A DNA stretch of 64,000 bases from a bacterium. GTDB taxonomy: Bacteria > Patescibacteriota > Minisyncoccia > Moranbacterales > GWC2-37-73. Position numbers and translations under genes: made by a program. Below are positions 1-64,000 of this stretch, piece by piece. The notes beneath the pieces are model-generated. The model had not been told where the DNA came from. It saw only the letters and a list, made by a program, of their open reading frames with translations, and made no database searches. The stretch spans positions 28,176-92,175 of the forward strand of contig JBAXDL010000002.1 in assembly GCA_037140955.1 (NCBI GenBank). Direction: 5' to 3'. Numbering within the stretch: the first letter of the stretch is position 1; every line of letters begins with the position of its first letter.

Positions 1-2720
1 AGGTTGTTGATCAATTAAAGCTTATCGATGGAACTTCAAAAGTAAGTGTGCTTGGAGACAAATTGAACAATTTGCAAATAGAACTGGATACAGAAAAAAT
101 AGCCACCAATCATTTGTCTGTTTCTGATGTCATTGGAGCTTTGCAAACAGCAAATGGAATCTATAGCACTGAAACACTAAAAAATAGAAGCGACAAAGAA
201 ATAATAAAAATCAATGGAAGCATCTCATCAATTAATGATGCAGAAAACATTGTCATCTTGCCAAACCAAAACAATCCGACACTGCTCAAAGATGTTGCAA
301 CAATCTCCTTTGGTCCTGGAGAAATAACCAGCAATGTCCATTACACCCAGAAAAAATCCACCCCAAAAGAAGTGGCCTATGTCACAATTGCAAAAATAAA
401 AGGTGCCAACATCAGTTCTGTTGCCAGCGTCATCACGGAAAAATTAGACATCATTAAAAAGCAAAAAGAATTTTCAAATATTGATTTTTCAGTTTTGCGA
501 GATGATGGACAAACAGCACATGAAGAAATTTCGACTCTCACCAAGCATTTAATTTTTTCCATTTTAATTGTGGTGATAATCTTGATGGCTTTTCTTGGCA
601 TGAGAAATTCATTGATCGTGGCCATTTCAATCCCACTGACATTGCTCACCTCTTTTGGCATTGGGCTTTTGGCTGGACAAACAGTCAACCGCATCACACT
701 TTTTGCTTTGATTTTGGCACTAGGACTTTTGGTTGATGATGCCATTGTTATTATTGAAAATGTGCATCGCACCATCAAAAACAATCCTGGCAAGGAAAAA
801 TCAGCATTGATAATTCAAGCAGTGGATGAAGTTGGCATGGGCGTGTTCATGTCGACAATCACAATTTTATTGGCTTTTATTCCAATGGCATTTGTGAGTG
901 GCATGATGGGACCATACATGAGTCCAATTCCATTTTTTGTTTCAGTCACCCTGTTGGTCTCCTTGTTTATTGCCTTTACTATAAATCCAGCTCTGACAGG
1001 ATTTTTCAGCACGCATGAAACTGAAGAAAAAGAAAATATTTTTGTGAAAACAATTCACAAAATTGAAAATGCCTATGCAAAATTAATCGGAAAATTAACC
1101 CAAGACAAACGAAAGAAAAACCTTGTACTAATCAGCGCTGCGGTTTTGCTGTTTATTTCTCTTTTGTTGCCACTGTTTAAAATTGTGCAATTTCGCATGC
1201 TACCAAAGGCCAACAAAGAGCAATTCTATATCTATCTTGATATGCCATCCTACATGACATATGACACAACAAACAAAGTTGCCAATGAACTTGAAAAAAG
1301 CGCGCTGGACTATGGCGAAGTTACCAGTGTTGAAAGTTTCGTTGCCACCGCACCAATTTCAGATTTCAATGGTCTTTTCAAAGGAAGCTTCATGCGCTCA
1401 GGCGAAAATCAAGCAACTTTGAAAATAAACCTCACACCAAAAAATCAGCGCAAGCAAACATCAGAACAAATTGCCATGATTCTCAGAGAAAAACTTTCCA
1501 AGGATGTTCTGACAAATGAACCTGATGCAAAAATAACAATAGTTGAAGATCCACCAGGACCACCAGTGCGCAGCACTTTCTTTTTGAAAGTTCAAGGCAA
1601 TGATCAGCAACTGCTAGATGCAACCGCCAAAGATTTGGAACAATTTGCCAAAAACATTCCTGGCATTGTTGATTTGAGAACAACCAGCGCGCAAAGATCA
1701 GTGGAAAAACAATATTCTATCGATTTTGAAAAAGCTGGAAGACTAGGAATTCAGGCGCAAGCAATAATTGAAACATTGCACATCTCCGTTTCAGGCTTTA
1801 ACGTTGCTCGATATTCAGCTGCGATGAACGACGGCGGGCGTCAAACTGAGCAGCAATTTGCCATCGTGCGCATGCGCAAGGATGATCGACAAGACATCAA
1901 CAATCTTGCAAATATTACCATCAAAAGTTCCAATGGAAACACTGTGCCAATTTCCGAGCTTTTGATTGAACAACCACTTTCAAAAGTCAGTGAAATTGCC
2001 ACTGACTCAAGACAGCAAGTCACCTATGTCAGCGGAGAAATGGGAGCGCGCAGCGTGATGTATGCAGTTTTTGATTTGTTTCCAAAACTTTTCAAGTATA
2101 AACTCAGTGACGGAACTGGACATATTGCTTCTTGGTCGCCACTTGGTGTTACCTTGGAAAATTCAGCAGGCCAACAAGTTGAAATCAAAATTGATGGCGA
2201 ATGGAAATTAACCCTAGAAATTTTCAGAGATCTAGGCATTGCCATGGGAATAGCATTATTACTGATCTATTTCGTGCTTGTCATTCAACTAAAGTCAATC
2301 ATAACCCCCCTATTAATCATGGCAACAATTCCACTAGCGATGATTGGAGTGCTGGGTGGATTTGCTATTTTAGCAGCAACCAAGGGGACATATTTCAATG
2401 CCACTTCCATGATTGGAGTTATCGCTCTTTCAGGAATTGTGGTTAAAAATGCCATCATATATCTTGCTTATCTTGATGAGCTCAAGGAGCGCAAAATGGC
2501 ACTTACCGAGGCATTGATGGAAACTGGACGCGTAAGATTGCTCCCAATACTTTTGACCTCTATGACAGCCATTCTTGGCTCAATGACAATCATTGCTGAT
2601 CCTGTTTGGGAAGGACTTGCTTGGGCTATTATTTTCGGACTTTCTGTTTCAACCATTTTAACCCTAATCATTTTCCCATTGCTCTATCAAACATTTGAAA
2701 GCAAAAAGTGGGAGAAATAA
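1..2720 (+). CDS. RND-family efflux transporter permease (AcrB/AcrD/AcrF-like), 5' end lies outside the window
   Basis: The reading frame is open from base 3, so the listed GTG at 48 is not the true start. Translation ...VVDQLKLIDGTSKVSVLGDKLNNLQIELD is a typical RND periplasmic-loop motif. Two blocks of multiple TM helices separated by large soluble domains, about 890 aa visible. Confidence 0.8.
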   Translation, partial: VVDQLKLIDGTSKVSVLGDKLNNLQIELDTEKIATNHLSVSDVIGALQTANGIYSTETLKNRSDKEIIKINGSISSINDAENIVILPNQNNPTLLKDVATISFGPGEITSNVHYTQKKSTPKEVAYVTIAKIKGANISSVASVITEKLDIIKKQKEFSNIDFSVLRDDGQTAHEEISTLTKHLIFSILIVVIILMAFLGMRNSLIVAISIPLTLLTSFGIGLLAGQTVNRITLFALILALGLLVDDAIVIIENVHRTIKNNPGKEKSALIIQAVDEVGMGVFMSTITILLAFIPMAFVSGMMGPYMSPIPFFVSVTLLVSLFIAFTINPALTGFFSTHETEEKENIFVKTIHKIENAYAKLIGKLTQDKRKKNLVLISAAVLLFISLLLPLFKIVQFRMLPKANKEQFYIYLDMPSYMTYDTTNKVANELEKSALDYGEVTSVESFVATAPISDFNGLFKGSFMRSGENQATLKINLTPKNQRKQTSEQIAMILREKLSKDVLTNEPDAKITIVEDPPGPPVRSTFFLKVQGNDQQLLDATAKDLEQFAKNIPGIVDLRTTSAQRSVEKQYSIDFEKAGRLGIQAQAIIETLHISVSGFNVARYSAAMNDGGRQTEQQFAIVRMRKDDRQDINNLANITIKSSNGNTVPISELLIEQPLSKVSEIATDSRQQVTYVSGEMGARSVMYAVFDLFPKLFKYKLSDGTGHIASWSPLGVTLENSAGQQVEIKIDGEWKLTLEIFRDLGIAMGIALLLIYFVLVIQLKSIITPLLIMATIPLAMIGVLGGFAILAATKGTYFNATSMIGVIALSGIVVKNAIIYLAYLDELKERKMALTEALMETGRVRLLPILLTSMTAILGSMTIIADPVWEGLAWAIIFGLSVSTILTLIIFPLLYQTFESKKWEK

Positions 2721-2797
2721 AATTCACGCTCAACAAAAAAACGCCATAAAACTTGTAATCAGTGGCGTTTTTTTTGTTTTTCAGATAAACTAATATT

Positions 2798-3832
2798 ATG
2801 AAATACAAGCTATATACAACTTCCTTCAAAGCTTGGGATGCCATGATTGAGGCAATCGATGGAGCATCAAAATCAATATACCTTGAAATGTATATTTTTG
2901 AACGCGACACCACTTCAAGTCATGACTTCATTGGCAAGCTGAAACAAAAAGCCCGTGATGGTGTGCGAGTCGTGATTGTGGCTGATGCCTATGGCAGCAA
3001 GAACCTGAAAAATGAATTGGCAAAATCAATGCAAGCAGCTGGCATTGAGCTTATTTTTTTTAGTCATTGGCTGCGGCACATTCACAGAAAAATATTAATC
3101 GTCGACAAAAAAATAGCCTTTGTGGGTGGGGTCAATATTGGCAAGGAATTTGCTCACTGGGATGATTTGCAACTTCGCATGAAAGGTGGAATTGTCAAAA
3201 GAATCTTGAAATCATTTGCCTATACCTATGAAATGGCTGGCGGAAAAGATCACAAAATTTTGCACTTGAAAAATGGAAAATTCACAGCAAAATTAAAATT
3301 TTTGATCATGGAGCATTGGCCAACCAAAAACATTCATACCCTGAAAAGTCATTACATCGAAAAAATTTCTAACGCCAAAAAAAGTATTCAAATTGCAACT
3401 CCATATTTCACTCCGCCACGCTGGCTCAGCTCCCTGCTCGACAGTGCCGCCAGCAGAGGCGTCGCAATTGAAATTCTCATTCCAAGCGATGTTGATTTAA
3501 AAATAATGAACAATGTGAACCGCCACTACATGAACAAATTGAATCCCTCGGGAGTAAAGTTTTATTTGTCAAAAAAAATGAATCATGCCAAGCTTCTTAT
3601 TGTTGATCATGAAGAAGGATTGATTGGTTCGCAAAACATTGACCTTGCTTCCTTTCAATTGAACTCTGAAGTAGGGATATTTTTTAAAGAAAAAAAATTG
3701 CTAACAGAACTGGAAACAACCATCAAAAAATGGAAACAGAATTCAGAAATATTCAAACCACAAAAACACAAAATGCGATTTATTGACTATGTCATCCTGG
3801 CCCTGTCAAAAATATTATATCCAATATTATAG
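2798..3832 (+). CDS. PLD-superfamily protein with two HKD motifs (cardiolipin-synthase-like, no N-terminal TM helices)
   Basis: Two HxKxxxxD motifs: HRKILIVDKKIAFVGGVNIG and HAKLLIVDHEEGLIGSQNID. 344 aa. Confidence 0.7.
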   Translation: MKYKLYTTSFKAWDAMIEAIDGASKSIYLEMYIFERDTTSSHDFIGKLKQKARDGVRVVIVADAYGSKNLKNELAKSMQAAGIELIFFSHWLRHIHRKILIVDKKIAFVGGVNIGKEFAHWDDLQLRMKGGIVKRILKSFAYTYEMAGGKDHKILHLKNGKFTAKLKFLIMEHWPTKNIHTLKSHYIEKISNAKKSIQIATPYFTPPRWLSSLLDSAASRGVAIEILIPSDVDLKIMNNVNRHYMNKLNPSGVKFYLSKKMNHAKLLIVDHEEGLIGSQNIDLASFQLNSEVGIFFKEKKLLTELETTIKKWKQNSEIFKPQKHKMRFIDYVILALSKILYPIL

Positions 3833-4014
3833 CCACAAAAAAGAGCACCCTCCAAAGACACACAGATAATTCAGAAATACTATAGAATTTTTTTGTGAAA
3901 CCTATTTCTTATGAAGCAACAGCAAGCGAGAGCGAGCTCTTAGCGAAGCAGTTATAGTTCCCAACTGCAAGCGTGCTGAAAAAGAAATAGCGTGAACAGA
4001 AAAATATCACTACT

Positions 4015-5262
4015 ATGCCAAAAATTCAAATTACCGCCAAGGGTATCAGAGCTGCACTAAAAAAATATACACCATATCAATCACTAACAGAATACATCTG
4101 GAATGGTTTTGACGCTCAAGCATCAACCATTGAAATAAACTATATCGCCAACGAATTGGGAGGAATCGAATCAATTTCAATCAGTGATAATGGCTATGGC
4201 ATTCCACATGAAAAATTGCAAGATAAATTTGAACCAGTTTTTGAATCAAAAAAAGCCCTCGAAAACAAACTCAAAAAAAATCTCTCAGCTATTCATGGAA
4301 AAAACGGAATTGGACGATTGACCTTTTTCACTTTTGCCAGAAATTCATCATGGAAAACAACATATTCCAGCGGCCAAGAAAATTTGACCTATGAAATATA
4401 TGCCAACGCTGAAAACATCAACCTATACACCGGCATCAACGCCACACCAAAAAAGACCACCGAGCAAACCGGCACAACAACAACATTTTCTGGAATTTTT
4501 GGATTGACAGCCTCTCAACTTGAAGAAAAATTTCAAGAATATTTGCTCAAAGAATTTGCCTGGTTTTTGGCACTCAACAAAAAGCGCAATTTTTCAATTC
4601 TAATCAACGGCATTGCTATTGATTTCAAAAATATTGTTGCCGACAGTGAACAATTTGAAATATTGCATCCAGACACACAAACCTTGTTTGAAGTTTCATA
4701 CATCAGATGGGAACAAAGACTCAACAATGAACCATCACGCTATTATTACATGAACGCACAGCATCAGGAGCGCTGGAAAGAGCCAACCGCCATCAAGAAC
4801 AAGGGTGAGCAATTTTATCACAGCCTTTTTGTCGAAAGTTCATATTTTGACTCTTTTGGATTTCAAAGTTCTTCGATTCAAACTCAAGATGCTCTCATTG
4901 TTGGAACCAGGAGCGATTCGCAATTTCGATTCTTGCGAAGAAAATTGGCAAACACTTTGCGCATCAAAAGAAGACCATTTCTCAAGGGTTTTGCTGAGCA
5001 ACTCTTGCTTGAATATGAGCAAAAAAATATTCTTCCAGTTGATGCCAAAGAAAATCTAAAACAAACAATCAGGATTTTATACGAAATGCAACCAAAAATT
5101 TTCAATTCGCTGAATCTTGAACAGAAAAAAATATTAGTCGGCTTGCTTGGAGCGCTCCTTGAAAGCAACAAAAATGAAGCCATTGCAGGACTTCTTGGCG
5201 GAATCATTGAGCTTACCGCTGATGAACAAGCAGAACTTGCCCAACTATTGTTGCCGGTATAG
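4015..5262 (+). CDS. Standalone GHKL (HATPase_c-like, Bergerat fold) ATPase
   Basis: N-box-like EYIWNGFDAQAS, G1 box ISDNGYGI and G2-like HGKNGIGRLTFF near the N-terminus. No kinase dimerisation/His domain and no MutL or topoisomerase C-terminal domains recognised. Confidence 0.55.
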   Translation: MPKIQITAKGIRAALKKYTPYQSLTEYIWNGFDAQASTIEINYIANELGGIESISISDNGYGIPHEKLQDKFEPVFESKKALENKLKKNLSAIHGKNGIGRLTFFTFARNSSWKTTYSSGQENLTYEIYANAENINLYTGINATPKKTTEQTGTTTTFSGIFGLTASQLEEKFQEYLLKEFAWFLALNKKRNFSILINGIAIDFKNIVADSEQFEILHPDTQTLFEVSYIRWEQRLNNEPSRYYYMNAQHQERWKEPTAIKNKGEQFYHSLFVESSYFDSFGFQSSSIQTQDALIVGTRSDSQFRFLRRKLANTLRIKRRPFLKGFAEQLLLEYEQKNILPVDAKENLKQTIRILYEMQPKIFNSLNLEQKKILVGLLGALLESNKNEAIAGLLGGIIELTADEQAELAQLLLPV

Positions 5263-5313
5263 GAAAAATGAATAACAAAAGACCGCACAGTTTTAACTAT
5301 GCGGCCAACTTTT

Positions 5314-6126
5314 TTAAGCCACTCTTGGAGGGCGAGGTCGTATTAATTTGAAGAAATTTTCCCTTGCTTCGTTTTCAAGCAATATAATATTTGCTTTTTC
5401 AAAACCAGCTTTTTTTATTTTACTCTTAAGATTCATGCTTAATCGAAAATTAATGCGAGATTCATCGCGACCAACCCTATTAAGAATAAATTGCCCCATT
5501 TTCATAGCATCAACAATTACTATTGATTCTCCATCAATACAACAGTACTGAGATCCTTTGTCGTTGCGAATGATGCAAATAAAAATTTGCCTCCTATCCC
5601 CCCTACCAAAAATTTTCTTCTTGAAATTAAAGACTGGGTATTGATAGCATAGGATTCCAATAATCAAAAGCACGCCAAGAAGAACCATGATAATCATTTT
5701 ATTTTCCAATTTTCTCTCCTCATTTCCCTGTTTGTGTTGCAATGCATTAACAATGTCAACCTTCTCAATCTTGGTTGCCTCTGTGATTATTTTCTCCTGC
5801 TCCATGGCGGCCAAGACCTCTTCCTTTGAACTTATCCTTGCAGCAACCTTTTTTTTCTCGACAGGTTTTTCAATGACATTCTCAACAATCTTTTTGCCTG
5901 GTGGTATTTCCATTTTTTGACCAGGGAAAATAAGATTTGGATTATTCTTATCTTTCAATCTCTCTTTGTTGAGCTTAATAATAACTTCATGCGAAATGTT
6001 GTAGCGCTTTGCCAATTTCCAGAAGTTATCACCTTTTTTAACAACAATTTCAATGTTTTCAGCAAAAGACATTTCAGCAAAAGACAGACCAAGCATCATC
6101 ACGGCAAACAAGACAAAAATTCTCAT
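5314..6126 (-). CDS. LysM-domain protein with signal peptide and one internal TM helix
   Basis: N-terminal signal-like MRIFVLFAVMMLGLSFA. LysM motif VKKGDNFWKLAKRYNISHEVIIKLN...IFPGQKMEIP. Charged linker, then TM MIIMVLLGVLLIIGILCY. C-terminal about 90 aa not recognised. Confidence 0.5.
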   Translation of the reverse strand: MRIFVLFAVMMLGLSFAEMSFAENIEIVVKKGDNFWKLAKRYNISHEVIIKLNKERLKDKNNPNLIFPGQKMEIPPGKKIVENVIEKPVEKKKVAARISSKEEVLAAMEQEKIITEATKIEKVDIVNALQHKQGNEERKLENKMIIMVLLGVLLIIGILCYQYPVFNFKKKIFGRGDRRQIFICIIRNDKGSQYCCIDGESIVIVDAMKMGQFILNRVGRDESRINFRLSMNLKSKIKKAGFEKANIILLENEARENFFKLIRPRPPRVA

Positions 6127-6253
6127 AACATCCCCCTTTTTATTAGCAAGATCATTGCTTTTTGGTATTAACTTGTCAAAAAACCATAGCCATTAGTACT
6201 TCTTTTGGTACCCATAAGTTAAACACACAAACACCAAGCAGTCAAGCACAAAA

Positions 6254-6276
6254 AAAGACCCCCATTGGAGGTCTTT
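6254..6276 (-). terminator. Rho-independent terminator after rplL
   Basis: aaagacc / ggtcttt stem. On the minus strand it is followed by a T-run (plus-strand A-run 6251-6256). Confidence 0.5.
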
Positions 6277-6303
6277 CGTTGTTTTTTGAAATATTCTAAC
6301 TGA

Positions 6304-6702
6304 CTATTTCAATACTACAGTTGCACCAGCTTCTTCAAGTTTCTTTTTAACTTCTTCAGCTTGAGCCTTAGCAATCTTCTCTTTGATCACTTTTGGAGCT
6401 GCATCAACCAAGTCTTTTGCTTCCTTAAGTCCAAGACCAGTGATTTCGCGAACAGCTTTAATAACGTTGATTTTTTGAGCACCAGCAGATGTCAATTCAA
6501 CATCGAAATCAGATTTTTCTTCAACAGCTTCTGCAGCAGCAGGAGCAGCTCCCATCATCATTGGAGCAGCAGCTGAAACACCAAATTTTTCTTCAAGAAC
6601 CTTCACAAGTTCAGAAAGATCCAAAACACTCATCTTCTCAATTTCTGCAACAAGTTTTTCAAATTTTGCAGGAACCACAACGTCCTTTTTTTCTTCAGTC
6701 AT
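6304..6702 (-). CDS. rplL: 50S ribosomal protein L7/L12
   Basis: Ala-rich hinge [19 protein letters not shown] and C-terminal domain ...[28 protein letters not shown]... Confidence 0.92.
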
Positions 6703-6813
6703 ATTTTTAGTCTTTAGTTTTCAGCTTCACTCTTTTACAGTAAAGACAAAAACTAAAATACACTTATTATTTATAAATTAACCCAAGAGCCAAATAGCAA
6801 AAGCTATCAAACC

Positions 6814-7335
6814 CTACGCTTTTTGCTCTTTTACAGCATTAAGCACCTGTACCAAACCTCTCAAATTGCCAGCCAAAACATTGACGAAACCTGAAATTGG
6901 AGCATTCAATGTTCCAACAAGTTGTCCAAGCAACTGTTCCTTTGAAGGAATCTTTGCAAGGGCTTTAACTTCAGCCGCGCTCATGATTTGTGTTCCAAGA
7001 ACACCGCCAAGCATTTTGATGTTTTCATTGGTCTTAGCAAAAGTATCAATGATTTTGGCCCCAGCAACTTCGTCAACATTTGACAATGAAACAGCAACCT
7101 GACCTTCCATACCTTTGATGCTCACTCCTTCGATTCCTGCATTTTTCAGTGCAATGTCCAAAAGAGTTTTGCGAACAACGAAATATCCAACACCCTCAGC
7201 TCTCAATGATTTTTTAAGTTCAGTTAAGTCCTTAACTTTCAAACCCTTAAAATCAACGAAAACCAAAGATTTTGCTAGCTTGATTTTATCTGTAAGCTCT
7301 TTTACAAGCTCAATTTTTTGATTCTTTGTAAGCAT
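6814..7335 (-). CDS. rplJ: 50S ribosomal protein L10
   Basis: MLTKNQKIELVKELTDKIKLAKSLVFVDFKGLKVKDLTELKKSLRAEG... Immediately upstream of rplL. Confidence 0.9.
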   Translation of the reverse strand: MLTKNQKIELVKELTDKIKLAKSLVFVDFKGLKVKDLTELKKSLRAEGVGYFVVRKTLLDIALKNAGIEGVSIKGMEGQVAVSLSNVDEVAGAKIIDTFAKTNENIKMLGGVLGTQIMSAAEVKALAKIPSKEQLLGQLVGTLNAPISGFVNVLAGNLRGLVQVLNAVKEQKA

Positions 7336-7393
7336 TTGCTTTGCATTCTACTAATTACAAATTTAATTGAAAATTTTGTAACCTCGTAGGAAT

Positions 7394-7418
7394 TAAAAAA
7401 ATCTGCGTTTCCGCAGAT
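7394..7418 (-). terminator. Rho-independent terminator after rpsP
   Basis: atctgcg-tttc-cgcagat hairpin. The plus-strand A-run 7394-7400 is a T-run on the minus strand. Confidence 0.55.
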
Positions 7419-7546
7419 CGACCTTTGAAACCACAGAAACATTCAAAATCAAATGTTCCCATAGCTCCTCGATAGGACTTATTGCTTTTGCAAGCTGCCT
7501 ACTGTCTGCGGACACTATTTCTATTTAAATTTCCCAATACTCTAAT

Positions 7547-7885
7547 TTATTCAGCCTTCTTTTCTGCAGCAGCAGGTGCGGCAACTTCAGCTTTTGCTTC
7601 TTCCACAACTGGAGCAGCTGGTTTTTCCATCTTGACCTGACGCTTCTTTCCTTCAATCACACCTTCTTTAATGAAAAGATTGTATGCACTGTTAGAAACT
7701 TGCGCTCCTTTTGCAATCCATTCTCTAATCTTATCAGCCTTAAGAACAGCAATTTTTTGATGTGGGTCATAGCTTCCAAGAACTGCAACATGTCCACCAG
7801 TAGGGGCTGCTGTGTGCTGTTGAAGCACTACTCGAAATTGAGCTCTGTTTTTTCGTCCAACGCGTGAGAATCTAATAGTCAACAT
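7547..7885 (-). CDS. rpsP: 30S ribosomal protein S16, with Ala/Glu-rich C-terminal extension
   Basis: MLTIRFSRVGRKNRAQFRVVLQQHTAAPTGGHVAVLGSYDP... Confidence 0.85.
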   Translation of the reverse strand: MLTIRFSRVGRKNRAQFRVVLQQHTAAPTGGHVAVLGSYDPHQKIAVLKADKIREWIAKGAQVSNSAYNLFIKEGVIEGKKRQVKMEKPAAPVVEEAKAEVAAPAAAEKKAE

Positions 7886-7971
7886 AATTTCCGTCTTTAT
7901 TACAATTAATTACCAGGTATTCAAAAATCCCTGTTTTTAGCCAAAATTAGGCCTTTTTTTAGTACCTATCT

Positions 7972-7999
7972 AGTATACCCCTCTTGACGAATTTGTCAA
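7972..7999 (-). promoter_or_regulatory. Candidate sigma70-type promoter for rpsP (-35 TTGACA, 16 nt spacer, -10 TATACT on the minus strand)
   Basis: Plus tgtcaa at 7994-7999 and agtata at 7972-7977, about 85 nt upstream of the rpsP start. It sits inside the ttgacgaatttgtcaa palindrome. Confidence 0.35.
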
Positions 8000-8080
8000 T
8001 AGTTTGCTAGTCAACATCCCCCATTTGCTGAAATTTCAATGCTTATAGTAAAATTTCATCATTTGCAAAAAATATAATAA

Positions 8081-8110
8081 AAACAAAAACCCTGCCGAAG
8101 CAGGGTTTTT
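8081..8110 (-). terminator. Rho-independent (bidirectional-looking) terminator after the HU gene
   Basis: ccctgc-cgaa-gcaggg stem flanked by an A-run on one side and a T-run on the other. Confidence 0.55.
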
Positions 8111-8132
8111 GAAAAGTTGAAAACTTCTAAAA

Positions 8133-8429
8133 TTACAATACTGCTTCTTTAGCAGCTTTTGCAAGACGGAATTTAACAACAGTCTTTGCAGCAATTTTGA
8201 TTTTTTCTCCAGTTGCAGGGTTCACTCCCATACGAGCCTTTCTTTTTGCTTTAACCATTTTACCAAATCCAGGAAGAACGAATTCTCCAGTCTTCTTTAC
8301 TTCTTTGTATGCAATTGCAACCAATTCATCAAAGAATCCAGTTACTTCTTTTTTTGCCAAGCCTGTTTTTTCAGACAAGACTGTCACTAGTTGTGACTTT
8401 GTCATTTTTGCCATTGTGTTTTTTTTCAT
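8133..8429 (-). CDS. HU/IHF-family DNA-binding protein
   Basis: MTKSQLVTVLSEKTGLAKKEVTGFFDELV...GKMVKAKRKARMGVNPATGEKIKIAAKTVVKFRLAKAAKEAV. The true start may be an internal Met at 8414 or 8405. Confidence 0.85.
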   Translation of the reverse strand: MKKNTMAKMTKSQLVTVLSEKTGLAKKEVTGFFDELVAIAYKEVKKTGEFVLPGFGKMVKAKRKARMGVNPATGEKIKIAAKTVVKFRLAKAAKEAVL

Positions 8430-8597
8430 TTCTAATCCAGCAATAATGCTAGTTTAAAAACAAATTATTTATTATTTATTTATCATTATGCATGTTGACT
8501 CATGCATGTCATCATTATACACCATTATTAAAAGGTTTGACAATAGGCAATTTGATTTTTGTCAATGGTCATGGTGTGTGCATTTGATTTTTAAAAT

Positions 8598-9515
8598 TTA
8601 CTTGACGTTTATTGGCGCAATATCAACTTTTTTCAGAACTGTGCGAGCAAAACAAAAATTTCCAGCATCATGTTTCCATTCATTTGTGTATTGAAAATAT
8701 TGTGGAGCAACATCATTCAAACTTGAACGCAAAAATGTTGCGCATAATTTGTATGATTTTTCATCTTCTATTTTATATTCAATATCTTTCAAGTTTCCAG
8801 TACCATATGAAAATTTTGTTGTCTGCAAATCATCCAATTTTGCTGGCAATTTTTCAGACTCACCAAAATAGCTTTGGATTGAATTGTCGATTGACTGAAT
8901 GGTGTCGATTGACTGCTGGTCAAGCTTCTTTTGCCTTGCCACATTTGGAGAGTCAATAATGAAAAAAGCCGCAATAAATGTCACACCAAGCACTAGCATG
9001 CAAACAATCATGGCATTTTTATTGATATTTGAAACATCCTCAGTTCTACGCATATCCCAGAAGTAATATCCAAAAATTCCGCCAGCAATCAAAAGAATCA
9101 CCAAAACTTTCAACAAAAAGCTGGAAGTAAAATCACCACCAAGAAAATTGACCACCAAGGTGATGAGATCGCCAATGATTGTTGCTGATGCAAAAAACAA
9201 AACAATATAGGTCAACCATTTTCTAATTTTTGACTCCAATGAAATCCTTCCAGCATTAATTCTTGCAACGATTATCCTTGAAACAAAAAGGAAGATGGGT
9301 CCAGCAATGAAGAGTGCTGCAATACCAAATTTCACAGACTCCTGAGAAAATGACTGATACAAAAGTCCCTCAGTGTCAGTCACAAATTTATCAACAAAAC
9401 CAAACAAAATAGAACCTTCACCAATAGAAACAAATGCCAGCGACAAAAAAGTCACCAAATAAAGAAAGAAATCCTGCGCGCTACTGTCTTGTTTTACTGA
9501 AATTTCATTTTCCAT
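8598..9515 (-). CDS. Hypothetical polytopic membrane protein with soluble C-terminal domain
   Basis: Four or more predicted TM helices in the first 180 aa, then a hydrophilic roughly 120-aa tail. Family not recognised. Confidence 0.4.
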   Translation of the reverse strand: MENEISVKQDSSAQDFFLYLVTFLSLAFVSIGEGSILFGFVDKFVTDTEGLLYQSFSQESVKFGIAALFIAGPIFLFVSRIIVARINAGRISLESKIRKWLTYIVLFFASATIIGDLITLVVNFLGGDFTSSFLLKVLVILLIAGGIFGYYFWDMRRTEDVSNINKNAMIVCMLVLGVTFIAAFFIIDSPNVARQKKLDQQSIDTIQSIDNSIQSYFGESEKLPAKLDDLQTTKFSYGTGNLKDIEYKIEDEKSYKLCATFLRSSLNDVAPQYFQYTNEWKHDAGNFCFARTVLKKVDIAPINVK

Positions 9516-9712
9516 ATCGGATAGTAGAAATTCAAATGGCCTTTGGCCAATATGAATCTCCTTAGTTATGTATTTTTTAATTTTAATTATATCCTACATT
9601 TATCTATACTTTTTCTATTTTTTTGAATTTTCACTATCCGACATAATTTTTAAATTTAAAATTTTATTTGAATTATTAAAGTAATACAAAAAATGAGACA
9701 GAATGTCTCATT

Positions 9713-12013
9713 TTATTTTGCAATTATTTTTCCACCTTGCCCAATCTGATCAAGCTTAACCGAAAGCAGTTTTGAAATTCCATCTTCCCCCATGGTCACA
9801 CCATACAAAAGTGATGCTTGGCGCATGGTTTCACGATTATGCGTGATGGCAATAAATTGAGTTGTGCCAGAAAGTTCTTGCAAAATCTTGCTAAAGCGAG
9901 CTGAATTTGCTTCATCAAGGGCAGCTTCAACTTCATCAAGAATTGCAAATGGTGGTGGATTGTGAGAAATGATAGCAAAAAGAAGTGCCAATGAAGTCAG
10001 TGAGCGTTCTCCACCAGATAGCATGGACAAATTGGCAATTTTTTTGCCTGGCGGACAAGCAAAGATTTCAACCCCCACCTCACCTCTTTCATTTTCGGCA
10101 TCTTGATCTTCTTTTTCAGTTTCATCGCCAGCCTCTGATTCACTATTTTTGAATTTTGACTTTTGAATTTTGACTTTTGTCAGGTTTGCATTCCCTCCAC
10201 CGAAAATAATTTTGAAATATTTGGTAAATTCCTTGTTGATTTGCTCAAAAGCTTGCTCAAACTCAACTTTGATTCTTTGATCCATCTCCTTTATGATCTC
10301 TTCGAGAGAAACAAGTGCATCTGCCAAGTCTTTCAATTCTTGGGTCAAAAAATCAAAACGTGCATTTGTTTCAGTATATTCCTGAACAATCATTGGATCG
10401 ATTCCACCAATTTGCTCCATCTGAGTTTTGAGTCTCATGATGTCACGCTCAAGTTGCTCTCTGTTGATCTCTGTTCCATCATATTTCAATTCTTGCACTT
10501 CACATCTGAGTTCATCCTTGATTTCATTGACCAAATCTTCTTCTCGAACCTCAACTCTGGCCAACTTTATCTTTGCATCATTAAATTGATCCTTGATGAG
10601 ATTGAGCTGCTCCTGACGAGCGCGCGATTCTCTTTCAACTTGAAAAAATCTCTCACGCAAAGCTCGCACTCTTTGATTTTCTGCTGAAATTTCTTTTTCT
10701 ACTTTTTCAAAATCACCTCGAAGCTCAACTTCTTTTGCTTTGAATTTTTTCTTTTTCTCCTCAAGTTCAGCAATTTTGTTGTTGATCTCAGCAACCTCCT
10801 TGGAATTATCTCTTTTTACTGAAACTTCTCCCTTGCCAGATTGTTCATACAAGTCAAAAAGTTGCTGCTGAATGGCCCTGGCTGATTCTTTGATCTCCTG
10901 CAAGTCATCCATGTTTTCAGCCTCTTCAACGCGCAAAATGAGACGCTCCTGAGCCATGCGAATGTTGGAAAGTTTTGCTTGAACATATTTCAAATCAACC
11001 GGAATAATCTCAATCACTTTTTGATTGGCCAATTTTTCTTTTTCAACCACAATCCTTCCTTCTGAGATGATCAATTCCCGCTCAATGTCATTCAATTGAT
11101 AGCGAATTTGAGTTTTTTTCTTGTCCAATTCCACTTCAGCTCCTGCCTCCTGCGCTCTACTTGATTCATTGGTGAGCTCATCATTCATTTTGTCCACCTC
11201 TCTTTGCATGTTCATCATTGATGCTCCCAATGTTTCTTTTTCTTTCGAGAATTTTTCACGTTCATTTTGAAATTGATGCCACAAAAAAGAAAACAATTTT
11301 GTTTGTTTTTCTTTCAATTCATCAGAAACAATTTTTCCTTGTTGTGCTTTTTCAGCCTGACGTTTGAGCATCTTCAAATGCGGTTCAATTTCACGAATAA
11401 GCCCAGCAGTTCTTTCCATGTTTTCCTTGGTAGAATCAAGCTTTTTCAGTGCCCTGTCTTTTTTGATTTGATATTGCTTCACTCCAGCTGCATCTTCCAA
11501 CACGCTTCTGCGTTCAACTGGGGTGGCATTTAGCAAGGAATCAGACATTCCCTGATTGATCACACAATAACTTTCTTTTCCAACTCCAGCCTTGGCAAGA
11601 AGGTCGCTCACATCCAAAAGCCTGGAGCGATTTCCATTGATCAAATATTCTGATTCGCCAGAGCGATACAATTTCCTGGTGATGACAACTTCGCCATATT
11701 CCAAAGGAATTCTTTTGTCGCTATTGTCAAAATGAAGTGAAACCTGAGCACTGGAAAGTCTTGCCTTTGTTCCAGAACCTGCAAAAATGATGTCCTCAGC
11801 CTTTTTCCCACGCAAGGTTTTCATTGATTGCTCGCCCATGGCCCACTTGATTGCATCGGACGTGTTTGATTTTCCAGATCCATTTGGCCCAACAATAGCG
11901 GTTATCCCACAAGCTTCTCCTGCACTATTAAAATTCCCCGCTGGTAAAAATTCCAGCGCGGTTTTGTTTGCAAATGATTTGAAGCCCGATATTTCAACTT
12001 TTTTTAGATACAT
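9713..12013 (-). CDS. smc: SMC-family chromosome-condensation ATPase, unusually short (766 aa), no recognisable hinge domain
   Basis: N-terminus MYLKKVEISGFKSFANKT...GPNGSGKSN (Walker A). C-terminus LSGGERSLTSLALLFAI (signature motif) and ILDEVEAALD (Walker B). The middle roughly 450 aa is continuous coiled-coil-like sequence. Confidence 0.75.
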   Translation of the reverse strand: MYLKKVEISGFKSFANKTALEFLPAGNFNSAGEACGITAIVGPNGSGKSNTSDAIKWAMGEQSMKTLRGKKAEDIIFAGSGTKARLSSAQVSLHFDNSDKRIPLEYGEVVITRKLYRSGESEYLINGNRSRLLDVSDLLAKAGVGKESYCVINQGMSDSLLNATPVERRSVLEDAAGVKQYQIKKDRALKKLDSTKENMERTAGLIREIEPHLKMLKRQAEKAQQGKIVSDELKEKQTKLFSFLWHQFQNEREKFSKEKETLGASMMNMQREVDKMNDELTNESSRAQEAGAEVELDKKKTQIRYQLNDIERELIISEGRIVVEKEKLANQKVIEIIPVDLKYVQAKLSNIRMAQERLILRVEEAENMDDLQEIKESARAIQQQLFDLYEQSGKGEVSVKRDNSKEVAEINNKIAELEEKKKKFKAKEVELRGDFEKVEKEISAENQRVRALRERFFQVERESRARQEQLNLIKDQFNDAKIKLARVEVREEDLVNEIKDELRCEVQELKYDGTEINREQLERDIMRLKTQMEQIGGIDPMIVQEYTETNARFDFLTQELKDLADALVSLEEIIKEMDQRIKVEFEQAFEQINKEFTKYFKIIFGGGNANLTKVKIQKSKFKNSESEAGDETEKEDQDAENERGEVGVEIFACPPGKKIANLSMLSGGERSLTSLALLFAIISHNPPPFAILDEVEAALDEANSARFSKILQELSGTTQFIAITHNRETMRQASLLYGVTMGEDGISKLLSVKLDQIGQGGKIIAK

Positions 12014-12143
12014 AAAAAAGTGTAGAGTTTAAAGTGAAAAACTAAAAACAAAAAACAAACACGAAACATATAGCATCTTACATGCTTTTCGCTTTTAGCT
12101 ATAAGTTTTAAGCTTTTTTATTGTACTATACTTTTTTATTTTA

Positions 12144-12181
12144 GAAAAGAAAAAAGACTTTTATCGATGATAAAAGTCTTT
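12144..12181 (-). terminator. Perfect 13-bp-arm palindrome, followed on the minus strand by a T-run: terminator-like
   Basis: aaagacttttatc gat gataaaagtcttt. Plus-strand A-run 12146-12155. Confidence 0.4.
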
Positions 12182-12306
12182 AGGTTGGTCTGGGTACATC
12201 TAATTTGATGTTTTTTTGCTTCAGGAGTCATCAAAATTAAATGCACCCGGATGTAAGATTTCAAAAATTCTTTTTGAAGAAGGTTTGAAATCAAAAGAGA
12301 TTTTAG

Positions 12307-12374
12307 GTGTCAGAGGTTTGGTGTGTTGTGTTCATAGCGCCATAATACTCAAACACCAACTACCTCTGACACCT
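12307..12374. other. Long imperfect hairpin (about 19-bp stem, about 27-nt loop) in the 460-bp SMC/gap intergenic region; candidate structured RNA element
   Basis: ggtgtcagaggtttggtgt ... acaccaactacctctgacacc. One bulge. Confidence 0.3.
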
Positions 12375-12423
12375 TCATCATATAGCAAAGTGGCCTTTTG
12401 TCAATAATTCAGAATTAATCAAA

Positions 12424-12455
12424 CAAAAAAAATGGCCAATTAAGGCCATTTTTAA
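12424..12455 (-). terminator. Rho-independent terminator after gap
   Basis: aatggcc-aattaa-ggccatt stem with A-run before and T-run after. Confidence 0.55.
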
Positions 12456-12476
12456 AGATAAAATTTGAGCTAGTTT

Positions 12477-13469
12477 TTATTTGCAAATGTAGTGAGCCAT
12501 CTCCACCAAACGATTTGAATATCCCCATTCGTTGTCATACCAGCCAACAATCTTCACCTGATTTCCCATGCTCATGGTCAATGGCAAGTCAACAATAGAA
12601 GAATGTGGATTCATTTTATAGTCCATTGAGACAAGTTCTTTGTGTGTGGCATCAAGAATGTTGAGCATGCTTCCATTGGCAGCTTTTTCAAAAGCAGCAT
12701 TAATTTCTTCAACTGTCTTTGGTTTTGTGACTGTGCAAATGAAATCAACAATTGAAACAACTGGCGTTGGCACGCGCAGAGCAATTCCGTCCAACTTTCC
12801 TTTGAGATGTGGAATCACCTTTCCAACTGTCTTGGCAGCACCAGTGGTGGTTGGAATAATAGAAAGTGCAGCAGCACGTGCTCTTCGCATGTCACGATGA
12901 GGTAAATCCAAAAGATTTTGATCGTTGGTATATGAATGAGTGGTTGTCATGAACCCCTGCTCAACATCACAAAGATCATCCAAAACTTTGATCATCGGAG
13001 CCAAACAATTTGTGGTGCAAGAACCATTGGAAACAATTTTTTCGCCGTTATATTCTTTTTCATTGATGCCAAGCAAGAAAACTGGCACATCATCTTTTGG
13101 TGGAGCAGAAAGCACAACTTTCTTTGCACCAGCTGCAATGTGTTTTCCAGCACCTTCTTGATCCAAGAATATTCCAGTGCAATCAAGCACAACATCAACT
13201 TCCAATTTTCCCCATGGCAATTCCAAAGGATCCTTTTGTGAAAAATATTTTATTGGCTTTCCATCAATAATGATCTCGCTATTTTCCTTGTCTACTTTTA
13301 CATCGCGCCCATACACACCATATGATGAATCATATTTCAAAAGATGTGCACTTGTTTCAATGTCAGTCAAATCATTAATAGCCACAACTTCCATATCATT
13401 CTTTTCGAAAACTATTTTCAATGATGGTCTTCCAATACGACCAAAACCATTAATTGCAACTTTCAACAT
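12477..13469 (-). CDS. gap: Glyceraldehyde-3-phosphate dehydrogenase (type I)
   Basis: MLKVAINGFGRIGR... and the active-site region SNGSCTTNCLAPMIKVL. Confidence 0.92.
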   Translation of the reverse strand: MLKVAINGFGRIGRPSLKIVFEKNDMEVVAINDLTDIETSAHLLKYDSSYGVYGRDVKVDKENSEIIIDGKPIKYFSQKDPLELPWGKLEVDVVLDCTGIFLDQEGAGKHIAAGAKKVVLSAPPKDDVPVFLLGINEKEYNGEKIVSNGSCTTNCLAPMIKVLDDLCDVEQGFMTTTHSYTNDQNLLDLPHRDMRRARAAALSIIPTTTGAAKTVGKVIPHLKGKLDGIALRVPTPVVSIVDFICTVTKPKTVEEINAAFEKAANGSMLNILDATHKELVSMDYKMNPHSSIVDLPLTMSMGNQVKIVGWYDNEWGYSNRLVEMAHYICK

Positions 13470-13630
13470 ATTTTTTTATTTTAATTATAAAAAATAATTT
13501 TTAATTTTTAATTTTCACCCTGCGGGTGCGAGTAATTTTATAAATAAATCATAATGTTTTAATTTTTTAAACATTAGAAATTTAAGAATTATTTAAAAAT
13601 TATAAAATTAAAAATTAAAAATTTTGCAAA

Positions 13631-13906
13631 CTATTGTCCTTCAATTTCAGTCAGATGCCAATGCTCACCTTTCACTTTTTTGATATTAAACTTTGTTCTT
13701 TCAAGAATTGTGCCTTTGGCAATGTTTTTGATTCCAAATTTCAAATTATCAATACTGATGTCTTCTGTGTGTTTTTCATGACCATCGTGCGCCAATGCAA
13801 TTTGCCCAATTTCCAAATTCACATATTCAATCTGTGAAAGTTTCTCACTTTTCACAATTTTCATGATATCATCAACAATTTCCTTGGCCAGCATAAAATC
13901 ATGCAT
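13631..13906 (-). CDS. HypA/HybF-like hydrogenase Ni-insertion protein, non-canonical: lacks the CxxC...CxxC zinc finger
   Basis: N-terminal MHD (HypA has the Ni-binding MHE), then FMLAKEIVDDIMKIVKSEKLSQIEYVNLEIGQIA matching the HypA N-domain. The C-terminal ...GEHWHLTEIEG resembles the HypA end. There is no Cys at all; His-rich instead (HDGHEKH, HWH). Confidence 0.45.
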   Translation of the reverse strand: MHDFMLAKEIVDDIMKIVKSEKLSQIEYVNLEIGQIALAHDGHEKHTEDISIDNLKFGIKNIAKGTILERTKFNIKKVKGEHWHLTEIEGQ

Positions 13907-13946
13907 ACGAGAGTGTAAAATGTAAAGTGTAAAAATAAAAGTACAC

Positions 13947-14288
13947 TCAACTCTTTTTTCTTAATGTAATTATACTTGATCCTAAAATATTTGCTATTTC
14001 TTGCGTTTCCTTTAAAATTTTCTCAGCCTTTTCTTTTTCTGCTTTTTTAGTGTCCCGCAATAATCCTAACCAGAATTTTGTTTCATTTGCAGACTTAAGC
14101 GCATAACTAAAAAAATTTGCAAAATCTTTCCTGGAGGCACCAGCTTGCGCTTCAACAATATTTGCACCAATACTAGTTGCGCTTCTCAATAATTGCTTTG
14201 AAATAACTTCAGTACTGAAATCTCGCTTATTTAATCCATCAACAAACATTATGACATCAATTGCATAGAAATATGCTCTGTGCTTCAA
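13947..14288 (-). CDS. Four-helix-bundle protein (23S rRNA intervening-sequence protein / Avd-like family)
   Basis: LLRSATSIGANIVEAQAGASRKDFANFFSYALKSANETKFWLGLL is the family hallmark. Confidence 0.6.
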   Translation of the reverse strand: MKHRAYFYAIDVIMFVDGLNKRDFSTEVISKQLLRSATSIGANIVEAQAGASRKDFANFFSYALKSANETKFWLGLLRDTKKAEKEKAEKILKETQEIANILGSSIITLRKKS

Positions 14289-14349
14289 TTATGTTTTATT
14301 TTTTTCTTGCATTTTAGTTTTTCGTTTTTAGCTTTGCGTTTTGCACTTT

Positions 14350-15612
14350 CTAGTGGACCGCGCAGCTGATACATGGGTCGTAGGCACGAATGAAAGCGCG
14401 CATTTTTCGTTCCATGGCTTTTTCGTCTTTGTCCAAAATTCCAGGAATAAAGGCGGCTATGTCATCTTCCAGATGTGTCAAAACTTGAGCTGTTGGAGTG
14501 ATGATATTTGCATTTTTGATATACCCTTTTGCATCAATATCAACCCAATAATACAAGGTTCCGCGTGGAGCTTCAATGGCAGCAGCAGCCGACCCCTCAC
14601 GCACAGTATATTCCTTTGTGATTGCATTTTCAAGGTTTTCATGTGTAAGCTCTTTGAGCAAGCGAATTGAATCCTCAATGCAATGCACAACCTCCACCAT
14701 TTGATATATAACATTGTGAAATGGATTATAGTCTGGCAAATTAAATTCCAAACTTTTCAGATATTTTTGAGCAGCAGGACTCAATTGTTCGTGATTATTG
14801 TTAATTCTGGCAATAGCGCCAATCATATAACTTGTTTTTCCATCACGTTCAACTCTCTTGATGACCTCCTTTGGACGTTGAAATTCATGAAAACTTTCTT
14901 CAAATTTTTGAGCACTAACATTCAATCCTTTGTTTGAAATAACATCACCCTCGCAAATTGCATATTCACCTTTTGTGCGAAGACAAACATATTCAGTTGG
15001 ACGAGAAAAATTTGGAACTTTAATTGTTTTGAAAAATGCTGCCAATTCCAAGGCTATTGGCAAAATCTCCTCCCCATTGGCAATAAGCTTTTGCAATTGA
15101 TCAACTGTTGGAACTTTTTTGAAACCACCAACTTCATTTGTGAGAGAATGAACGACTCGGCCACCAAGAGTTTTGACAATAGCCATGCCATATTCACGAA
15201 TTTTCACCGCCTTGATTGTTTCTTCGGGATAGGCTTTGATCAAATCCAAGTCATTTTCAATGTCCAAAAAATCTGCCAATGACAAAAAGAAAAGATGCAG
15301 CGCGTGAGAATGAATAAATTGAGCATGCTCCAAAACTTTTCGCATTTTTATTGTTTCTGGTGTGACCTCAACCTTCATTGCATTTTCAATGGCCTTGATT
15401 GCTGTCAGATTGTGCACAATTGGACAAATACCACAAATTCGCTGGGCGATTGTTGGCATGTCTTTGTAATTTCGGCCAACCAAAATCCCTTCAATCAAGC
15501 GAATTCCCTCTTGCACTTCAAATTTGGCTGATTTCACATCGCCCTTGATAACACTAGCCATAAAGCCAGTATGTCCTTCAATTTTTGCAATGTGATTTAT
15601 TTTTATATTCAT
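14350..15612 (-). CDS. [NiFe]-hydrogenase large subunit, group 3 type; ends exactly at the C-terminal His
   Basis: N-terminal RICGICPIVH (L1 motif). The C-terminal DPCISCAVH is immediately followed by the stop, so there is no cleavable extension. 420 aa. Confidence 0.9.
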   Translation of the reverse strand: MNIKINHIAKIEGHTGFMASVIKGDVKSAKFEVQEGIRLIEGILVGRNYKDMPTIAQRICGICPIVHNLTAIKAIENAMKVEVTPETIKMRKVLEHAQFIHSHALHLFFLSLADFLDIENDLDLIKAYPEETIKAVKIREYGMAIVKTLGGRVVHSLTNEVGGFKKVPTVDQLQKLIANGEEILPIALELAAFFKTIKVPNFSRPTEYVCLRTKGEYAICEGDVISNKGLNVSAQKFEESFHEFQRPKEVIKRVERDGKTSYMIGAIARINNNHEQLSPAAQKYLKSLEFNLPDYNPFHNVIYQMVEVVHCIEDSIRLLKELTHENLENAITKEYTVREGSAAAAIEAPRGTLYYWVDIDAKGYIKNANIITPTAQVLTHLEDDIAAFIPGILDKDEKAMERKMRAFIRAYDPCISCAVH

Positions 15613-15758
15613 AGATTTTTTATGTTTAATATTTTTGTAAATAGTATGTGAAAATATGTTTTTATTTTTGCGCTTAAAACAAGATTCCTTGGTTGTTATT
15701 TCGAAAGTTGCAATTGTTTTTCCGCGCCAAAAATAAAAATATATTTGAACAATCTAAC

Positions 15759-16550
15759 CTATCCCTTGTGCTCCCCTTCCCATTTCTCAACATCATCACG
15801 AAGACCAAAAATCTCAGTAGTGTTTTCAAATTCTTCATCTGTCATCATGTTTTTGAGCGCCATCTTCATTGATTTGACATTAGCAGTTGGACGCAGACCG
15901 CGACAACCTTGGCATCCCATGCGAGAACTAGGGCAAACGGCCTCACATCCACCCAGAATCATTGGACCAAAGCAAGGCTTTTTGTCCAAAAGCAAACAAC
16001 GATTTCCTTGCTCTTTGCACTGCACACAAACTGGACTGTCAGGAATTGTTGGCAAAGCAGTGCCATCCTTCACGTTTGCTAGCAATATCGGAAAATATGC
16101 CAAAAATTCTTCTCCTGTGATTGGACAACCAGGGAAAGTAAAATCAACCTTCACAAAATTATTAACTTCTTTGATTTCTTCATTCTCAATTCCTTGCATG
16201 TATTTGTACACATGCTTGATGGTGTTTTTTCCTTCTTGATAATTTTTAATCTCTGGCACACCACCCATGGCAGCGCAGTTTCCAATCACCACCAACAATT
16301 TGCTGCGTTTTCGAAGCTCCAAGAGAGTTTTGATGTTTGCTTTGGTGGCAGGATTTCCCTCCACAAAGGCAATGTCCAAATCAACACCTGGATCTTCCAA
16401 ATCCTCCAGCAAACGAAAATCAACCATCTCAACTTGCGCCACAGCTTCCAAAAATTTGACACCCAAATCCAAAAGCACAAATTGACACCCTTCGCATGAT
16501 GTCAAAGAAACAATAGCAATTTTTGGTTTTTTCACTTCTTGATTTTCCAT
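15759..16550 (-). CDS. [NiFe]-hydrogenase small subunit, group 3 (delta-type)
   Basis: KIAIVSLTSCEGCQ is the group-3 small-subunit N-terminal motif. Also GNCAAMGG and multiple Cys clusters (CVQCKEQGNRC, CEAVCPSSRMGCQGC) for FeS clusters. Confidence 0.85.
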   Translation of the reverse strand: MENQEVKKPKIAIVSLTSCEGCQFVLLDLGVKFLEAVAQVEMVDFRLLEDLEDPGVDLDIAFVEGNPATKANIKTLLELRKRSKLLVVIGNCAAMGGVPEIKNYQEGKNTIKHVYKYMQGIENEEIKEVNNFVKVDFTFPGCPITGEEFLAYFPILLANVKDGTALPTIPDSPVCVQCKEQGNRCLLLDKKPCFGPMILGGCEAVCPSSRMGCQGCRGLRPTANVKSMKMALKNMMTDEEFENTTEIFGLRDDVEKWEGEHKG

Positions 16551-16655
16551 ATTTATTTTATTTTTATTTGTAATATTTGCACACTAATAAAACCTATTTT
16601 ATTGTATCATATTTTTAAACATAAAAAAATGAGGATTCTTAGAATCCTCATTACA

Positions 16656-17318
16656 CTACATCCTTTTTTTCAAAATTGAAAGATATGGAAAGTCAAAATG
16701 ATTAACATTTCCAGCCAAAAACCTTGCAGCCTCCATAAAATCAGAGTCATTTGCCTGTGAATACAAAAGATTCTTAATCAAAACAACACCTGGCGCATCA
16801 TCAACAACCATGGGATAGTGACAAAGCACAGTTTTTCCCTCAATCATTTCTTTTCTGTCTTTCTCCCAAAAAAGAATACCATTGACTTTGACTGCAACGC
16901 TGCCATTTCGATATTCACCGATCATAATATTGTCTTTTGGTGAAACCTTTTTGATCACAATTGGCATCAGCATGTGATTGAAGATGGTGTAATTGTAAAA
17001 CTTTCCACCTCTGGGGATTTGCTCCTTTACAAGATCACCCAAAACAACATCCGTGTGAAACGATGAGCCAAAATAATTTACAATCACCTCCCTGTCAATA
17101 TCTTTTTTGCCAAGATTTTTTGCAACCAAAACAATAGCTTCTTTGCGTTCATCCCATTGTTGCAGCTTTTTGCAAAATTTTGCAAAATCAATATCAATCT
17201 TCTTTGCTAAATTTTCTTCAATAACCTTGCGATTATTTTCACTACTAGGTTTCCCATCAACATAGCAACTGAAAAACATTTTGTAAAAAAGCTCCATCGC
17301 ATCAGCAGTAATTTTCAT
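16656..17318 (-). CDS. Hypothetical 220-aa soluble protein inside the hydrogenase operon, between hypC and the small subunit
   Basis: No recognisable motifs and only four Cys, so it is not an FeS/diaphorase subunit. Same strand with tight spacing to both neighbours. Confidence 0.4.
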   Translation of the reverse strand: MKITADAMELFYKMFFSCYVDGKPSSENNRKVIEENLAKKIDIDFAKFCKKLQQWDERKEAIVLVAKNLGKKDIDREVIVNYFGSSFHTDVVLGDLVKEQIPRGGKFYNYTIFNHMLMPIVIKKVSPKDNIMIGEYRNGSVAVKVNGILFWEKDRKEMIEGKTVLCHYPMVVDDAPGVVLIKNLLYSQANDSDFMEAARFLAGNVNHFDFPYLSILKKRM

Positions 17319-17321
17319 GGC

Positions 17322-17528
17322 CTATTTCCTTTCATTGATTATGTTAAAGATCTCTTGAGCTTGTCTTTTGTCCATTTTTTCAAGCACAACATTTTGCTGC
17401 GACATGACAAAATCACCGATTGCTAATTCTACAATAGTTTTCATTTCCTGTCTATCGCCCTTGAAATCTTCTACCACCACAAGATCACCCCTGACTTCAA
17501 CGACTTTTTTTGGAATTGTTAGGCACAT
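17322..17528 (-). CDS. hypC: Hydrogenase maturation factor HypC/HupF
   Basis: Starts MCLTIP (the HypC hallmark is MC[LG][AGT]IP), 68 aa. Confidence 0.85.
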   Translation of the reverse strand: MCLTIPKKVVEVRGDLVVVEDFKGDRQEMKTIVELAIGDFVMSQQNVVLEKMDKRQAQEIFNIINERK

Positions 17529-17637
17529 ATGAAAAACTATAAACTAAAAGTGCAAAACTAAAAGCAATCTAGTCTTACCTTTTTATTTTTTTATATTTTA
17601 TACCTTTAACTTTTCGCCTTAAGCTTTACACTTTCAG

Positions 17638-18567
17638 TTATTCTTCTCCAACTTCAACTGATTTTTTGTGATGATTATGTTTGGCCTCATCTTCTTTTGT
17701 GACAACGCATTTTCCATCACTGCAAAAATCAATCATTTTTTTCATTACAGTTTTTTTAACTTCCTCTTGTGCATCGCCAAGAATCTTGCGAATATCAAAA
17801 GAAATTTCATTTTGAGATCTGACAGTTTTGATTATGCTATTTATAAATGAAACACGTGTTGCTGTGTCAACATTGAAGCAATTAACCCCACGCTTAACAA
17901 CCTCTTTGACCCTGCCATTTTCCCAATCAGATGCGCCATGCAAAACAATCGGCACATCAACATTAGCCCTTATTTTCTCAAGTCTTGCATAATCAGGCTC
18001 ACTGCGCTCCTTCACAAATCCATGCGCATTTCCAATAGCAACAGCCAAGGTGTCGATTCCAGTTTTTTCCACAAACTCAGCAGCCTCATCAGGATCAGTC
18101 ATATATTTGTCCCAATCAACATCGCCAGCATCCATTTCTCCAATATATGGAACACTACCAAGCTCTCCTTGAACATCAACACCTTTTTCATGACAATAAT
18201 CGACAACATTTTTTGTGATCAAGATATTGTCATTAAGATGCTTTCTGGATCCATCAATCATCACTGAATTGAAACCAATCTCCACGCATCTCTTGCAAAT
18301 GTCAAAACTCTTGCCATGATCAAGATGAATTCCAATTGGAATTTCTGGTGCATACATTTCCGCCATATTTTTCACAATATTGAAAATCTGCCGACCACCA
18401 GCATAGTCCAAAGTTTTTTCAGTAATTTGAACAATAACAGGACTATGCATTTCTCTGGCAGCCTCAATAATAGCCCTGGTTGTTTCCATGTTGGTGGTGT
18501 TAAATGCTCCAACAGCATATCCACCTTCTTTTGCTTTTGTAAGAATTTCTTTTACACTGGTTATCAT
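17638..18567 (-). CDS. fba: Class II fructose-1,6-bisphosphate aldolase
   Basis: GGYAVGAFNTTNMETTRAIIEAA...GIHLDHG...VMIDGS is the class II aldolase signature. Confidence 0.85.
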   Translation of the reverse strand: MITSVKEILTKAKEGGYAVGAFNTTNMETTRAIIEAAREMHSPVIVQITEKTLDYAGGRQIFNIVKNMAEMYAPEIPIGIHLDHGKSFDICKRCVEIGFNSVMIDGSRKHLNDNILITKNVVDYCHEKGVDVQGELGSVPYIGEMDAGDVDWDKYMTDPDEAAEFVEKTGIDTLAVAIGNAHGFVKERSEPDYARLEKIRANVDVPIVLHGASDWENGRVKEVVKRGVNCFNVDTATRVSFINSIIKTVRSQNEISFDIRKILGDAQEEVKKTVMKKMIDFCSDGKCVVTKEDEAKHNHHKKSVEVGEE

Positions 18568-18634
18568 ATTTTTTAGTCCATAAAGTCAAAAGTCACAAGT
18601 CCTTAACGCTTGATGGACTTTTAGCTTTTAGCTT

Positions 18635-19399
18635 TTAGCTATTTATTATTTCTAAAATCTTCACCAATTCGCTAGGAATCAAACTTTCCCTCCCAACAAG
18701 AACACCATCCATGCCAGGATCAATGCAAACCTGTTTTACGGTGATTGCTTTGACACTTCCACCATACAGCACCTTTATTTTTTCAGCTACAGCAATTCCA
18801 TAGGCTTTTTCAAATATCTTTTTTAGCAAAATTTTAATTTGCAAAATTTCATCACTTTTGGGAATAGCATCACTGCCAACAGCCCAAATTGGTTCATAGG
18901 CAATAACAACAGATGATGCCTTCATTGATGAAACATCAACAAATGCTTCCATGATTTGCTCAGCAATAACCTGCGCTTCATTTCCAGCCTCTCTTTCTTC
19001 CTTTGTTTCGCCAACACAATAAATTGGAGTAATATTATTTTTTAGTGCTGCCTTGATTTTCAAATTTGCATCGGCATTTGTTTCTCCAAAAAATTTTCGG
19101 CGCTCACTGTGACCAATAATCACAAATTCTGACCCAAGATCCTTCAGCATTGGAGCAGAAATCTCACCAGTATATGATCCCCTGTCTTCCCAGAACAAAT
19201 TTTGAGCCCCAATAGCAACGTCCTGTGTTTTCAGATTGTTGATAAAATTTTCGACATGCAAAGATGGCACACAAAGAACCAATTTTGAGTTTACAATTCT
19301 TTTTTCGTATAATTCTTTTTTCAGAGACTCAATATATCGCTCACGTTCAACCGTGGTGAGAAGATTCATTTTCAGGTTGCCAATTATTAATTTCTGCAT
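18635..19399 (-). CDS. tpiA: Triosephosphate isomerase
   Basis: LIIGNLKMN...VIIGHSERR...YCVGE are TIM motifs. Confidence 0.9.
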   Translation of the reverse strand: MQKLIIGNLKMNLLTTVERERYIESLKKELYEKRIVNSKLVLCVPSLHVENFINNLKTQDVAIGAQNLFWEDRGSYTGEISAPMLKDLGSEFVIIGHSERRKFFGETNADANLKIKAALKNNITPIYCVGETKEEREAGNEAQVIAEQIMEAFVDVSSMKASSVVIAYEPIWAVGSDAIPKSDEILQIKILLKKIFEKAYGIAVAEKIKVLYGGSVKAITVKQVCIDPGMDGVLVGRESLIPSELVKILEIINS

Positions 19400-19555
19400 A
19401 TTTTTTATTCTATGATATTACCTCGCGGAGAAGTTTCAGCCAAAGGCTGATCAGCCCATGGCTGACATTTTAAGATTTCCAACAATTACTTTTTCCATAA
19501 ATTTACCATATCAACTTACCCTCCTATACGAAACTCAGTCGATTCAAATATTAAG

Positions 19556-20167
19556 TTATCTCTTGATTAATTTAAAAATAGCAGGCAAAACGGAAATTCC
19601 AATAATGCCCAAAATCACAACTGAGAAATTGTCTCTTATTACTGGAATGTTGCCGAAAAAATATCCAGCAAAAATAAACAATCCAACCCAGCAAAGACCA
19701 CCAAGGAAGCTAAAAAAGGCAAAGTCGCGATATTTCATTTTCCCAATACCAGCAACAAATGGAGCAAAGGTCCTAACAATAGGCATAAACCTAGCCAAGA
19801 TTATAGTTTTTTTGCCATACTTTTCAAAAAAATGCTGTGTCTTGTCGATATGATTCTGATTGATTGGTATTTTTTTATTATTAACCATCTTTTGACCAAG
19901 GTAATATCCAATCCAATAATTTGTGTTGTCACCCAAAAATGATGCTGCCCACAAAGAAAAAAACAAAATTCCCACATTTAAGGAGCCGGTGGCAGAAAAC
20001 ATGCCAGAGGCAAAAAGCAATGAATCACCAGGCAAAAAGGGAGTAAAAACCAACCCTGTTTCAGCAAAAACAATAGTAATCAAGAAGGCGTAGGTTAATT
20101 TTCCGTAGTTCAAAATAATCTCACCCAAATGAACATCGAAATGCAAAACAAAATCAATTATATTCAT
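19556..20167 (-). CDS. DedA/SNARE-associated family membrane protein
   Basis: FLPGDSLLFASGMF is the DedA motif. Five or six TM helices. Confidence 0.75.
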   Translation of the reverse strand: MNIIDFVLHFDVHLGEIILNYGKLTYAFLITIVFAETGLVFTPFLPGDSLLFASGMFSATGSLNVGILFFSLWAASFLGDNTNYWIGYYLGQKMVNNKKIPINQNHIDKTQHFFEKYGKKTIILARFMPIVRTFAPFVAGIGKMKYRDFAFFSFLGGLCWVGLFIFAGYFFGNIPVIRDNFSVVILGIIGISVLPAIFKLIKR

Positions 20168-20205
20168 AAATTTAATTTATCTCTTAAAAATATTTCTTAC
20201 CAGCG

Positions 20206-21291
20206 TTATTGCAGCTTGTTTCTTAAAAATTGCGCAGCCACTTCCGGAGCAAGAGTTGAAATCTCAATCCCTGTGTCCAACTCGAATCCAGCCCAACTTG
20301 CAGTGTGCGGCAAAATTTCAATGTGCCAATGAAAATGAGGATAATCCTTGCCATCACATGGCGCGCTATGGATGTAAAAATTATAAGGAGGATCGCCAAG
20401 TGCATTATAGATAGCATTTAAAGCTTTTCCGAAAACTTCAGCCAATTCAACTTTCTGCTTATTGGTAATGCGTTCAAAATATGGAGAATGCTTCTTTGGC
20501 ATCACATGAACTTCAAAGGCAACACGTGAAGCAAAGGGACAAAAGGCAATAAAATTTTTGTTCTCAAAAACAACACGTTTTTTTTCTTCACTTTCATATT
20601 CCATGATATTACAAAAAACACATTTCCTGTTGCTTTTGTGATATTTTGCAGCGCCATCAAGTTCCAATTTTACATAAGGAGCAACAACAGGAATTGCCAT
20701 CAATTGAGAATGTGGATGAGGGATCGATGCACCAGCTTCTTTGCCATGATTGTGAAAAATTGCGACATAATTGATTCCCTTGTTGTTCATCAAATCCAAA
20801 TATCTGTCTTGATAGGCATCAAAAACTTCTGCAATTTCCATAGTATCCATCAATGCAAGTTGCCTATGATGATCACGAGTCACAATAACTTCATGATATC
20901 CAACTCCAGGCATTGCGAAATATGGACCTTCGGCAATTGGCTTCGAAGTTGTTCCTTGTGAAAAAGCCGGGTATTTGTTTGGAAAAACGCGCAGAGTCCA
21001 ATCCCCATCAGCCTTGTGATACAGTAAAACATCTTTTTCTTGACCAGAAGCAACTGGGTCTTCAAAGACACATCCACCAACACCTTTGTCGTCAGCAATT
21101 CTTTGAAAATTTGCAAAATCATCTGGACGCTTTGACCTGGCCGTTGCAATCACAACCCAATCAGTAGAAATAATGTCCTGTCGCAATTCAGAAACAGGCA
21201 GTGAATTCTCAGGTTCTTGTGGTTGCCGCTCTCCGTTATTTTCAATTGAAATATTCACAATGTCTTGCCCCGTCAAATTCGCCATGGGCAA
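20206..21291 (-). CDS. Galactose-1-phosphate uridylyltransferase family (HIT superfamily) nucleotidyltransferase
   Basis: HPHSQLMAIPVV is the HxHxQ active site. A CxxC...H Zn-like site, VFCNI...H. Two HIT-like halves. Confidence 0.7.
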   Translation of the reverse strand: MPMANLTGQDIVNISIENNGERQPQEPENSLPVSELRQDIISTDWVVIATARSKRPDDFANFQRIADDKGVGGCVFEDPVASGQEKDVLLYHKADGDWTLRVFPNKYPAFSQGTTSKPIAEGPYFAMPGVGYHEVIVTRDHHRQLALMDTMEIAEVFDAYQDRYLDLMNNKGINYVAIFHNHGKEAGASIPHPHSQLMAIPVVAPYVKLELDGAAKYHKSNRKCVFCNIMEYESEEKKRVVFENKNFIAFCPFASRVAFEVHVMPKKHSPYFERITNKQKVELAEVFGKALNAIYNALGDPPYNFYIHSAPCDGKDYPHFHWHIEILPHTASWAGFELDTGIEISTLAPEVAAQFLRNKLQ

Positions 21292-21342
21292 AAATTCAAC
21301 TAGGGTAATTTTAATTTTTTGTTTTTGCTTTTATATCAACAA

Positions 21343-22095
21343 CTATTGCTTCTTTATATTATATTTTCCAAATATTAAACGTAATTTTGTTTTAAACAAG
21401 TCGATTAAAACTTGAATGAAACCATTTGGGCCAGTAAGACTAACGGTAGAACCATCTTCATTCAACCATCTCACCGGCATTTGCTTGATTTTAAAACCAA
21501 GGACTTTTGCCAAAATGATAAGCTCAAAATCAAAACCAAAACGATCCACAACCATTCTCTTGGCAATTTCATGTGCAGCCTTTCCTGTTAGCATTTTGAA
21601 TCCACACTGCGTGTCTGGAAAACTCCAAAGACCAAGCACAATTCTGATGAGCCAATTTCCACCCTCCCCCATGAATTCTCGATATCTTGGTTGATGAACT
21701 TGCACAAATGCTCCCTTTATCTTTCGTGAACCAACAATCAAATCATTACCAGCAATAAGTTCTGGCAAAAATTTCTCCACATGAGAAATAGATGTTGAGC
21801 CATCGGCATCCAGAAAGACAACATACTCACCTTTTGATTCAAGCAATCCTTGCCTAACAACATAGCCCTTTCCGTGATTTTCTTTATTATCAATAACACG
21901 AAGATTTTTGACTTGTTTGGAATAATTGCGAGCAACTTCAGCTGTATTGTCAGGTGAACCATCAACCACAATAATAATTTCGTATTCGAAATCCTTGGCC
22001 GACAAAAAACTTTCAATTTCTAAAAGATTACTTCCGATGCGCTCCTTTTCTTTGTAAGCCGGAATTACAACCGACAAATATGGTTTTTGCTCCAT
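21343..22095 (-). CDS. Family-2 glycosyltransferase (polyprenol-phosphate sugar transferase / Dpm1-like)
   Basis: LSVVIPAYKEKERIG...IIVVDGSPDNT...VVFLDADGS are GT2 motifs. Confidence 0.75.
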   Translation of the reverse strand: MEQKPYLSVVIPAYKEKERIGSNLLEIESFLSAKDFEYEIIIVVDGSPDNTAEVARNYSKQVKNLRVIDNKENHGKGYVVRQGLLESKGEYVVFLDADGSTSISHVEKFLPELIAGNDLIVGSRKIKGAFVQVHQPRYREFMGEGGNWLIRIVLGLWSFPDTQCGFKMLTGKAAHEIAKRMVVDRFGFDFELIILAKVLGFKIKQMPVRWLNEDGSTVSLTGPNGFIQVLIDLFKTKLRLIFGKYNIKKQ

Positions 22096-22217
22096 GAGTT
22101 TTATGTCAAATTTATATTAAAATTTTTTATTAATCTAAAACATCAATATCTCAACATTTTTGAAATATCTTATAAATTCATTATACCACAACATTAATAT
22201 ACGTAAAATATCTATTT

Positions 22218-22643
22218 TTAAGATTCATGCGTAAGAGAACTTGCTTGCCTGTCCAGCCAACTTTGCAGAATGATTCTGGCAGCTTCTTTGTCATCACTCT
22301 CGGCGATATTTTTTCCGCCATGCATTTTGATGTTGTCCTGCGCCATTTTGGTGGTGAACATTTCATCTTGAAACATCACCGCAATGCCAAGCTCTTTTTC
22401 AAGCTTGTTGCCAAATTCAATCTTTTCATCCTCGCCAGCTTGATCATTTTGATGCCAAGTCACACCCAAAACTATCATCTTAACATCTTTTTCCTTGGCA
22501 ATTTGTTTCAATTTGCTAAAAAAATCACCATCGTTTTTGATTGTGTCATAGGCAAAAGCCATACGAGTTTCCTCGTCAGCAATAGCCAGTCCAATCTTTG
22601 ACTTGCCATAATCTACCCCCAAAAATGTGCTAACCTGAGCCAT
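22218..22643 (-). CDS. ruvX: Putative pre-16S rRNA nuclease / Holliday-junction-resolvase-like YqgF (RuvX)
   Basis: LGVDYGKSKIGLAIAD... RNase H-like fold motifs, 141 aa. Confidence 0.8.
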   Translation of the reverse strand: MAQVSTFLGVDYGKSKIGLAIADEETRMAFAYDTIKNDGDFFSKLKQIAKEKDVKMIVLGVTWHQNDQAGEDEKIEFGNKLEKELGIAVMFQDEMFTTKMAQDNIKMHGGKNIAESDDKEAARIILQSWLDRQASSLTHES

Positions 22644-22751
22644 ATATTGATATACTATTGACTTATTAGTGTTATTGTGCTATTATTATACATTGGTATA
22701 ATTTAATTGTACCATATATTCCAAAAAACAACCCAAAAAAGGAGAAAAGAA

Positions 22752-22988
22752 ATGGAAACAAAACAGGAAATAATCGGCGGAAGTTTGGAATTAGTTTGCC
22801 TGATGTCTGTATTATTCTTCGTAGTGTATTGGTTTTCATACACTCATCCAGACTTCAGCAACACAATCATTGGGCAAATTAGCCCTTGGGCTGCATGGGC
22901 AGTAATTGTTCTGGGATTCATCTCTGGATTGACTGGAGAGAGAATCCTAAAAAAGGAAAGTCGGCGCAACAGATTTATTGCGCGATAA
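22752..22988 (+). CDS. Small two-TM membrane protein (hypothetical)
   Basis: AAGGAG Shine-Dalgarno 8 nt before the ATG at 22752. Two hydrophobic helices. One of only two plus-strand genes in the central region. Confidence 0.35.
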   Translation: METKQEIIGGSLELVCLMSVLFFVVYWFSYTHPDFSNTIIGQISPWAAWAVIVLGFISGLTGERILKKESRRNRFIAR

Positions 22989-23055
22989 CATCCATCTGAT
23001 CCCCTTTTCCACATCGTGGAATTGGGGGTCTTTTTTATTTTAAAATTTACAAATA

Positions 23056-23083
23056 TGTCATTCCCGTGAAAACGGGAATCCAG
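23056..23083. repeat. 28-bp inverted-repeat arm (left), itself a hairpin
   Basis: tgtcattcccgtgaaaacgggaatccag. It is the exact reverse complement of 23420-23447. Confidence 0.85.
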
Positions 23084-23085
23084 CC

Positions 23086-23397
23086 CTAATTTATTTCACT
23101 TTTATAATATTCTTTAGCCAAATCTATCCAATCAGGATTTTCTTTTTCAATCAATACTGTCTTCCATTGCCTGTTCCATTTTTTTAATTGCTTTTCCCTT
23201 AGTAATGCAGAGGTTATATCATTTGTGGTTTCGTAATAAACCAATCTACCAACATTATATTTTTCAGTAAAGCCTTTTACTGTTTTATTTTTGTGTTCCC
23301 AAATTCTTTTTATTAAATTACTAGTCATTCCAATATAAAGAGTTCCATTTCTACTACTTGCTAAGATATATACAAAGTAAGTTTTTTGTTGATACAT
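23086..23397 (-). CDS. GIY-YIG nuclease family protein (YhbQ / UPF0213-like, about 100 aa)
   Basis: YFVYILASSRNGTLYIGMTSNLIKRIWEHK has the GIY...YIG motifs plus the conserved R/E. Confidence 0.8.
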   Translation of the reverse strand: MYQQKTYFVYILASSRNGTLYIGMTSNLIKRIWEHKNKTVKGFTEKYNVGRLVYYETTNDITSALLREKQLKKWNRQWKTVLIEKENPDWIDLAKEYYKSEIN

Positions 23398-23419
23398 ATT
23401 AGATTAATTTGTGTCAAAC

Positions 23420-23447
23420 CTGGATTCCCGTTTTCACGGGAATGACA
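23420..23447. repeat. 28-bp inverted-repeat arm (right)
   Basis: ctggattcccgttttcacgggaatgaca. Confidence 0.85.
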
Positions 23448-23571
23448 CATTTTTTAATCACTGAAGCATTGAAAATTGATTGGAAATCGAGATTTGAGAT
23501 TTGAAAATTTAAGCAATATTAAAGCAATAAGCGTAGTAAAAAAAAGACATTGCAATTATTAATTCAGAATA

Positions 23572-24336
23572 TTATGCGGTCAAAATTTCCACTCCTTTTT
23601 CTGTAATCAAAATTGTATTTTCATAGTGTGCAGAAAGTTTCCCATCGGCTGTCACAAAAACCCAACCATCAGAGCCAAGCTCGGTGTGATGAGTTCCGAT
23701 GTTGACCATTGGCTCAATGGCAAGTGTCATGCCAACTTGCAAGAGAAGGTCGCGAAAGCCTTTTTCAAAATAATTTGGAATCTGAGGATTTTCATGCAAG
23801 TTTTTTCCGATGCCATGCCCAACCAAATTTTTGACCACCGAAAATCCAGCATCCTCAACAATTTGCTGCGATGTCTTGGAATATTCACTCAAATTTGCTC
23901 CAGCTTTTAAACTTTTAATACCTTTCCAAAAAGATTTCTCAGTAACTTCGATCAATTTTTTTGCTTCAGCTGAAACTTCCCCCACAGCAAAAGTGCGGGC
24001 CATGTCAGCAAAAAAACCATCCATTTCAAGTCCAATATCAATCTTGAAAACATCCCCATCTCTCAAGAGTGTTTTTTCACTAGGAATTCCATGCACAACT
24101 TCATCATTAATCGAAGCGCAGATGGTTGCTGGAAAAAGATTTTTACCTTCGCCATACCCCTTGAATGCTGGCTTTGCGCCGGCTTGCAAAATCATTTTTT
24201 CAGCCAAAGCGTCAATTTCCATTGTGCTGACACCAACAGCAACTTTTTTTCCAAGTTCGCGCATAACCAAAGCCAAAGCCTTTCCAGCTTTGCGCATGAT
24301 CGCTATTTCATTTTCTGTTTTGATGTGAATACCCAT
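23572..24336 (-). CDS. map: Methionine aminopeptidase type I
   Basis: IKTENEIAIMRKAG... with metal-ligand motifs ...VVHGIP..., ...IDIG..., ...GHGIG... Start taken at the internal Met MGIHIKT. Confidence 0.85.
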   Translation of the reverse strand: MGIHIKTENEIAIMRKAGKALALVMRELGKKVAVGVSTMEIDALAEKMILQAGAKPAFKGYGEGKNLFPATICASINDEVVHGIPSEKTLLRDGDVFKIDIGLEMDGFFADMARTFAVGEVSAEAKKLIEVTEKSFWKGIKSLKAGANLSEYSKTSQQIVEDAGFSVVKNLVGHGIGKNLHENPQIPNYFEKGFRDLLLQVGMTLAIEPMVNIGTHHTELGSDGWVFVTADGKLSAHYENTILITEKGVEILTA

Positions 24337-24489
24337 AGCATACAAAAATCCAAAATCCAAATGTCAAATCTCAAATAAATGACTTAAGTTCAAATATTTA
24401 AAATCTAAAAAATTTTGATTTGGGATTTTATTTGAAATTTGAAATTTTGATTTTGAAATTATAACAAATAATCAAATCACAAATTTATA

Positions 24490-25134
24490 TTATTCCGCAA
24501 GTTTTTCAATTATATCACTAAACACTTTTTCTACTTTTTTGTTTCCATCAATTTCAATCAATAGTCCTTGATTGCGATAATGTTCAATAACAGGAATTGT
24601 TATTTTGTAAAAAGTATCAAGTCTTTTTGTTATTCCCTCTGGAGTGTCATCCCCTCTTTGCATGACAGGTCCTCCACAAGTTGGACAATGCTCATGAACA
24701 TCTTTGATTTGATTTCCAAGTACAAAGTGCCTATAGCAAACGGTGCAAGCATAGCGCTTCGAAATGCGCGCAATTGATTCAGCATAAGGGAGTTTGATAT
24801 AGATAGCTTTATCAATCGGAAATTTCATTTCATCAAGCATTTGCTCAACTCCTAATATCTGACCAAAAGTCCTGGGAGCAGAATCAATAATAACACCCAT
24901 GCCAGCTGGAACTTTTTCAAGACTATGCCTGAGAACATCAATAGTGATGTCATCAGGAATCATTTCTTTTTGCTCATTCAAGGCTTTAACTATTCTCCCC
25001 AACTCTGAATCATCTCTAGCAATTTCCCTGAAGATTAATCCAGTTTCAATGTGCGCTAAGTTGAATTTCTGAGCCAAGAGATCAGCTTGTGTTCCCTTTC
25101 CTGAACCCTGTGGACCAAAGATGATAATGTTCAT
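24490..25134 (-). CDS. adk: Adenylate kinase (with Zn-ribbon lid)
   Basis: MNIIIFGPQGSGKGTQ P-loop. Lid CTVC...CPTCG. Start taken at the internal Met. Confidence 0.9.
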   Translation of the reverse strand: MNIIIFGPQGSGKGTQADLLAQKFNLAHIETGLIFREIARDDSELGRIVKALNEQKEMIPDDITIDVLRHSLEKVPAGMGVIIDSAPRTFGQILGVEQMLDEMKFPIDKAIYIKLPYAESIARISKRYACTVCYRHFVLGNQIKDVHEHCPTCGGPVMQRGDDTPEGITKRLDTFYKITIPVIEHYRNQGLLIEIDGNKKVEKVFSDIIEKLAE

Positions 25135-25264
25135 TGTAAAATTTTGAATTTCGAATTTTGAATTTCGAATCAAGTTCGAATTTTTAATGATTAAAATATT
25201 TAAACATTAAAGGTTTATTCAAAATTAAAAATTTTAAATTAGAAATTCGAGCAAGGCGAGGCAT

Positions 25265-26536
25265 TTAGAATCCTTCATAGTCTCGCATAACAAGCTGTCC
25301 TTCGATTTGCTTGATTGTTTCAATCACAACTGAAACAACAATAAGAATGCTAGTTCCACCAATTTTCAATGATTGAATGTTTGTCATTCCTTGAATAATA
25401 AAAGGCAAAACTGCAATAATACCAAGAAAAACTGAGCCTGTAAGTGTGATTCTATTCATTATTCGATAAAGAAAATCAGCAGTAGTCTTTCCTGGTCTGA
25501 TTCCTGGGATATATCCACCTTGCTTTTGCAAATTCTCAGCAATCTTAACAGGATCAAAAACAACAGCAGTATAAAAATATGTAAACATCACAATCAGGAT
25601 GAAATACATGCTGCTATAAAAAACTTGATTTTGAAAAAGATTATTAACCGCAGTTGCAGCATGCGCTACAGCTGGGTTACTAGCCTTGCTCAAAAAAGTT
25701 GCAATCATGCCAGGAAAAAGCATGATAGACATGGCAAAAATAATGGGAATAACACCGGCCTGATTCACTCGAAGTGGCAAATGCGAAGTTGAGCCACCAA
25801 AAGTTTTGTCTCCCCTGATTCTTTTTGCATATGAAACCGGAATATTTCTTTGTCCCTCTGTCACCAAAACAACACCAGCAATGGTCACAACAGCAACCAC
25901 CAAAAGACCAAGATAGATAAAAATTTGAGCAGGATCAAATGTTAGCAATAATTTTGAAAGGCCAGAAGGAAGACCACTGACAATTCCAGCGAAAATAATC
26001 AAAGAAACACCATTTCCAATGCCTTTTTCTGTTATCAGTTCGCCAAGCCACATCAAGAAAATAGTTCCAGCTGTTGCAATCACTACAATAACAACAGTGT
26101 CATACATGGATGTAGCACTCAAAACTCCTTGCGAACGAAGCAATGTCACCATACTAAACGTTTGCAAAACTGCCAATGGAACAGTAAGCCATCGTGTCCA
26201 CATGTTGAACTTCTGACGTCCTGCCTCACCTTCTTCCTTGTAAAGCTGTTCAACGCGAGGAACAATCATAGTTAAAAGCTGCATGATGATAGATGCGGTA
26301 ATATATGGACCAACTCCCAACATCACAATTGAAATATTGGTCAAACCTCCACCAGAAAAAACATTCAACATTCCAAGCAATTGATTGCCTTCAAAAAGAC
26401 GTCTTAATTGTTCAATGTTAACACCTGGAAGAGGAATGTTGGCAGCAATACGAAAAACAATAAGAATCCCCAAAATAAAGAGGATCTTATTGCGAAGTTC
26501 AACAATTTTAAATATTTGTGTTATTTTTTCAAACAT
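25265..26536 (-). CDS. secY: Preprotein translocase subunit SecY
   Basis: Ten TM helices, ...GVNIEQLRRLFEG... typical SecY N-terminus. Position between rplO and adk. Confidence 0.9.
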   Translation of the reverse strand: MFEKITQIFKIVELRNKILFILGILIVFRIAANIPLPGVNIEQLRRLFEGNQLLGMLNVFSGGGLTNISIVMLGVGPYITASIIMQLLTMIVPRVEQLYKEEGEAGRQKFNMWTRWLTVPLAVLQTFSMVTLLRSQGVLSATSMYDTVVIVVIATAGTIFLMWLGELITEKGIGNGVSLIIFAGIVSGLPSGLSKLLLTFDPAQIFIYLGLLVVAVVTIAGVVLVTEGQRNIPVSYAKRIRGDKTFGGSTSHLPLRVNQAGVIPIIFAMSIMLFPGMIATFLSKASNPAVAHAATAVNNLFQNQVFYSSMYFILIVMFTYFYTAVVFDPVKIAENLQKQGGYIPGIRPGKTTADFLYRIMNRITLTGSVFLGIIAVLPFIIQGMTNIQSLKIGGTSILIVVSVVIETIKQIEGQLVMRDYEGF

Positions 26537-26618
26537 TATTTTAGCTTTTAGATTTTAGCTGCTAGTTTTTAGTCCAAAGTGGCATCCAACCTAGAAGCTA
26601 ATGCCTATTGGCCAAAAA

Positions 26619-27056
26619 CTATTCTAGAATTTTTCCACCTGCTTTTATTATAGCATCTTTAGAGGTTTGTGAAAGAAGCAACTCAGCTGAAATAGTAAGT
26701 TTTTTGCTAATTGTTCCAGTAGCCAAGATCTTGATACCATCTTTAGCATCAGCCTTGTCAACAATTTTAAGTGCAAGCAATGTTTCAACAGAAACAACAT
26801 CACCATCTTTGTAGAATTTTTCAAGTGCTTCAAGTTTTACAACTGATTTCTTGGCAGCAAGAGATTTGAATCCTCGCACTTTTTTCAAACGTTCAACAAG
26901 TGAAGATCGTCCACCTTCAAACAATGGATCAATAGATGCACCAGAGCGAGCTTTTTGACCCTTATTTCCTTTTCCAGAATAAGTTCCACGCTTTCCTCCG
27001 CGACCAACTGTTTTTTTGTCCTTGCGTTTTTTAACTGTAAGTTGATGAATTTGCAT
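26619..27056 (-). CDS. rplO: 50S ribosomal protein L15
   Basis: KKTVGRGGKRGTYSGKGNKGQKARSG. Confidence 0.9.
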   Translation of the reverse strand: MQIHQLTVKKRKDKKTVGRGGKRGTYSGKGNKGQKARSGASIDPLFEGGRSSLVERLKKVRGFKSLAAKKSVVKLEALEKFYKDGDVVSVETLLALKIVDKADAKDGIKILATGTISKKLTISAELLLSQTSKDAIIKAGGKILE

Positions 27057-27057
27057 A

Positions 27058-27588
27058 TTATTTTACCGCTTTAATTTCCTTAACTTCTTTAACCTCAGCT
27101 TCTTTGTTCATTTTAATGCGAGGAGCTTTCAATGCTTTTAGAGCCTCGATTGTTGCTCTTGCCACATTAAGCTTGTTTGCTGTACCAAGTGATTTTGAAA
27201 CAATATCACGAATACCAGCAAGGTCAACTACTGCGCGAACAGCACCACCAGCAATAACACCTCGTCCTTCTGAAGCTGGCTTAAGCAAAACTCTAGCGCT
27301 TCCAAGTTTCATTCTAATGTCATGAGGAATAGTATTATCAGAAAGATTTACTGTTATCATGCACTTCTTGGCATCATTGTATGCTTTACCGATAGCATCG
27401 GAAACATCAGATCCTTTAGAAACACCGACACCAACTCTTCCTTTGCGATCACCAATTACTAATGTTGCTCTGAAACGAAATCTTCGTCCACCTTTTACCA
27501 CACGAGTAACGCGAGCCAAATCCAAAAGTTTTTGTTCGAACTCTGGTTTTTCTCTGCGCACATTCTTTTTTCCTGATCTCTTATTCAT
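27058..27588 (-). CDS. rpsE: 30S ribosomal protein S5
   Basis: VTRVVKGGRRFRFRATLVIGDRKGRVGVGVSKG. It directly abuts rplO, so there is no L30 gene between them. Confidence 0.9.
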   Translation of the reverse strand: MNKRSGKKNVRREKPEFEQKLLDLARVTRVVKGGRRFRFRATLVIGDRKGRVGVGVSKGSDVSDAIGKAYNDAKKCMITVNLSDNTIPHDIRMKLGSARVLLKPASEGRGVIAGGAVRAVVDLAGIRDIVSKSLGTANKLNVARATIEALKALKAPRIKMNKEAEVKEVKEIKAVK

Positions 27589-27618
27589 AAGATAATATAG
27601 TATTTATAATTCAAAACA

Positions 27619-27978
27619 TTAAAATTGAAGCCCACCCTCTCGCGCTCCATCTGCAAGCGCTTTAACTTTTCCATGATATTGATACCCAGCTCTATCAAAA
27701 GTAATCGTTTCAATCTTAAGAGCTTTACATTTCTTAGCAACCAAGATTCCAACTTCTTTTGCTCCTTCAATTGTGTTGGCAGCATTTTTGATTTCTGAGA
27801 GTTTAGCACTTGCTAAAGTTTTTCCTACAGCATCATCAATAACTTGAGCATAAATACCTTTTAAGCTCTTAAACACAGCCAAACGTGGACGTGTTGCTGA
27901 TCCTGAAATCTTTGCACGAACTCTTCGTTTTCGTTGTAATCTACCACTGTTGCTACTTATTTTATTCATACTTATCAT
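27619..27978 (-). CDS. rplR: 50S ribosomal protein L18
   Basis: RKRRVRAKISGSATRPRLAVFKSLKGIYAQVIDD. Confidence 0.88.
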   Translation of the reverse strand: MISMNKISSNSGRLQRKRRVRAKISGSATRPRLAVFKSLKGIYAQVIDDAVGKTLASAKLSEIKNAANTIEGAKEVGILVAKKCKALKIETITFDRAGYQYHGKVKALADGAREGGLQF

Positions 27979-28065
27979 GAATCATGGAGCATGGAGTCTT
28001 TAGCATTTCAATGCTGCAACACTCTACGCTTTATGTTCTATGTTTTATGCGCTATGTTATATTGT

Positions 28066-28602
28066 TTACTTTGATGACTTCTTACCCTCTTTTCTTCTTA
28101 CATGTTCTCCAACATATTTAAATCCTTTTCCCTTGTATGGCTCAACTGGCTTAAGTGCTCTGATGTTAGCAGCAAATTGACCAACACTGTGCTTGTCATT
28201 TCCACTTACACTCATAACATTTCCTTCAATCACAACCTCAAGATCATCTGGAACAGTAACCACGACTGGATGTGAAAATCCGAGTGCAAGAGTAATTGTC
28301 TTTCCTGCGATAGCCATACGGAAACCAACTCCATTCAATTCAAGTTGTTTTTTGAATCCGCTCACCACTCCTTCAATCATATTTTCAATCCTACGAGCTG
28401 TAGTACCCCAAAGAGCTGGAACATTTTTCCCTCTGCCTTCCTTTTCAACTGTGAATTCTTTTTCTCCAAATTTAATCGAAACATCAAGATGATGTTCAAA
28501 TTTAAGTGTGCCTTTTGGGCCAACAACGGTAACAACATTTTTATCTGTAGTCACGCTCACACCTTCAGGGATAGCTACGGGTTTTTTTCCAATTCTACTC
28601 AT
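28066..28602 (-). CDS. rplF: 50S ribosomal protein L6
   Basis: MSRIGKKPVAIPEGVSV... two L6 repeats. Confidence 0.9.
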   Translation of the reverse strand: MSRIGKKPVAIPEGVSVTTDKNVVTVVGPKGTLKFEHHLDVSIKFGEKEFTVEKEGRGKNVPALWGTTARRIENMIEGVVSGFKKQLELNGVGFRMAIAGKTITLALGFSHPVVVTVPDDLEVVIEGNVMSVSGNDKHSVGQFAANIRALKPVEPYKGKGFKYVGEHVRRKEGKKSSK

Positions 28603-28609
28603 ATTATAT

Positions 28610-28693
28610 TAGTCAAAAGTCTTTCAAGTCTTTCAAGTCTTTCAAGCCAAAACATTTGCTTTATGGACTTTTTGACTTTCGACTTTATGGACT
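28610..28693. repeat. Intra-operon repetitive element, copy A (rpsH/rplF spacer)
   Basis: tagtcaaaagtc + 3x tttcaagtc + linker + ctttatggactttttgactttcgactttatggact. About 85% identical to copies B and C. Confidence 0.8.
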
Positions 28694-28706
28694 CGCTTAT
28701 TATTAT

Positions 28707-29111
28707 TTACCAAAGCTCACAAATTACCTCTCCACCTAGACCTAGTTTTCTTGCCTTATCTCCAGTCATCATACCTTGAGATGTTGAGATAATTGAGATA
28801 CCATATCCATTTTTGACACGCTTAATGTCAGTCTTTTTCACATAAATGCGCTGTCCTTGACGACTAACACGCTTAATTTCTCGAATTGCAGGATTTTTCT
28901 CAGTGTTTGAAACAACTTCATATTTCAAAACAATCTTAAGCACTGGAAAAGTTTCACCCATTTCTTTTTTCACAGATTCAATGAAATTTCTTTGCTCTAA
29001 AATTTTAGCAATAGACAGTTTCAATTTCGAAAAAGGCACTGACACTTCTTTGTGCTTTACCATCTGCGCATTTCGAATTCTTGTAAGCATGTCTGCTATT
29101 GGATCTAACAT
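28707..29111 (-). CDS. rpsH: 30S ribosomal protein S8
   Basis: MLDPIADMLTRIRNAQMVKH. Confidence 0.9.
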   Translation of the reverse strand: MLDPIADMLTRIRNAQMVKHKEVSVPFSKLKLSIAKILEQRNFIESVKKEMGETFPVLKIVLKYEVVSNTEKNPAIREIKRVSRQGQRIYVKKTDIKRVKNGYGISIISTSQGMMTGDKARKLGLGGEVICELW

Positions 29112-29157
29112 ATTCTAATTCTTTATCCTAATTATAATTATAAACACTTAAACATTT

Positions 29158-29343
29158 TTACCAACTGCTCTTTGTTACTCCTGGCAATTCACCTCTGCTT
29201 GCCAATTCTCGAAAACAAATTCTGCAGATATCGTAGGCACGAAGATAGCCATGCTTACGACCACATCGCCAACAACGGCGCACAATCCTGGTTGAAAACT
29301 TAGGTGTCTTCTCTGCTCGAGCTTCTGTAGATGTTTTAGCCAT
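29158..29343 (-). CDS. rpsZ: 30S ribosomal protein S14 type Z (Zn-binding, 61 aa)
   Basis: [21 protein letters not shown]4 zinc form. Confidence 0.9.
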
Positions 29344-29364
29344 ATAAATTCTTATATCAATTAT

Positions 29365-29922
29365 TTATTCGCTTTTTAGCGGAAATCCTAGTAATTTAAA
29401 CAATTCCAAACCTTCTTTTTGACTGTGTGCATTTGTTGAAACGGTAATTTGCATTCCGAATGGGTATCTAACTTTTTCTGGAGATATTTCTGGGAAAATA
29501 ACATGTTCTTTAAGTCCAATGTTCAAATTTCCACCAGTATCCACAGCTTTCCTATTTATTCCTTGGAAATCTCTAGTTCGTGGAAGAGTAGCGCTAACAA
29601 CTCTATCAATAAATTGCCACATTCTAGCTCCTCGCAAAGTAACTTTCACTCCAATTTCCATTCCTTCACGAATCTTAAATCCAGAAATAGCTTTCTTTGC
29701 TTTTGTTTTTACTGGTTTTTGACCAGTAATTGCAGTAAGCGCAGCAACAACTTCCTCGATCTTATCATTTTCCTTAACAATTTTTCCTATTCCGACATTA
29801 ACAACAACCTTCTGAATCCGAGGAACAGCCATGACGCTTTTATAGCTAAACTTTTGTTTCATTTCAGCTACAGCTATTTTGATGTATTTCTCTTTTGCTG
29901 GAGTTATATTCATACGATTCAC
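29365..29922 (-). CDS. rplE: 50S ribosomal protein L5
   Basis: Position plus ...NLNIGLKEHVIFPEI... typical L5. Confidence 0.88.
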   Translation of the reverse strand: MNRMNITPAKEKYIKIAVAEMKQKFSYKSVMAVPRIQKVVVNVGIGKIVKENDKIEEVVAALTAITGQKPVKTKAKKAISGFKIREGMEIGVKVTLRGARMWQFIDRVVSATLPRTRDFQGINRKAVDTGGNLNIGLKEHVIFPEISPEKVRYPFGMQITVSTNAHSQKEGLELFKLLGFPLKSE

Positions 29923-29951
29923 TTAAGACAAATAAATTAGAAAACAAATTA

Positions 29952-30257
29952 TTACATTTCCTTACCACATTTTTTACAAACTCTCACTTTTTTCTCATTA
30001 ACAGTGGCATATGAAACTCTGGTTGCTTTGCCACATGCTGGGCAAATAATCATAGCATTTGAAGCATCAAATGGTGCTGCAATCTCAACTCGTTGCCCTT
30101 GCTGTCCTTCTCTACGAGCTTTTTGGTGCTTGGTCACGATATTGATTTTTTCAACCACAATTTTTCCCTCGCTTGGCACAGTTCTAACAACTTTTCCTTG
30201 TTTTCCCTTGTCCTTGCCAGCTATTTTTTTTACGAGGTCTCCTTTTTTAATTCGCAT
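29952..30257 (-). CDS. rplX: 50S ribosomal protein L24 (Cys4 zinc-ribbon C-terminal form)
   Basis: MRIKKGDLVKKIAGKDKGKQGKV... and a C-terminal CPACGK...CKKCGK. Confidence 0.88.
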   Translation of the reverse strand: MRIKKGDLVKKIAGKDKGKQGKVVRTVPSEGKIVVEKINIVTKHQKARREGQQGQRVEIAAPFDASNAMIICPACGKATRVSYATVNEKKVRVCKKCGKEM

Positions 30258-30294
30258 ATATTTTAGTCAAAAGTCTTTTTACAGACCACAATTA

Positions 30295-30660
30295 TTATAA
30301 TACTTCAGGTGCCAATGAAACAATCTTAGAAAATCCTTTTTCACGCAATTCTCTTGCAATTGGTCCAAAGATACGAGTTCCCTTTGGCTCCTTGTCATTC
30401 AAAATAACAGCTGCGTTCTCATCAAATCGGATATATGAACCATCTTTTCTGCGAATAGCCTTTTTTGTTCTCACTACTACAGCTCTAACCTTGTCTCCTT
30501 TTTTAACCAAACCTCTAGGTTCAGATGACTTTACAGAGCAAACAATAATATCACCAACAGAAGCATATCGTCTGCGAGATCCACCAAGCACTTTAAAGCA
30601 CTCAATGATTTTTGCGCCTGAATTATCAGCTGCCTTCAATTTTGTTTCTGCTTGAATCAT
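30295..30660 (-). CDS. rplN: 50S ribosomal protein L14
   Basis: [17 protein letters not shown]... Confidence 0.92.
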
Positions 30661-30666
30661 ATATTT

Positions 30667-30753
30667 TAGTCAAAAGTCTATCAAGTCTATCAAGTCTATC
30701 AAGCAAATGCATTTCTGCTTTATGAACTTTATGGACTTTCGACTTTATGAACT
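30667..30753. repeat. Intra-operon repetitive element, copy B (rpsQ/rplN spacer)
   Basis: tagtcaaaagtc + 3x tatcaagtc + ...ctttatgaactttatggactttcgactttatgaact. Confidence 0.8.
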
Positions 30754-30761
30754 GATATTAT

Positions 30762-31016
30762 TTATGCTATTACTTTGTGACTCTTGTCCTTGCTAATTGG
30801 TTTACACTGTGAAAATTCAACCTTATCTCCTTTTTTGAACTTATTATCCTCATCATGAACTTTGTATTTCACAGTTGAGCGATATTTTTTAAGATATTTA
30901 GGATGAGTTTTAAGAGACTCAACAGCAACAACAATTGTTTTGTCCATTTTGTCACTAACAACTATTCCTTTTTTCTTAGCTACTTTTTTCATAGTATTTG
31001 TCATATATCTTTTCAA
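30762..31016 (-). CDS. rpsQ: 30S ribosomal protein S17
   Basis: KKGIVVSDKMDKTIVVAVE...KYKVHDE. Confidence 0.88.
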   Translation of the reverse strand: MKRYMTNTMKKVAKKKGIVVSDKMDKTIVVAVESLKTHPKYLKKYRSTVKYKVHDEDNKFKKGDKVEFSQCKPISKDKSHKVIA

Positions 31017-31032
31017 TGCCTTCTAAAAATAA

Positions 31033-31227
31033 TTACTTTTGAACGCTACGCTCAGTTAAGATAGTAAGCGCGCGAGCAATGTCAGTCTTAATTGCGCGAT
31101 ACTGCCTATGATTCTTCATCTGACGAGCAGCAATGTCGAATCTAAGCTTAACAGCTTGAGTTCTTTTTTCAGCGAGCATTTTTTTCAATTGCTCAATGTT
31201 CATATCTCTAATTTCCTGAATTTTCAT
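31033..31227 (-). CDS. rpmC: 50S ribosomal protein L29
   Basis: MKIQEIRDMNIEQLKKMLAEKR... Confidence 0.85.
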   Translation of the reverse strand: MKIQEIRDMNIEQLKKMLAEKRTQAVKLRFDIAARQMKNHRQYRAIKTDIARALTILTERSVQK

Positions 31228-31233
31228 ATGCTT

Positions 31234-31319
31234 TAGTCAAAAGTCTTTCAAGTCTTTCAAGTCTTTCAAGCCGATGCATTTCTGCTTTATGGACTTTATG
31301 ACTTTCAACTTTATGGACT
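31234..31319. repeat. Intra-operon repetitive element, copy C (rplP/rpmC spacer)
   Basis: tagtcaaaagtc + 3x tttcaagtc + ...ctttatggactttatgactttcaactttatggact. Confidence 0.8.
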
Positions 31320-31329
31320 GCAATTATTC

Positions 31330-31743
31330 TTATTTTTCCTTAACTACAAACTTTGTCTTGATGTTTAGCTTATGTGAAGCTAGTCTCATTGCCTCCTTGG
31401 CAATTGCCTCAGTGATGCCATCCATTTCAAACAAAACTCTTCCTTGCTTAGTTTTTGCCACAAAGTGATCAACACTTCCCTTTCCTTTACCCATGGGAGT
31501 CTCATCACCTTTTTTGGTCATCGGCTTATCTGGAAAAATTCTGATCCAAATTTTACCACCGCGCTTAACGTATCTTGTCATTGCTCTACGAGCAGCTTCG
31601 ATTTGTCTTGCTGAGATTAATCCTGAAGTCATGGCCTTAAGACCAAAGCTACCAAAACTAACTGTGTTGCCAGTCTGAGCAACTCCACGGATTTCTCCGC
31701 CTCGGTGAATCTTCCTATGTTTAACTTTTTTCGGCATCAACAT
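31330..31743 (-). CDS. rplP: 50S ribosomal protein L16
   Basis: [16 protein letters not shown]... Confidence 0.9.
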
Positions 31744-31813
31744 ATGCGTATCTTTTAATTCAAAATGTAAACTTTGATTTATTTGTTATTACTAGGCAGG
31801 CGATGACAGCAAT

Positions 31814-32461
31814 TTATTCTTTATTGAAAACTTCTCCCTTATAAAGCCAAGTCTTAACTCCAATTGCTCCATAGGTTGTAAAAGCTGTTGCTTTTGAGAA
31901 ATCAATATCAGCTCTAAGTGTGTGAAGTGGAACTGTTCCTCTTGAAAGCCATTCTCTTCTTGACATCTCAGCTCCTCCAAGTCTTCCAGAAACTTCAATT
32001 TTCACACCTTTGATATTCTTGTTCTTCTCAACTTGGTCCAACATTGATTTGAGAATTCTTCGAAATGGCACACGCTTTTCAAGTTGTTCAGCAACATTTT
32101 GAGCAACCAATGAGGCATTCTCTTCAAATTGTCGAACTTCTTGCGCCTCAATCTTAAGATCAACTTTCTTGCCAGCAAAGAATTTCTTCTTAATAACAGT
32201 ACTCATGTCACCAATACCAGTTCCACCCCTTCCAATCAATACTCCAGGACGAGATGTTTTGATAATCAATTTCAAGGTATTAGCATTTCTTTCAATTTCA
32301 ACATCAGCAATTGCTGCAGATTTCCACTTTTTCATTACAAACTCTCGAACTTGAACATCTTCCTTGAGTTTCTTCGTATAATCTTTGCCAGCAAACCACC
32401 TTGATTTCCATGTTGAGGTTATTCCTAGGCGCAGCCCTGTTGGATTGACTTTATGTCCCAT
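31814..32461 (-). CDS. rpsC: 30S ribosomal protein S3
   Basis: MGHKVNPTGLRLGIT... KH domain. Confidence 0.9.
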   Translation of the reverse strand: MGHKVNPTGLRLGITSTWKSRWFAGKDYTKKLKEDVQVREFVMKKWKSAAIADVEIERNANTLKLIIKTSRPGVLIGRGGTGIGDMSTVIKKKFFAGKKVDLKIEAQEVRQFEENASLVAQNVAEQLEKRVPFRRILKSMLDQVEKNKNIKGVKIEVSGRLGGAEMSRREWLSRGTVPLHTLRADIDFSKATAFTTYGAIGVKTWLYKGEVFNKE

Positions 32462-32530
32462 AATTTTATAAATCTCTAATTAACTGTATTTTTTATCACT
32501 TATTATTTTTAAACTTCTCTTTTGTCGAAT

Positions 32531-33100
32531 TTATGCTCCTGATTTTCTTTGAAAAACTTTTTTCAAAAATCCATTGTCTTGTCCTTTCTTAACAGTTTCT
32601 TTCTTGGCTGTAGTTTTTTTGACTGTAGCCTTTTCAACAACTGCATCTTGAATTTTTTCTTCCTTTTCAATCTCTTCCATTTCTTGCTTGATCATCTTTG
32701 CTCGAGCTGCCTCTCTTTCTGCGCGTTGTTTTTCCAATTCTTGTTTGGTTTTCTTGTTTTTTCCTTCAACTCTTTCTTCCAATTCCAGTTTGATATGAGA
32801 TGTTCGCTTCAAAAGCAATGTCGCTCTTCCTTGAGCTCTTGGTAGCCATCTTTTAAGCTTAGCACCTTCACCAACAAGAATACTACTTACAAACATGTTG
32901 TCTTTATCTAAACCAAAATTATTTTCAGCATTAGAAAGTGCGCTGTTTAATAATTTTTCCATTGGCTCGCTGGTCTTTTTAACAAGATGTTGCAGTTGAA
33001 CAAGCGCTGAACTTGCATTCATACCGACAATACTGTTTGTTACCAAGCGAACTTTTCTTGGAGATGTTCTTAAATTGTTGAGTGATGCTATTACTTTCAT
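32531..33100 (-). CDS. rplV: 50S ribosomal protein L22 with a roughly 75-aa Lys/Glu-rich C-terminal extension
   Basis: L22 core ...SPRKVRLV..., then the KQELEKQRAEREAARAKMIKQEMEEIEKEEK tail. Confidence 0.85.
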   Translation of the reverse strand: MKVIASLNNLRTSPRKVRLVTNSIVGMNASSALVQLQHLVKKTSEPMEKLLNSALSNAENNFGLDKDNMFVSSILVGEGAKLKRWLPRAQGRATLLLKRTSHIKLELEERVEGKNKKTKQELEKQRAEREAARAKMIKQEMEEIEKEEKIQDAVVEKATVKKTTAKKETVKKGQDNGFLKKVFQRKSGA

Positions 33101-33130
33101 ATATTATTCAAATTTACAGACTTGCAATTA

Positions 33131-33475
33131 TTATTTTTTCTTCTTTCCTGCTGGTTCAGCTTTTGCTGCCTTCAAAGCGTCTTGTTGTTTCTGCTTTGCA
33201 GCCTGCTCCATTTCTTTTTGCATCTTACCACCATGTCTTGTGAATTTACGTGTTGGTGAGAATTCTCCAAGTCTATGTCCAACCATTTCTTCAGTAACAT
33301 AAACTGCAGTGTGCTCTCTTCCATTGTGAACTCCGAAAGTAAATCCGATCATTTCAGGTGCAATTGTGCAAGCCCTGGACCAAGTCTTTATTGTTCCTTC
33401 GCCTGGTTTTGCATTAACAACCTTTTTCATTACTCGCGGATCAACATATGGCCCTTTTTTTAAACTTCTTGACAT
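33131..33475 (-). CDS. rpsS: 30S ribosomal protein S19 with Lys/Ala-rich C-terminal tail
   Basis: [12 protein letters not shown]...[13 protein letters not shown]. Confidence 0.9.
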
Positions 33476-33535
33476 AATTTTCTTTAATTAGTTTATTAAT
33501 TCCTTAGTCTTTTCGGAGCTAAGAAACCATTTTAA

Positions 33536-34366
33536 CTATTTCTTAATTCTTCGTTTTACAATAAATTTGTCGCTATATCGGTTCTTCTTTCTTGTCTTCT
33601 TTCCAAGAGCAGGTTTACCCCAAGGAGTTTTTGGATACTTAAGTCCAATTCCTTGTTTTCCTTCTCCTCCTCCGTGTGGATGATCAACAGGATTCATCGC
33701 AGATCCACGAACTTCTGGTCTCTTTCCTTTCCATCTGTTTCTTCCAGCCTTACCAAGAGTTTCACTACTATGTTCGAAGTTACTTACTCTTCCAATTGTA
33801 GCATAACATTCCTTACTTACAATTCTAATTTCACCAGATGACATTTTTAGTTGTGCCATTTTTTCATCAATAGCCATCAAAGTTGCTCCACTTCCAGCAC
33901 TTCTAGTGATCTGACCACCTTTTCCAGCAATCAACTCAATGTTTGAAATAATAGTTCCTGATGGAATATTTCTAAGCACTGTTCTGTTCCCTTTTTTGAT
34001 TGGAGCATCAACTCCTGTCATAATTTCCATTCCAGCCTTCATTCCCTCAGTAGCCAAAACATATTTCTTGTCTCCATCAATATATGAAACAAGAGCAATC
34101 AAAGCGCTTCTGTTTGGATCTTTTTCAATTGAAACAATACGTCCCAAAATTCCAAATTTTTGCTGCTTAAAATCAACCAAGCGATATCGTCTCTTGTGTC
34201 CACCTCCTTGATGACGAGTAGAAATCTTTCCATGTGATCGCCCAGCTTTCTGAGTCATCGGTGCAAGCAAAGACTTCTCAGGTTTTCGGTCTGTCAAGTT
34301 ATCAGGTTTTACAATTGACATATTTCGTCTGCCAGCTGTATTTTTTTTGTATACTTTAATTGCCAT
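33536..34366 (-). CDS. rplB: 50S ribosomal protein L2
   Basis: ...GGGHKRRYR..., ...HPHGGGEGK... Confidence 0.92.
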   Translation of the reverse strand: MAIKVYKKNTAGRRNMSIVKPDNLTDRKPEKSLLAPMTQKAGRSHGKISTRHQGGGHKRRYRLVDFKQQKFGILGRIVSIEKDPNRSALIALVSYIDGDKKYVLATEGMKAGMEIMTGVDAPIKKGNRTVLRNIPSGTIISNIELIAGKGGQITRSAGSGATLMAIDEKMAQLKMSSGEIRIVSKECYATIGRVSNFEHSSETLGKAGRNRWKGKRPEVRGSAMNPVDHPHGGGEGKQGIGLKYPKTPWGKPALGKKTRKKNRYSDKFIVKRRIKK

Positions 34367-34404
34367 AATATTCTCTTACCTAAAATTTCAAATTATTGTA
34401 TTTA

Positions 34405-34806
34405 CTATACTGCTTGGAATAATTCAATCTTGCTTCCTTCTTTCAATGTCACTGTGGCTTTTTTGAAACCAGACTTAACGCCCATGTGTCTTCCATAAGC
34501 CTTTTTCTTTGGCTTAATGTTAACAACTGTTATCTTTGAAACTGCCACACCATATGTTCCTTCAATTGCTAGTTTTACTTGTTTTTTGGTTGAGCTCTTT
34601 ACTACCTTGAAAGTATATTTGTTGTCAGCAATTGCCTTGTGAGTTTTTTCAGTAATCCATGGTTCAATCAGTACGCGATATGCAACCTCAGCATTTTTTG
34701 CCACTGCAATAACCTCTTTCTTTGGAGCAGAAACCTTTTTAGTTGCTTTTGCAACAACTGATTTTGCTTTAGAAACTAATTCTTTTTTCTCTTCAATTAC
34801 TGCCAT
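34405..34806 (-). CDS. rplW: 50S ribosomal protein L23 (N-terminally extended)
   Basis: ...YRVLIEPWITEKT...YTFKVVKSSTKKQVK... Confidence 0.85.
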   Translation of the reverse strand: MAVIEEKKELVSKAKSVVAKATKKVSAPKKEVIAVAKNAEVAYRVLIEPWITEKTHKAIADNKYTFKVVKSSTKKQVKLAIEGTYGVAVSKITVVNIKPKKKAYGRHMGVKSGFKKATVTLKEGSKIELFQAV

Positions 34807-34856
34807 ATACTTTTTTTTATCCTAATTATTTCGTAATATTTATCCTAATATCAAAT

Positions 34857-35501
34857 TTATTCAACAACTTTCTTGTCTCCAAATTTTTCCTCCAAAAATT
34901 CGATTGAAGACTTGCTCAAAAGTAAGAACTTGTTATTAAGCAAATCCATTACATTCAAATCCTTTGTCATAATGTTCAAAGTATTTTTGAGGTTTCGACT
35001 GATCAATGATGTTTCCTTTTCATTTTCAGAAAGAGAAACCAAAATTTTTCCAGAAATTTTCAAATTCTTCAAAATTTGTTCAAATTCTTTAGTTTTAGCC
35101 TTAGCTACAACCAAAGAGTCAATCGCGATCAATGTTCCAGAGCGAAGTTTTTCAGAAATTGCAATCACTACAGCCTTTTGCTTCATTTTTTTGTTCAAGT
35201 CTCTTTTGAAATTTCTTTCATTTGTTGGACCAAAAGCAACACCTCCACCTCGCATCACAGGATTTCTTTTTTGTCCTTGTCGAGCTGATCCAGTTCCTTT
35301 TTGCTTGAATGGCTTCTTTCCTGATCCTGCAACTTCACTTTTATCCTTAGTGTGAGCAATTGGATTTCTTTGATTTCCAGCCATCACCATAAAAACCTGA
35401 TGCAGCAATTCATTGTTTGCCTTTGCACCAAAAACAGCATCTGAGATCTTCAGGTCCTCGATTTTTTTTCCTTCTTGATTGTGAATAGCAATTGTAGCCA
35501 T
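34857..35501 (-). CDS. rplD: 50S ribosomal protein L4
   Basis: Position plus ...GSGKKPFKQKGTGSARQG... Confidence 0.88.
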   Translation of the reverse strand: MATIAIHNQEGKKIEDLKISDAVFGAKANNELLHQVFMVMAGNQRNPIAHTKDKSEVAGSGKKPFKQKGTGSARQGQKRNPVMRGGGVAFGPTNERNFKRDLNKKMKQKAVVIAISEKLRSGTLIAIDSLVVAKAKTKEFEQILKNLKISGKILVSLSENEKETSLISRNLKNTLNIMTKDLNVMDLLNNKFLLLSKSSIEFLEEKFGDKKVVE

Positions 35502-35560
35502 AGTATTTCTAATATCTAATATCTAATTTTTTACTTCAATTCTGACTCTTGGGGATGAAA

Positions 35561-36127
35561 TTATCCTCTTAGTTCAACAATTCTACCAACTACACCAGGA
35601 ACAGCTCCCAAAACTCCCATAATATTTCTTTGTGCGTCGATGTATACAACCTTAATTCCCTTTGTTGTTGATCTTTTTCCACCCATGCGTCCAGCCATTC
35701 TTTTTCCTTTAATAACATGTTGTGGTTGCTGAGCTCCAATTGAACCTGGCGCTCTGTGATCATGCTTATGTCCATGAGTTGCAGGAGAACCAGCAAATCC
35801 GTGTCTTTTTACAACACCTTGAAATCCTTTTCCTTTGGCTATTCCACTAATTTGAACTTCATCACCTATTACAAAGCTTTCGATGCTAACTTTGTCACCA
35901 ACAGCTACTGTTGGATCAGTGTCCAAACGAAATTCTTTACGATGAGTAACCTTCTTGGTCTTGGCAAGTTCCAATTGAACAGCGCAGTATCCATTCTTTT
36001 CTTGAGTTCTTACAACTGAGACAACGTTTTCAGGGCATTCAATCAAAGTCACGTTCAAAGCACCAGCTGCTTGATCATACAGCGTTGTCATTCCCAATTT
36101 TTTCCCTAGAATATATTTTATATACAT
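35561..36127 (-). CDS. rplC: 50S ribosomal protein L3
   Basis: ...LGKKLGMTTLYD...KGKGFQGVVKRHGF... Confidence 0.9.
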   Translation of the reverse strand: MYIKYILGKKLGMTTLYDQAAGALNVTLIECPENVVSVVRTQEKNGYCAVQLELAKTKKVTHRKEFRLDTDPTVAVGDKVSIESFVIGDEVQISGIAKGKGFQGVVKRHGFAGSPATHGHKHDHRAPGSIGAQQPQHVIKGKRMAGRMGGKRSTTKGIKVVYIDAQRNIMGVLGAVPGVVGRIVELRG

Positions 36128-36309
36128 ATTGTTCTTAAATAAAGCGTTTCTTGATAAAAAAAATCTGGCCTCTCAGCCAGCACAACCCAAGATTTCTCTT
36201 GTATTGGCTAGTTGAGTATCCCAATTTACTGAGACTTTAACTAGTATTTTTCTGTTTTTCTAACTTATCTATATTAAACTATTTCTCAAAATAATGCAAG
36301 TCCTCCAAT

Positions 36310-36642
36310 CTACATCTTTATTTCCACATCAACACCTGCTGGCAAATCAAGACTTGTTAGGTTTTCAATCGTTTTTGGAGTTGGATCCCAAATATCAATC
36401 AAACGTTTGTGAATTCGCATTTCATATTGATCACGAGCATCCTTGTATACAAATGTTGATTTGTTTACTGTTACTTTGTGAATCTCAGTTGGAAGTGGAA
36501 CTGGACCAGTAAATTTTGAGCCACTACGTTCGACAGTTTCAGCAATCTTGCGTGCTGATTGATCAATGACCTTGCTGTCATACGCCTTAATTTTGATCCT
36601 GATTCTTGTAGCTTGTTCGTCTTGATTTTTTTTCGCAGCCAT
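36310..36642 (-). CDS. rpsJ: 30S ribosomal protein S10
   Basis: [22 protein letters not shown]...[17 protein letters not shown]. Start taken at the internal Met; the listed ORF is over-extended upstream. About 180 bp separates rpsJ from rplC. Confidence 0.85.
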
Positions 36643-36746
36643 CTGATTCTTGTATAATAAACGATTTAAATTACAATCTAAAGTTTTGTTCAGGTGAACA
36701 CTGGCAGACACAAGGATTAACTCGTGTCTGCTAAGTAAATCTGAAA

Positions 36747-37940
36747 CTATTTGATAATCTTTGTTGCAACTCCAGCACCAACAGTCTTTCCACCTTCGCG
36801 AATAGCAAAGCGCATTCCTTCTTGCATAGCTACTGGGGCAATCAACTTAATAACCAAGTTAATTGTATCTCCAGGCATAACCATTTCAGTTCCTTCTGGA
36901 AGCACAACTTCACCAGTAACATCAGTTGTTCGGATGTAAAATTGTGGTTTGTATCCTTTGAAGAATGGAGTGTGACGTCCGCCTTCTTCTTTGGTCAAAA
37001 TATAAATTTCACCTTCAAATTCTGTATGAGGAGTGATTGAACCAATCTTAGCCAAAACTTGTCCGCGTTCAACATCTTCCTTTTTGATTCCACGAATCAA
37101 AAGTCCAGCATTGTCTCCAGCTTGTCCTGAATCAAGTGATTTGTTGAACATTTCGATTCCAGTAACTGTAGTTTTTGCTGTTGGACGAAGACCAACAATT
37201 TCAACTTCTTCATTGATTTTGATTGTTCCTGATTCAATTCTTCCTGTTACCACTGTTCCACGACCTTCAATTGAGAAGATATCTTCAATAGGCATAAGGA
37301 ATGGTTTTTCTGTTTCACGAACAGGTTCAGGGATTTGAGCATCAAGTGCAGCCATAAGGTCATAGATTGGCTTCACAGCAGCATCATCAATTGAAGTAGC
37401 AGCCAAAGCTTGCGTTGCTGATCCTTTGATCACAGCAGCATTGTCTCCATCGAATTCATATTTTGAAAGAAGTTCACGAACTTCAGCCTCAACCAATTCA
37501 ATAAGCTCTTCATCATCAACCATATCAACCTTGTTAATAAAAACAACGATTGCAGGCACACCGATTTGTTTTGCAAGCAAGATGTGTTCACGTGTCTGAG
37601 GCATAGGGCCATCAGTTGCAGAAACAACCAAGATTGCTCCATCCATTTGAGCTGCACCAGTAATCATGTTTTTGATGTAGTCAGCATGACCTGGACAATC
37701 AACATGAGCGTAGTGACGAATGTCTGATTCATATTCACAATGTGAAGTAGCAATTGTAATTCCACGCTCTCTTTCTTCTGGAGCATTGTCAATTTCACCA
37801 ACTCCTCTTTCCTTTGCCATTCCTTTCAAAGACTGACCATGCAAAATAGCCGCGGTAAGAGTTGTCTTGCCGTGGTCAACGTGTCCGATTGTTCCAACGT
37901 TTACATGTGGTTTTGTTCTTTCAAACTTTGCTACTGCCAT
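36747..37940 (-). CDS. tuf: Elongation factor Tu
   Basis: [14 protein letters not shown]..., DCPGHADY..., NKVD... 397 aa with no in-frame stops under code 11. Confidence 0.95.
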
Positions 37941-38184
37941 AGTTTTTTTCTCGCTACTCTCTTTGAGCTGTTTTTTTGCTCAAAAGCGCGATTGTTTAAA
38001 GCTGATTTATTATTTATCTTATCACAAATTTACTCCAAAAAGTAAATTCAAAAATTCCTTTATTGGAAAATTAGATACTTAATTATTTTACACGAATTAA
38101 AAATACTGTCAAGAGCTTGAATAAGCTTTTTAGGCATTAGCTTCTTAACTTTTAGTTCTCTACTATTTTTGGCTTAAATAATGG

Positions 38185-38697
38185 TTATTTCTGAGTATGG
38201 CACAGGTCATTAACAACACATAATTGATAGCAAAAATCAGGATCAATCATTGGCTCTGGTCCAGGCATTCCACCACAATGACCCAAAAGTTTTCTATTTT
38301 CATCATAAACTGTCCATGGCATATCAGTAACATTCCGCGGAGGCATCACCTTGAAATACTTTCCACATTGAAATACTCCACCATTTTCCTTTTTTTCACA
38401 CAGCTCCTCAGTGATATTTTTTTTCTCATTTGGACATGGTGCAAATTCACAATTTTCACCACTTCTACCAACATAAGTTTTTCCATCCTCACAGAGCTTG
38501 GCCTCCTGTGTGCACATGGTGACTTTTTTTTCAGCAGGCACTTGAGCCACTGGCTTTTGAATTTCCAAATTATTGTTTGTTGTATTTTGAATTTTGGATA
38601 TTGATTTGCTTTGCAACCAAAAAATTCCACCAACAACAACTGCGATGAGCAAAATAATTCCAACTGCAATTTCACTGGCAATTTTTTTGTTTGTCAT
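38185..38697 (-). CDS. Hypothetical N-terminally anchored, Cys-rich secreted protein (12 Cys)
   Basis: TM anchor IAVGIILLIAVVVGGIFWL, then an extracytoplasmic domain with CTQEAKLCEDG...CEFAPCP...CEKKENGGVFQCG... Confidence 0.4.
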   Translation of the reverse strand: MTNKKIASEIAVGIILLIAVVVGGIFWLQSKSISKIQNTTNNNLEIQKPVAQVPAEKKVTMCTQEAKLCEDGKTYVGRSGENCEFAPCPNEKKNITEELCEKKENGGVFQCGKYFKVMPPRNVTDMPWTVYDENRKLLGHCGGMPGPEPMIDPDFCYQLCVVNDLCHTQK

Positions 38698-38769
38698 TTT
38701 ATTTTTTTATATATTTATATATAAAAATTATACCACAAAAAAATGATATTCTAAAAAAATGTGTAGAAC

Positions 38770-38797
38770 CTGGATTCCCGCCTTAGTGGGAATGACA
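38770..38797. repeat. Third (solo) copy of the GIY-YIG-associated hairpin repeat
   Basis: ctggattcccgccttagtgggaatgaca. It shares ctggattcccg...gggaatgaca with the 23420-23447 arm; only the loop differs. Confidence 0.75.
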
Positions 38798-38842
38798 AAA
38801 ATAAAAAAACAGCCCCTTGCGAGACTGTTTTTGAAAAGTGTT

Positions 38843-39313
38843 TTATGCTTGATGCGATAATGATAAGTTTTCCAGCTTCACAACACGTTTTTCAAGTCTT
38901 TCAAATTCCTGGGCATCCACCTTGCGTTTGAGCTCAAATTTCACTTCGACCATATCATCCTGCAGCCTGTCTATCTTGGTTTCAACCAGTTCAAGTTTAT
39001 CATCAATTCCATCTAGCCTATTGTCTATGCCATCAAGCCTATTGTCGATTCCATCAAACCTACGGTCAATACCATCGAATCGCTTATCGATTGCCTCGAA
39101 TTTTTGATCAACATTTTCAAATTTAATCTCCATGCTTTCTGCAAGCGTTGAAAGATTTTCATCAAATCTCTCCATTAAGACACCCAATTGCTCGAATTTC
39201 CTATTAGTATTTTCAGATATAGCATTTAAGGACACATCAAATCTTTCAATCATCAAGCCAACCTCATTTGCAGTAAATGTTTTTTCTTCAGTTTTGTTTG
39301 ATTGTTTTTTCAT
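38843..39313 (-). CDS. Coiled-coil protein with tandem heptad repeats (RFDGID x5)
   Basis: KRFDGIDRRFDGIDNRLDGIDNRLDGIDDKLE, encoded by 21-bp tandem DNA repeats at about 39009-39092. Confidence 0.5.
   Translation of the reverse strand: MKKQSNKTEEKTFTANEVGLMIERFDVSLNAISENTNRKFEQLGVLMERFDENLSTLAESMEIKFENVDQKFEAIDKRFDGIDRRFDGIDNRLDGIDNRLDGIDDKLELVETKIDRLQDDMVEVKFELKRKVDAQEFERLEKRVVKLENLSLSHQA
39009..39092. repeat. 4 x 21-bp in-frame tandem repeat within the coiled-coil gene
   Basis: ccatctagcctattgtctatg / ccatcaagcctattgtcgatt / ccatcaaacctacggtcaata / ccatcgaatcgcttatcgatt. Confidence 0.8.
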
Positions 39314-39422
39314 ATGTTTATTGTTTAGTGAAGTGAGAGAAATGAAATAGCAATTTCATTTCCGAGCGAACGACAACAACAAGATTCCTCTTATTTTATA
39401 ATTATAAATCGACTGCGTCAAA

Positions 39423-39716
39423 TCAAGATAGATAAGTTTTTGCTTCTTCAAAAGTTGAAATGAAACTTGAAACATGGTCACCAAAGATCATCATGCGATT
39501 GGTCACTTTTTCACCTTTTTTGTTCTTATATAAATCAGTTATCGACAAACAATTGTTGCCATTACTGGTGAGTTTTACATCAAAGAAATAATTTTTGCCG
39601 CCAGCGCGCAGCAATTTTGAAAAAACTCTGTTTTGAACTTTGTCCTGAATTGGCATTTGCAATTGAGCTTGATTTTTGCTCTTTGCTTGATTTTTGATTT
39701 GATTTTGTTTTTGCAT
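39423..39716 (-). CDS. Bacterial PUR-alpha-like (DUF3276-type) nucleic-acid-binding protein
   Basis: VFSKLLRAGGKNYFFDVKLTSNGNNCLSITDLYKNKKGEK resembles the GRRTYFFDV...LTITE PUR repeat. Gln/Lys-rich N-terminus. Confidence 0.45.
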   Translation of the reverse strand: MQKQNQIKNQAKSKNQAQLQMPIQDKVQNRVFSKLLRAGGKNYFFDVKLTSNGNNCLSITDLYKNKKGEKVTNRMMIFGDHVSSFISTFEEAKTYLS

Positions 39717-39906
39717 ATTTTTTTCAATCCCATCAAATCAACTTGTTGGTAATTTGCTTGAGATTCTCTATTTATTATTTATTTTCTCTTTGAGCATTGG
39801 CCACTGCTCATGATGTTATTATATCACTGATATGTGACCACTGCAATAGTCTGCAATGTGGATAACTTGAGATGGGATGCCAATGTTGACATTTTTGCTT
39901 TCAATA

Positions 39907-39941
39907 AAACAAAAAAACAGCTTCTTGCGAAGCTGTTTTTT
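39907..39941 (-). terminator. Rho-independent terminator after fusA
   Basis: cagcttc-ttgc-gaagctg stem with A-run and T-run flanks. A similar hairpin aacagccccttgcgagactgtt lies at about 38803-38826. Confidence 0.5.
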
Positions 39942-39972
39942 GAAAGTGTCTTATTTTTCCTAAAACTAAAGA

Positions 39973-42060
39973 TTATTTTTTTGCAATAATTTCATCAGCA
40001 ACATTCTTTGGAACTTCATTGTAATTTGCAAATTCCATTGAATAACTAGCACGTCCCTGTGTCATTGAGCGCATTTGTGTGGCATAACCAAACATGTTTG
40101 CAAGAGGAACTTCAGATTCAATCTCTTTCACGCGCGCATTTCCCTCTCCACGATCATTAATTTCCTTGATCATTCCACGACGTGAGTTGATGTCACCCAC
40201 GATGTCACCCATGAATTGTTCTGGGCAAGTTACCACCACTTTCATGATCGGCTCAAGAATGATTGGGTTGGCACGTTTTACTGCTTCTTGAACTGCCATT
40301 GAACCAGCAATTTTGAAAGCTGCTTCATTGGAGTCAACTTCATGGAAAGATCCATCATACAAAGTCACCACAACATCAACCATTGGATATCCAGCAAGTA
40401 CACCATTTTCCAAAGCTTCTTTTGCTCCCACAGAAACTGGCTTGATGTATTCTTGTGGAATAACACCACCTTTAATTTCATCAAAGAATTCAAAGCCTTT
40501 GCCTTTTTCTTCTTGTGGGCGAACTTTGAGCCAGCAATGACCGTATTGTCCACGACCTCCGGATTGTTTGACATATTTTCCTTCAGCCTGAGCTTCTCCT
40601 TTGATTGTTTCGCGGTACGCAACTTGTGGTTGACCAATATTTGCTTCAACACCAAATTCTCTTTTCATACGATCAACAATAATATCAAGATGAAGTTCAC
40701 CCATTCCAGAGATAATTGTCTGTCCTGATTCTTCATCAGTTCGTAGACGCAGTGTTGGATCCTCACCAGCAAGCTTGCGAAGAGCAACTCCCATTTTTTC
40801 TTGATCAGCTTTGGTCTTTGGCTCAACAGCGATGTCGATAACCGGCTCTGGAAAAACAATATTTTCCAATTGAATTTGATTTGCTTCATCACAAAGAGTG
40901 TCACCAGTGGTTGTGTTTTTTAGTCCAACCAAGGCTCCGATTCCACCAGCGCGAATTTCATCAATTTCTTCACGATGATTTGCATGCATTTGCAGAATTC
41001 GTCCAATTCGTTCTCGCTCACCATTTGTTGAATTGATCACATATGAACCAGCTTTCAATGTTCCAGAATAAACACGGAAAAATGTTAGCTGTCCAACAAA
41101 AGGATCAGTTGCAACTTTGAAAGCCAAAGCAGAAAATGGTTCGTTGTCATCAGCGTGTCTTTCGATTTCCAATTCAGTCTTTGGGTCAGTTCCTTTGATT
41201 GAAGTCACATCCAATGGAGATGGAAGATAGTCAACTACTGCATCCAAAACCAATTGCACACCTTTGTTGCGAAGAGCTGTTCCAGTGAAAACTGGCACAA
41301 TCTTTGCATCAATAACGCCTTGGCGAAGTGCTGCTTTCAATTCATCAATTGAGATTTCTTCTCCGTTTAAATATTTTTCAGTAAGTTCATCATTTGTTTC
41401 AGAAACTTTTTCAACCATCTTTTCTCTCCAAGCTTGTGCTTTTTCCAAAAGCTCAGCAGGGATTTCACCTTCAACCACAATTTCACCCATAGGACCATCA
41501 AAAGAATATGCCTTCATTTTGATCAAATCAACCACACCAGAAAATTCATTTCGCTCTCCGATTGGCATTTGAAGCGCAATTGCATTTGGAGTCAAACGAT
41601 TCCAAATTGAACCAATCACAAAATCAAAATCAGCTCCTTCTTTGTCAATCTTGTTGATGAAACAAATTCGAGGAACCTTGTATTTGTCAGCCTGACGCCA
41701 AACTGTTTCTGATTGTGGCTCAACACCTTCTTTTCCATCGAAAATTACCACAGCACCATCAAGCACACGGAGTGATCGCTCAACCTCAACAGTGAAGTCA
41801 ACGTGTCCCGGAGTGTCAATGATGTTGATTGGATGACCTTTCCAGAAACATTTTGTGGCAGCAGATGTGATGGTGATTCCACGCTCTTGCTCTTGAGCCA
41901 TCCAGTCCATTGTTGCTGACCCATCATGAACCTCACCAATTTTGTGAGTAATTCCAGTGTAAAACAAAATACGCTCAGTGGTAGTGGTTTTTCCACCATC
42001 AATGTGAGCAATAATACCAATATTTCTTAATTTTGCGATTTCGCTAGTTTGGTCAGACAT
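39973..42060 (-). CDS. fusA: Elongation factor G
   Basis: [20 protein letters not shown]..., DTPGHVDF... 695 aa. Confidence 0.95.
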
Positions 42061-42248
42061 AGTTCATTAAATTTCTAATTTCTAATTTACAATTTCTAAT
42101 CAAATCCCAATTCATTAATTGATACATTAAAGAATTCAAAATTCATTCAAAATTCAAAATTCAAAATTCAAAATTTTTATTATTAATTTTTGTTGATTAT
42201 ATAAACAAAGATAGAAACTCCCCATGAAAGAAGTTTCTATCATAAATA

Positions 42249-42716
42249 CTAAGCGAAGTGGGCAAATGCCTTGTTTGCTTCAGCCATTCGGTGAGTGTCA
42301 TCGCGCTTCTTCATTGCTGATCCAACCTTGTTTGATCCATCAATAAGCTCATCCGCAAGTTTCTCAGCCATTCTCTTGCCCTTTTTTGCTCGGCATGCTG
42401 TCAAAATCCAACGAACTGCAAGTGTTTGACGTCGTTCACCAGAAACTTGAATTGGAACTTGGTAGTTTGCACCACCAACTCTTTTTGATTTAAGTTCAAG
42501 CAGTGGAGAAATATTCTTGATTGCTTGTTCGAAAACATTCAATCCACCTTTTTTGGTTCGCTCATGAATAACATCAAAGCAATCATAGATAACTCTTTCT
42601 GCAACACTTCTTTTTCCGTCTTGCATAACGTTACCAATAAAGCGTCCAACCAAGATATTTCCATATCGTGAGTCAGGTTTCCATTGTTTTACAAATGTTC
42701 TTTTTCTTCGTGCCAT
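42249..42716 (-). CDS. rpsG: 30S ribosomal protein S7
   Basis: MARRKRTFVKQWKPDSRYGN... Confidence 0.9.
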   Translation of the reverse strand: MARRKRTFVKQWKPDSRYGNILVGRFIGNVMQDGKRSVAERVIYDCFDVIHERTKKGGLNVFEQAIKNISPLLELKSKRVGGANYQVPIQVSGERRQTLAVRWILTACRAKKGKRMAEKLADELIDGSNKVGSAMKKRDDTHRMAEANKAFAHFA

Positions 42717-42868
42717 AAATTCAATTAATTTCTAATTTTGTAATTTTGTAATTTTTAAATAATTTTTTAATTTCTTAATGCTTTAAGCATTGAAGAATTT
42801 GAATTTATTTAAAAATTAAAAATTGTAAAAATTAAAAATTGTAAGTCCTAATCTTTAATTATATATAA

Positions 42869-43291
42869 TTATTCAGTCTTTGCTTTTGGACGTTTTGCGC
42901 CATATTTTGAGCGTGAACGATTTCTCTTTTCCACACCAGCACTATCCAAAACTCCACGCACGATGTGATATCGAACACCTGGAAGATCCTTCACTCTTCC
43001 TCCACGGATCATCACGATTGAATGTTCTTGCAAATTGTGACCAATTCCAGGAATGTAAGCTGTAACTTCCATACCATTGGTAAGTCGAACTCTAGCAATC
43101 TTTCGAAGAGCTGAGTTAGGTTTCTTTGGTGTGGTTGTACTAACTTTAATACAAACACCACGCTTAAATGGGTTTACAGTTTTCTTGGGCTTGTTTTGCA
43201 AAGTATTAAAAGTCATCGTCATTGCTGGCGATTTTGTTTTCTTTACTGCAGATTTTCGGCTTTTTTTCACTAACTGATTGATTGTTGGCAT
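42869..43291 (-). CDS. rpsL: 30S ribosomal protein S12 (with short internal insertion)
   Basis: [13 protein letters not shown]...[10 protein letters not shown]... Confidence 0.9.
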
Positions 43292-43623
43292 AACGCGCTT
43301 CGCTTTAATTTCTAATTTCTAATTTCTAATTTCTAATCAAATCTTAATGACCAAATTTCAAAAAATAAAATTGAAAAATTATAAGTTCAATTTTTAATTA
43401 CTTGTAAATACACAAAAATTCTCCTAAAAAACCCTTATTGCAAAAGCAATAAGCAAAAATATGATGCTATTTTGAAATCCCAACCAGAACGAAGTGAGCC
43501 TCAAATAACATCTTTTTATACAAAAAACAGCTAGTAAACTAGCAAAACTATTCTACACAATTATCAAATTTATGTCAACCATGAGCAGCTTTTTAGGCAT
43601 CAAAATTCGAAAAATCCAAAAAA

Positions 43624-44316
43624 TTAGACTGCGAGCTTAAAAAAGATGTTTAGCATGGTGTTTATAAAAATTCCAAGTGGTCCGGAAAAAATGAAAATAA
43701 ACAACAATAAAAGCATAAATCCATATTGCTCAAACATCATCATAACCTCATTTCGCATAGGAAAAATTGCAAACAAGAGTTTTGAACCATCCAATGGTGG
43801 AAATGGTATCAAATTAAAAAACGCCAAAATAACGTTCCAAAAGACCACTATCATGGAAAGTTCAAAGAAAATAGAGCCAACTGAGCCTGATATTAGCGTG
43901 GAAACATTACTCCATTTGTCAAAACTACGAATTATCTCGATCTTAACAGCAGCTGGAATTGCAATTGAATGCGCAATCATCGCAAAAACAAAGGCAATGA
44001 TAATGTTTGAGAGTGGTCCTCCAAGTGCCACCAAGGATGGTCCCCACTTTTGATCCTTGAGATTATAGGGATTGTATGGCACTGGCTTGGCCCAACCAAA
44101 AGCAAGACCAGTGCTAATAAACATGAGCAATGGCACAATAACAGATCCCCATGGATCAATGTGCTTTATTGGGTTAAAATTAAGCCTGTCAGCATATTTT
44201 GCCGTTGAATCACCAAGCCAAAGAGCCACAAAGCCGTGAGCAACTTCATGAATGATGATCGTATAAACCAAGATCAAAATGTAAAATCCAATAAGAACAA
44301 TTGAATTTAAATCCAT
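43624..44316 (-). CDS. Site-2 protease family (M50) intramembrane zinc metalloprotease
   Basis: HEVAHG (HExxH) within the first TM helix region, six TM helices, a downstream LDG motif (PFPPLDGSK). Confidence 0.7.
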   Translation of the reverse strand: MDLNSIVLIGFYILILVYTIIIHEVAHGFVALWLGDSTAKYADRLNFNPIKHIDPWGSVIVPLLMFISTGLAFGWAKPVPYNPYNLKDQKWGPSLVALGGPLSNIIIAFVFAMIAHSIAIPAAVKIEIIRSFDKWSNVSTLISGSVGSIFFELSMIVVFWNVILAFFNLIPFPPLDGSKLLFAIFPMRNEVMMMFEQYGFMLLLLFIFIFSGPLGIFINTMLNIFFKLAV

Positions 44317-44421
44317 AAATTTAATTTAAGATGTTTTTAGATGTTTGGCTCTTGTCAAAACTCAATATATATGATACACTGAGTTCTGTAATAAATCAAC
44401 CGCTTATAACGACTAATAACT

Positions 44422-44595
44422 ATGAGTAAAACATGCAGCGTGTGTGGCCGCGGAACAATTGCTGGAAATTCCCGAAGTCATTCAAATATCGCATCTAAAA
44501 GGAAATTCTCTATCAATATTCAAACAAAAAAGATTGATGGAAAGAAAGCTAAGGTTTGCACCAAGTGCATCAAAACTGAAAACAAAGAAGCTTAG
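44422..44595 (+). CDS. rpmB: 50S ribosomal protein L28 (57 aa; below the ORF-track cutoff, found by hand translation)
   Basis: atgagtaaaacatgcagcgtgtgtggccgc... translates to MSKTCSVCGRGTIAGNSRSHSNIASKRKFSINIQTKKIDGKKAKVCTKCIKTENKEA. L28 motifs C.VCG and NxxSHS..[KR][KR]F. Confidence 0.8.
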   Translation: MSKTCSVCGRGTIAGNSRSHSNIASKRKFSINIQTKKIDGKKAKVCTKCIKTENKEA

Positions 44596-44612
44596 TTTTC
44601 TACTTCATATAA

Positions 44613-44646
44613 AAATCCCCTTTCGCAAGATTGGGGATTTTTTAAT
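44613..44646 (+). terminator. Rho-independent terminator after rpmB
   Basis: aaatcccc-tttcgcaagatt-ggggattt followed by ttttt. Confidence 0.6.
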
Positions 44647-44699
44647 TGGCCTTCAAAATTTCTAATTTTGTCCGGACAATATATACCCGGAGGGTGTGT

Positions 44700-45026
44700 T
44701 TATTTCTTTTTTTCTATTTCTTTTCCAGATTCAACATCTTTCTTTTTTTTCTCAACTTTTAATATTCTCGACAAATAAAGTGAAACTGACACAACAACGA
44801 TGGTTAAAATAAAGGCGTATAAAAATTTGGCTCGCAAGCCATTTCCAGAGTCAGCAAAGAATCTGTCAATGAACGCCTTAATAGCATCATTCCAAGCCAA
44901 ACCTGCCACAAGTCCAAAACTTGTGATGATGTACCCTAGTGTTTTTTCACGAACTTCCTTTTCAAGTTCAGCGCCTCGGCTTTTAATTGTGACTATTTTT
45001 TCGGTGATTTTTGCCATTTTACTCAT
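44700..45026 (-). CDS. Small hypothetical membrane protein (two TM helices, Lys/Glu-rich tail)
   Basis: GYIITSFGLVAGLAWNDAI... Family not recognised. Confidence 0.35.
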   Translation of the reverse strand: MSKMAKITEKIVTIKSRGAELEKEVREKTLGYIITSFGLVAGLAWNDAIKAFIDRFFADSGNGLRAKFLYAFILTIVVVSVSLYLSRILKVEKKKKDVESGKEIEKKK

Positions 45027-45063
45027 GGTTAATGATTACGAAAAATTTAAAAACTTCTTTCAA

Positions 45064-45726
45064 TCAGAAAAGTCTTGCGGCTGGTTTTTCAAAAACCATT
45101 TTGCGATATACTGCGCGAGTCGTTTCCACATCGCGTTTGCAATATTCCAAAATGTCATTCACTTTTCCATCTGCAAAAAATTGCGCTACTTGCGAACCAT
45201 CAATGCCATCCTTTGGTGAAGGAATGTCCAAGGCTAATGCAAGATATTCTAAACCAACACTTGAATTTGACCATTTTACCCATTCTTTCATGGTGTCAAA
45301 AATTGGATAGTTTCGATAACGCACAAAATTCAAATCAGCAGTTGGCTTAACATTCAAAATTATTGAACGTTGATAAATGAAACGCAAATCAAAGTCCATC
45401 ACATTGTGACCGACAAACAAAATTCCATAGTCAGTGCCTTGATATCCTTGTTTGGGAGAACTCAATGCATCAACCAAGTGCCAAAATTGTTGCAAGGTTT
45501 CTTTTTCATTATTTTCATTGTAAAAATTTTGTGGCGCATCATCATCAACGGCATACCCAATACATAAAATTCTACCAAAAGCTCCATCAAAATTTGTTTT
45601 GGTCACAAACTCATCAAATTTTTCCTGATCAAACTCGGGATTTTTTTTGTCAAAGAGTGTTCGCAGTGTCTCCATTTTCGATTCATCCGCCGGCAACGTT
45701 TCAATGTCTAAAAATAATTTACGCAT
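45064..45726 (-). CDS. Predicted 3'-5' exonuclease (DnaQ-like / RNase H-fold; PolB-exonuclease-related)
   Basis: LFLDIETLP (Exo I, DxE), HNVMDFDLRF (Exo II), YCKRDVETT (Exo III, YxxxD). Start at the internal Met MRKLF. Confidence 0.6.
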   Translation of the reverse strand: MRKLFLDIETLPADESKMETLRTLFDKKNPEFDQEKFDEFVTKTNFDGAFGRILCIGYAVDDDAPQNFYNENNEKETLQQFWHLVDALSSPKQGYQGTDYGILFVGHNVMDFDLRFIYQRSIILNVKPTADLNFVRYRNYPIFDTMKEWVKWSNSSVGLEYLALALDIPSPKDGIDGSQVAQFFADGKVNDILEYCKRDVETTRAVYRKMVFEKPAARLF

Positions 45727-45802
45727 AGATTTTGTATTGATTGAAAATTTTATTGTTGATTTTTTTATTATAACACGAAAAAGCAAGTTTAAATGAAAAA
45801 AA

Positions 45803-46513
45803 TTAGAGCAGCTTCAATTGTGAGACTATTTTTTCATAATCAGGAAAAGTCTGTGCCACTAGACTCCAAAACCTTTTGCTATGATTAAATTCTTTCAAAT
45901 GGCAAAGCTCATGCACGATAATATAGTCAGCATGACGTTGTGGCAAAAGTAATATCTTGTAGTTGAAATTCAAATTACCTTTCGATGAACATGATCCCCA
46001 GCGAGTTTTTTGATTTCGAATTGCCACGCTTCCATATTTAAAACCATAAAATTCGGCATATTTCTCCAGTCTTCTGGTCACCATTTCTCTAGCATGTTCC
46101 TTGAGCTTGGTGTATTCAACTTGGTCGTGCCTAGCAAAAAGACTATTTTTGCCAATTTTTTTCATGGCTTTCATTTTTTCCAGCACCCAAGCGGCATTTT
46201 TTCGAATAAACTCATCAGCGCTAACAAAACCCATGCGCCATGGCAAAGTCACGGTGCAATTTCCATCACAAGAAATGACCAATTTAAGCCTTTTTGCGGT
46301 CCGGTGCTTTCGTACAGTATATTCAATTTTTTCGCTAAAAAGCGTCATTTTTTTCTGAACAGTCATCTTGTTTTTCGTTTGGACATTATTAACTTTTTCA
46401 TCCCTATCAAGCCATTGCTGCAATGAAATGCCATCATTTAGGGAAAAACTATTTCCACCAAGAGATGACATTGACAAACAAACATTAAAATGTTTTAATA
46501 TGTTTTTTCTCAT
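45803..46513 (-). CDS. YgjP/DUF45-family (M48-like, WLM-like) metallohydrolase
   Basis: C-terminal IIVHELCHLKEFNHSKRFWSLV (HExxH...H). The true start may be an internal Met. Confidence 0.6.
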   Translation of the reverse strand: MRKNILKHFNVCLSMSSLGGNSFSLNDGISLQQWLDRDEKVNNVQTKNKMTVQKKMTLFSEKIEYTVRKHRTAKRLKLVISCDGNCTVTLPWRMGFVSADEFIRKNAAWVLEKMKAMKKIGKNSLFARHDQVEYTKLKEHAREMVTRRLEKYAEFYGFKYGSVAIRNQKTRWGSCSSKGNLNFNYKILLLPQRHADYIIVHELCHLKEFNHSKRFWSLVAQTFPDYEKIVSQLKLL

Positions 46514-47724
46514 TATTGCTTGATCAATACGTTATACCTTGCGGTTGATTTATTGTAAAGGGAAACACTATTATTGTATTTTTTTACATCTTTCTTGTAA
46601 TTTTCAAGAAAATCATTAAAATGACCAACCATTTTGTTGTATTTTTCAACATCAGCACTACTGTTTGAATTTTCTAGGGTTTTTTTCATGTCTGACAATT
46701 TTTTTTCTTCATTTGAAATTGATTTTTTTTGAGCTTGCAAATCAATCAATGAATTGGCAATATTTTTTTTGAGAATATCAATTTCTTTGCTGATTTTTTT
46801 CGTTTCAATAATCCCGGCATATTCCTTGCCAGTTGTTTTTTGATATATAGTTACCTGTCCAAGTTGTTGCAGTTTCAGCTGTTGCCCTTGACTTGCATCA
46901 AATATTGCCAAATCACCTGCGTCAACTGTTTTATTACTGTTAGAATCAAAGGATGGAATAATTCCAATCTTGTTGCCAACACTTGTTGTTTCACTATAAC
47001 AGTAACCAGAGCCATAGGTTGAATATTCTTTTAGACATTGCACGCCGATCGCCATATGATTGTCCTGCTCATAAGCAAAAATTGCAGTGCCATAACCAAG
47101 CTCCCTTAAAATTGCAATTGCAAGCAAACTCTTGTCAGAGCAAACACCAGACTGTTGATACAAAAGCTCATAGGGATATAGCACAGTTTCACTTCCAATT
47201 GAGGCTAAAATGTTTTTTGCTTTCGCGTCGTCATATTTGATTGCCTGAACAAAAGCCAACACCAAATCAACAATTTGGTCGTCGCTAAGTTTGTGAGCTT
47301 TTCCAAGCGCTTGAATTTCCAGGGCAAGTTTTGCAATGGAATCATCATTTGCATTTGCCTTCAAGAACATGGCGTAATAATCATCTTGCCAATTTGCTTT
47401 GATTTCACCTTCATAAAAATATGCCTTTGGCTGCAGATTGTAATACTTATATACCGATTCAAAAAGTTTTTCCTTTAAGGAATATTTCACTCCCCTATAT
47501 TCCCAATTGAAATCGCGAGAAACCTGATTCTCCATGACAGGAAAAACAGCTTCTTGCGGCTTTACAGTCAAAGACGCTTCTGACCCCGTTGCTAATTGTT
47601 CAATTGCAGTCACCATTTGGCCTATATTTTCAAAATTCTTTTTTTGGTACACATACAAAAGAAGACCGCCAATCAAAGCCAGCTCAATCAAAACTATTCC
47701 TATTTTCCGTAGCAAATTAACCAT
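46513..47724 (-). CDS. N-terminally anchored protein with transglutaminase-like Cys-protease core, coiled-coil C-terminus
   Basis: GVCSDKSLLAIAILRELGY...HMAIGV (a Cys...His arrangement), TM anchor IGIVLIELALIGGLLLYV. Confidence 0.4.
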   Translation of the reverse strand: MVNLLRKIGIVLIELALIGGLLLYVYQKKNFENIGQMVTAIEQLATGSEASLTVKPQEAVFPVMENQVSRDFNWEYRGVKYSLKEKLFESVYKYYNLQPKAYFYEGEIKANWQDDYYAMFLKANANDDSIAKLALEIQALGKAHKLSDDQIVDLVLAFVQAIKYDDAKAKNILASIGSETVLYPYELLYQQSGVCSDKSLLAIAILRELGYGTAIFAYEQDNHMAIGVQCLKEYSTYGSGYCYSETTSVGNKIGIIPSFDSNSNKTVDAGDLAIFDASQGQQLKLQQLGQVTIYQKTTGKEYAGIIETKKISKEIDILKKNIANSLIDLQAQKKSISNEEKKLSDMKKTLENSNSSADVEKYNKMVGHFNDFLENYKKDVKKYNNSVSLYNKSTARYNVLIKQ

Positions 47725-47936
47725 TAGTATGCTATTTTTTATTTGATATTGTGTAATACGCCAAATTCACGTTGTTTCATTTTGATATTGCCAAAATTTA
47801 CAATTAGCATGGGAATTCGTGTGAGATTATTTTTATCGAAACATTGAATTCTAATTACAAGCATAGCAATATTTTGAAAAAGAAAAAAGGGATATTCTAT
47901 AATAAGAATATCCCTTTTATTTACTGCTGGAGAAAA

Positions 47937-48206
47937 CTAGGCAACTTCTGCCTCTGATATGAATAATTCATTTAACAATCTCTTTGACGGATTTGCGTTA
48001 AGCAGCATGCGCTTTAATGCTCCATCAATTTTGACGTTATGGACATAGTACAAATGAAGAATTCGCTCCTCTATTTGACTTTTTCCACTGTAATGATTTT
48101 CCGGAATATTAGCTAACTTCCGGATCGTATTATGCATATTTACTGAGTGCTTTGAACTCTGGCGAACTTCAACCTCTCTCTTCAAACTTCTTAAGCATCC
48201 TTGCAT
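47937..48206 (-). CDS. Hypothetical 89-aa protein with a strong Shine-Dalgarno
   Basis: AAAAGGGGG is 6 nt upstream of the ATG, which is rare in this genome. No family recognised. Confidence 0.35.
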   Translation of the reverse strand: MQGCLRSLKREVEVRQSSKHSVNMHNTIRKLANIPENHYSGKSQIEERILHLYYVHNVKIDGALKRMLLNANPSKRLLNELFISEAEVA

Positions 48207-48224
48207 GACTTGCCCCCTTTTAAT

Positions 48225-48479
48225 TTAACCTCTGAAGTTAACAGCATCCTGAACACAAAGCCCAAGACTTTTCCTCAAAAAAATTGCATCCACCATTAGC
48301 TTATGGATCGTTTCCATAGTGTTGCCATTGCCGTATTGGAAAACAGCAATTTCTTTTTCAACAAATTCAAGCTGCTTTCTTGCATTCTCCCTTTGAAAAT
48401 TTCTTTCTTTTTCAATGGTCATTTTGATTTTTAGCTCCTCTTTTTTTCTTCTTAGTCGCATGTTTTTCTCCTTTTTCAT
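48225..48479 (-). CDS. Hypothetical 84-aa basic protein. Same frame as the next gene downstream, separated from it by TAA + 18 nt
   Basis: Lys/Arg/Glu-rich N-terminus. No family recognised. Confidence 0.3.
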   Translation of the reverse strand: MKKEKNMRLRRKKEELKIKMTIEKERNFQRENARKQLEFVEKEIAVFQYGNGNTMETIHKLMVDAIFLRKSLGLCVQDAVNFRG

Positions 48480-48610
48480 TTTTTAAACAACAGAATATAT
48501 TTGCCAATGGCAAATATTTGATACCAAATCATTATACATTTTTTTGACTTTTTGTCAAGACAAACAAAAAACCGGCCACATTAGCCGGTTTTTCAATATC
48601 TCAATTGATA

Positions 48611-49225
48611 TTATTCCAAGATTCCATCAAGATTAACGTCATATAGCATAGCTTCATTAATTGATCGATAGTTGATGATTTCATTTTCCTTAAACCAAAT
48701 CTTGATTTCTCTTTGAGCTTCTTCTGGCTTGTCGGAGCAATGGATCAAATTTCGCACTGCACGCTCATCGATTCCAGACAATTCATATGAATCCAAAGTG
48801 TAGTCGCCGCGAATTGTTCCAATGTCAGAAGTTAGTGGCTCAGTTCCACCAACAAGCTTGGTCACAATATCAACAGCTTGATTTCCCTCGATAACCATCG
48901 CAAGAACTGGACCAGCAGTCATGAAAGTCACCAACTGACCAATAATATCACGACCATATTCAATAGCTGGTTTGTCGATAGACATTTTGTTTTCTTCTCG
49001 ATTTTTCACGATTCTATCGCCCTTCAATTGAAACCAAGCCTCGTCTTTGTTGTAATGATCCCAACATTGCTGCGCTTCAGGAACCAAAAGCTTCATAGCT
49101 GTAATTTTCAAGCCAACTTTCTCAAAACGTGAAATAATTTCACCAATCAAAGAACGCTGAACACCATCTGGTTTAATAATAACAAAAGTTTGCTGCTTTT
49201 TTGGATGTGTCATTTTATTTATCAA
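48611..49225 (-). CDS. ndk: Nucleoside diphosphate kinase (long form with insertions)
   Basis: TFVIIKPDGVQRSLIGEIISRFEKVGLKITAMKL...NLIHCSD (active-site His). Confidence 0.8.
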   Translation of the reverse strand: MINKMTHPKKQQTFVIIKPDGVQRSLIGEIISRFEKVGLKITAMKLLVPEAQQCWDHYNKDEAWFQLKGDRIVKNREENKMSIDKPAIEYGRDIIGQLVTFMTAGPVLAMVIEGNQAVDIVTKLVGGTEPLTSDIGTIRGDYTLDSYELSGIDERAVRNLIHCSDKPEEAQREIKIWFKENEIINYRSINEAMLYDVNLDGILE

Positions 49226-49271
49226 CTTAAATTAATTACTCTAAACAGCATAGCCCAATATTTAAAAACAG

Positions 49272-50150
49272 TCAAAAGGAGGTTAGCCTTTGACACATGT
49301 CCTTAGCCCTTTGACAGCGATAAACAATATCCCCAAGCTCATCAGTTCTGAAAATATTAATCTTGTGATTTTTGAGTCTTTGCAAAACTTCTTGATTTGG
49401 ATGACCATATGAATTGTTTTTTCCAACTGAAATAATGGCATCCAATGGTTTTGCTGCAGCAAGAAATTCATTTCCGCTGGCATATTTTGAACCATGATGT
49501 GCTATTTTCAAAAATTGTGCCTCGATATCAATATTTTTTGCCAACAACTCATTTTCCTGCTCAGTTGGCAAATCACCAGTAAAAAGAAATTTATTAGACC
49601 CAAAAGTAAGTTTCACCACCACACTATATTTATTAGTATCTTTATTGTTAACATCATCAACACTTTGAAATGGGTAGATAACTTCAGCCACTGCTCCACT
49701 ATCAAATCTTATTATCAAAGATTGCTTGGCTTCAATTTTATTTATTCTATTTTCAACAATAAGGCTTTCTAATTTTTTGAAAGTTTGTGAATCATTTTGC
49801 ATTTTTGTTTCTATCACAGAATCCACGTTATACGCGCCAAGCACATCAATCAATCCACCAATATGATCAGCATCCGGATGTGTCTCAATAATGGTCTCAA
49901 TTTTTCTATCCCAAAATGGAACATATTTTCCCAATTTTTCCAATAATATTTTTCCATCCTTTCCACCATCAATCAAGATTTGCTGATCGCCCTCAGAAAT
50001 CAAAATACTATCACCTTGACCAACATCTAGAAAAACAACCGTGAGTTCATTCTTTTGTGGGTATAAAATAATCACACTCAAAATTATTCCAAGCAAAAAG
50101 AATGCGAGCAAAACAAAGTATATTAATTTGCGGTTATTTTTTTGATTCAT
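49272..50150 (-). CDS. comEC: ComEC/Rec2 C-terminal portion: TM anchor + metallo-beta-lactamase domain
   Basis: LTVVFLDVGQGDSILI, HPDADHIGG, ...IAHHGSKYAS... MBL motifs. Confidence 0.75.
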   Translation of the reverse strand: MNQKNNRKLIYFVLLAFFLLGIILSVIILYPQKNELTVVFLDVGQGDSILISEGDQQILIDGGKDGKILLEKLGKYVPFWDRKIETIIETHPDADHIGGLIDVLGAYNVDSVIETKMQNDSQTFKKLESLIVENRINKIEAKQSLIIRFDSGAVAEVIYPFQSVDDVNNKDTNKYSVVVKLTFGSNKFLFTGDLPTEQENELLAKNIDIEAQFLKIAHHGSKYASGNEFLAAAKPLDAIISVGKNNSYGHPNQEVLQRLKNHKINIFRTDELGDIVYRCQRAKDMCQRLTSF

Positions 50151-51605
50151 TTATTCTTTTTCTTGATTTTGATTGGCAGACTTATTTATGTGCATTATTA
50201 GCATTGCTAGTATTATATAATAAAAAACAATCCACCACACCTCTATTTTTGCAATTGAAACACTGCTCCATGAGAATGATGCCAGAAGTTGAATTGTTTT
50301 TATTTCATAAAACAACAAGCAAAATGAGAGCCAGCCAAAAACAATTGCAAGTGGCGTGAAAATAAAACCAAAAATTACCACCAAGAAAACAATCAGCATT
50401 GAAAGTGGAATAATCGGCAAGATCAAAACATTAGCCAAAAGTGAAATCAGGGAAACAATTTTGAAATTATAGACAATTATTGGAAGTACAAAAAATTGAG
50501 CACTGAGCGAAAGTGCTATTATTTCAGAAATACCAAAGACTTTATTTTTTTTGATAAAATTTTTTTCCCAAAAAGATGAAGTGGCAACAATTCCCAATGT
50601 TGCCAAAAAAGACAATTGAAAACCAACATCCCAGCGCAAAAGCAAAGGATTAAGCAATAGCATGGCAGATCCAGTAAAGATGATGGCGTTTTGTGATGAA
50701 GCCAATCTTCCATTTTTCATCGCCCAAAGCAAAACCGTGCTCATCACTCCAGCGCGCACAGCAGAGGCAGGAAGGCCTGCCATCACAACAAATAGCACAA
50801 TGCCACCAATAGCAAACCAAATCGCCTGAGGCCGCCATAGTCCCAAGAAAATTCCAAGTAAAATCAAGTATTCAGCCACGATCGTAACGTTATACCCGGA
50901 AACTGCCACAATATGAGTCATTCCCGTGATTGAAAAATCTTTTTGAATTTCTTTGGAAAGACCGGCATTTCCACCAAACAAAAGTCCAATTGCCAGTGCC
51001 CCTTCTGGCATGGGAATAACTTTGACAATTTTGTCTTCAAAACTTTTTTTGGCCGAGATTATTTTGGCATAAATCCAGCTTCCAGCATTTTTTTCAACTT
51101 TTTCAATCTTACCTTTTTCGCATTGATACAGCACACCCTCCTTGGCCATATACATCCTATAATCAAAACTAGCGTCCTTGTTTTCAATGGCGTTTAATGT
51201 GCAATTTAGCTGCAAAATGTCACCATAGGTATATTGCGGATACTGCGGTGCTTGCAACAATAAATAAATATTTTCTTCTTGCAAGCCAACAACTACATTT
51301 TGACCAAAAAATGATTGCGTAGATTTTTGAACAATAACTTTTCCGTCAAAATTCATTCCAAGATAAACAAGATTATTTGCATTATCAATTTTCTTATTAG
51401 TGACAAAATATCCAACAAAAAAGGCGAGCAAAATAAAAGCGACCAAGGTCGCTAGTTTATTTTTATAAAAAAGAAAAAACAAAACTAAAGAAAAAATCAA
51501 TAAAACAAAATAATAATTTCCACTTATTTCAAAAAATGAACGGGCAAATACTCCGCCAATAAAACTTAAAAGCAAAAATAATAATATTTTCGATTTAGTA
51601 ATCAT
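50151..51605 (-). CDS. comEC: ComEC/Rec2 N-terminal portion: DUF4131 + competence membrane-channel domain
   Basis: Polytopic membrane protein with the ComEC competence-domain pattern (...GYNVTIVA...VMAGLPASAVRAGVM...). Stop TAA at 50151-50153 is immediately followed, in frame, by the ATG of the MBL part. Confidence 0.7.
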   Translation of the reverse strand: MITKSKILLFLLLSFIGGVFARSFFEISGNYYFVLLIFSLVLFFLFYKNKLATLVAFILLAFFVGYFVTNKKIDNANNLVYLGMNFDGKVIVQKSTQSFFGQNVVVGLQEENIYLLLQAPQYPQYTYGDILQLNCTLNAIENKDASFDYRMYMAKEGVLYQCEKGKIEKVEKNAGSWIYAKIISAKKSFEDKIVKVIPMPEGALAIGLLFGGNAGLSKEIQKDFSITGMTHIVAVSGYNVTIVAEYLILLGIFLGLWRPQAIWFAIGGIVLFVVMAGLPASAVRAGVMSTVLLWAMKNGRLASSQNAIIFTGSAMLLLNPLLLRWDVGFQLSFLATLGIVATSSFWEKNFIKKNKVFGISEIIALSLSAQFFVLPIIVYNFKIVSLISLLANVLILPIIPLSMLIVFLVVIFGFIFTPLAIVFGWLSFCLLFYEIKTIQLLASFSWSSVSIAKIEVWWIVFYYIILAMLIMHINKSANQNQEKE

Positions 51606-51820
51606 CCAATATCAACCATTTTTATTTTAGTAGATTTCCCACCAACAATCTTGATCAAACTTTTGGCAACTTTGAAGTGTTTTGACAAAATATCTATCAA
51701 TGCGTCATTAGCTTGACCATCAACAGGCGGAGCAGTTAATTTTATTCTGTATTCACCTTCTGAAGTTTTCACAACTTCATTTTTTGATGATCGAGGTGAA
51801 ACTTTAATATAAATTCTCAT
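51602..51820 (-). CDS. DUF167 (YggU/UPF0235) family protein
   Basis: VSPRSSKNEV...LKIKLTAPPVDGQANDALIDILSKHFKVAKSLIKIVGGKSTKIK. Confidence 0.7.
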   Translation of the reverse strand: MRIYIKVSPRSSKNEVVKTSEGEYRIKLTAPPVDGQANDALIDILSKHFKVAKSLIKIVGGKSTKIKMVDIG

Positions 51821-52740
51821 TAGACTTGATTTTGTGCACTAGCATTTGCAGCATTCTTCCTATCGATATTAGTTTTAATGCGAACAAACATGTTTATTAG
51901 CATCAGCAGTATCAAGAAAATATTAGCAACCACGAAGATATTTCTCACAATAATATTTTGCATATCAGTCCCAAGAAGGTATGCGTGCGAAATTACAGCA
52001 CCATACAAAAAGATGTTCAAAAAATGCAAAGCTCTCCACAATTTTGCAGAAATATATTTTCGAACATAAGATGATGCAGTCAGAATAACCATCAAATAAA
52101 ATCCAATAATTCCAAGCGCCACCAAGGTTGATTTGTATTGCGTAGCAAATGGAACAAAAACATCAATCAAACTGAAATGAATAAATTTATCAAACATCAA
52201 AAACACACCATGAATAAGTGCAAACAAAGTCGCTTGAAAAGCAATCCAGCAATGGCCTTGCATGGCATAAAGTGGAGCAAAAAATTTACGAAGAAATCCT
52301 ACGCGAATTGTTAGGCCAAGAAAAATAGAGAGGTATAGCAAGGTAAATCCAACCAAGCCACTAGCTCTTGAAGCATACCAAGCCCAGGGGGTTTCATTTG
52401 AAGATGAGGCTTGATTTTCTCCTACTGGAGGAAGACCAGGAATTGAAGCTGAATCAAGCGGATCAGTTTCTGCCAAAACTTCACTACCATCATAATATCC
52501 ATCGCCATCAGTATCATGATTCTTAGGATCAGTCCCATATATTTGCACCTCAGCTTGATCAGTCAAACCATCCAAGTCTGAATCTAATGCTGGGCCTCCT
52601 TCATAGCTAACTTTTGATTGTGTGCCAATAGGTGCATCCTGCGCCTTGGTGTAAGCAAAAAACATCAAGCCAGAAACAGCAATAAAGCATGATGCTAGCA
52701 CGATTTTACCCTTATTGCTGATCTTATTTGTCGTGTTCAT
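51820..52740 (-). CDS. Ferric-reductase-like transmembrane heme-binding domain protein (MsrQ/YedZ-like) with N-terminal secreted Ca-binding repeats
   Basis: Signal/TM anchor. DSDLDGLTDQ and DTDGDGYYDGSEV thrombospondin-type-3-like Asp motifs. Membrane domain with paired His, IHGVFLM and ALHFLNIFLYGAVISHAY (H-x13-H), as in YedZ. Confidence 0.5.
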   Translation of the reverse strand: MNTTNKISNKGKIVLASCFIAVSGLMFFAYTKAQDAPIGTQSKVSYEGGPALDSDLDGLTDQAEVQIYGTDPKNHDTDGDGYYDGSEVLAETDPLDSASIPGLPPVGENQASSSNETPWAWYASRASGLVGFTLLYLSIFLGLTIRVGFLRKFFAPLYAMQGHCWIAFQATLFALIHGVFLMFDKFIHFSLIDVFVPFATQYKSTLVALGIIGFYLMVILTASSYVRKYISAKLWRALHFLNIFLYGAVISHAYLLGTDMQNIIVRNIFVVANIFLILLMLINMFVRIKTNIDRKNAANASAQNQV

Positions 52741-52756
52741 TTTTTTAAAATTAAGA

Positions 52757-53749
52757 TTAATATAAATGTTCCTTAGCTTTAGGTGAGATCCAGGCGGCTC
52801 CTCGATAATTCAAAATCACTACTGCCAGGTCATGCTCCCTTGCGTATAGCATACCACCTTTTGCACCCATTAGAAAGATTGTTTTTGCCCAAACATCAGC
52901 CGAGGTTGTATCATCCGCAATAACAGAAACTGATTTTAAGTCAAAAGAAAAATTTTCAGGATTTTTTGGATCAACAATATGATGCACTCTTTTTCCATCA
53001 ATTTCCCAGCGTCTTCTGCCAATTCCAGAAGTTGCTATCCCCTTCTTATCAAGAGCAAAAATCATTTTTTTTTCATCAATACCTTCAACTGCAATTGTCC
53101 AGCGCCGCTGCTCCTCATCTAATCCTTGCATAAACATGTCACCACCAGAATCAACCAAAAAATTATTCCAACCTTTTGAAATCAAAAATTCAGCAACTCT
53201 ATCAGTGATATATCCTTTTGCTATTCCAGAAAAATCCATCTTAACACCAAAAAAAACTTTTCCATCTTCAATTCTCAAATCATCTACCAAGGGACCCTGC
53301 AATAGTGTTGATTTTTCATCAATATCTGACCTGAACAATCTGCTTCCATCACTAAAATCATCAAAATAACCAACCTTTTCCAAAACATCGAGTATTCTTG
53401 GATCAAAAATCCCATCAGTATCACTATTGTATTTCAGTGACATTTTAACAATTTCGAGCAAATGGCTAGATGCAAGATTAAAAACACCTAATTTCAAATT
53501 TAATTTTGACAGCTCGCTTTCTAAATCAAAACGACTAAAGATCTTAGTAAAATCATCATACACTTTTTCTACCAAAGAAAAATCTTCTCTCATCAACTTT
53601 TCTTCCTCAGCGGTGGTAACCACAACTTGAATATCAATATCAGTTCCCAACTTTCTAAATTGAAAACGTGCTATTTTGGGAAATTTTTCAGAATTTTCAG
53701 CGTTAGCTTGCATATTCAAAGGTGTCAACAATTCCATTTCCATTTTCAT
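52757..53749 (-). CDS. apbE: FAD:protein FMN transferase (ApbE family)
   Basis: FSGIAKGYITDRVAEFL (the GIAKGY motif), ...FDPRIL..., ...SGIGRRRWE... Confidence 0.75.
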   Translation of the reverse strand: MKMEMELLTPLNMQANAENSEKFPKIARFQFRKLGTDIDIQVVVTTAEEEKLMREDFSLVEKVYDDFTKIFSRFDLESELSKLNLKLGVFNLASSHLLEIVKMSLKYNSDTDGIFDPRILDVLEKVGYFDDFSDGSRLFRSDIDEKSTLLQGPLVDDLRIEDGKVFFGVKMDFSGIAKGYITDRVAEFLISKGWNNFLVDSGGDMFMQGLDEEQRRWTIAVEGIDEKKMIFALDKKGIATSGIGRRRWEIDGKRVHHIVDPKNPENFSFDLKSVSVIADDTTSADVWAKTIFLMGAKGGMLYAREHDLAVVILNYRGAAWISPKAKEHLY

Positions 53750-54107
53750 CTTTTACGATATAAATATCAGCGACATCAGGATATTGATCATCCACATCAG
53801 CAATCCCATCAAGATCGCGATCAGACAATGAGATAGTTTCTGTTTGATATTCCGTCACTATTTGCGCAGGAGTCACCACAACTGTCTGTTTGTATGTTGC
53901 TGGTTTTGGAGTGCTTGTTGTGGCCTCTTGAACTGTTGCCGCTGGAGTACTAACGGTTGCTGGCTTATAGTCATCATCCTCACCTTCACCATCGCGTTCA
54001 TATTTACCATCTTCTTTTTCAGCATGCACAAAATAAGAACCAACAAACAAGCCACCAAAAATCAAAGAGATTACTGCAAGAAATAAGAATAAATTTTTTT
54101 TGAACAT
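53703..54107 (-). CDS. Hypothetical anchored/secreted protein with Thr/Pro/Ala linker and acidic Ca-binding-like C-terminus
   Basis: TM anchor LFLFLAVISLIFGGLFVG, linker PATVSTPAATVQEATTSTPKPAT, then DRDLDGIADVDDQYPDVAD. Its last 47 bp overlap the apbE start. Confidence 0.35.
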   Translation of the reverse strand: MFKKNLFLFLAVISLIFGGLFVGSYFVHAEKEDGKYERDGEGEDDDYKPATVSTPAATVQEATTSTPKPATYKQTVVVTPAQIVTEYQTETISLSDRDLDGIADVDDQYPDVADIYIVKDENGNGIVDTFEYAS

Positions 54108-54131
54108 ATTTTTATATTAATAATAAAATTC

Positions 54132-54548
54132 TTAAGATTTCTTTGTAGTGGCCTTGGCTGGAGCTGCTGCCTTTGGAGCAGTATAGGAAGCTGTTGTGCT
54201 TGATGTTGGCGCTGTTGTTGTTACCGTTTTTGTTACAGCTGGAATTGTTTTTGTCACAGGAACAGATTGTTGTTTTGAAACAGTCCCAGTATTATTTGCA
54301 ATACTGTTTAATTTTGCTTCCTTGTCAGCCTTAACTCTTTGCTGTGCATCATAGGCATAGTCAGCAGCTGATTTGTAGCTCTGAGATGTTGGAGCAATCT
54401 CAGCTTCCGCCGCAGCCGTTGTTACTTTTTCAAGCTCTTTTTCGGTACTTTTTTGCTTGATAAGCATCACTCCAGTTGCAACAACTGAAATATTCATAAT
54501 CAAAAACATTATTTTAACACCATGTTCTTTTAATTTTTCTAAAATCAT
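54132..54548 (-). CDS. Hypothetical N-terminally anchored low-complexity (Thr/Ala-rich) protein
   Basis: TM anchor, then TVTKTIPAVTKTVTTTAPTSSTTASYTAPKAAAPAKATTKKS. Confidence 0.3.
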   Translation of the reverse strand: MILEKLKEHGVKIMFLIMNISVVATGVMLIKQKSTEKELEKVTTAAAEAEIAPTSQSYKSAADYAYDAQQRVKADKEAKLNSIANNTGTVSKQQSVPVTKTIPAVTKTVTTTAPTSSTTASYTAPKAAAPAKATTKKS

Positions 54549-54577
54549 TTTTTTGTAAATTAAATAAATTATTAATA

Positions 54578-54799
54578 TTATGAAACTTTTGTGGTTGACG
54601 ATGTGTATGGTTGCTTGCTTTGGGTAGTCGCTGAGGTCGCCTTTGTGGGGGGTGCATTTTTATTATTAACTTCTGCGGTACTTTGAGCTGTCTTATTTTT
54701 CTGCGAAATATTTTTAATCAAAAATACACCACCAACTATAATTAAAATATTCACCAAGAAAAATAAGATTTTTTTATAATGCTTTTGAAACAATTGCAT
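54578..54799 (-). CDS. Hypothetical small N-terminally anchored low-complexity protein
   Basis: TM anchor ILFFLVNILIIVGGVFLI, then a Thr/Ser/Ala-rich tail. Confidence 0.3.
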   Translation of the reverse strand: MQLFQKHYKKILFFLVNILIIVGGVFLIKNISQKNKTAQSTAEVNNKNAPPTKATSATTQSKQPYTSSTTKVS

Positions 54800-54901
54800 G
54801 CTTAATTATTTTTGAATAAATTACTTTATCGCCCAGGCACATTCAAATGCCGAATAATAACTACTACGCAGTAATTTATATTTTTCTTTACAGCAAGATT
54901 A

Positions 54902-56401
54902 TTATGATTTTTTAGTGGTACCCTTAGATGAACTCTTATATCCAGCCTGTTTTCTTGTTATATCAGCCGTTATTTCATATCTCATCAGTTTACTTCTGCG
55001 ACCAGTTTTCAAGTCAACAGCATACCATTTATACTTTCCGTAGTTCTTTTTTGCGATATAATAAACACTAAATGCTCCTTTTTTATCAGTCTTAACTGAG
55101 ATTGGTGGATAATAGCTCAAATTAGAACGAGAAAAATACAAATTAACCATTGAATTTTTGGAAAATCGCTTGCCTGTTTGGGTTATTTCACCACCTCTTT
55201 TAACTTTACTATAACTTTGATTTATCTGACGCTTTGGCTCTTCAACCTCATCTTCATCATCTTTTTTTTCAACAGATGCTGAAACCGGCGTTGAAATTGG
55301 AATTGCAGCTGCAGGAGCCTGAATTGAAAAGGCAGCAGAAAGTGCAGATTCATTGGCAAAATCATCATAAGCTGAAACACGATATTGATATGCGGTTGAA
55401 GGATTTATTGTTAAATCAGAATAACTAAGACTTGTCGTGGTTGCAATCTCAATATCGTTTCTATAGATCTTATATCCAGCAACTGCTACAATGTCTGATG
55501 ATGCTGCCCATGAAAGATCGGCTTGATTTGCGGAAACAACATTAACACTCAAACTTCCGGGCACTGTTGGTGCAATCAAGTCTCCGCCAGTATTTAGAAT
55601 TGAAAAAGATATAATATAATCATCAAGATTCACATTCAATGAATCATCTTGGCAACGCACATAATATGAATATGTTGACCCATTAGAAAGCCCAGTAACT
55701 GTCGTTGAATGAATAGTTCTTGCGCCAGTGTTTGCAAATTGTGTCATTGAAGCATAAGGAGTATCTACAGATGTTGAATAGGCACAAGTGGCATTTTCAT
55801 TAGTCATGAGTGAGATATTAGAACTAGTTGTGCCTGCTGAACGCGCCGAAGTTGGAGCTTTGTTCAAGCGAATTGGAGGATTTTCAACTGTTACGGAAAT
55901 TGCAGCAGACGCCTTTGCGCCATAATCGACAGTACTCGCATCACATGACAATGAATGAACACCATCAGCAACACCTGTAGTGTCCCATGTTATGCCATAT
56001 GGAAAAACAGTGTCCTGCTCGCCAAGATTAAAGCCATCTAATTTAAACTGAACCCCAGAAATTGGGACATCAATCGGAAGCGGGCTAGTTGCATCAGCAG
56101 TAACAGAAACAGACGCACCAGAAACTGTTGAGCCATCCACCGGAGCAGTAATACTACGCGATACAGTCATAGCACTAACGCTGTGCACGAAAATGTCATT
56201 TCTTTGATATTGATCTTCTTTAATTGCTAATAGTCCCTTAAGTTTAGAATCACGAAAAGAATCACCTTGCCTGACAAGTGCGAAGAATTTTTTGGAAAAT
56301 TTTACAATAGAAATAAATGAGTCAATATAAAACTGCACACAATAAACCAGAAGGATTGAAAAAGTGATGCTTATTATTTTTCTTTTTTTTATTTTTATCA
56401 T
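54902..56401 (-). CDS. Cell-surface protein with bacterial Ig-like and fibronectin type III domains (paralog 1)
   Basis: N-terminal anchor identical to paralog 2. Ig-like domain ...SGVQFKLDGFNLGEQDTVFPYGITWDTTGVADGVHSL.... FN3 ...APTVPGSLSVNVVSANQADLSWAAS...GYKIYRN...YQYRVSAYD... Confidence 0.55.
   Translation of the reverse strand: MIKIKKRKIISITFSILLVYCVQFYIDSFISIVKFSKKFFALVRQGDSFRDSKLKGLLAIKEDQYQRNDIFVHSVSAMTVSRSITAPVDGSTVSGASVSVTADATSPLPIDVPISGVQFKLDGFNLGEQDTVFPYGITWDTTGVADGVHSLSCDASTVDYGAKASAAISVTVENPPIRLNKAPTSARSAGTTSSNISLMTNENATCAYSTSVDTPYASMTQFANTGARTIHSTTVTGLSNGSTYSYYVRCQDDSLNVNLDDYIISFSILNTGGDLIAPTVPGSLSVNVVSANQADLSWAASSDIVAVAGYKIYRNDIEIATTTSLSYSDLTINPSTAYQYRVSAYDDFANESALSAAFSIQAPAAAIPISTPVSASVEKKDDEDEVEEPKRQINQSYSKVKRGGEITQTGKRFSKNSMVNLYFSRSNLSYYPPISVKTDKKGAFSVYYIAKKNYGKYKWYAVDLKTGRRSKLMRYEITADITRKQAGYKSSSKGTTKKS
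56261..56398. repeat. 138-bp direct repeat (copy 1) covering the 5' end of paralog 1
   Basis: Identical to 57191-57328 apart from 1-2 mismatches. Encodes ...KIKKRKIISITFSILLVYCVQFYIDSFISIVKFSKKFFALVRQGDSF. Confidence 0.85.
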
Positions 56402-56431
56402 GTGAAATAAAAACTCAAATATTTTAAATAT

Positions 56432-57334
56432 TTATAAAACCATTAGGCTGCTTGGTGCACTTGGTGCTGTCACATCAGTCAAAACAGAAAAATTTATAGC
56501 GGTATAATCACTAGCATTTTGATTTCCAACCAAATCCTGGCAACGCACATAATATGGATAAGAATTTCCTCCAATAAGTCCAGTGATCGTAGCAGAATGA
56601 GCTGTGCCACCAATTGCTGCAAATGCGTTTGTCATTGAGGCATATGGAACGCCAGCAGAAGTTGAATATTTGCAAGTTGCACTTTCATTGGTTGTAAGTG
56701 TTATATTTGTTTGTGTTGTTCCTATGGCAAGGGCCGTGGATGGACCTCCAAGCAAACGAACCGGGGCTGTATTATCAACCGTTACTGAAGTTACAGGAGA
56801 TACCTGTCCAGTGCCATATCTTGTGCTGCTATTGTATGTAATAATTGTCAATGAGTGAACCCCGTCTGTAGTGGTGGTTGTATCCCAAGGAAAAATAGCC
56901 GTGGCATCATTTCCCACAAGTGTCAACATAGAATTTGCCACGGTGGCTTTTGCGCCAAGATTAGCTCCATCTAATCGGAATTGAATACCATTAACAATAG
57001 CTGGTTCAGCTGGCTGACTTATAGCTGTAGCTGTCAAATTGAATGTCCCATGAATTACAATACCAGCAGTTGGTGCTATTATGGAATCAGAAATTGTTGC
57101 AGCCGAAACAGCATGCACAAAAATATTCTCTTTTTGGTATTGATCATTTTTAAATTCTAATAATCCTTTTTTCTTAGCAACATCAAAAGAATCACCTTGC
57201 CTGACAAGTGCAAAGAATTTTTTGGAAAATTTTACAATAGAAATAAATGAGTCAATATAAAACTGCACACAATAAACCAGAAGGATTGAAAAAGTGATGC
57301 TTATTATTTTTCTTTTTTTTATTTTTAAGTGCAT
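56432..57334 (-). CDS. Cell-surface Ig-like-domain protein (paralog 2, shorter)
   Basis: Same N-terminal 45 aa. Ig-like domain ...NGIQFRLDGANLGAKATVANSML...FPWDTTTTTDGVHSL... Confidence 0.5.
   Translation of the reverse strand: MHLKIKKRKIISITFSILLVYCVQFYIDSFISIVKFSKKFFALVRQGDSFDVAKKKGLLEFKNDQYQKENIFVHAVSAATISDSIIAPTAGIVIHGTFNLTATAISQPAEPAIVNGIQFRLDGANLGAKATVANSMLTLVGNDATAIFPWDTTTTTDGVHSLTIITYNSSTRYGTGQVSPVTSVTVDNTAPVRLLGGPSTALAIGTTQTNITLTTNESATCKYSTSAGVPYASMTNAFAAIGGTAHSATITGLIGGNSYPYYVRCQDLVGNQNASDYTAINFSVLTDVTAPSAPSSLMVL
57191..57328. repeat. 138-bp direct repeat (copy 2) covering the 5' end of paralog 2
   Basis: See copy 1. Confidence 0.85.
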
Positions 57335-57407
57335 GAAAAAAATTTACTTTTTAACCTACTTTTAAATATATTATATCACAAAATCAACAATATCACACAC
57401 GACATAT

Positions 57408-58109
57408 TTAGTTATTTTCCCTAATTCCACATATTTTAAAGTTTTTTTCTATTTTTTCCTTTATCTTGGCTAAATCTATTTTTTTGTTTAGTGACACTGT
57501 GCGCAAATTTTGATCAAGAATTACTCCGTCTCTATATTCTTGCAAATAATATGCATCAGCACCATTGATCCATTTGGCAATTTTTTTAAAATCTTCTTCA
57601 TTGTGAATCCCAGGAACAACAGTGGTGCGAAACTCGTAGGCCAAGTCACTTTCCATGATCAATTTCACACTTAACTTTATTTTTTCAATATCAACATTAA
57701 GTCCAACAGTCTTACTGTAATTTTCTGGAGAATTTTTAATATCCATGGCAATAAAATCCACCAATTTTTCATCAATAACCTTTTTCAAAACTTCTGGCCG
57801 GCTGCCATTAGAATCAAGCTTAACTTTAAAACCAAGATCTTTGATTTTTTTGATAAATGGAATAATATCACTTTGAATAGTTGGCTCTCCCCCAGTAATA
57901 CAAACTCCTTCCAATTTTCCAATACGTTTTTTCAAATGCTCAAAAAATTCTTTTTCCAATTCATTTGGATACGGAAATTGAGACTGAAGGACAAGTTCTG
58001 GATTATGACAAAAGCCACAACGAAAACTGCAACCAACAGTGAAAACCGTGGTTGCAATTGTTCCTGGAAAGTCTATTAGGGTTAGTTTTTGATAACCACC
58101 AATGCGCAT
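57408..58109 (-). CDS. nrdG: Anaerobic ribonucleoside-triphosphate reductase activating protein (radical SAM)
   Basis: CSFRCGFCHN (CxxxCxxC), ...GVCITGGEP... Confidence 0.85.
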   Translation of the reverse strand: MRIGGYQKLTLIDFPGTIATTVFTVGCSFRCGFCHNPELVLQSQFPYPNELEKEFFEHLKKRIGKLEGVCITGGEPTIQSDIIPFIKKIKDLGFKVKLDSNGSRPEVLKKVIDEKLVDFIAMDIKNSPENYSKTVGLNVDIEKIKLSVKLIMESDLAYEFRTTVVPGIHNEEDFKKIAKWINGADAYYLQEYRDGVILDQNLRTVSLNKKIDLAKIKEKIEKNFKICGIRENN

Positions 58110-58279
58110 ACGCGTAATTTTAAAACTTACATATATTCCAGCAATGTGAGGCTATTTTTGTTTTTGGCCAATAGCCGGCGACAGCGGCTTCTTGAGCTTT
58201 TGGATATTGTGCATTTATCCAAAAGCGTGCCAAAAATAAAAATAGTCGAGCAATTGCGGGCACATCATAATTTAGAAAA

Positions 58280-58546
58280 TTAGCAAGAAACACAGGCGCC
58301 TTGCTCAACCATATATTCTGCGCGGTCTCCAAACTCTGCCTGCTTGCCCTTGTTCCATTGAGAAATTGGGCGAATATACCCAACCACACGAGAATAAACT
58401 TCTGTTGCTTGAAAATTTCGAAGCACTGAATCTTTTTGATGACAAGACTTGCATTTAGCAAAGGTTTCTTTGCCGACAGAATATGGCATATATTCTTCAT
58501 TGTGCTCTAGGCTTTTTTGACAATCATGACATGTGTGTTTTTTCAT
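58280..58546 (-). CDS. Standalone NrdD-C-terminal-like mini-protein: Zn-ribbon + glycyl-radical motif (candidate spare-part for NrdD)
   Basis: CHDC...CKSC, then TEVYSRVVGYIRPISQWNKGKQAEFGDRAEY. 29 of 31 residues match the NrdD C-terminus TEVYSRVVGYIRPVEQWNKGKQAEFGDRKEY. The DNA is also similar (58330-58420 versus 58835-58925). Confidence 0.7.
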   Translation of the reverse strand: MKKHTCHDCQKSLEHNEEYMPYSVGKETFAKCKSCHQKDSVLRNFQATEVYSRVVGYIRPISQWNKGKQAEFGDRAEYMVEQGACVSC

Positions 58547-58624
58547 GTTTTTGTTTTTAATTATTTTTTATTTATACTGTTTAATGAAATCTAAATACTT
58601 TTTTACTTAAAGTGCAAGCTTAGA

Positions 58625-58770
58625 TATATTTTATTTTCATCATTGAAAAACAATTACAACTTTCCAAATAACACCAAGAAGGCTTGTTTTTAATTATCTT
58701 TCAAAATCTATGATTTTGTTCAGATAATATATGCCCTTGGGTGAGGTGAAAAAATAAAAAATATCTCAAC
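58625..58770 (-). promoter_or_regulatory. Conserved upstream element, copy 1 (ahead of the mini glycyl-radical gene): a duplicate of the nrdD upstream region
   Basis: atatattttattttcatcattgaaaaacaattacaactttccaaataacaccaagaaggcttgttttt ... aggtgaaaaaataaaaaatatctcaactttct versus 61048-61160. Confidence 0.55.
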
Positions 58771-58779
58771 TTTCTTGTT

Positions 58780-60975
58780 TTATTTTTTCTCCGCACAAGC
58801 AACTTCGCATTTTCCATTTTCATATTCCTTGCGATCTCCAAATTCAGCCTGCTTTCCTTTGTTCCATTGTTCAACGGGGCGAATATACCCAACCACGCGA
58901 GAATAAACTTCGGTTTTTTGTTCAATAACACACTTTGGACAAACTGGTTGTTCGCCGTTGATATATCCATGCACCGGACAAATACTGAAAGTTGGAGAAA
59001 GCGTGAAATATGGCAAAGAATAATTTTCCGCAATCTTTCTGACCAGATTTTTCACCATTTCAATGTCCCAAATTCTTTCCCCCAAGAATCCATGAAGCAC
59101 CGTTCCTCCTGTATATTTTGTTTGCATTTTTTCCTGCAAATCTAAAGCCTCAAAAATATCTTCTGTGAAGTGAACTGGCAATTGTGAAGAATTGGTATAA
59201 TATGGCTCTGCACCTTTTGTTCGAACCGCCACATTGTTTGCAAAAATAATTTCTGGATATTTTTCACGATCCTTTCTGGCCAAGCGATATGATGTTCCTT
59301 CAGCTGGAGTTGCTTCAAGATTGTACATGCTGCCAGTTTCCTCTTGAAATTTGAGCATTTTCTCTCGCATATGCACCAAAATTTCCTCTCCCAAATCCTG
59401 TCCTTCTTTGGTGGTAATATCCTTTCCAATTAAATTTACCAAAGCCTCATTTAATCCAACCAAGCCAATGGTTGAAAAATGATTTGACCAATAAGACCCC
59501 TGACGCATTTTGATCGCATCTAAATAAAATTTGGTGTATGGATATAATCCTTTTTCTGTTAGACTTTCTACTAATTTTCTTTTTGTATCAAGACTTTCCT
59601 TGGCCACATCCATCAATGAATCAAGTTGCACAAAAAATTCTTTTTTGTTTTTTGCGGCATAACCAATACGTGGCATGTTTATTGTTACCACCCCAATTGA
59701 GCCAGTTAGTGGATTTGCGCCAAAGAGTCCTCCACCTCGTTTGCGCAATTCTCGATTGTCCAAACGAAGACGACAGCACATAGAACGAGCATCATCAGGA
59801 TCCATGTCTGAGTTAACAAAGTTTGCAAAATATGGAATGCCATACTTTGCTGTCATTTCCCAAACAGCATCAAAGCGCTTGTCACTCCAATCAAAATCTT
59901 TGGCAATGTTGTATGTCGGAATTGGGAAAGTGAAGATTCGCCCGCTAGCATCACCTTCAGTCATCACCTCAGCAAAGGCGCGATTGATCATGTTCATTTC
60001 ATCTTGAAATTCACCATAAGTTTCTTTTTGTGGAACCCCACCAATGATGACAGCTTCTTTTGCAAGCATTCCTGGTGCGGTCATGTCCATAGTGATGTTT
60101 GAAAATGGTGTTTGAAATCCCACGCGCGTTGAAACATTCATATTGAAAACAAAAGATTGAATTTCTTGTTTAACTTGCTCATAGGTCAATTTGTCATAGC
60201 GCACAAATGGAGCAAGAAGTGTGTCAAAATTTGAAAAAGCTTGCGCTCCAGCAACCTCACCCTGCAAAGTATAAATGAAATTTACCATTTGCCCAAGAAT
60301 TGAACCAAGATGTTTTGCTGGCTTGCAGGCAACCTTTCCAGGCACACCAGTAAATCCCCTGCGAAGCAAATCTTGCAAATCCCAACCACAACAATAGGCA
60401 GCAACCAGCTGCAAATCATGAATGTGAATATCACCACTCTCATTGGCAGATCGAATTTCCTTAGAATAAACACGATTCATCCAATATTTAGAACTAACGA
60501 TTGAAGCGATGTAATTGTTAAGGCCTTGCAAAGAGTATGCCATGTTTGCGTTCTCTTTTACTTGCCAATCTAATTCTTGAATATATTTATCCACTAAACT
60601 TACAGCCTCATCCAGAGAGTGTTCTGTTTCGCGAATTTTTCGATGCTGTTCTCGATACAAAATATATGCCTTGGCAGTTTCCTCATAATCCAAAACCATC
60701 AGCACACGCTCAACCAAATCTTGCAATTGTTCAATTGCTGGAATTTCACCCTTTTTAAAATTTTTGTTCAGCAATTGCACAACTTTGTCAGCAACTTTTT
60801 TGGCATCATCCTTTGTTCCTTCTTTTGTTATTAAAAATGCTCGCTCAACCGCAACTGCAATCTTTTTCTGGTCAAAAGGCACAACCACTCCACTTCTCTT
60901 TACAATCTTTTTCACCAAATTCACAACTTTTTTCTTTTCAATCTTTTTTTCTTCCACCTTCTTTTGATTTTTCAT
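58780..60975 (-). CDS. nrdD: Anaerobic ribonucleoside-triphosphate reductase (class III) with N-terminal ATP-cone
   Basis: ATP-cone VVKRSGVVVPFDQKKIAVAVERAF. C-terminal glycyl-radical motif SRVVGYIRP preceded by a Cys cluster CPVHG...CPKC. 731 aa. Confidence 0.9.
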   Translation of the reverse strand: MKNQKKVEEKKIEKKKVVNLVKKIVKRSGVVVPFDQKKIAVAVERAFLITKEGTKDDAKKVADKVVQLLNKNFKKGEIPAIEQLQDLVERVLMVLDYEETAKAYILYREQHRKIRETEHSLDEAVSLVDKYIQELDWQVKENANMAYSLQGLNNYIASIVSSKYWMNRVYSKEIRSANESGDIHIHDLQLVAAYCCGWDLQDLLRRGFTGVPGKVACKPAKHLGSILGQMVNFIYTLQGEVAGAQAFSNFDTLLAPFVRYDKLTYEQVKQEIQSFVFNMNVSTRVGFQTPFSNITMDMTAPGMLAKEAVIIGGVPQKETYGEFQDEMNMINRAFAEVMTEGDASGRIFTFPIPTYNIAKDFDWSDKRFDAVWEMTAKYGIPYFANFVNSDMDPDDARSMCCRLRLDNRELRKRGGGLFGANPLTGSIGVVTINMPRIGYAAKNKKEFFVQLDSLMDVAKESLDTKRKLVESLTEKGLYPYTKFYLDAIKMRQGSYWSNHFSTIGLVGLNEALVNLIGKDITTKEGQDLGEEILVHMREKMLKFQEETGSMYNLEATPAEGTSYRLARKDREKYPEIIFANNVAVRTKGAEPYYTNSSQLPVHFTEDIFEALDLQEKMQTKYTGGTVLHGFLGERIWDIEMVKNLVRKIAENYSLPYFTLSPTFSICPVHGYINGEQPVCPKCVIEQKTEVYSRVVGYIRPVEQWNKGKQAEFGDRKEYENGKCEVACAEKK

Positions 60976-61047
60976 ATTGTTTTCTCCCCTAAGAGTTATA
61001 TTTTTTAAAAAAATTTTAATTCAAACCAACCCACGTAAACAGTTTGA

Positions 61048-61160
61048 ATATATTTTATTTTTATCACTGAAAAACAATTGCAACCTTTTCAATATAACAC
61101 CAATGATACTTGTTTTAGGTGAAAAAATAAAACATATTCAAACTTTCTCAAAAATACAAT
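61048..61160 (-). promoter_or_regulatory. Conserved upstream element, copy 2 (between nrdR and nrdD): candidate NrdR operator and promoter region
   Basis: atatattttatttttatcactgaaaaacaattgcaaccttttcaatataacaccaatgatacttgtttt aggtgaaaaaataaaacatattcaaactttct. Confidence 0.5.
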
Positions 61161-61176
61161 TTTGCTAAAATATAAA

Positions 61177-61632
61177 TCAATCTTCGACTGACATCTTCTC
61201 AACTTCTCTGCGAAAACTTTCAGCTGTCTTGAATGATTTGTACACACTGGCAAAGCGCAGATATGCCACATCATCCAACTCTTTTAATTTGTCTAAAATC
61301 ATTTTCCCAATTTCCTTGCTTGTGATCTCATTTGATTCTCTGGCCTGAATTTCATATTCAATATCGCCAATTGCTTTTGAAATTTTTTCTTCACTCACTG
61401 GTCTTTTCTCCAGGGCCTTGTGCAAACCAACCTCAATCTTTTTGCGATCATACTCTTGTTTTGAGCCATCACGCTTGATAACACTTAATTTCATTATTTC
61501 CATTTCTTCATAGGTACTGAAACGCGATTGGCATTTTTCGCATTCCCTGCGTCTACGAATGGCCCTTCCCTCATTGGTGTCGCGCGAGTCCACCACCTTT
61601 GTTTCGCTGTGCGCGCAAAAAGGACAAATCAT
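61177..61632 (-). CDS. nrdR: Transcriptional repressor NrdR (Zn-ribbon + ATP-cone)
   Basis: MICPFCAHSETKVVDSRDTNEGRAIRRRRECEKCQSRFSTYE. Confidence 0.9.
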   Translation of the reverse strand: MICPFCAHSETKVVDSRDTNEGRAIRRRRECEKCQSRFSTYEEMEIMKLSVIKRDGSKQEYDRKKIEVGLHKALEKRPVSEEKISKAIGDIEYEIQARESNEITSKEIGKMILDKLKELDDVAYLRFASVYKSFKTAESFRREVEKMSVED

Positions 61633-61984
61633 GTGTTTATTAAATTTCCAATTTCCAACTTTAAATTTTCAATGAAATTCAAAATTATAAATTCAAATTT
61701 CCAATTTAATTTTTAATTTTTTTGTTTTTGATTTTTTATCGCAAATGCAACAAAAAAAGACATTACAATAAAACTTGACAACTTTTATTTTTCACTTTTT
61801 TTGAAACTTGACTTTTTTGATTTTTGTGTACTTTTATACTACATGTTGTGTATTACTAGTTCATTATACCACAAGCCAATAATATGCCAAGCATCCCATT
61901 TTAAGCTATTTTTCAAAGTTATGCACAGAAAAAACTCAAAAAAAACAACCCATTTCCATGAATTGTTTTTTTGATTTTAATTTT

Positions 61985-63706
61985 TTACAAGGCTGTTTCT
62001 TGCCATTTTTGAATTGAAATTGGAAGTGGACAATACAATGTTTCACTCGTAGAAGAGCAAGGCACACCACAGTCTGCATTTGCTGGATACGTTGTTCCAC
62101 CACCGCATGTAGTATCCGTTTTAGCACACATTGGTTTAGCAGTTGTAATTGTTTTTCCTGCTTTATCAGTAGTATTGCAAACAGCGCCAGTTGAAGTCAT
62201 AGGACAAATATATGAATATACTGGAATGCAAGTCTTTTTTGCCGTGCAACTTGCTGGAGAACCACCGCTTTTTCCGTTGCATGTCCAAGACCAAGGTCCA
62301 GATCCTGATACTGCTGGAGTTGAACCATCACCACAGAGACCAACAGGATCAGCTGAAGAAGGAGGGGAAAAAAGATAATCATTGCCTGGATTTGAATATG
62401 AACCACAAACTCCATCTACCGGCGAATTTATCCCAACTGTGACACTTTGATTAACAATGGAAATATTCGATGAATTCAAACACTCCATATTGTAAGTTGT
62501 TGGTACTGTTATGCCACTAAAAATACTTGAACCAGCTGCTGGATCAGGAGCCCAGCCGAGTATTGAACCATAACTATCTATAAACCTACAAGAGGCAGTA
62601 TTGGTTGATAACCATGAAATTGTCGAAGACCCTCCCTGATCAACACTAGTCGGAGACGCTGTCAATGAAAGTGTTGGAGTAGTGCAAGATGAATAATCAA
62701 GAGTTGCAAGTGAACCAGTACCACTATGACAAGTGCAGTCAACAACATAACCAATACCTGGTGGATCTAGAAAGGTTGCGCAGCTAGCATCTGCAGATTC
62801 ATATGGTGCAGCAACCTTAGTATTGTTGTACAAACTAGAACATCCTACCCCACAAGTATACTTTTTGTTGGCAGAGCAAGAGGTTCCACTGCAGGTCCAG
62901 GACCAAGGTCCAGATCCTGATACCGCTGAAGCTGTGCCAGATGAACAAAAGTTGGCAGTTGGAGCAGAGAGGAAATATTGACCATTTGATGAGCCGCATC
63001 CTGATTGAGTTGCAGAGCAACTTGCAGCTGCTCCCCCATATTGTCCAAGGCAACTCCAAGACCAAGCACCAGAAGCTGAAGCTGTGCCAGCTTGGCAAAG
63101 ATTAGAGGTTGGAGCTGACGGGAATGATTGACCATTAGCAGAACCACAGACACCAGGAATTGGGTCATGACACTCACCACCGCCAGAACTAATAGTGCCA
63201 TTATCGCATGACATATAAGTAAAGCCAACATTTGAATTTATAGCATTATCAAATTTTCCAGAAAAATTATAGGCCACTTCCATATTTAAGATAACACCAC
63301 ATTGTTTTGGGTTATCAGATGTTCCCCAATAAGAAGAATAGAAAAAACAATTCCTATTTGCATAGCAAGATGCATCTGAACCACCATTTTTTCCAGCACA
63401 TGTCCAATTCCATGTTCCAGCAAAAGAAACTGGTACCCATGAACCATCTCCACAAAGATTTGAACCTGGTGAATTTAAAAATGATCCACCATGTGATGAG
63501 CCACAAGAACCATTGATTTTTTCATAAGCAATACATGCAGTTTCATTGCTTGGACTAGCTACTGTTTTACATCCCCATTTCCATGCGCCAGCAGGAGAAC
63601 CTGCGACATATGAAACAGCAGTACTTATCTTACTTCCAACAGCACAAAATTCTTGACCCATGATTGGAATTGAAGTTCTCATTGTCCCATCAGCTGAACC
63701 ACACAC
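61985..63706 (-). CDS. Large secreted Cys/Gly/Ser-rich protein built from a roughly 48-aa repeated module (C-terminal part)
   Basis: Repeated module CGS.NGQ.F.SAPT.NLC..GTASA.SG.GPWSW.C.G..GG.AASC.A, at least five copies. Confidence 0.5.
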   Translation of the reverse strand: MCGSADGTMRTSIPIMGQEFCAVGSKISTAVSYVAGSPAGAWKWGCKTVASPSNETACIAYEKINGSCGSSHGGSFLNSPGSNLCGDGSWVPVSFAGTWNWTCAGKNGGSDASCYANRNCFFYSSYWGTSDNPKQCGVILNMEVAYNFSGKFDNAINSNVGFTYMSCDNGTISSGGGECHDPIPGVCGSANGQSFPSAPTSNLCQAGTASASGAWSWSCLGQYGGAAASCSATQSGCGSSNGQYFLSAPTANFCSSGTASAVSGSGPWSWTCSGTSCSANKKYTCGVGCSSLYNNTKVAAPYESADASCATFLDPPGIGYVVDCTCHSGTGSLATLDYSSCTTPTLSLTASPTSVDQGGSSTISWLSTNTASCRFIDSYGSILGWAPDPAAGSSIFSGITVPTTYNMECLNSSNISIVNQSVTVGINSPVDGVCGSYSNPGNDYLFSPPSSADPVGLCGDGSTPAVSGSGPWSWTCNGKSGGSPASCTAKKTCIPVYSYICPMTSTGAVCNTTDKAGKTITTAKPMCAKTDTTCGGGTTYPANADCGVPCSSTSETLYCPLPISIQKWQETAL

Positions 63707-64000
63707 TCCCGATGGAACAAGACATATTGAACCAGAAAGGGTTCCACCAGAAGGACATGAAAATCAATTGGAAGTTTTGCTTGTGGGTTATAGCAATCAG
63801 CTCCACCACTCATGGGATAACTTATTGCTAGCTCTGGTATTGTACACATAAATTGCCTGTGACATATTGTGAAGCAGTTATTTCCCTGTATTGTCATTCC
63901 CCTATAATTTCCAAGACCACATGATCCAATATTAACAGAACAAGATGGAGTTGCATCATAAGCCTTAACACTTCTAGAGTCAAAAATCCCAAACAATATT
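63679..64000 (-). CDS. Upstream continuation of the same Cys-rich gene in another frame (frameshift or fragment); runs off the window end
   Basis: Cys-rich composition up to about 63780. It overlaps the downstream ORF by 28 nt in a different frame. Confidence 0.3.
   Translation of the reverse strand, partial: ILFGIFDSRSVKAYDATPSCSVNIGSCGLGNYRGMTIQGNNCFTICHRQFMCTIPELAISYPMSGGADCYNPQAKLPIDFHVLLVEPFLVQYVLFHRECVVQLMGQ

Follow-up and report, generated by a model that had tools for sequence, protein, structure and literature searches.

A cardiolipin-synthase-like PLD gene and a nuclease-less Shedu-type GHKL ATPase gene: probably independent neighbours in one group of Moranbacteria

Two neighbouring genes at one edge of the window, the whole 64-kb stretch of DNA that was analysed, are best explained as functionally independent. 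We give a probability of about 0.6 to the reading that a ClsB-like PLD gene and the gene of a nuclease-less Shedu-type ATPase stand side by side through lineage-specific synteny in one Moranbacteria group. The first gene (2798..3832, plus strand) encodes a 344-aa PLD-superfamily protein of the cardiolipin-synthase-like, ClsB type, whose single chain carries two HKD motifs. The second encodes a 415-aa GHKL ATPase (4015-5262, plus strand). Both open reading frames are exact at these coordinates, and a spacer of 182 bp (3833..4014, plus strand) separates them. An earlier note on this DNA had proposed that the pair forms a conflict or defence module. The link to conflict systems holds for the ATPase, which descends from the paraMORC3 / type I-D Shedu family, but the pairing with the PLD gene as a two-gene module finds little support.

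The same note placed the two genes, both on the plus strand, in a minus-strand neighbourhood after an efflux pump. Strands and order are correct, but the RND efflux pump gene (48-2720) also lies on the plus strand. The plus-strand block at the window edge therefore comprises at least three genes (efflux pump, PLD and GHKL) rather than forming a two-gene insertion; in related loci, four consecutive plus-strand genes occur. From 5314 to 63706, all open reading frames of at least 150 aa are on the minus strand, when those nested in a longer opposite-strand frame are excluded. The first of them, a LysM gene (5314-6126, minus strand), is convergent with the GHKL gene. A G+C-rich hairpin in the interval between the two (5281..5306) was reported by the terminator scan on the minus strand and is followed by AACTTTTTT on the plus strand. 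The hairpin probably serves as a bidirectional terminator at the end of the plus-strand block. The same type of scan found no terminator-like site on the plus strand of the spacer between PLD and GHKL, about 75 nt of which are shared with the equivalent spacer of a single relative (L004). Such spacers measure between 11 and 1016 bp in relatives. Promoter and terminator scans around the pair did not rise above shuffled sequence and do not bear on co-transcription of the two genes. The neighbourhood of the pair in the window is housekeeping in character (RND pump, LysM, L7/L12, L10, S16, HU and SMC). Rfam gave no matches across the whole window, and no second PLD or GHKL copy was found in its 64 kb.

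The PLD protein is matched twice by Pfam PLDc_2 (E 1.3e-41) and also by PLDc. Its two HKD motifs can be read directly from the plus strand: HRKILIVD (aa 96-103, nt 3083-3106), followed by GGVN, and HAKLLIVD (aa 263-270, nt 3584-3607), followed by GSQN. No membrane helix is predicted, as the highest 19-residue Kyte-Doolittle mean, in the C-terminal tail, is 1.42 and no segment reaches the criterion of at least 1.6. The tail is hydrophobic, and the protein has a pI of 9.8. The earlier description of an adjacent PLD protein with both HKD motifs and no membrane anchor was thus correct. The conclusion drawn from it, that a protein without an anchor is not a classical cardiolipin synthase, is weak. 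ClsB and ClsC are without N-terminal membrane helices, so such helices are not required of these types, and the window protein is collinear with E. coli ClsB in BLASTP (27% identity over 328 aa, E 1e-30). Residue 2 pairs with ClsB residue 10, and ClsB shows no N-terminal extension.

Like ClsB/YbhO and other bacterial cardiolipin synthases, the protein carries two HKD motifs in a single polypeptide, collinear with the Cls catalytic domains. Its top three NCBIfam matches are cardiolipin synthases, across the whole catalytic region, and its homologues carry the name cardiolipin synthase in their sources. Both genes of the pair are real, with homologues that number in the hundreds and with low dN/dS. 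The window protein is about 70 residues shorter than ClsB, and it does not reach the curated equivalog cut-offs of TIGR04265 (the ClsA-type cardiolipin synthase model; 175.5 bits, cut-off 290), the ClsB model NF008427 (138.9 bits, cut-off 281) or PRK12452 (129.2 bits, cut-off 787). The match to TIGR04265 covers model positions 121-483 of 483; the N-terminal part of the model is absent from the protein, as are the N-terminal transmembrane helices, which belong to the ClsA type only. A literature search on cardiolipin synthase in Patescibacteria/CPR gave nothing directly useful. From this homology we infer a cardiolipin-synthase-like lipid enzyme. It would act as a ClsB-like, peripheral-membrane phospholipid transphosphatidylase, that is, as a synthase or remodelling enzyme of cardiolipin or related phospholipids. 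Both HKD halves would feed one active site, and the hydrophobic C-terminal tail and high pI would suit membrane association. De novo lipid synthesis is generally regarded as absent from Patescibacteria; the substrate in such a host may therefore be scavenged lipid.

The PLD superfamily also includes nucleases, and the window protein shares the HKD catalytic motif with DrmC of DISARM, with NucT/Nuc and with the PLD domains of Mokosh MkoB/C. Each of its halves matches nuclease models (PADLOC DrmC, E 2.5e-24; NucT, E 2.7e-17). The matches are partial, however. NucT scores 63.3 bits against a cut-off of 211 and DrmC_I 54.3 bits against a cut-off of 133, each covering a single HKD domain. Single-HKD subunits are characteristic of the PLD-fold defence nucleases, whereas here two HKD domains are fused in one enzyme, which matches Cls over its full length. 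Among the open reading frames in the first 12 kb, none encodes a DISARM or Mokosh partner. In a comparison with PADLOC-DB v2 at the level of HMMs alone, the PLD protein matched generic DrmC/Mko PLD-domain models only and the GHKL protein matched REase_II only (E 4e-6). No named two-gene PLD and GHKL defence system was matched by both proteins, in agreement with the earlier remark that the pairing is not a named system.

The ATPase is matched by Pfam HATPase_c_3 (E 5e-17, aa 18-136). It belongs to the GHKL (Bergerat-fold) superfamily, as motifs I-IV are all present on the plus strand: E26xxxN30 (nt 4090-4116), D58xGxG (4186-4200), G95xxGxG (4297-4314) and T152GT (4468-4476). All are invariant across 72 homologues. 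The ATPase domain (aa 1-160, 4015..4494) contains a lid (aa 76-96) that is of low confidence. It is followed by a middle, S5 or transducer-like, alpha-beta domain (aa 166-280, 4510..4854) and by a C-terminal helical region (aa 302-415, 4918..5259) delimited from alignment and from the secondary structure of models of short and long family members. MutL was considered as an assignment and rejected: TIGR00585 gives only 27.6 bits against a cut-off of 180 (aa 26-79), and a PDB sequence match (E 9e-4) extends over 59 residues. Similarity to E. coli MutL, a representative of the MutL/MORC/Hsp90 type of GHKL plus transducer protein, is limited to motifs I-II, and the window protein has neither the MutL C-terminal dimerisation domain nor a MutS/MutH context. 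The BbrUII/HgiDII restriction enzymes (NF050001) were likewise rejected (53.3 bits against 550), as the match covers the GHKL part only, positions 25-207 of 659; longer relatives of the window protein, of about 665 aa, show the same partial behaviour. The gene is indeed a stand-alone GHKL ATPase, and not a kinase, MutL or topoisomerase, as the note had described it.

The evidence points to the ATPase as a descendant of the GHKL-Shedu / paraMORC3 family that has lost its nuclease. It is 40-48% identical, across 99% of its length, to the proteins of about 665 aa, which carry an additional C-terminal PD-(D/E)xK nuclease of the pattern D...hhhExK...Q. The region aa 302-415 is, in these relatives, the linker into the nuclease domain, and the window protein stops, at aa 415, at the boundary with that domain. 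PHROG 6203 (644 positions) is matched by the long form at 20-634 and by the window protein at 12-397. By fold, the closest relative of the nuclease domain is SduA of Shedu; a Shedu structural match is present for the long form and absent for the model of the short form. In sequence comparisons of the long forms, PADLOC SduA gives weak matches (E 0.003-0.011), Pfam does not detect DUF4263 in the C-terminal domain (HSDR_N_2 appears below threshold in nine of ten members), and a profile of that domain searched against PDB sequences returned nothing meaningful. It is thus fold comparison and published architecture, rather than sequence HMMs, that carry the Shedu link. The combination of GHKL and nuclease domains was described as paraMORC3 (Iyer, Abhiman & Aravind 2008, PMC2292703). 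The same architecture defines type I-D Shedu in the classification of Gu et al., with VcSduA of Vibrio cholerae as a validated anti-phage member in which E27A and K557A abolish defence (PMC12137116).

With these proteins the window ATPase shares the N-terminal GHKL motifs I-IV and the catalytic Glu, a homologous Hsp90/MORC/MutL-like middle domain (S5 or "N24") and, after it, a helical linker. E26 lies one position off E27 of VcSduA and, judged by position, probably corresponds to it. In contrast to type I-D Shedu, the window protein lacks the DUF4263 / PD-(D/E)xK (RE-fold) nuclease, and none is encoded nearby: neither the 64-kb window nor any of 51 short-form loci gave a significant match in tblastn with 11 nuclease-domain queries. 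The genomic setting differs as well. The long forms are found in seven loci inside type I R-M operons of the order hsdR-X-hsdS-(SLFN/AlbA_2)-hsdM, and also on plasmids and viral contigs, whereas the window gene is vertically inherited in a core neighbourhood and not in an island, prophage or plasmid.

The short forms are under strong constraint. The missing domain is the one that gives the family its known activity, which could suggest that the 415-aa gene is a functionless, decaying remnant, a pseudogene-like truncation of a GHKL-Shedu gene. This explanation is extremely improbable, and purifying selection effectively rules it out: dN/dS is 0.03-0.08 across both genes and, in pairs with dS of at least 1, 0.03-0.07 for GHKL. 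More than 70 clusters at 90% identity keep the same length of 412-433 aa, the ATPase motifs are all invariant, and the truncation is clean at the domain boundary. Neither the window nor the flanking DNA of short-form loci retains any nuclease-domain similarity. In a tree, the short forms of Moranbacteria are monophyletic, with PLD-less members nested inside the clade, and they keep a fixed position beside the ribosomal protein genes rplL/rplJ. The fixed place, the single Moranbacteria origin and the strong purifying selection suggest that a defence module was domesticated into a stand-alone chromosomal function. The 415-aa gene is thus most likely a domesticated, stand-alone, ATP-driven clamp. 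An independent short form of about 430 aa occurs in Pedobacter, a parallel loss of the nuclease, without PLD; its flanks carry cysteine-synthase-like or antiporter genes together with 5-oxoprolinase/Nramp genes.

All residues for ATP binding and hydrolysis are kept, E26 included. By analogy with MORC, MutL and Hsp90, the protein would dimerise through its ATPase domains on ATP binding, and the middle domains would close a clamp round DNA or a partner protein; for VcSduA, an entwined clamp has been reported. Without a nuclease of its own, it would act by binding, remodelling or recruitment instead of by cutting. A separate possibility is that the unrelated Moranbacteria and Pedobacter lineages both co-opted this nuclease-less clamp as a MORC/MutL-like factor for handling chromosomal DNA.

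A different reading, which we regard as unlikely though not far-fetched, keeps the short GHKL protein in defence and the PLD protein as an unrelated lipid enzyme. The ATPase would then have unlinked partners, for instance an R-M system or some other nuclease; alternatively it would need no nuclease and would clamp invading DNA as a sensor or blocker. The vertical, single-origin inheritance and fixed housekeeping position in Moranbacteria, and likewise in Pedobacter, argue against it, since a patchy distribution and mobility are typical of defence genes. No defence neighbour is conserved across loci. In favour of this reading, the short form of one locus (L109) directly follows, on its downstream side, a DpnII-type R-M system and a T5orf172 gene. 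The ancestry of the family in Shedu / paraMORC3 and in type I R-M operons and the full retention of catalytic ATPase residues fit such a role, and unlinked R-M partners were raised for stand-alone paraMORC3 by Iyer et al. (PMC2292703). On the other hand, the nuclease of VcSduA is essential to defence, as K557A abolishes it (PMC12137116).

Whether the two genes belong together can be judged from their linkage. PLD stands upstream of the short GHKL gene, within about 2.3 kb, in 14 of 21 Moranbacteria loci and is absent in the other seven. Outside Moranbacteria, it adjoins none of 64 loci with GHKL relatives. In linked loci the two genes lie between 11 bp and about 1260 bp apart, in some cases with one opposite-strand gene (L014) or two same-strand genes (L110) between them. 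Fourteen loci (L083-85, L087-97), of which about 11 are distinct, carry an orthologue of the PLD protein (50-68% identity) with no GHKL gene in the surrounding 5-6 kb, and these solo PLDs are mixed among the linked ones in the PLD tree. A metagenome scan with PLD gave 12 loci, of which 11 could be used, a smaller sample than was wanted for statistics. Adjacency in distant lineages and in both directions, as in a conserved operon or gene pair, was not found. A locus with GHKL only (L112) and three with PLD only (L083-85) have a common downstream gene block, which indicates reciprocal loss. The two-gene module is therefore mostly unsupported, as the pair is confined to one Moranbacteria clade. 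The earlier note had named failure to co-occur elsewhere and clustering with cardiolipin or phosphatidylserine synthases as outcomes that would speak against its own proposal, and this is largely what emerged, with PLD orthologues that occur solo and best full-length matches to cardiolipin synthases, the experimentally characterised ClsB among them.

Other features of the linkage run against functional independence. The same-strand pair is kept in two thirds of Moranbacteria loci despite variable flanks upstream of PLD, and four genomes have gaps as short as 11-22 bp, consistent with co-transcription. In two close genomes the flanks are 83-94% identical in amino acid sequence and GHKL 94%, yet PLD only 62%; the PLD allele was replaced and kept its place beside GHKL. 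The scores of PLD below the Cls cut-offs count on the same side. Moreover, a nuclease-less GHKL module would plausibly need an effector in trans.

These points are the substance of a rival in which the two genes form a split effector module: the nuclease-less GHKL clamp would be rewired to the upstream two-HKD PLD protein, an effector in trans under ATP-dependent control. We consider it rather improbable. Its effector, with equally little likelihood, would be a nuclease or a membrane-degrading phospholipase of a new two-gene, Shedu-like "GHKL-PLD" system in CPR bacteria. The match of both PLD halves to DrmC/NucT models is in line with it. There is also precedent, since HKD nucleases are known in MORC-associated operons, with HKD domains present in some MORC-linked R-M operons, and E. 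coli MutL uses MutH in trans (both discussed in PMC2292703). Against it stand the seven Moranbacteria loci that keep GHKL without PLD within 5-6 kb, nested in the linked clade, the solo PLD orthologues, the reciprocal loss, the intervening genes and the independent Pedobacter lineage without PLD. Over its full length, PLD most closely resembles cardiolipin synthases, PADLOC offers no model beyond generic domain matches, and the context is housekeeping and not a defence island.

If the preferred reading of two independent genes is true, there is nothing unusual about the PLD gene, and the proposed module has no place in a catalogue of defence systems. The ATPase would represent a natural "nuclease deletion" within the GHKL-Shedu / paraMORC3 family, clean and strongly conserved, that arose separately in Moranbacteria and in the culturable Pedobacter. 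The short form would offer a route to what the GHKL and middle module of type I-D Shedu does alone, be it sensing, clamping or recruitment. It would also be an example of a defence module turned into a fixed chromosomal gene, in line with proposals on how MORC and MutL-like functions arose.

The locus is best read, with a probability of about 0.6, as two independent genes in a clade-specific synteny, one encoding a ClsB-like phospholipid enzyme and the other a domesticated, nuclease-less paraMORC3/type I-D Shedu module. Both open reading frames (ORFs) lie on the plus strand where the earlier note had placed them: a PLD-superfamily gene at 2798-3832 (344 aa) and a GHKL ATPase gene at 4015-5262 (415 aa). 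The pair does stand beside an efflux pump, but it is not isolated on its strand, since the RND efflux gene upstream of PLD (48-2720) is also on the plus strand. The pair and the pump belong to a run of three or more plus-strand genes at the edge of the window, and a hairpin (5281-5306) between the convergent GHKL and LysM genes marks the end of this run. Genes for L7/L12, L10, S16, HU, a DUF5671 protein and SMC follow downstream, and the neighborhood is housekeeping rather than a defense island. Close relatives of both proteins are named Candidatus Moranbacteria or Moraniibacteriota.

The surrounding sequence shows an extreme strand bias. Among ORFs of at least 150 aa, excluding those nested in a longer opposite-strand ORF, all those counted from 5314 to 63706 (~58 kb) are on the minus strand, and the only three plus-strand genes are at the left edge. 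The cumulative GC skew falls steadily across the first 14 kb of the window, the part profiled. The LysM-domain protein of 270 aa, whose minus-strand gene (5314-6126) converges on GHKL, is fast-evolving and probably located at the surface. Between two compared loci, L005 and L006, its counterparts share only 27% identity, whereas the adjacent L7/L12 proteins are 100% identical.

PLDc_2 domains occur twice in the PLD protein, alongside a PLDc motif, and the two HKD motifs noted earlier are intact (HRKILIVD at residues 96-103 and HAKLLIVD at 263-270). Among curated families, its top three matches are all cardiolipin synthase models: TIGR04265 with 175.5 bits (model positions 121-483), ClsB with 138.9 and PRK12452 with 129.2. 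None of these scores reaches the equivalog cut-off of its family. The nuclease models NucT and DrmC each match one HKD half only, at far lower scores. No membrane-spanning segment was found in the protein, the top 19-residue hydropathy being 1.42, in the C-terminal tail. The missing anchor was therefore correctly noted, but it is no argument against a Cls-type enzyme, because the protein aligns collinearly with the experimentally characterized E. coli ClsB (27% identity over 328 aa, E 1e-30), and its residue 2 matches ClsB residue 10, leaving ClsB no N-terminal extension. ClsB and ClsC are not known to carry N-terminal helices. No close solved structure was found for the PLD protein.

The GHKL ORF encodes an HATPase_c_3 domain with all four motifs (E26xxxN30, D58xGxG, G95xxGxG and T152GT), in agreement with the Bergerat boxes reported earlier. 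A homologue search covering 5.8 billion proteins returned two groups. The first consists of ~78 Moranbacteria clusters of short forms (412-433 aa, 54-82% identity to the window protein). The second consists of ~665-aa long forms from Bacteroidota, Chloroflexota, other Patescibacteria and archaea, with 40-48% identity across 99% of the window protein and ~250 further residues beyond its end. An invariant D...hhhE-x-K...Q signature in this extension identifies it as a PD-(D/E)xK nuclease. PHROG family 6203 (644 positions) matches the long form over 20-634 and the window protein over 12-397 only. AlphaFold2 models were built for both forms, and that of the window protein (pLDDT 84.8) runs from the GHKL domain through an alpha-beta middle domain to a helical region. 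The long-form architecture is already described, both as paraMORC3 (GHKL, S5 and an RE-fold nuclease), a type widespread among Proteobacteria and Bacteroidetes that frequently stands alone (Iyer et al. 2008, PMC2292703), and as type I-D Shedu, which joins a GHKL fold to an Hsp90/MORC-like "N24" middle domain (bioRxiv 10.1101/2023.08.10.552793). One member, VcSduA of Vibrio cholerae, has been confirmed by experiment to defend against T1-like phages, and either E27A in the ATPase or K557A in the nuclease abolishes its activity (PMC12137116). The link to Shedu is based on fold comparison and published architecture, as sequence HMMs alone are insufficient: Pfam DUF4263 has no match in the long-form nuclease region, and PADLOC SduA models match long forms weakly. 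Long forms occur inside type I restriction-modification (R-M) operons at seven loci (L031-33, L036, L039, L041, L064), in all of which a ~675-aa GHKL-nuclease gene lies directly 3' of hsdR. The full gene order (L032, L041) is hsdR, GHKL-nuclease, hsdS, a Schlafen AlbA_2/HATPase_c_4 protein and hsdM. Long forms are also found in 47 plasmid records and on 10 viral contigs, and these locations are consistent with a mobile defense gene. While homology, domain loss, selection and distribution are shown by the analysis, we infer biochemical activities, and by analogy with MORC, MutL and Hsp90 the window protein may act as an ATP-driven dimeric clamp.

The proposal that the two genes form a defense module is mostly unsupported by their distribution. 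In an ATPase-based survey of 80 loci, one genome per species, PLD was immediately upstream of GHKL at 12 of the 16 short-form loci from Moranbacteria and at none of the 64 others. Adding the window and four more contexts brings the Moranbacteria loci to 21; PLD lies upstream at a distance of up to ~2.3 kb in 14 of them and is missing in seven (L009, L011-13, L109, L111, L112), which are nested within the PLD-linked clade. Conversely, PLD orthologues (50-68% identity) occur with no GHKL gene within 5-6 kb (L083-85, L087-97), scattered among GHKL-linked PLDs in the PLD tree. Each gene thus persists without its partner. L112 (GHKL only) and L083-85 (PLD only) are followed by one and the same set of genes (small gene, MacB/FtsX, ABC ATPase, MFP, two small genes, sigma-70), which suggests that PLD and GHKL once stood together there and that either one or the other was then lost. 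This independent persistence makes it unlikely that the GHKL clamp has been rewired to PLD as its effector in a linked system. Some weight is kept for such a system because adjacency outlasts turnover of the upstream flank, HKD nuclease domains are present in some MORC-linked R-M operons (PMC2292703), and gaps of 11-22 bp in four loci fit co-transcription. Gaps elsewhere are 50-499 bp, apart from ~1 kb in L014, with an opposite-strand gene, and ~1.26 kb in L110, with thioredoxin and pseudouridine-synthase genes. Weight also comes from the closely related Moranbacteria loci L001 and L002, where the PLD allele was exchanged but kept its place beside GHKL, two divergent PLD lineages filling that slot (L001 4887-5969, L002 4829-5911). 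Flanks there are 83-94% and GHKL 94% identical in amino acids, PLD only 62%; in DNA, the PLD gene is 67% identical and its surroundings 81-87%. L001 carries two additional small genes upstream, one for a cupredoxin and one an ORF of 85 aa.

In the window's PLD-GHKL spacer (3905-3990), ~75 nt align with the equivalent spacer of one relative, L004 (about 5870-5960). Both contain a possible long-range stem of differing sequence (CCUAUUUCUU...AAGAAAUAGCG versus UUGUUUUCUUU...AAAGAGAACAA). The margin of this fold over shuffled sequence is slight (z -1.8), and the stretch has no Rfam match and is lacking in other relatives' spacers.

Two independent genes remain the preferred reading, and the window GHKL is a nuclease-less derivative of the long-form family. 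A fragment is ruled out by its end at the boundary with the long-form nuclease domain, by ATPase residues that are all invariant, and by a dN/dS of 0.03-0.07. No nuclease-domain similarity was found in the 64-kb window or within ~6 kb of 51 short-form loci. In a neighbor-joining tree, Moranbacteria short forms are one clade nested among long forms, including a Moranbacteria one (L017). Independent of this lineage is a second nuclease-less radiation, in Pedobacter and relatives (~420-448 aa, about 35 loci within L029-L080, for example L030 5971-7293). There, the gene immediately precedes those for a 5-oxoprolinase subunit and Nramp in 19 of the ~35 loci; the region upstream of it varies, cysteine-synthase-like or Na+/H+ antiporter genes being typical. 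The best 150 representatives at 50% identity include 90 long proteins, of which 83 have the ExK motif, and 15 proteins of 405-460 aa; several of these 15 terminate at the same domain boundary. Together, the two radiations and these shared ends show that nuclease loss is recurrent, with long-term vertical retention afterwards at least twice.

Two Moranbacteria short-form loci have other neighbors. In L109 (280-3490), the short GHKL gene closely follows a T5orf172 gene and a DpnII-type R-M system (D12 methylase, DpnII, N6_N4 methylase). In L111 (6274-7419), the 3' end of the short GHKL gene overlaps the start of a GT4 glycosyltransferase gene by 11 bp, and the Pfam matches listed for the latter include "GT4-conflict".

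Published accounts of the family (PMC2292703; PMC12137116; bioRxiv 10.1101/2023.08.10.552793) do not mention a nuclease-less form, and "paraMORC3" literature was scarce in a full-text search. As a variant within a known family, the nuclease-less Shedu-type ATPase is modestly novel.

What the first reader, a model, noticed from the sequence alone, without database searches (positions are those of the whole stretch)
9713..12013. Short SMC (766 aa) with no recognisable hinge
The head motifs are canonical (Walker A, signature LSGGERS, Walker B DEVEAALD). The region between them is about 450 aa of uninterrupted coiled-coil-like sequence with no Gly-rich globular hinge. Canonical SMC proteins are about 1150-1200 aa. 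Either the arms and hinge are drastically reduced or dimerisation occurs differently.
Basis: partly seen in the sequence, partly recalled or inferred. Interest (0 to 1): 0.5.

Follow-up and report, generated by a model that had tools for sequence, protein, structure and literature searches.

The report
Natural hinge-less, half-length bacterial SMC
This is an intact chromosome-organising SMC ATPase from an ultra-small (CPR/Moranbacteria) bacterium that has half-length arms and, instead of the usual globular "hinge" that joins two SMCs, a small helical cap, and the same design recurs in many related genomes.

Summary
Window 9713..12013 (-) encodes an intact 766-aa protein with complete SMC ATPase motifs. 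It scores above NCBIfam's curated Smc cutoff (TIGR02168, 643 vs 567 bits).

No hinge is detectable by four tests: Pfam PF06470 at E<=10, a hinge HMM built from its nearest hinge-bearing relatives, profile-profile comparison (0.04-0.13% vs 100% control), and AlphaFold2.

It is not an artefact. More than 120 protein clusters, about 60 species genomes and an independent assembly share the form.

The arms are about half the canonical length. The hinge is replaced by a conserved ~76-aa apex (residues 328-403): two short helices whose base is clamped by a two-stranded beta ladder. The apex has no CxxC hook and no known structural relative.

Among the 150 nearest database representatives, 138 are hingeless. 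They fall into discrete sizes (~750, ~880, ~1050 aa) that differ by paired indels on both arm strands.

Synteny (smc upstream of HU and rpsP, as for a hinge-bearing CPR Smc) points to the true Smc ortholog. How it dimerises, and whether ScpAB is present, could not be tested.

Hinge-less SMCs were reported once, in 2025, for a marine actinobacterial clade, so this is a new variant of a barely known kind.

The parts
9713..12013 (-). smc gene, 766 aa plus stop: hinge-less, short-armed Smc
   Evidence: ORF. TIGR02168 scores 643.1 bits against a cutoff of 567.35. Head halves align to B. subtilis Smc head structures 5xg3/3zgx at E about 1e-109. The start and end of the gene are intact.
11501..12013 (-). 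N-terminal half of the ATPase head (residues 1-171), including Walker A 42-49 (nt 11867-11890) and Q-loop 152-155; a variable 11-12 aa insertion lies at residues 24-35
   Evidence: Alignment to Bs Smc head residues 1-213. Motifs confirmed. Residues 24-35 are variable and have low pLDDT.
11033..11479 (-). N-terminal arm helix (residues 179-327; one kink at 289-290)
   Evidence: AF2 helices H179-288 and H291-327; H290-330 in the fragment model.
10805..11032 (-). Apex module replacing the hinge (residues 328-403): linker/beta strand ~335-338 with invariant IPVDLxYV 337-344, helix a1 341-364, turn 365-367, helix a2 368-394, G393-x-G395, beta strand ~396-399
   Evidence: Better conserved than the flanking arm. 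Architecture comes from AF2. It is conserved across diverse ~750-aa relatives. An HMM of it finds 20/65 class A and 17/69 class B representatives, and 0 hinge-bearing or shuffled sequences. It has no similarity to the hinge, to PDB sequences or to PDB folds.
10202..10804 (-). C-terminal arm helices (residues 404-604) with breaks at 503-517 and 536-539 (conserved GGIDP...EY joint motif)
   Evidence: AF2 helices H404-502, H518-535 and H540-604. Residues 528-612 align to the Bs Smc head-proximal coiled coil.
9713..10201 (-). C-terminal half of the ATPase head (residues 605-766): signature LSGGERS 665-671 (nt 10001-10021), Walker B/D-loop 689-700 (nt 9914-9949), H725; variable acidic insertion 613-644 (nt 10082-10177)
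   Evidence: Alignment to Bs Smc C-terminal head at 131 bits. Motifs. The insertion is hypervariable with pLDDT about 30.
9688..9712 (-). Terminator-like hairpin plus T-run immediately after the stop codon (AATGAGACATTCTGTCTCATTTTTT)
   Evidence: Read directly from the sequence. It shows the gene ends naturally.
8133..8429 (-). HU (Bac_DNA_binding) gene downstream of smc; context only, with rpsP (S16) at 7547-7885
   Evidence: ORFs. Pfam labels on the same contig. HU directly follows smc in a relative's locus.

Best explanation
This is the organism's genuine Smc (the chromosome-organising SMC ATPase of the Smc-ScpAB type) in a naturally miniaturised, hinge-less form.

Shown: the ATPase head is complete and Smc-like. 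The polypeptide folds back on itself into an antiparallel coiled-coil arm. The arm runs about 157-165 residues per strand to a beta-clamped break, followed by a ~25-residue two-helix cap. By inference (0.148 nm per residue) that is roughly 28 nm, against ~47 nm in B. subtilis. The globular hinge is absent and is replaced by a conserved ~76-aa apex module. The same design is the common form in Moranbacteria and related Parcubacteria.

Inferred: the protein still works as a homodimeric, ATP-driven DNA-organising motor. Two heads sandwich ATP, a kleisin (ScpA, with ScpB) bridges head and neck, and the two arm tips are held together by apex-apex association. That association could be a four-helix bundle of the two a1/a2 hairpins and/or edge-to-edge pairing of the short beta ladders. 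This is analogous to the apical-helix dimer of RecN, and functionally equivalent to the experiment in which the B. subtilis hinge was replaced by a Rad50 zinc hook without loss of function.

Arm length in the family is not free. It changes in discrete steps through paired indels on both strands.
For: Smc identity:
- TIGR02168 scores above its curated cutoff.
- Heads match the B. subtilis Smc head at E about 1e-109, and all catalytic motifs are present.

No hinge:
- Pfam PF06470 is absent at E<=10 and in 0/65 relatives of the same size.
- A hinge HMM built from the 9 nearest hinge-bearing relatives, run with --max, gives 0/182 (~750 aa) and 0/70 (~880 aa) at E<1e-3, with best noise 0.38.
- hhalign of the apex against the hinge gives probability 0.04-0.13%, against 100% for the control.
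- AF2 shows only helices plus two 4-residue strands between the heads.

Real and widespread.

Apex is a selected module:
- Its entropy is lower than that of the flanking arm, and it holds many invariant residues.
- The architecture is conserved at ~35-45% overall identity.
- The apex HMM hits both the ~750 and ~880 aa classes and no controls.
- The region 310-350 has the highest density of conserved hydrophobic positions in the arm, and both apex helices have ~160 degree hydrophobic arcs.

Orthology:
- Synteny GAPDH-smc-HU...rpsP-rplJ-rplL is conserved.
- A hinge-bearing Buchananbacteria Smc also sits just upstream of rpsP.
- The hinge-bearing and hingeless Buchananbacteria proteins that could be traced come from different assemblies.
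- No hinge-bearing hit carries a Moranbacteria name.

Quantised arms:
- Inter-head lengths cluster at 380-405, 510-530 and 670-685 aa.
- Indels are paired: 58+58, 65+68 and 74+94 aa.
- The length classes are not clades by head identity.

Precedent:
- The nature of the dimerisation domain is uncritical, and arm length is periodically constrained, in B. subtilis (PMC5344682).
- The RecN dimer interface lies in its apical helices (PMC4255302).
Against: - Dimerisation at the apex is not shown. Only monomer predictions were possible, the apex loops have modest confidence (pLDDT 38-67), and the hydrophobicity excess over ordinary arm is small.
- Foldseek finds only generic antiparallel coiled coils, so there is no support from a known dimerisation fold.
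- ScpA/ScpB were not found in the ~79 kb of this genome inspected, nor within +-10 kb of smc in about 60 related genomes. The latter search was weak.
- A second, canonical SMC elsewhere in the genome was not excluded at whole-genome level.
- The match of arm lengths to the published 163/238/341-aa modes depends on how much of the apex is counted as arm.
Confidence: 0.6

Rival explanations
1. Head-only dimer: the apex is merely a capped end of each arm and does not join two protomers. The protein would then dimerise only through ATP-engaged heads (plus kleisin, if present). DNA would be clamped at the heads or in the kleisin compartment, and the short arms would act as levers, as rod-forming surfaces or as spacers. 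It would not form a closed tripartite SMC ring.
For: No recognisable dimerisation fold or zinc hook is present. The apex fragment models as a continuation of an antiparallel coiled coil. The conserved-hydrophobic excess of the two apex helices over ordinary arm is small (0.30-0.33 against 0.20-0.27).
Against: The apex is the best-conserved part of the arm, with many invariant polar and hydrophobic residues on several helix faces. A passive cap would not need that. The module is retained while arm length changes around it. In B. subtilis some tip dimerisation domain was kept in all functional constructs (PMC5344682).
Confidence: 0.25
2. Specialised paralogue: a hinge-less SMC-like protein with a different job (repair, defence or plasmid control) that coexists with a canonical Smc encoded elsewhere in the genome.
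For: Whole genomes could not be searched. Buchananbacteria-named proteins include both hinge-bearing and hingeless forms. Other hinge-less SMC-superfamily proteins (RecN, Rad50/SbcC) are repair factors.
Against: The score is at equivalog level against the Smc model, while RecN, Rad50 and ASRP models score about 40 bits against cutoffs of 300-1000. The housekeeping synteny is shared with a hinge-bearing CPR Smc. There are no defence or nuclease partners nearby. The two Buchananbacteria forms trace to different assemblies. All 120 best hits of this protein are the short form.
Confidence: 0.08
3. Artefact or cryptic hinge: the gene is truncated by misassembly or frameshift, or the middle region is a hinge too divergent to recognise.
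For: None found.
Against: The reading frame is intact with a natural start and a terminator. The identical gene occurs in independent assemblies. Length is conserved in more than 100 clusters and about 60 species genomes. Hinge HMM, hhalign and AF2 are all negative, with working positive controls.
Confidence: 0.01

Closest known systems
Bacterial Smc of the Smc-ScpAB complex (B. subtilis Smc; NCBIfam TIGR02168; PDB 5xg3, 3zgx)
   Same: Head sequence and all ATPase motifs, the head-proximal coiled coil with its joint motif, the intramolecular antiparallel arm, and genomic linkage to rpsP. The whole-protein score is above the curated cutoff.
   Different: No hinge domain. The inter-head region is ~397 aa instead of ~860 aa. 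The apex is a ~76-aa helical/beta-clamp module. The head carries small lineage-specific insertions (24-35, 613-644). ScpAB partnership is unverified.
Engineered B. subtilis Mini-Smc and Smc(Zh) zinc-hook chimera (Burmann et al. 2017, PMC5344682)
   Same: Shortened arms and a non-hinge dimerisation element can support Smc function. Only discrete arm-length regimes are allowed. Natural Smc arm lengths are multimodal (238, 341 and 515 aa, with minor modes at 163 and 423). Here the hinge-bearing CPR relatives fit ~238-aa arms. This protein fits ~160 aa if the apex module is excluded.
   Different: This is a natural protein, not engineered. The apex is neither a hinge nor a zinc hook. That study located arms by finding a hinge, so hinge-less sequences would not have been measured. 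The ~880 and ~1050 aa classes match the published modes only under particular assumptions about apex size.
Hinge-less SMC clade from ocean metagenomes assigned to Actinomycetes (Sussfeld et al. 2025, PMC12153180)
   Same: SMC-type head plus antiparallel coiled coil, no hinge and no CxxC hook. It appears to be the only SMC in its genomes, and the mechanism is unknown.
   Different: A different lineage (CPR/Parcubacteria, freshwater and groundwater-type assemblies). The nearest hinge-bearing relatives here are CPR Smc proteins, which suggests an independent loss. A direct sequence comparison with the marine clade was not possible.
RecN
   Same: An SMC-superfamily ATPase with a short coiled coil and no hinge, whose dimer interface lies in apical alpha-helices (PMC4255302). 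It is the best mechanistic precedent for a helical tip dimer.
   Different: Not a member: TIGR00634 scores 41 bits against a cutoff of 408. RecN arms are much shorter, and the heads here are Smc-type.
Rad50/SbcC and archaeal ASRP/ClsN
   Same: Head, long coiled coil and a small non-globular apex.
   Different: Those families dimerise through a CxxC zinc hook (PMC9389158). Here there is no CxxC (2 of 270 relatives have one by chance, and this protein has only Cys504). Family scores are far below the cutoffs.

Membership tests
Bacterial Smc (TIGR02168, Smc-ScpAB type) | Whole-protein profile score at or above the curated equivalog cutoff | tested here: met
   643.1 bits against a cutoff of 567.35.
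Bacterial Smc (TIGR02168, Smc-ScpAB type) | Split ABC-type head with Walker A, Q-loop, signature motif, Walker B, D-loop and H-loop | tested here: met
   All motifs are present. Heads align to Bs Smc head structures at E about 1e-109.
Bacterial Smc (TIGR02168, Smc-ScpAB type) | Long intramolecular antiparallel coiled-coil arm | tested here: met
   AF2 shows helices 179-327 and 404-604 folding back on each other. The arm is about half the canonical length.
Bacterial Smc (TIGR02168, Smc-ScpAB type) | Central globular hinge dimerisation domain (Pfam PF06470) | tested here: not met
   No Pfam hit at E<=10. The lineage-specific hinge HMM is negative. hhalign probability is <=0.13% with a 100% control. 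No hinge-like fold appears in the models.
Bacterial Smc (TIGR02168, Smc-ScpAB type) | Arm of about 340 aa per strand (about 47 nm) | tested here: not met
   The inter-head region is ~397 aa in total, giving about 160 aa per strand plus a 76-aa apex. The Bs value of 344 aa comes from PMC5344682.
Bacterial Smc (TIGR02168, Smc-ScpAB type) | Kleisin ScpA and ScpB encoded in the genome | not testable with these tools
   Absent from the window and about 14 kb beyond it, and from the +-10 kb flanks in relatives by a weak search.
Bacterial Smc (TIGR02168, Smc-ScpAB type) | Positional orthology (smc linked to rpsP) | tested here: met
   smc...HU...rpsP occurs here and in a relative. A hinge-bearing CPR Smc lies 2 kb upstream of rpsP.
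RecN | Profile score at or above the TIGR00634 cutoff | tested here: not met
   41.2 bits against 407.85.
Rad50/SbcC/ASRP | CxxC zinc hook at the coiled-coil apex | tested here: not met
   No CxxC between the heads; Cys504 is the only Cys there. Family scores are 27-42 bits against cutoffs of 300-1000.
MukB/MksB/JetC | Match to family profiles | tested here: not met
   No such family appears among the Pfam hits or the 25 best of 34 NCBIfam hits.
Hinge-less SMC (Sussfeld et al. 2025) | Smc-type head and coiled coil, no hinge, no CxxC | tested here: met
   The description of the clade is in PMC12153180.
Hinge-less SMC (Sussfeld et al. 2025) | Membership of the same (marine, Actinomycetes-assigned) monophyletic cluster | not tested
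Taxonomy and nearest relatives here are CPR.

The most novel reading that the evidence does not exclude
In a large part of the Parcubacteria (CPR), the sole cellular Smc has dispensed with any stable arm-tip dimerisation. The complex would then not be a closed tripartite ring: DNA would be handled only by ATP-engaged heads and the kleisin compartment. Arm length would nevertheless stay quantised because the arm itself, rather than the ring, is the mechanical element.
Probability: 0.2. Interest if true: 0.85.

Novelty: new variant of a known kind. Interest (0 to 1): 0.6.

Why it matters
The hinge is treated as a defining and functionally important part of SMC proteins: a dimerisation site, a DNA-binding surface, and a proposed DNA gate. 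If a whole bacterial radiation uses a hinge-less, half-length Smc as its housekeeping condensin, then a globular hinge is dispensable for cellular SMC function.

Such a protein also offers a minimal natural SMC (766 aa) for structural and single-molecule work.

The family provides a natural counterpart to the B. subtilis arm-resizing experiments. Arm length varies in discrete steps through paired indels while the apex is kept. That makes the idea that arm length is mechanically tuned testable with evolutionary data.

Finally, hinge-based pipelines and annotation (many of these proteins are labelled only 'AAA family ATPase') will miss or misclassify them.

Tried and rejected
- Cryptic hinge: rejected by Pfam at E<=10, a lineage-specific hinge HMM, hhalign with a positive control and two AF2 models.
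- Assembly truncation: rejected.
- Zinc hook: rejected.
- Apex similarity to any solved structure: nothing by sequence, and only generic coiled coils by fold.
Three literature searches found no statement on ScpAB in these lineages.
- Paralogy test by searching the large database with the hinge profile: it returned only short, unnamed hinge fragments and was uninformative.
- Cluster look-up for taxonomy of the representative sequences: no names.
- Head-domain NJ tree: outgroup extraction failed and the tree was unrooted with no support values. I used only pairwise identities from it.
- Fit to the published arm-length modes: class A (~160 aa) and the hinge-bearing relatives (~238 aa) fit. The fit for the ~880 and ~1050 aa classes depends on assumptions, so I do not claim it.
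Full report
**Observation.** The ORF at 9713..12013 (-) is real and encodes 766 aa.
- An in-frame stop lies 6 codons upstream of the ATG, and a hairpin plus T-run follows the stop codon.
- All ATPase motifs are present: Walker A 42-49, Q-loop 152-155, signature 665-671, Walker B/D-loop 689-700 and H725.
- Pfam finds SMC_N spanning residues 2-747 and generic AAA families, but no SMC_hinge (PF06470) even at E<=10.
- NCBIfam's Smc equivalog TIGR02168 scores 643 bits against a cutoff of 567. RecN, Rad50 and ASRP models score only about 40 bits against cutoffs of 300-1000.
- The two head halves align to B. subtilis Smc head structures (5xg3, 3zgx) at E about 1e-109.
The inter-head region is ~397-426 aa and has several predicted breaks.

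**Not an artefact.**
- 117 of the 120 best clusters in the 5.8-billion-protein collection are 760-813 aa, at 63-100% identity. Those that carry names are called Candidatus Moranbacteria or Parcubacteria.
- A scan of species-representative genomes found about 60 genomes with a full-length copy. They are Moraniibacteriota, Paceibacteria/Parcubacteria and 'Patescibacteria group', plus ~860-885-aa versions in Uhrbacteria and Komeilibacteria.
- An independent ENA assembly carries the identical gene in the same context.

**No hidden hinge.**
- I built a hinge HMM from the 9 nearest hinge-bearing relatives and ran it at maximum sensitivity. They score E 1e-72 to 1e-81. None of 182 proteins of ~750 aa, and none of 70 of ~880 aa, reaches E<1e-3; the best noise is 0.38.
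- Pfam finds the hinge in 0/65 representatives of this protein's size class and in 9/13 of the >=990-aa class.
- Profile-profile comparison of the apex with the hinge gives probability 0.04-0.13%, against 100% for a split-hinge control.

**Anatomy.**
- AlphaFold2 on the full protein (pLDDT 71) and on residues 285-445 (pLDDT 76) gives the arm helices 179-327 and 404-604.
- The apex has this order: strand ~335-338, helix a1 341-364, a three-residue turn, helix a2 368-394, strand ~396-399.
- The two strands lie in linkers that contain the invariant IPVDLxYV (337-344) and G393-x-G395.
- Residues ~317-400 are clearly better conserved than the arm on either side.
- They include the densest run of conserved hydrophobic positions in the arm. 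Both apex helices have ~160 degree hydrophobic arcs.
- There is no CxxC, no PDB sequence relative and no significant structural match. The best Foldseek hits (E>=0.05) are generic antiparallel coiled coils.
- Counting 0.148 nm per residue (inference), the arm is about 28 nm, against ~47 nm for B. subtilis Smc (PMC5344682).

**The wider family.** An exhaustive HMMER search of 1.84 billion representatives shows that the 150 nearest clusters fall into discrete sizes:

| Class | Length (aa) | Representatives | Hinge |
|---|---|---|---|
| A (this protein's class) | 725-790 | 65 | none |
| B | 825-915 | 69 | none |
| Longest | 990-1073 | 13 | 9 have one; 4 are all coiled coil |

- Only the 9 hinge-bearing members of the longest class have a hinge; the remaining 138 full-length representatives are hingeless.
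- Inter-head lengths of hingeless members cluster at 380-405, 510-530 and 670-685 aa. Hinge-bearing relatives have 630-655 aa, which is ~238-aa arms after subtracting the hinge.
- The size classes are not clades. Head identity within classes (0.53-0.58 for the two large classes) is about the same as between them (0.51-0.59). Cross-class pairs reach 70-75%.
- In such pairs the length difference resolves into paired indels, one on each arm strand, flanking a retained centre: 58+58, 65+68 and 74+94 aa.
- An HMM of this protein's apex finds a central match in 20/65 of the ~750-aa class and 17/69 of the ~880-aa class. It finds none in hinge-bearing or shuffled sequences. The hinge replacement is therefore homologous across at least these two classes.

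**Orthologue or paralogue?**
- The gene sits in a housekeeping neighbourhood (GAPDH - smc - DUF5671 - HU - rpsP - rplJ - rplL). The same core order is kept in a relative at 74% identity.
- A hinge-bearing Buchananbacteria Smc also lies 2 kb upstream of rpsP.
- A search with a hinge-bearing CPR Smc returned Buchananbacteria, Falkowbacteria, Magasanikbacteria and 'Patescibacteria group' names, but never Moranbacteria.
- Buchananbacteria names occur on both forms. The four proteins traced come from different assemblies.
- This favours replacement of the ancestral Smc over paralogy, but no whole genome could be scanned.
- ScpA/ScpB are absent from the ~79 kb of this genome that I could see and from the flanks in relatives. 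That is uninformative for a genome I would expect, from general knowledge of CPR bacteria, to be around 1 Mb.

**Mechanism.**
- Shown: an intact Smc-type ATPase on a half-length arm, capped by a conserved helical/beta-clamp module.
- Inferred (about 0.6): it remains a homodimeric DNA-organising motor whose tips are joined by apex-apex contacts.
- Two precedents support this. RecN's dimer interface lies in its apical helices (PMC4255302). [quoted passage not shown]
- The main rival (about 0.25) is that the apex is only a cap and dimerisation is head-only.

**Prior knowledge and novelty.**
- I found no report of hinge-less Smc in CPR bacteria.
- One 2025 paper describes 'hinge-less' SMC in a marine clade assigned to Actinomycetes. 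It calls this a new kind of biology and gives no mechanism (PMC12153180).
- The 2017 survey of natural arm lengths located arms by finding a hinge, so it would not have measured these proteins.
- New here are the CPR distribution, the defined apex module, and the quantised arm classes linked by paired indels.
- I rate this a new variant of a known kind, of moderate-to-high interest to the SMC field.

Noticed in passing
window 7547-9515 and L001 12467-16569: An HU (Bac_DNA_binding) gene lies just downstream of smc, directly adjacent in a relative, with rpsP-rplJ-rplL beyond. The pairing of two nucleoid proteins recurs in both Moranbacteria-type loci examined.
   Followed up: partly
window 10082-10177 (residues 613-644) and 11909-11944 (residues 24-35): Two lineage-specific insertions in the ATPase head. 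One is a hypervariable acidic loop before the last head beta-sheet, and the other is an 11-12 aa loop before Walker A. Both have very low pLDDT.
   Followed up: no
P0391/P0417 vs P0447/P0483 (L085-L089): Proteins named Candidatus Buchananbacteria include both hinge-bearing (~1021-1030 aa) and hingeless (~890-895 aa) Smc, from different assemblies. This suggests hinge loss at shallow phylogenetic depth, or loose naming.
   Followed up: partly
P0189, P0236, P0265, P0268: Four ~1040-1073-aa relatives are all coiled coil between the heads, with no hinge. They also lack the apex module found in the shorter classes, so they may carry yet another kind of tip.
   Followed up: no
window 13631-17528: A [NiFe]-hydrogenase large subunit and an Oxidored_q6-type small subunit sit with hypA and a hypC-like gene, plus an unannotated 220-aa ORF (16656-17318). 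A 23S rRNA intervening-sequence protein gene (13947-14288) lies between hypA and the hydrogenase.
   Followed up: no
window 54902-57334: Two adjacent genes (499 and 300 aa; Big_7/fn3-like) share a nearly identical N-terminal stretch of about 47 residues, then diverge. This looks like a tandem duplication of a secreted or surface protein.
   Followed up: no
window 49272-51605: ComEC appears as two abutting ORFs: a DUF4131/Competence domain part (50151-51605) and a part that reads by eye as a metallo-beta-lactamase domain (49272-50150). It is either a natural split or a frameshift.
   Followed up: no
window 2798-5262: A PLD-family (PLDc_2) gene is followed by a HATPase_c_3 (MORC/GHKL-type ATPase) gene of 415 aa with no other recognisable domain. 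This is an unusual pair next to an RND efflux pump.
   Followed up: no
L084 13087-13353 (window about 58.1-58.5 kb): A separate 88-aa gene with an NRDD Pfam hit lies between the 731-aa anaerobic ribonucleotide reductase NrdD and its activase.
   Followed up: no
L006, L008, L009, L021, L045-L052 and others: Several TPA assemblies titled 'uncultured Bdellovibrionales' or 'uncultured Gammaproteobacteria' carry CPR-type short smc genes at up to 86% identity to this one. Those bins are probably mislabelled.
   Followed up: no
window 1-64000: GC skew is negative in every 2-kb bin. Nearly all genes from about 5.3 kb onward are on the minus strand, consistent with one replichore with strong gene-strand bias.
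   Followed up: no

Follow-up and report, generated by a model that had tools for sequence, protein, structure and literature searches.

A putative two-subunit group-3b-type [NiFe]-hydrogenase encoded among glycolytic genes of a Moraniibacteriota bacterium

Gene content and order of the locus

Does a hydrogenase locus that encodes only a large (alpha) and a small (delta) subunit specify a working enzyme, and with what would such an enzyme exchange electrons? The question is raised by a gene cluster of an uncultivated, ultra-small bacterium of the Moraniibacteriota (CPR/Patescibacteria). We analysed a 64-kb stretch of its DNA (the window) together with a further 15 kb or so of the 147-kb contig to which it belongs, about 79 kb of host DNA in all. 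Loci of 80 species-level relatives, extending 10 kb to either side, served for comparison; the counts for the HypA-like gene by tblastn and for the adjacency of gap refer to 83 related loci. The features of the cluster are given below.

18635..19399, minus strand: tpiA, triose-phosphate isomerase, flanking the cluster upstream (Pfam TIM, 1.9e-74; position kept in relatives)
17638..18567, minus strand: fba, class II fructose-bisphosphate aldolase (Pfam F_bP_aldolase, 2.6e-89)
17322..17528, minus strand: hypC*, HypC chaperone (Pfam HupF_HypC, 7e-12; aligned with 31 HypC of relatives)
16656..17318, minus strand: unk220, 220-aa ORF (no Pfam or NCBIfam match)
16628..16652, minus strand: terminator-like hairpin after the unk220 stop codon (consensus scan)
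15759..16550, minus strand: hydrogenase small (delta) subunit, 263 aa (Oxidored_q6; top NCBIfam match ShyD/HydD)
14350..15612, minus strand: hydrogenase large (alpha) subunit, 420 aa (NiFeSe_Hases; top NCBIfam match sulfhydrogenase HydA)
13947..14288, minus strand: four-helix-bundle gene, 23S rRNA IVP/Avd-like (Pfam 23S_rRNA_IVP, 6e-22; TIGR02436)
13631..13906, minus strand: HypA-like gene, 91 aa (Pfam HypA, 30.5 bits; cutoff 28.9)
12477..13469, minus strand: gap, type I GAPDH, downstream neighbour (TIGR01534, 408 bits, above cutoff)
12428..12453, minus strand: terminator-like hairpin after gap (consensus scan)

The minus-strand order is tpiA, fba, hypC*, unk220, small subunit, large subunit, four-helix-bundle gene, HypA-like gene and gap, and every gene named in the initial annotation was found in its place with the family signature given to it there. 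The same order is repeated in independent assemblies and in relatives, and the cluster keeps its linkage with gap and with tpiA-fba. The gap gene adjoins the cluster in 65 of the 83 related loci and does so even in two rearranged ones (L119 and L120). Behind unk220, a run of T follows the hairpin's 11-bp stem; both hairpins are weak evidence, since such sites are no more frequent in the region than shuffling would predict.

The Avd-like four-helix-bundle gene had been listed in the gene order. The closest relatives, L003 and L004, lack it here and its position varies elsewhere, and we regard it as a sporadic insertion that does not belong to the system.

Catalytic core

The large subunit contains the motifs RICGICP (L1, RxCGxC) and DPCISCAVH (L2, DPCxxCxxH), the latter directly followed by the stop codon. 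Its Ni/Fe ligands are C60, C63, C414 and C417, and the chain ends at His420. These four cysteines, as well as the terminal His, are invariant in all 81 large-subunit sequences. Because the subunit ends at the motif His, no C-terminal processing and no endopeptidase is needed, as had been proposed from the window alone. The small subunit has 263 residues (family median 268 aa). Its 12 Cys, enough to ligate three [4Fe-4S] clusters, are each invariant in 72/72 homologues.

The top PDB matches of the large subunit were P. furiosus sulfhydrogenase I (SHI) alpha and T. kodakarensis HyhL. P. furiosus SHI/SHII alpha scored 200 bits, compared with at most 143 bits for groups 3c, 3a and 3d, and identity to P. 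furiosus alpha in the PDB alignment was about one third. The NCBIfam HydA score was 227.7 bits, far below the equivalog cutoff of 880. The small subunit matched P. furiosus sulfhydrogenase I delta best (118 bits, residues 8-253). By its nearest solved and curated homologues in PDB and NCBIfam, the pair is therefore probably of the group-3b type.

Between genomes with an unk220-type locus, dN of the large-subunit gene was 0.09-0.16 with saturated dS, equal to gap. The catalytic core is complete and under strong purifying selection. The invariance of the ligand and Fe-S cysteines, evolution as slow as that of GAPDH and the relatives lacking adjacent beta/gamma genes argue for a functional enzyme made of alpha and delta only and against an assembly artefact. 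On balance we favour, with some reserve, a functional cytoplasmic alpha-delta-only group-3b-type [NiFe]-hydrogenase, typical of Moraniibacteriota, which has a reduced maturation set and is encoded between fba and gap.

Search for electron-transfer partners

The initial annotation described a group-3 alpha/delta pair for which the window encodes neither beta/gamma nor any other diaphorase subunit, and our searches agree with it. Among window ORFs of at least 70 aa there was no hydrogenase subunit other than alpha and delta, and a six-frame motif scan of the window gave no ferredoxin or rubredoxin motif. The extra 15 kb or so of contig contained no electron-partner gene either. Clustering, with Pfam on cluster representatives, revealed no family of beta/gamma type that recurs within 10 kb of the hydrogenase in the 80 relatives. 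When Pfam was run on the 150 remaining ORFs of these relatives, there was no beta/gamma-type family among those listed, which were the 25 commonest of 175.

As about 79 kb of one contig was covered, a partner, or beta and gamma themselves, could be encoded elsewhere. The enzyme would then be an ordinary heterotetrameric 3b (sulf)hydrogenase with a split operon, a reading that fits the partial view of the genome, the full-length small subunit (aligned to P. furiosus delta over residues 8-253) and the HyhBGSL gene clusters reported in some Moranbacteria (PMC10811913). We nevertheless consider it unlikely: canonical 3b genes stay together, whereas no such family recurs within 10 kb in the 80 relatives, and when Jaffe et al. 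searched whole genomes with HMMs, part of the hyd1 clade of CPR yielded no beta/gamma (PMC7304191).

Neighbouring genes in the family point to other possible partners. In 13 of the 80 relatives, genes for NuoE, NuoF and a HydA-like protein lie directly upstream of hypC. The HydA-like protein is C-terminally truncated in 5 of these 13 and has variant H-cluster motifs in all 13; HydA-like proteins were the only matches in a ferredoxin-motif scan of the related loci. The alpha-delta pair might accordingly dock on a HydABC-/HoxEFU-like NADH/ferredoxin module encoded elsewhere, giving an NAD(H)-linked and possibly electron-bifurcating enzyme of the NiFe-HydABCSL kind. The persistence of gap next to the cluster in the rearranged, module-bearing loci L119 and L120 agrees with this, as does the second-best PDB group of the large subunit, which is that of the solved HydABCSL complex (7t2r). 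However, tblastn detected no [FeFe]-HydA-like homologue in the window, and Pfam found no NuoE, NuoF or HydA-like protein in the extra contig sequence. The 7t2r small subunit is short and has a single cluster (179 aa) in contrast to the three-cluster subunit here, and the HydA-like proteins may represent a separate [FeFe]-hydrogenase. Such docking appears a little less probable still than a split operon.

The second neighbour is a desulfoferrodoxin gene; 21 of the 80 relatives have it directly downstream of the large-subunit gene and in the same orientation. It would suggest that the enzyme takes up H2 and passes low-potential electrons on to oxygen/ROS detoxification (desulfoferrodoxin/superoxide reductase), and is not a fermentative H2 producer. 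Adjacency by itself is no proof of electron transfer, though, and the window contains no desulfoferrodoxin homologue (tblastn) and, as noted, no rubredoxin motif; we hold this role to be improbable.

Maturation genes and unk220

The 220-aa protein was considered as an electron-transfer partner. It shows no cofactor motif, and an OB domain like that of HypC makes up its C-terminal half, so we do not regard it as an electron-transfer or redox subunit. A helical N-terminal domain (about residues 1-113) is followed by the HypC-like domain (about 114-190), which has the OB-fold beta-barrel with a C-terminal helix. Although the window protein itself has no Pfam match, PF01455 was matched by 4 of the 84 family members (best E 3.4e-5). 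Comparison of unk220 with the HypC family by hhalign gave a probability of 80% (E 1.5e-5), and the first non-member matched by the family HMM was a genuine HypC (E 0.006). H115 and H167 are invariant in the family; C18, F83, H88, Y136 and Q188 are nearly so.

In the HypC/HupF/HybG family the N-terminal Cys is essential; that of HybG is required to carry Fe(CN)2CO and to bind the apo-large subunit (PMC8692609). In unk220 the HypC-like domain is internal, at residues 114-186 and behind the helical domain of about 113 aa, and hence has no N-terminal Met-Cys. The invariant His115 aligns with Cys2 of HypC. The hypC* product retains Cys2 (MCLTIPKK), but in the alignment with the 31 HypC of relatives the conserved His motif VHAGFA is replaced by GDFVMSQQNVVLEK. 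The hypC* stop codon lies 3 nt ahead of the unk220 start. From these alignments, unk220 is read as a paralogue with a HypC domain that stands beside a modified HypC as its pair, and it is predicted to be a hydrogenase assembly chaperone.

The 91-aa HypA-like protein begins with M-H-D. It shares the M-H-E/D motif and a match to the Ni-binding domain with HypA nickel metallochaperones, whereas the two-CxxC Zn site is absent, as the protein has no Cys at all. The Pfam match covers profile positions 1-71 of 112, and NCBIfam HypA equivalog scores were far under the cutoffs. Within the family H2 and H46 are conserved in 50/50 sequences and H40 in 49/50, and tblastn detected a homologue in 80 of the 83 related loci. 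The protein is predicted to be a minimal HypA-like nickel chaperone.

The maturation gene set at the locus is reduced. No hypD, hypE or hypF homologue was detected in the 64 kb by tblastn or in the extra 15 kb or so of contig. In relatives, hypD-hypE-hypF occupy the exact syntenic site where unk220 stands here, and they are absent from that site in all 12 unk220-type loci with upstream coverage. That hypDEF were not found for the unk220 sublineage counts against the explanation we favour, because it bears on cofactor assembly. The enzyme of this sublineage could even be an inactive relic from which hypD, hypE and hypF have been lost, as their disappearance from the conserved site and from about 79 kb of contig might indicate. 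Yet all metal ligands are invariant, the large-subunit gene has evolved no faster than gap, and conservation extends to hypC*, unk220 and the HypA-like gene, which makes a relic highly improbable.

Proposed function

For a functional alpha-delta enzyme, we suppose that electrons pass directly between the small subunit's distal [4Fe-4S] cluster and a low-potential carrier or enzyme that is encoded separately. This could be ferredoxin or pyruvate:ferredoxin oxidoreductase (POR), by comparison with the alpha-delta dimer engineered from P. furiosus SHI; no gene for either was found in the approximately 79 kb covered, so the proposed partner is drawn by analogy only. Given such direct exchange, the most likely role would be an H2-evolving redox valve in fermentation and not an NAD(P)H-linked sulfhydrogenase. 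The apo-large subunit may be chaperoned by unk220 together with the hypC* product, and nickel would be delivered by the Zn-free HypA-like protein; HypD, HypE and HypF, if present, would be encoded outside the locus.

Tight coupling to glycolysis had been suggested from the position of the genes. The suggestion was too strong, since a core that lacks an NAD(P)-binding module has no means of its own to reoxidise the NADH of GAPDH.

Comparison with known hydrogenases

The closest solved and curated homologues are the group 3b enzymes (P. furiosus sulfhydrogenase I/II and T. kodakarensis Hyh), at 200 and 118 bits in PDB for large and small subunit, with HydA/ShyA and HydD/ShyD as the top NCBIfam matches. 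Ni/Fe ligands, a three-cluster delta subunit and cytoplasmic location are common to both. In contrast to them, beta (HydB) and gamma (HydG) are absent here, and with them the NAD(P)- and sulfur-reducing module. Archaeal alpha chains also run 4 residues past the His, whereas the large subunit here has no extension.

Large subunits without a C-terminal extension, and so without an endopeptidase step, occur in group 2b (H2-sensing) and in CooH/Ech-type hydrogenases. The end at the motif His is shared with these, but they belong to groups 2b and 4 and have other partners; no sensor kinase or membrane module is encoded here.

CPR-specific clades of 3b-related hydrogenases, hyd1 and hyd2, were described by Jaffe et al. 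(2020), who called their function uncertain and did not detect beta/gamma for any hyd2 or for part of hyd1 (PMC7304191). As here, hypC lies nearby. Small subunits of hyd2 are truncated (mean 164 aa), whereas those of hyd1 are full-length (about 250 aa) with beta/gamma generally co-located (PMC7304191). With 263 aa and 12 Cys the small subunit here is not truncated; by its length and by gene content the locus resembles the hyd1 members lacking beta/gamma, none being co-located here. Moranbacteria with four-subunit 3b enzymes have been reported by Valentin-Alvarado et al. (2024) (PMC10811913). The two-subunit layout noted at the outset is thus real, but its novelty was overstated: CPR 3b-related hydrogenases with no beta/gamma detected had been described before (PMC7304191), and the natural two-subunit variant belongs to a known type.

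The alpha-delta heterodimer engineered from P. furiosus SHI is highly active, makes no use of NADPH and takes electrons directly from POR (Hopkins et al. 2011, PMC3200332). It was man-made from a tetramer, whereas the predicted composition here is a natural and clade-wide state. With its two subunits in common, this dimer is the best functional analogue of the Moraniibacteriota enzyme.

Gene content of the hydrogenase locus

The hydrogenase genes lie in a single cluster on the reverse strand, delimited by gene calls, Pfam and NCBIfam. The order is tpiA, fba, hypC, a 220-aa ORF (hereafter unk220), small subunit, large subunit, a four-helix-bundle gene, HypA-like gene, gap.

12477-19399, reverse strand: hydrogenase cluster, tpiA to gap
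reverse strand: hypC, 68 aa
16656-17318, reverse strand: unk220, between hypC and the small-subunit gene
reverse strand: hydrogenase small subunit, 263 aa
reverse strand: hydrogenase large subunit, 420 aa
reverse strand: four-helix-bundle gene (23S rRNA IVP / Avd-like), between the large-subunit and HypA-like genes
reverse strand: HypA-like gene, 91 aa, Cys-free

The gene order and the sequence strings quoted in the initial annotation were all found in the window, and every assignment was backed by Pfam/NCBIfam. The remaining genes are housekeeping genes (ribosomal protein operon, SecY, EF-Tu/G, SMC, NrdDG), and the G+C content of about 36% is evenly distributed. The window's protein recurs unchanged in an ENA metagenome contig (147 kb) and in a Logan contig. 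Sequences closely related to the large subunit are labelled Moranbacteria, Moraniibacteriota or Patescibacteria, which identifies the organism as a CPR bacterium. Some GTDB records of the clade (e.g. L013, L015, L016, L027 and L030) are titled 'uncultured Bdellovibrionales'; their gene content and synteny fit Moraniibacteriota, and these titles are probably wrong.

Three other places in the window were recorded, all on the reverse strand. An 88-aa gene with an NRDD Pfam match (58280-58546), located between nrdD (58780-60975) and an nrdG-like radical-SAM activase (57408-58109), may be a split or spare glycyl-radical domain. At 51820-53749 an ApbE flavin-transferase gene adjoins a membrane-protein gene with a weak ferric-reductase-domain match, and the two may form a membrane redox module. 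Two tandem ORFs of 499 and 300 aa (54902-57334), with a Big_7 match and nearly identical N-terminal stretches of about 48 residues, suggest that a gene for a putative membrane or surface protein was recently duplicated.

Type and integrity of the hydrogenase

Among solved structures, the best homologues of the large subunit were the alpha subunit of Pyrococcus furiosus sulfhydrogenase I (SHI; 200 bits, full length) and T. kodakarensis HyhL. HydABCSL scored 143 bits, group 3c about 140, 3a 119, 3d 115 and group 1 at most 88. The small subunit matched SHI delta best in the PDB (118 bits, residues 8-253). NCBIfam gave HydA for the large subunit (227.7 bits) and ShyD for the small one (142 bits), both far under the equivalog cutoffs. 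Judged by these sequence matches, the hydrogenase is a divergent 3b-type core.

Conservation was assessed across 80 GTDB species representatives, whose alignments comprised 81 large-subunit and 72 small-subunit sequences. In these alignments the four Ni/Fe cysteines and the twelve cluster cysteines do not vary, and the large subunit always ends exactly at the motif His; the earlier proposal that no C-terminal endopeptidase is needed thus holds across them. Between genomes of the window's sublineage, dN of either subunit was 0.09-0.16, no different from that of gap, with synonymous sites saturated. By this measure the hydrogenase is under selection as a working enzyme.

Search for partner subunits

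Group 3b hydrogenases carry, besides the catalytic alpha (large) and delta (small) subunits, beta and gamma subunits with FeS clusters and an FAD/NAD(P) diaphorase. No further hydrogenase subunit was found among the window ORFs, and a scan of all frames of the window for ferredoxin and rubredoxin motifs was negative. Likewise, tblastn detected no homologue of hypD, hypE, hypF, [FeFe]-HydA-like or desulfoferrodoxin genes in the window, nor did a partner gene appear in the adjoining contig sequence, examined for about 7 kb past either end of the window.

The search was extended to 80 species-level GTDB relatives (large subunit 64-89% identical), in which ORFs within 10 kb on either side were called and clustered, and the clusters annotated. 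A further 150 neighbourhood ORFs were compared with Pfam, and every ORF was checked for the motif CxxCxxCxxxC. Neither a beta (HydB-like) nor a gamma (FAD/NAD plus 2Fe-2S) family recurred in the 80 loci, the Pfam part of this result covering the 25 commonest of 175 families. The absence of beta/gamma genes beside the catalytic pair, noted at first for the window only, is therefore a property of the clade and not an assembly gap.

The sole Fe-S/flavin proteins seen near the relatives' hydrogenases were a NuoE-NuoF-[FeFe]-HydA-like trio directly 5' of hypC, in 13 loci (L071:1376-4216, L051:1539-4670 and 11 others). This trio suggests another reading, in which the alpha-delta pair docks onto a NuoEF/HydA-like module (compare the solved NiFe-HydABCSL complex, 7t2r); however, the gene set was not found in the window or in the extra contig stretch. 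The HydA-like proteins of the trio have variant H-cluster motifs (HCPS for TSCCP), and 5 loci encode versions (344-354 aa) that are cut off at the C-terminus and have no ExMxCxxGC motif. A desulfoferrodoxin (superoxide reductase) gene lies directly 3' of the large-subunit gene on the same strand in 21 of the 80 loci (L039:4226-4600 and 20 others). Delivery of electrons from the alpha-delta pair to desulfoferrodoxin is suggested by this position beside the relatives' clusters, but that gene too was found neither in the window nor in the extra contig stretch.

Gene neighbourhood in relatives

The common order in relatives looks ancestral and is galT - (VTT or small-MDR gene) - tpiA - fba - [NuoE, NuoF, HydA-like] - hypC - hypD - hypE - (hypF), followed by small - large - [desulfoferrodoxin, 21 loci] - HypA-like - gap - amidohydrolase - mur. 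Of 83 loci, 80 contain the HypA-like gene and 65 contain gap, which also adjoins the hydrogenase in two differently arranged loci (L119, L120). The shared order places the hydrogenase and maturation genes within a conserved tpiA-fba...gap string and supports a long-standing linkage. Terminator-like hairpins within the cluster occur only 3' of unk220 and 3' of gap; this weak evidence is compatible with co-expression of the cluster. The initial annotation had gone further and proposed tight coupling of NAD(P)H or ferredoxin reoxidation to fermentation. The conserved linkage is no proof of metabolic coupling.

In 42 loci (e.g. L009:6819-8039, reverse strand) HypF consists of the C-terminal Kae1-like half alone, about 400 aa with HypF_C and HypF_C_2; its gene lies between hypE and the small-subunit gene and runs in the opposite direction.

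Four-helix-bundle, PD-(D/E)XK and M10-peptidase-like genes occur sporadically at varying intergenic sites. As sporadic insertions, the Avd-like four-helix-bundle gene and the PD-(D/E)XK genes were ruled out as components of the system. In 17 of 80 relatives the small and large genes are separated by a Peptidase_M10 (matrixin)-like gene of about 317 aa (e.g. L044:9029-9982), an odd finding because the large subunit requires no C-terminal cleavage; a PD-(D/E)XK_3 or four-helix-bundle gene occupies the same spacer in about 10 other loci. This spacer (15613-15758 in the window) looks like an insertion hot spot. Two ORF clusters (c15 and c24), called 3' of the large subunit but in the other orientation, coincide with the HypA-like position and are probably artefacts of ORF picking; the tblastn match of a c15 member in the window runs antisense to the HypA-like gene.

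The unk220 protein

Unk220 belongs to a small orphan family. Word-indexed search gave 5 relatives, and a HMMER scan of 1.84 billion representatives gave about 100 clusters, all of 200-245 aa. In an alignment of 84 sequences, H115 and H167 are invariant and C18, F83, H88, Y136 and Q188 nearly invariant; of these, C18, H88, H115 and H167 may make up a metal site. The family evolves fast (24-60% identity, vs 85-89% for the large subunit), with pN < pS.

The window protein had no match in Pfam and the family profile none among PDB sequences. Pfam HupF_HypC was matched by 4 of the 84 family members (best E 3.4e-5). In hhalign, unk220 residues 114-186 aligned with residues 1-62 of HypC (80% probability, E 1.5e-5), His115 falling on HypC Cys2 and the VLxH motif on HypC VMVH. 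When the family HMM was run against all locus ORFs, the first non-member match was a genuine HypC. The C-terminal half of unk220 thus appears to be related to HypC. Control comparisons with HypD, HypE, HypF, hydrogenase subunits and other families gave at most 1.3% probability; the idea that unk220 is what is left of one of these Hyp proteins or of a hydrogenase subunit was therefore rejected. A redox subunit was likewise rejected, as unk220 has a HypC-like fold and no Cys-cluster or flavin motif; without cysteines arranged to bind a cofactor, it is not the electron-transfer subunit that the cluster lacks. Most plausibly, unk220 is a large-subunit chaperone or assembly factor.

Alternating maturation cassettes

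The unk220 gene is present in 14 of the 80 GTDB loci, in the window and in the window's closest metagenome relatives. In every case the small-subunit gene is its immediate 3' neighbour, and hypC, where detectable, precedes it. Unk220 never occurs together with hypD, hypE or hypF and occupies the same site as hypD-hypE-hypF of other relatives; pairwise DNA comparison showed a clean replacement between otherwise collinear flanks. Loci L023 and L022 are 92.7% identical in nucleotide sequence over the small and large subunit genes and have different cassettes. In the large-subunit tree (neighbour joining), the two cassettes (hypC-hypD-hypE-hypF' and hypC*-unk220) are interleaved, with swaps in the pairs L022/L023, L009/L010 and L008/L012, and the identities of unk220 and hypC do not follow that of the large subunit. 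This pattern suggests that the cassettes have been exchanged by recombination.

The HypC accompanying unk220 (HypC*) is a distinct subtype, in which Cys2 is kept and the His of VHAGFA is lost. Unk220 is the reverse, keeping the His and having His for Cys2. The N-terminal Cys of the HypC family carries Fe(CN)2CO and is required for binding the apo-large subunit (PMC8692609). A joint reading would be that HypD, HypE and HypF were replaced, not moved, in the sublineage with unk220, that HypC* and unk220 form a new scaffold/chaperone pair maturing the alpha-delta hydrogenase by a non-canonical route, and that the cassettes are alternative recombining alleles at one locus. We consider it improbable that all of this holds together. 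In a search for protein homologues and a scan of JGI metagenomes, the close HypD relatives were all beside hydrogenase genes apart from one orphan (L116:234-2074). It is 64% identical to the Moraniibacteriota HypD of locus L012, adjoins ftsH and a weak HycI-like protease ORF, and is not assignable to the unk220 sublineage. Two loci (L052, L061) have the order tpiA-fba-small-large-gap with metal ligands intact and no hypC, unk220 or HypA-like ORF called between. Since they contain no hyp gene at all between fba and gap, hyp genes evidently can reside elsewhere.

Proposed electron route and comparison with known hydrogenases

The proposed route builds on what the sequence shows: an intact alpha-delta core, a wire of three clusters, and an operon that has no diaphorase of its own. 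The distal cluster would exchange electrons with a soluble low-potential partner. Having no NAD(P)-binding module, the core alone cannot reoxidise NADH from the neighbouring GAPDH. In the simplest reading, the hydrogenase would be an H2-evolving valve fed by ferredoxin or pyruvate:ferredoxin oxidoreductase in a fermentative CPR bacterium. Genomes of CPR bacteria are about 1 Mb in size, and the enzyme bears on their fermentative redox balance and on H2 exchange with hosts or neighbours.

Jaffe et al. (2020) described two CPR-specific 3b-related clades of uncertain function, hyd1 and hyd2 (PMC7304191). In hyd1 beta/gamma are usual, but 'not detected at all' in some members; hyd2 lacks them altogether, and its truncated small subunits measure about 164 aa (PMC7304191). 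With its full-length small subunit, the window enzyme resembles hyd1 without beta/gamma and not hyd2. A Moranbacteria large subunit was assigned to group 3b by the authors of HydDB (PMC5037454), and four-subunit 3b enzymes have been described in other Moranbacteria (Valentin-Alvarado et al. 2024, PMC10811913). A CPR 3b-like hydrogenase without partner subunits was thus already in print, as an unresolved observation. Our analysis adds the absence of beta/gamma beside the hydrogenase across about 80 species with cofactor ligands fully conserved, a HypC-domain neighbour with Cys replaced by His that alternates with hypDEF at one locus, and an unusually reduced accessory set (Zn-free HypA; half-size HypF in relatives). 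The alternation of hypDEF and hypC*-unk220 offers a testable handle on the minimal requirements of [NiFe]-cofactor assembly.

The best precedent for the proposed electron exchange is the engineered alpha-delta dimer of P. furiosus SHI, which shows high activity with methyl viologen, has lost the use of NADPH and takes electrons directly from pyruvate:ferredoxin oxidoreductase (PMC3200332). If the alpha-delta pair of the window works alone, it would be the natural counterpart of this 'minimal hydrogenase', and so a compact template for H2-producing biocatalysts.

Follow-up and report, generated by a model that had tools for sequence, protein, structure and literature searches.

A predicted HypC-like domain in a hypothetical protein encoded with hypC suggests a maturation factor for patescibacterial [NiFe]-hydrogenases

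The hypothetical protein ORF220 is encoded directly downstream of hypC in a [NiFe]-hydrogenase gene cluster of a Moranbacterales bacterium. It belongs to an undescribed family (fam220) of cytoplasmic proteins of about 220 amino acids, which combine a novel helical domain with a HypC-derived OB domain. Our best reading, to which we give about an even chance, is that ORF220 is a HypC-derived maturation factor and cooperates with HypC in the iron branch of active-site maturation of [NiFe]-hydrogenases. The window, that is, the whole 64,000-nucleotide stretch of DNA that was analysed, contains the following features of the cluster.

17322..17528, minus strand: hypC, 68 amino acids (Pfam HupF_HypC, E = 7e-12), first gene of the bicistronic pair
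16656..17318, minus strand: ORF220 (fam220), ATG start, 220 amino acids plus stop, putative HypC-domain accessory protein
16618..16652, minus strand: terminator-like hairpin and T-run, 11-bp stem and 3-nt loop, 4 nt past the ORF220 stop
16601..16609, minus strand: putative extended -10 promoter-like element TGATACAAT, as read from the sequence, ahead of the small-subunit gene
15759..16550, minus strand: [NiFe]-hydrogenase small subunit, group-3b-like, 263 amino acids (Oxidored_q6; best NCBIfam match, sulfhydrogenase delta)
14350..15612, minus strand: [NiFe]-hydrogenase large subunit, 420 amino acids, RICGICPIVH and DPCISCAVH-stop motifs intact
13947..14288, minus strand: four-helix-bundle or '23S rRNA intervening sequence protein' gene, 113 amino acids (PF05635, TIGR02436)
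13631..13906, minus strand: truncated hypA, 91 amino acids, starting MHD, with no Cys and without the zinc domain

The ORF listing returned the 220-residue reading frame with exactly the limits and strand given in the original prediction, and its NCBI entry (MEI7890593.1), from a 180-kb MAG contig, reads 'hypothetical protein'. Direct searches bore out its description as unannotatable, with no match in Pfam, NCBIfam, PHROG, PADLOC or the PDB sequences. The protein had also been described as poor in cysteine and not an FeS or flavin diaphorase subunit, in agreement with a total of 3 Cys (and 4 His) and the lack of FeS or flavin motifs. Third codon positions account for 19 of the 31 differences from a 95%-identical homologue and for 127 of the 224 differences from a 60%-identical one; this concentration indicates a real gene under purifying selection.

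A word-indexed search recovered five homologues only (53-95% identity), and GTDB genomes searched with the close fam220 alignment yielded no loci. An exhaustive profile search of 1.84e9 representative proteins identified 100 representatives at E<=1e-3, of which 66 reached E<=1e-10. Nearly all members are 203-246 amino acids long and match the profile end to end. The resulting 99-sequence alignment, which returned 7 proteins only in a word-index profile search, has a mean column identity of 23%. Cys18 (94/99), His88 (97/99), His115 (99/99) and His167 (98/99) are near-invariant, as are Phe83, Tyr136 and Gln188; this set includes three of the four His of ORF220. Phe194 is also conserved and, like Gln188, lies in the C-terminal helices. 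In syntenic loci, the mean pairwise distance is 0.76 for fam220, 0.45 for HypC and 0.27 for the hydrogenase subunits. Judged from these alignments, fam220 is a narrow family that evolves fast outside a few fixed residues. Our search of the literature on hydrogenase maturation in CPR, Parcubacteria, Moranbacteria and Patescibacteria found no description of fam220 and nothing on CPR hyp genes.

The AF2 model of ORF220 built from the 99-sequence alignment had a pLDDT of 97.3 and a pTM of 0.92, compared with a pLDDT of 68 for an AlphaFold model from six sequences only. In the predicted layout, seven helices (to about residue 115) precede a barrel of five strands (118-173), and three to four helices follow at the C-terminus; these elements correspond to three regions of the gene.

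16983..17318, minus strand: N-terminal domain (residues 1-112), all-helical, 7 helices, with near-invariant Cys18, Phe83 and His88
16791..16982, minus strand: HypC-like OB barrel (residues 113-176), with His115, Pro119 and Gly161-x-x-V-L-x-His167
16659..16790, minus strand: C-terminal helices (residues 177-220), the first being the counterpart of the HypC C-terminal helix

A Foldseek search of the PDB with the whole-chain model gave nothing below E 0.04, and no structural relative of the helical N-terminal domain was found. The best structural match of the OB barrel and its helix was HypC (2z1c_A and 2ot2_A); the model reproduces the OB barrel followed by a C-terminal helix that is the hallmark of HypC. 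Profile comparison with hhalign matched the CPR HypC alignment over its entire length to residues 113-188 (E 3e-4), and an alignment of 62 HypCs to residues 114-192 (probability 78%, E 1.8e-5). The curated threshold of the Pfam HupF_HypC family (PF01455), 28.5 bits, was reached by neither ORF220 nor its relatives: eight of the 99 members gave sub-threshold matches, the best at 24.3 bits (E 3.4e-5) and the next at E 7e-5, covering HypC positions 7-63, and ORF220 itself gave none. BLASTP of ORF220 against the neighbouring HypC showed no signal, so the relation is visible solely by profile and structure. The original prediction had recognised no Hyp or Hyc protein in ORF220 and had suggested a remote-homology search. 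Such comparisons, by Foldseek and profiles, found no whole-chain relative, but the central domain is predicted to be HypC-like; at the level of fold and profile, HypC is its best match and the earlier statement fails.

The hhalign alignment pairs His115 with HypC Cys2, Pro119 with Pro6, and G161-x-x-V-L-x-His167 with GDxVLVH, which contains His51. The Cys2-equivalent position is internal in fam220 and is His in every member, and the His51 equivalent is kept as His167 inside GxxVLxH. HypC function classically requires a free N-terminal Cys. The ORF220 domain cannot act as a canonical HypC, because its Cys2 position is internal and occupied by His.

ORF220 lies between hypC and the small-subunit gene on the same strand, as originally described. 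Spacers of about 100 bp had been reported on both sides; the downstream one measures 105 nt, but only 3 nt separate ORF220 from hypC, and the ORF220 Shine-Dalgarno sequence, AAAGGAAA, sits inside the hypC 3' end. In 17 of 19 loci measured, the apparent gap between hypC and fam220 ranges from -14 to +15 nt; the remaining two show larger overlaps that are likely start-codon artefacts. Read from this arrangement, hypC and ORF220 are translationally coupled.

The hairpin behind ORF220 resembles an intrinsic terminator and probably ends the hypC-ORF220 transcription unit. A hairpin and T-run occur 3' of the fam220 stop in 16 of 19 related loci, with differing stem sequences. The next element in the intergenic regions of related loci is usually TGnTAnAAT, and TGCTATAAT, TGGTAAAAT or TGTTAAAAT stands at the place equivalent to that of the promoter-like element of the window. 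Since a conserved predicted terminator and promoter separate them from the small- and large-subunit genes, hypC and fam220 form their own bicistronic unit outside the structural operon, and the view that ORF220 simply lies inside that operon has to be abandoned. An Rfam scan of 13000..19500 matched no RNA family, indicating that the spacers contain no riboswitch.

Cys2 of HypC is essential and His51 is conserved, and both have been proposed to bind Fe together with Cys41 of HypD (PMC12134894). The HypC of the window starts with MCLTIPKK and has Cys2; at the canonical GDWVLVHxG site it reads GDFVMSQQN, and so lacks His51. We tallied this site in 62 distinct HypCs adjoining fam220 or DUF6390, a second family considered below (window and loci L001-L115). 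The canonical His51 is absent in all 62, one of which has a His shifted by one position, and the N-terminal MC is retained in all. Variants of the region include GDWVLTQNN, GDFVLSQQN, GDFVEVFGN and GDWVLVNAD. The His51-type His is lost from the partner HypC and kept in the HypC-like domain of the fam220 or DUF6390 protein. We found no report in the literature of an association between a His51-less HypC and fam220. A mirror-tree comparison of HypC with fam220 (r 0.28) gave no sign of special co-evolution and is uninformative because the fam220 distances are saturated.

The position of ORF220, originally described as conserved, is the same across about 25 CPR loci. Wherever upstream DNA exists in the loci reached via fam220 itself (L001-L008 and L117), hypC lies immediately upstream, and the small-subunit gene is nearby. 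A GTDB scan with the HypC motif CLTIPKKV recovered 24 loci from Moranbacteria, Parcubacteria and other Patescibacteria; HMM annotation of these, the other loci and the window gave the order tpiA-fba-(NuoEFG-like insert)-hypC-fam220-small-(insert)-large-hypA-gap. Small- and large-subunit genes follow the pair in all GTDB loci whose downstream sequence is long enough. The L005 contig stops behind an inserted gene, so the lack of a large-subunit gene there carries no weight. In L117, fam220 accompanies a 'hyd2'-type hydrogenase with a truncated small subunit of 157 amino acids (compare Jaffe et al. 2020, PMC7304191).

The window cluster sits within a string of glycolytic genes, tpiA-fba-[hyd cluster]-gap (12477..19399), a synteny found in about 25 CPR loci, which hints at H2 metabolism coupled to GAPDH redox balance. 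Several genes interrupt the string. In L005 (6317-9440), the interval between fba and hypC contains NuoE-, NuoF- and NuoG/[FeFe]-hydrogenase-like genes, and 3-kb gaps occur at the same place in L017, L019, L021-L023 and L030; these genes may possibly provide a HoxEFU-type diaphorase for two-subunit hydrogenases, and the window lineage is without them. A gene for a secreted, matrixin-like coiled-coil protein (Peptidase_M10, HExxH) splits the small- and large-subunit genes in several loci (L017:12041-12994, L019:11690-12628, L021:12284-13207, L025:8395-9372, L032:7676-8626), and in two close relatives the same interval holds an ORF of 98-107 amino acids with a weak MazG-like match (L003:2951-3274, L008:2980-3276). 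The four-helix-bundle gene between the large-subunit gene and hypA of the window looks like a recent insertion, because it is absent there in L001, L012 and L013.

The small-subunit gene is the presumed downstream beneficiary of the hypC-ORF220 pair, and the maturation proteins presumably act on the large subunit. As the large subunit lacks a C-terminal extension, a maturation endopeptidase should be unnecessary, and no gene for one lies near the hydrogenase cluster of the window. ORF220 itself was ruled out as such an endopeptidase by its different fold and by the lack of this extension.

To our knowledge, every [NiFe]-hydrogenase characterised so far depends on HypA-F for its maturation, and the HypC-HypD scaffold is regarded as universal. 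A motif scan of the window and about 115 loci (approximately 1 Mb, consisting of +/-10 kb flanks only) detected no ORF with a HypD, HypE or HypF signature, and Pfam comparison of ten large ORFs of the window found no HypD, HypE or HypF. ORF220 lacks the HypD motifs CGxHxH, GPGCPVC and GFETT, as well as the C-terminal CX14CX6CX16C [4Fe-4S] site, which rules it out as a HypD fragment.

From the HypC-like domain, the coupling to hypC and the [NiFe]-hydrogenase linkage in nearly every evaluable locus, we infer that ORF220 pairs physically with HypC, binds metal and serves in maturation. The original prediction had proposed a hydrogenase partner or a maturation factor; these observations favour its second half, but a structural partner does not fit the persistence of the pair in at least two lineages without a hydrogenase gene within 10 kb. 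Such intact pairs (L009:10001-10890, L010:10001-10890 and L011:1734-2623) also count against our best reading.

How the two proteins might cooperate can be proposed only tentatively, and we are more doubtful than confident that they share a metal site. In such a mechanism, HypC, having lost the canonical His51, would supply the free thiolate of its N-terminal Cys2. ORF220 would supply Cys18, His88, His115 and His167 as a putative ligand cluster, with His115 in the place of HypC Cys2, His167 in that of His51, and Cys18 and His88 coming from the helical domain. HypC and ORF220 would jointly retain the iron unit, or the apo-large subunit, until the transfer to the large subunit, whose gene lies downstream. 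ORF220 would take the place that is held in classical systems by HypD or by accessory HypC partners such as HupK/HoxV. A further step, which we consider improbable, is that the His51-less HypC with ORF220, or elsewhere with DUF6390, constitutes an alternative, HypD-independent minimal scaffold that assembles or delivers the iron centre in reduced genomes lacking HypD, HypE and HypF. If true, it would represent a second or salvage route to the NiFe active site.

DUF6390 (PF19927) occupies the place of fam220 in five of the 24 GTDB loci (L025 and L032-L035), where an EamA permease and a DUF6390 protein of 236-251 amino acids lie between hypC and the small-subunit gene. The four DUF6390 proteins scanned matched PF19927 with E-values from 1e-40 to 4e-47. 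Across the 24 loci the two families are mutually exclusive in this slot, which hypC precedes and the hydrogenase small-subunit gene follows. The C-terminus of DUF6390 is HypC-like (hhalign probability 94%, E 1.4e-7), contains the motifs CRIxWGKV and GDWVSxHW, and in direct comparison weakly matched both PF01455 and the HypC sequence of T. kodakarensis. A metagenome scan recovered 80 DUF6390 loci, most of them ordered hypC-(EamA)-DUF6390-small-large-hypA. In distant loci (31-35% identity), DUF6390 has an overlapping hypC upstream and stands beside a divergently transcribed group-4/Nuo-like membrane complex. We found no mention of DUF6390 or PF19927 in the literature.

The EamA permease is always situated between hypC and DUF6390 in CPR loci (L025:5554-6462, L032:5249-6151, L033:10201-11097, L034:10206-11111, L035:1200-2087) and never accompanies fam220; its role may possibly be metal or metabolite transport. 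A 151-residue ORF in the fam220/DUF6390 slot of L019 (10215-10670) has a DUF6390-like N-terminus and a C-terminal GDEVYFHQG (DUF6390 HMM, E 0.015), and looks like a shortened variant.

It is quite possible, if short of an even chance, that ORF220 is a diverged DUF6390 member with the same ancestor and function, and nothing more; this explanation is compatible with a maturation role and does not oppose it. Besides the shared slot, mutual exclusion and similar length, both families have a helical N-domain followed by a HypC-like C-domain, and their hhalign alignment is collinear over 71-188 columns with an E-value of 2e-3. The probability of this alignment, however, is only 13-14%. None of the 99 fam220 members scanned scored significantly against DUF6390, the single match (P0091) reaching 11.6 bits (E 0.19) against a Pfam threshold of 25 bits. 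Among the DUF6390 motifs, only GDWVSxHW has a counterpart in fam220 (GxxVLxH); GxCGP, HxFH and the Cys of CRIxWGKV are replaced by SC18, H88 and H115. By these scores fam220 is not a Pfam DUF6390 member, and the two families appear to be either very distant homologues or analogues.

The near-invariant Cys and three His of ORF220 form a typical Ni/Zn ligand set, and the protein might instead be a nickel (or zinc) metallochaperone or storage protein that replaces HypB/SlyD and feeds the truncated HypA through its Cys/His3 site, with the OB domain merely docking the large subunit. In its favour, no hypB-like gene was seen near the cluster, and a GSGKT motif scan gave only 4 matches, none annotated as HypB. 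The Pfam match of the window HypA covers profile positions 1-71 of 112; the N-terminal MHD, an MHE-like nickel motif, is kept and the zinc-finger domain is gone (HypA homologues in related loci have 79-126 amino acids). We nevertheless regard a nickel or zinc function as unlikely: ORF220 is coupled to hypC, hypA stands at the far end behind the structural genes, and in L009 and L010 hypA does not accompany the hypC-fam220 pair. ORF220 also contains neither a His-rich stretch nor a GTPase domain.

The pairs in L009 and L010/L011, which retain all key fam220 residues, raise the question of whether HypC and fam220 serve a process other than hydrogenase maturation, such as the handling of iron or another cofactor for different clients, so that their adjacency to hydrogenase genes would be historical. 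L009 keeps the tpiA-fba flank and has lost the small, large, hypA and gap genes; the autonomy of the hypC-fam220 operon also suits such a role. The hydrogenase could, however, lie elsewhere in the L009 and L010 genomes, and the regular succession of small- and large-subunit genes behind the pair in GTDB loci points to hydrogenase. In distant lineages the analogous DUF6390 is linked to hydrogenase genes of both group 3 and group 4, and HypC has no known role outside hydrogenases (established knowledge and PMC12134894). On balance, a different client is very unlikely.

The remaining alternative, that ORF220 stands in for the missing beta/gamma diaphorase subunits of a two-subunit hydrogenase as a structural or electron-transfer subunit, could draw on the lack of beta/gamma or HoxEFU-like genes in the window cluster and on the remark of Jaffe et al. 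2020 (PMC7304191) that certain CPR hydrogenases have to 'support function with unknown genes', but is most improbable given that ORF220 shows none of the marks of such subunits (FeS Cys motifs, or FAD and NAD(P) domains as in beta/gamma and HoxEFU; no Pfam or NCBIfam domain and one conserved Cys), is predicted to have the fold of a maturation chaperone, is separated from the structural genes by the conserved terminator and promoter, is kept even in loci with NuoE/F/G-like genes, and belongs to a family evolving about three times faster than the hydrogenase subunits.

At minimum, our analysis identifies a 'hypothetical protein' as a HypC-domain protein whose four candidate ligand residues can be tested. 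Both fam220 and its apparent analogue DUF6390 are always encoded with a His51-less HypC near hydrogenase genes, in CPR bacteria and in some other lineages, and their neighbourhood contains no hypD, hypE or hypF. If they form a maturation module, it would be a concrete candidate for how bacteria with ultra-small genomes build hydrogenases, and DUF6390 thereby gains its first functional hypothesis. No prior description of a HypC-like domain in fam220 or DUF6390 was found in the literature.

Among known proteins, the closest are the Fe(CN)2CO chaperones HypC/HybG/HupF (PF01455, TIGR00074). ORF220 resembles them in profile over the whole HypC length, in the retained Pro6 and GxxVLxH motifs, and in its hydrogenase maturation context. 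It differs in having 220 amino acids compared with 70-90, with a 112-residue helical domain in front; because this domain precedes it, the equivalent of the essential Cys2 cannot be N-terminal, and an invariant His is found there instead. Furthermore, ORF220 falls below the Pfam and NCBIfam thresholds, and it coexists with a bona fide HypC, which it directly follows. We therefore regard fam220 as a new architectural variant of HypC and not as a new category.

DUF6390 shares with fam220 a similar size, the slot in sister CPR lineages, the helical N-terminal part with a HypC-like C-domain, and the His51-less partner HypC. It has a Cys at the HypC Cys2 position together with GxCGP and HxFH, whereas fam220 has Cys18, His88 and His115. 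In CPR loci DUF6390 is accompanied by an EamA gene, which fam220 is not, and outside CPR it is also found beside group-4/Nuo-like complexes.

HypD, the [4Fe-4S] scaffold partner of HypC, is comparable in gene arrangement, as ORF220 is directly downstream of hypC and translationally coupled to it, as in classical hypCD. The conserved Cys and His of ORF220 could complement HypC Cys2 as Cys41 of HypD does. ORF220 is nevertheless much smaller (220 compared with about 370 amino acids), is predicted to have a helical plus OB fold and not a Rossmann-like one, and, with one conserved Cys, can hold no redox cofactor.

A further parallel is offered by HupK/HoxV and HupF/HoxL of O2-tolerant hydrogenases, which are extra, lineage-specific intermediate scaffold or holder proteins that work with a HypC-type chaperone in Fe-site assembly (PMC12134894). 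ORF220 is likewise an extra lineage-specific protein beside a HypC-type chaperone. However, HupK/HoxV are homologues of the large subunit, and HupF/HoxL are simple paralogues of HypC that carry a C-terminal tail. ORF220 fits neither description and comes from anaerobic CPR bacteria.
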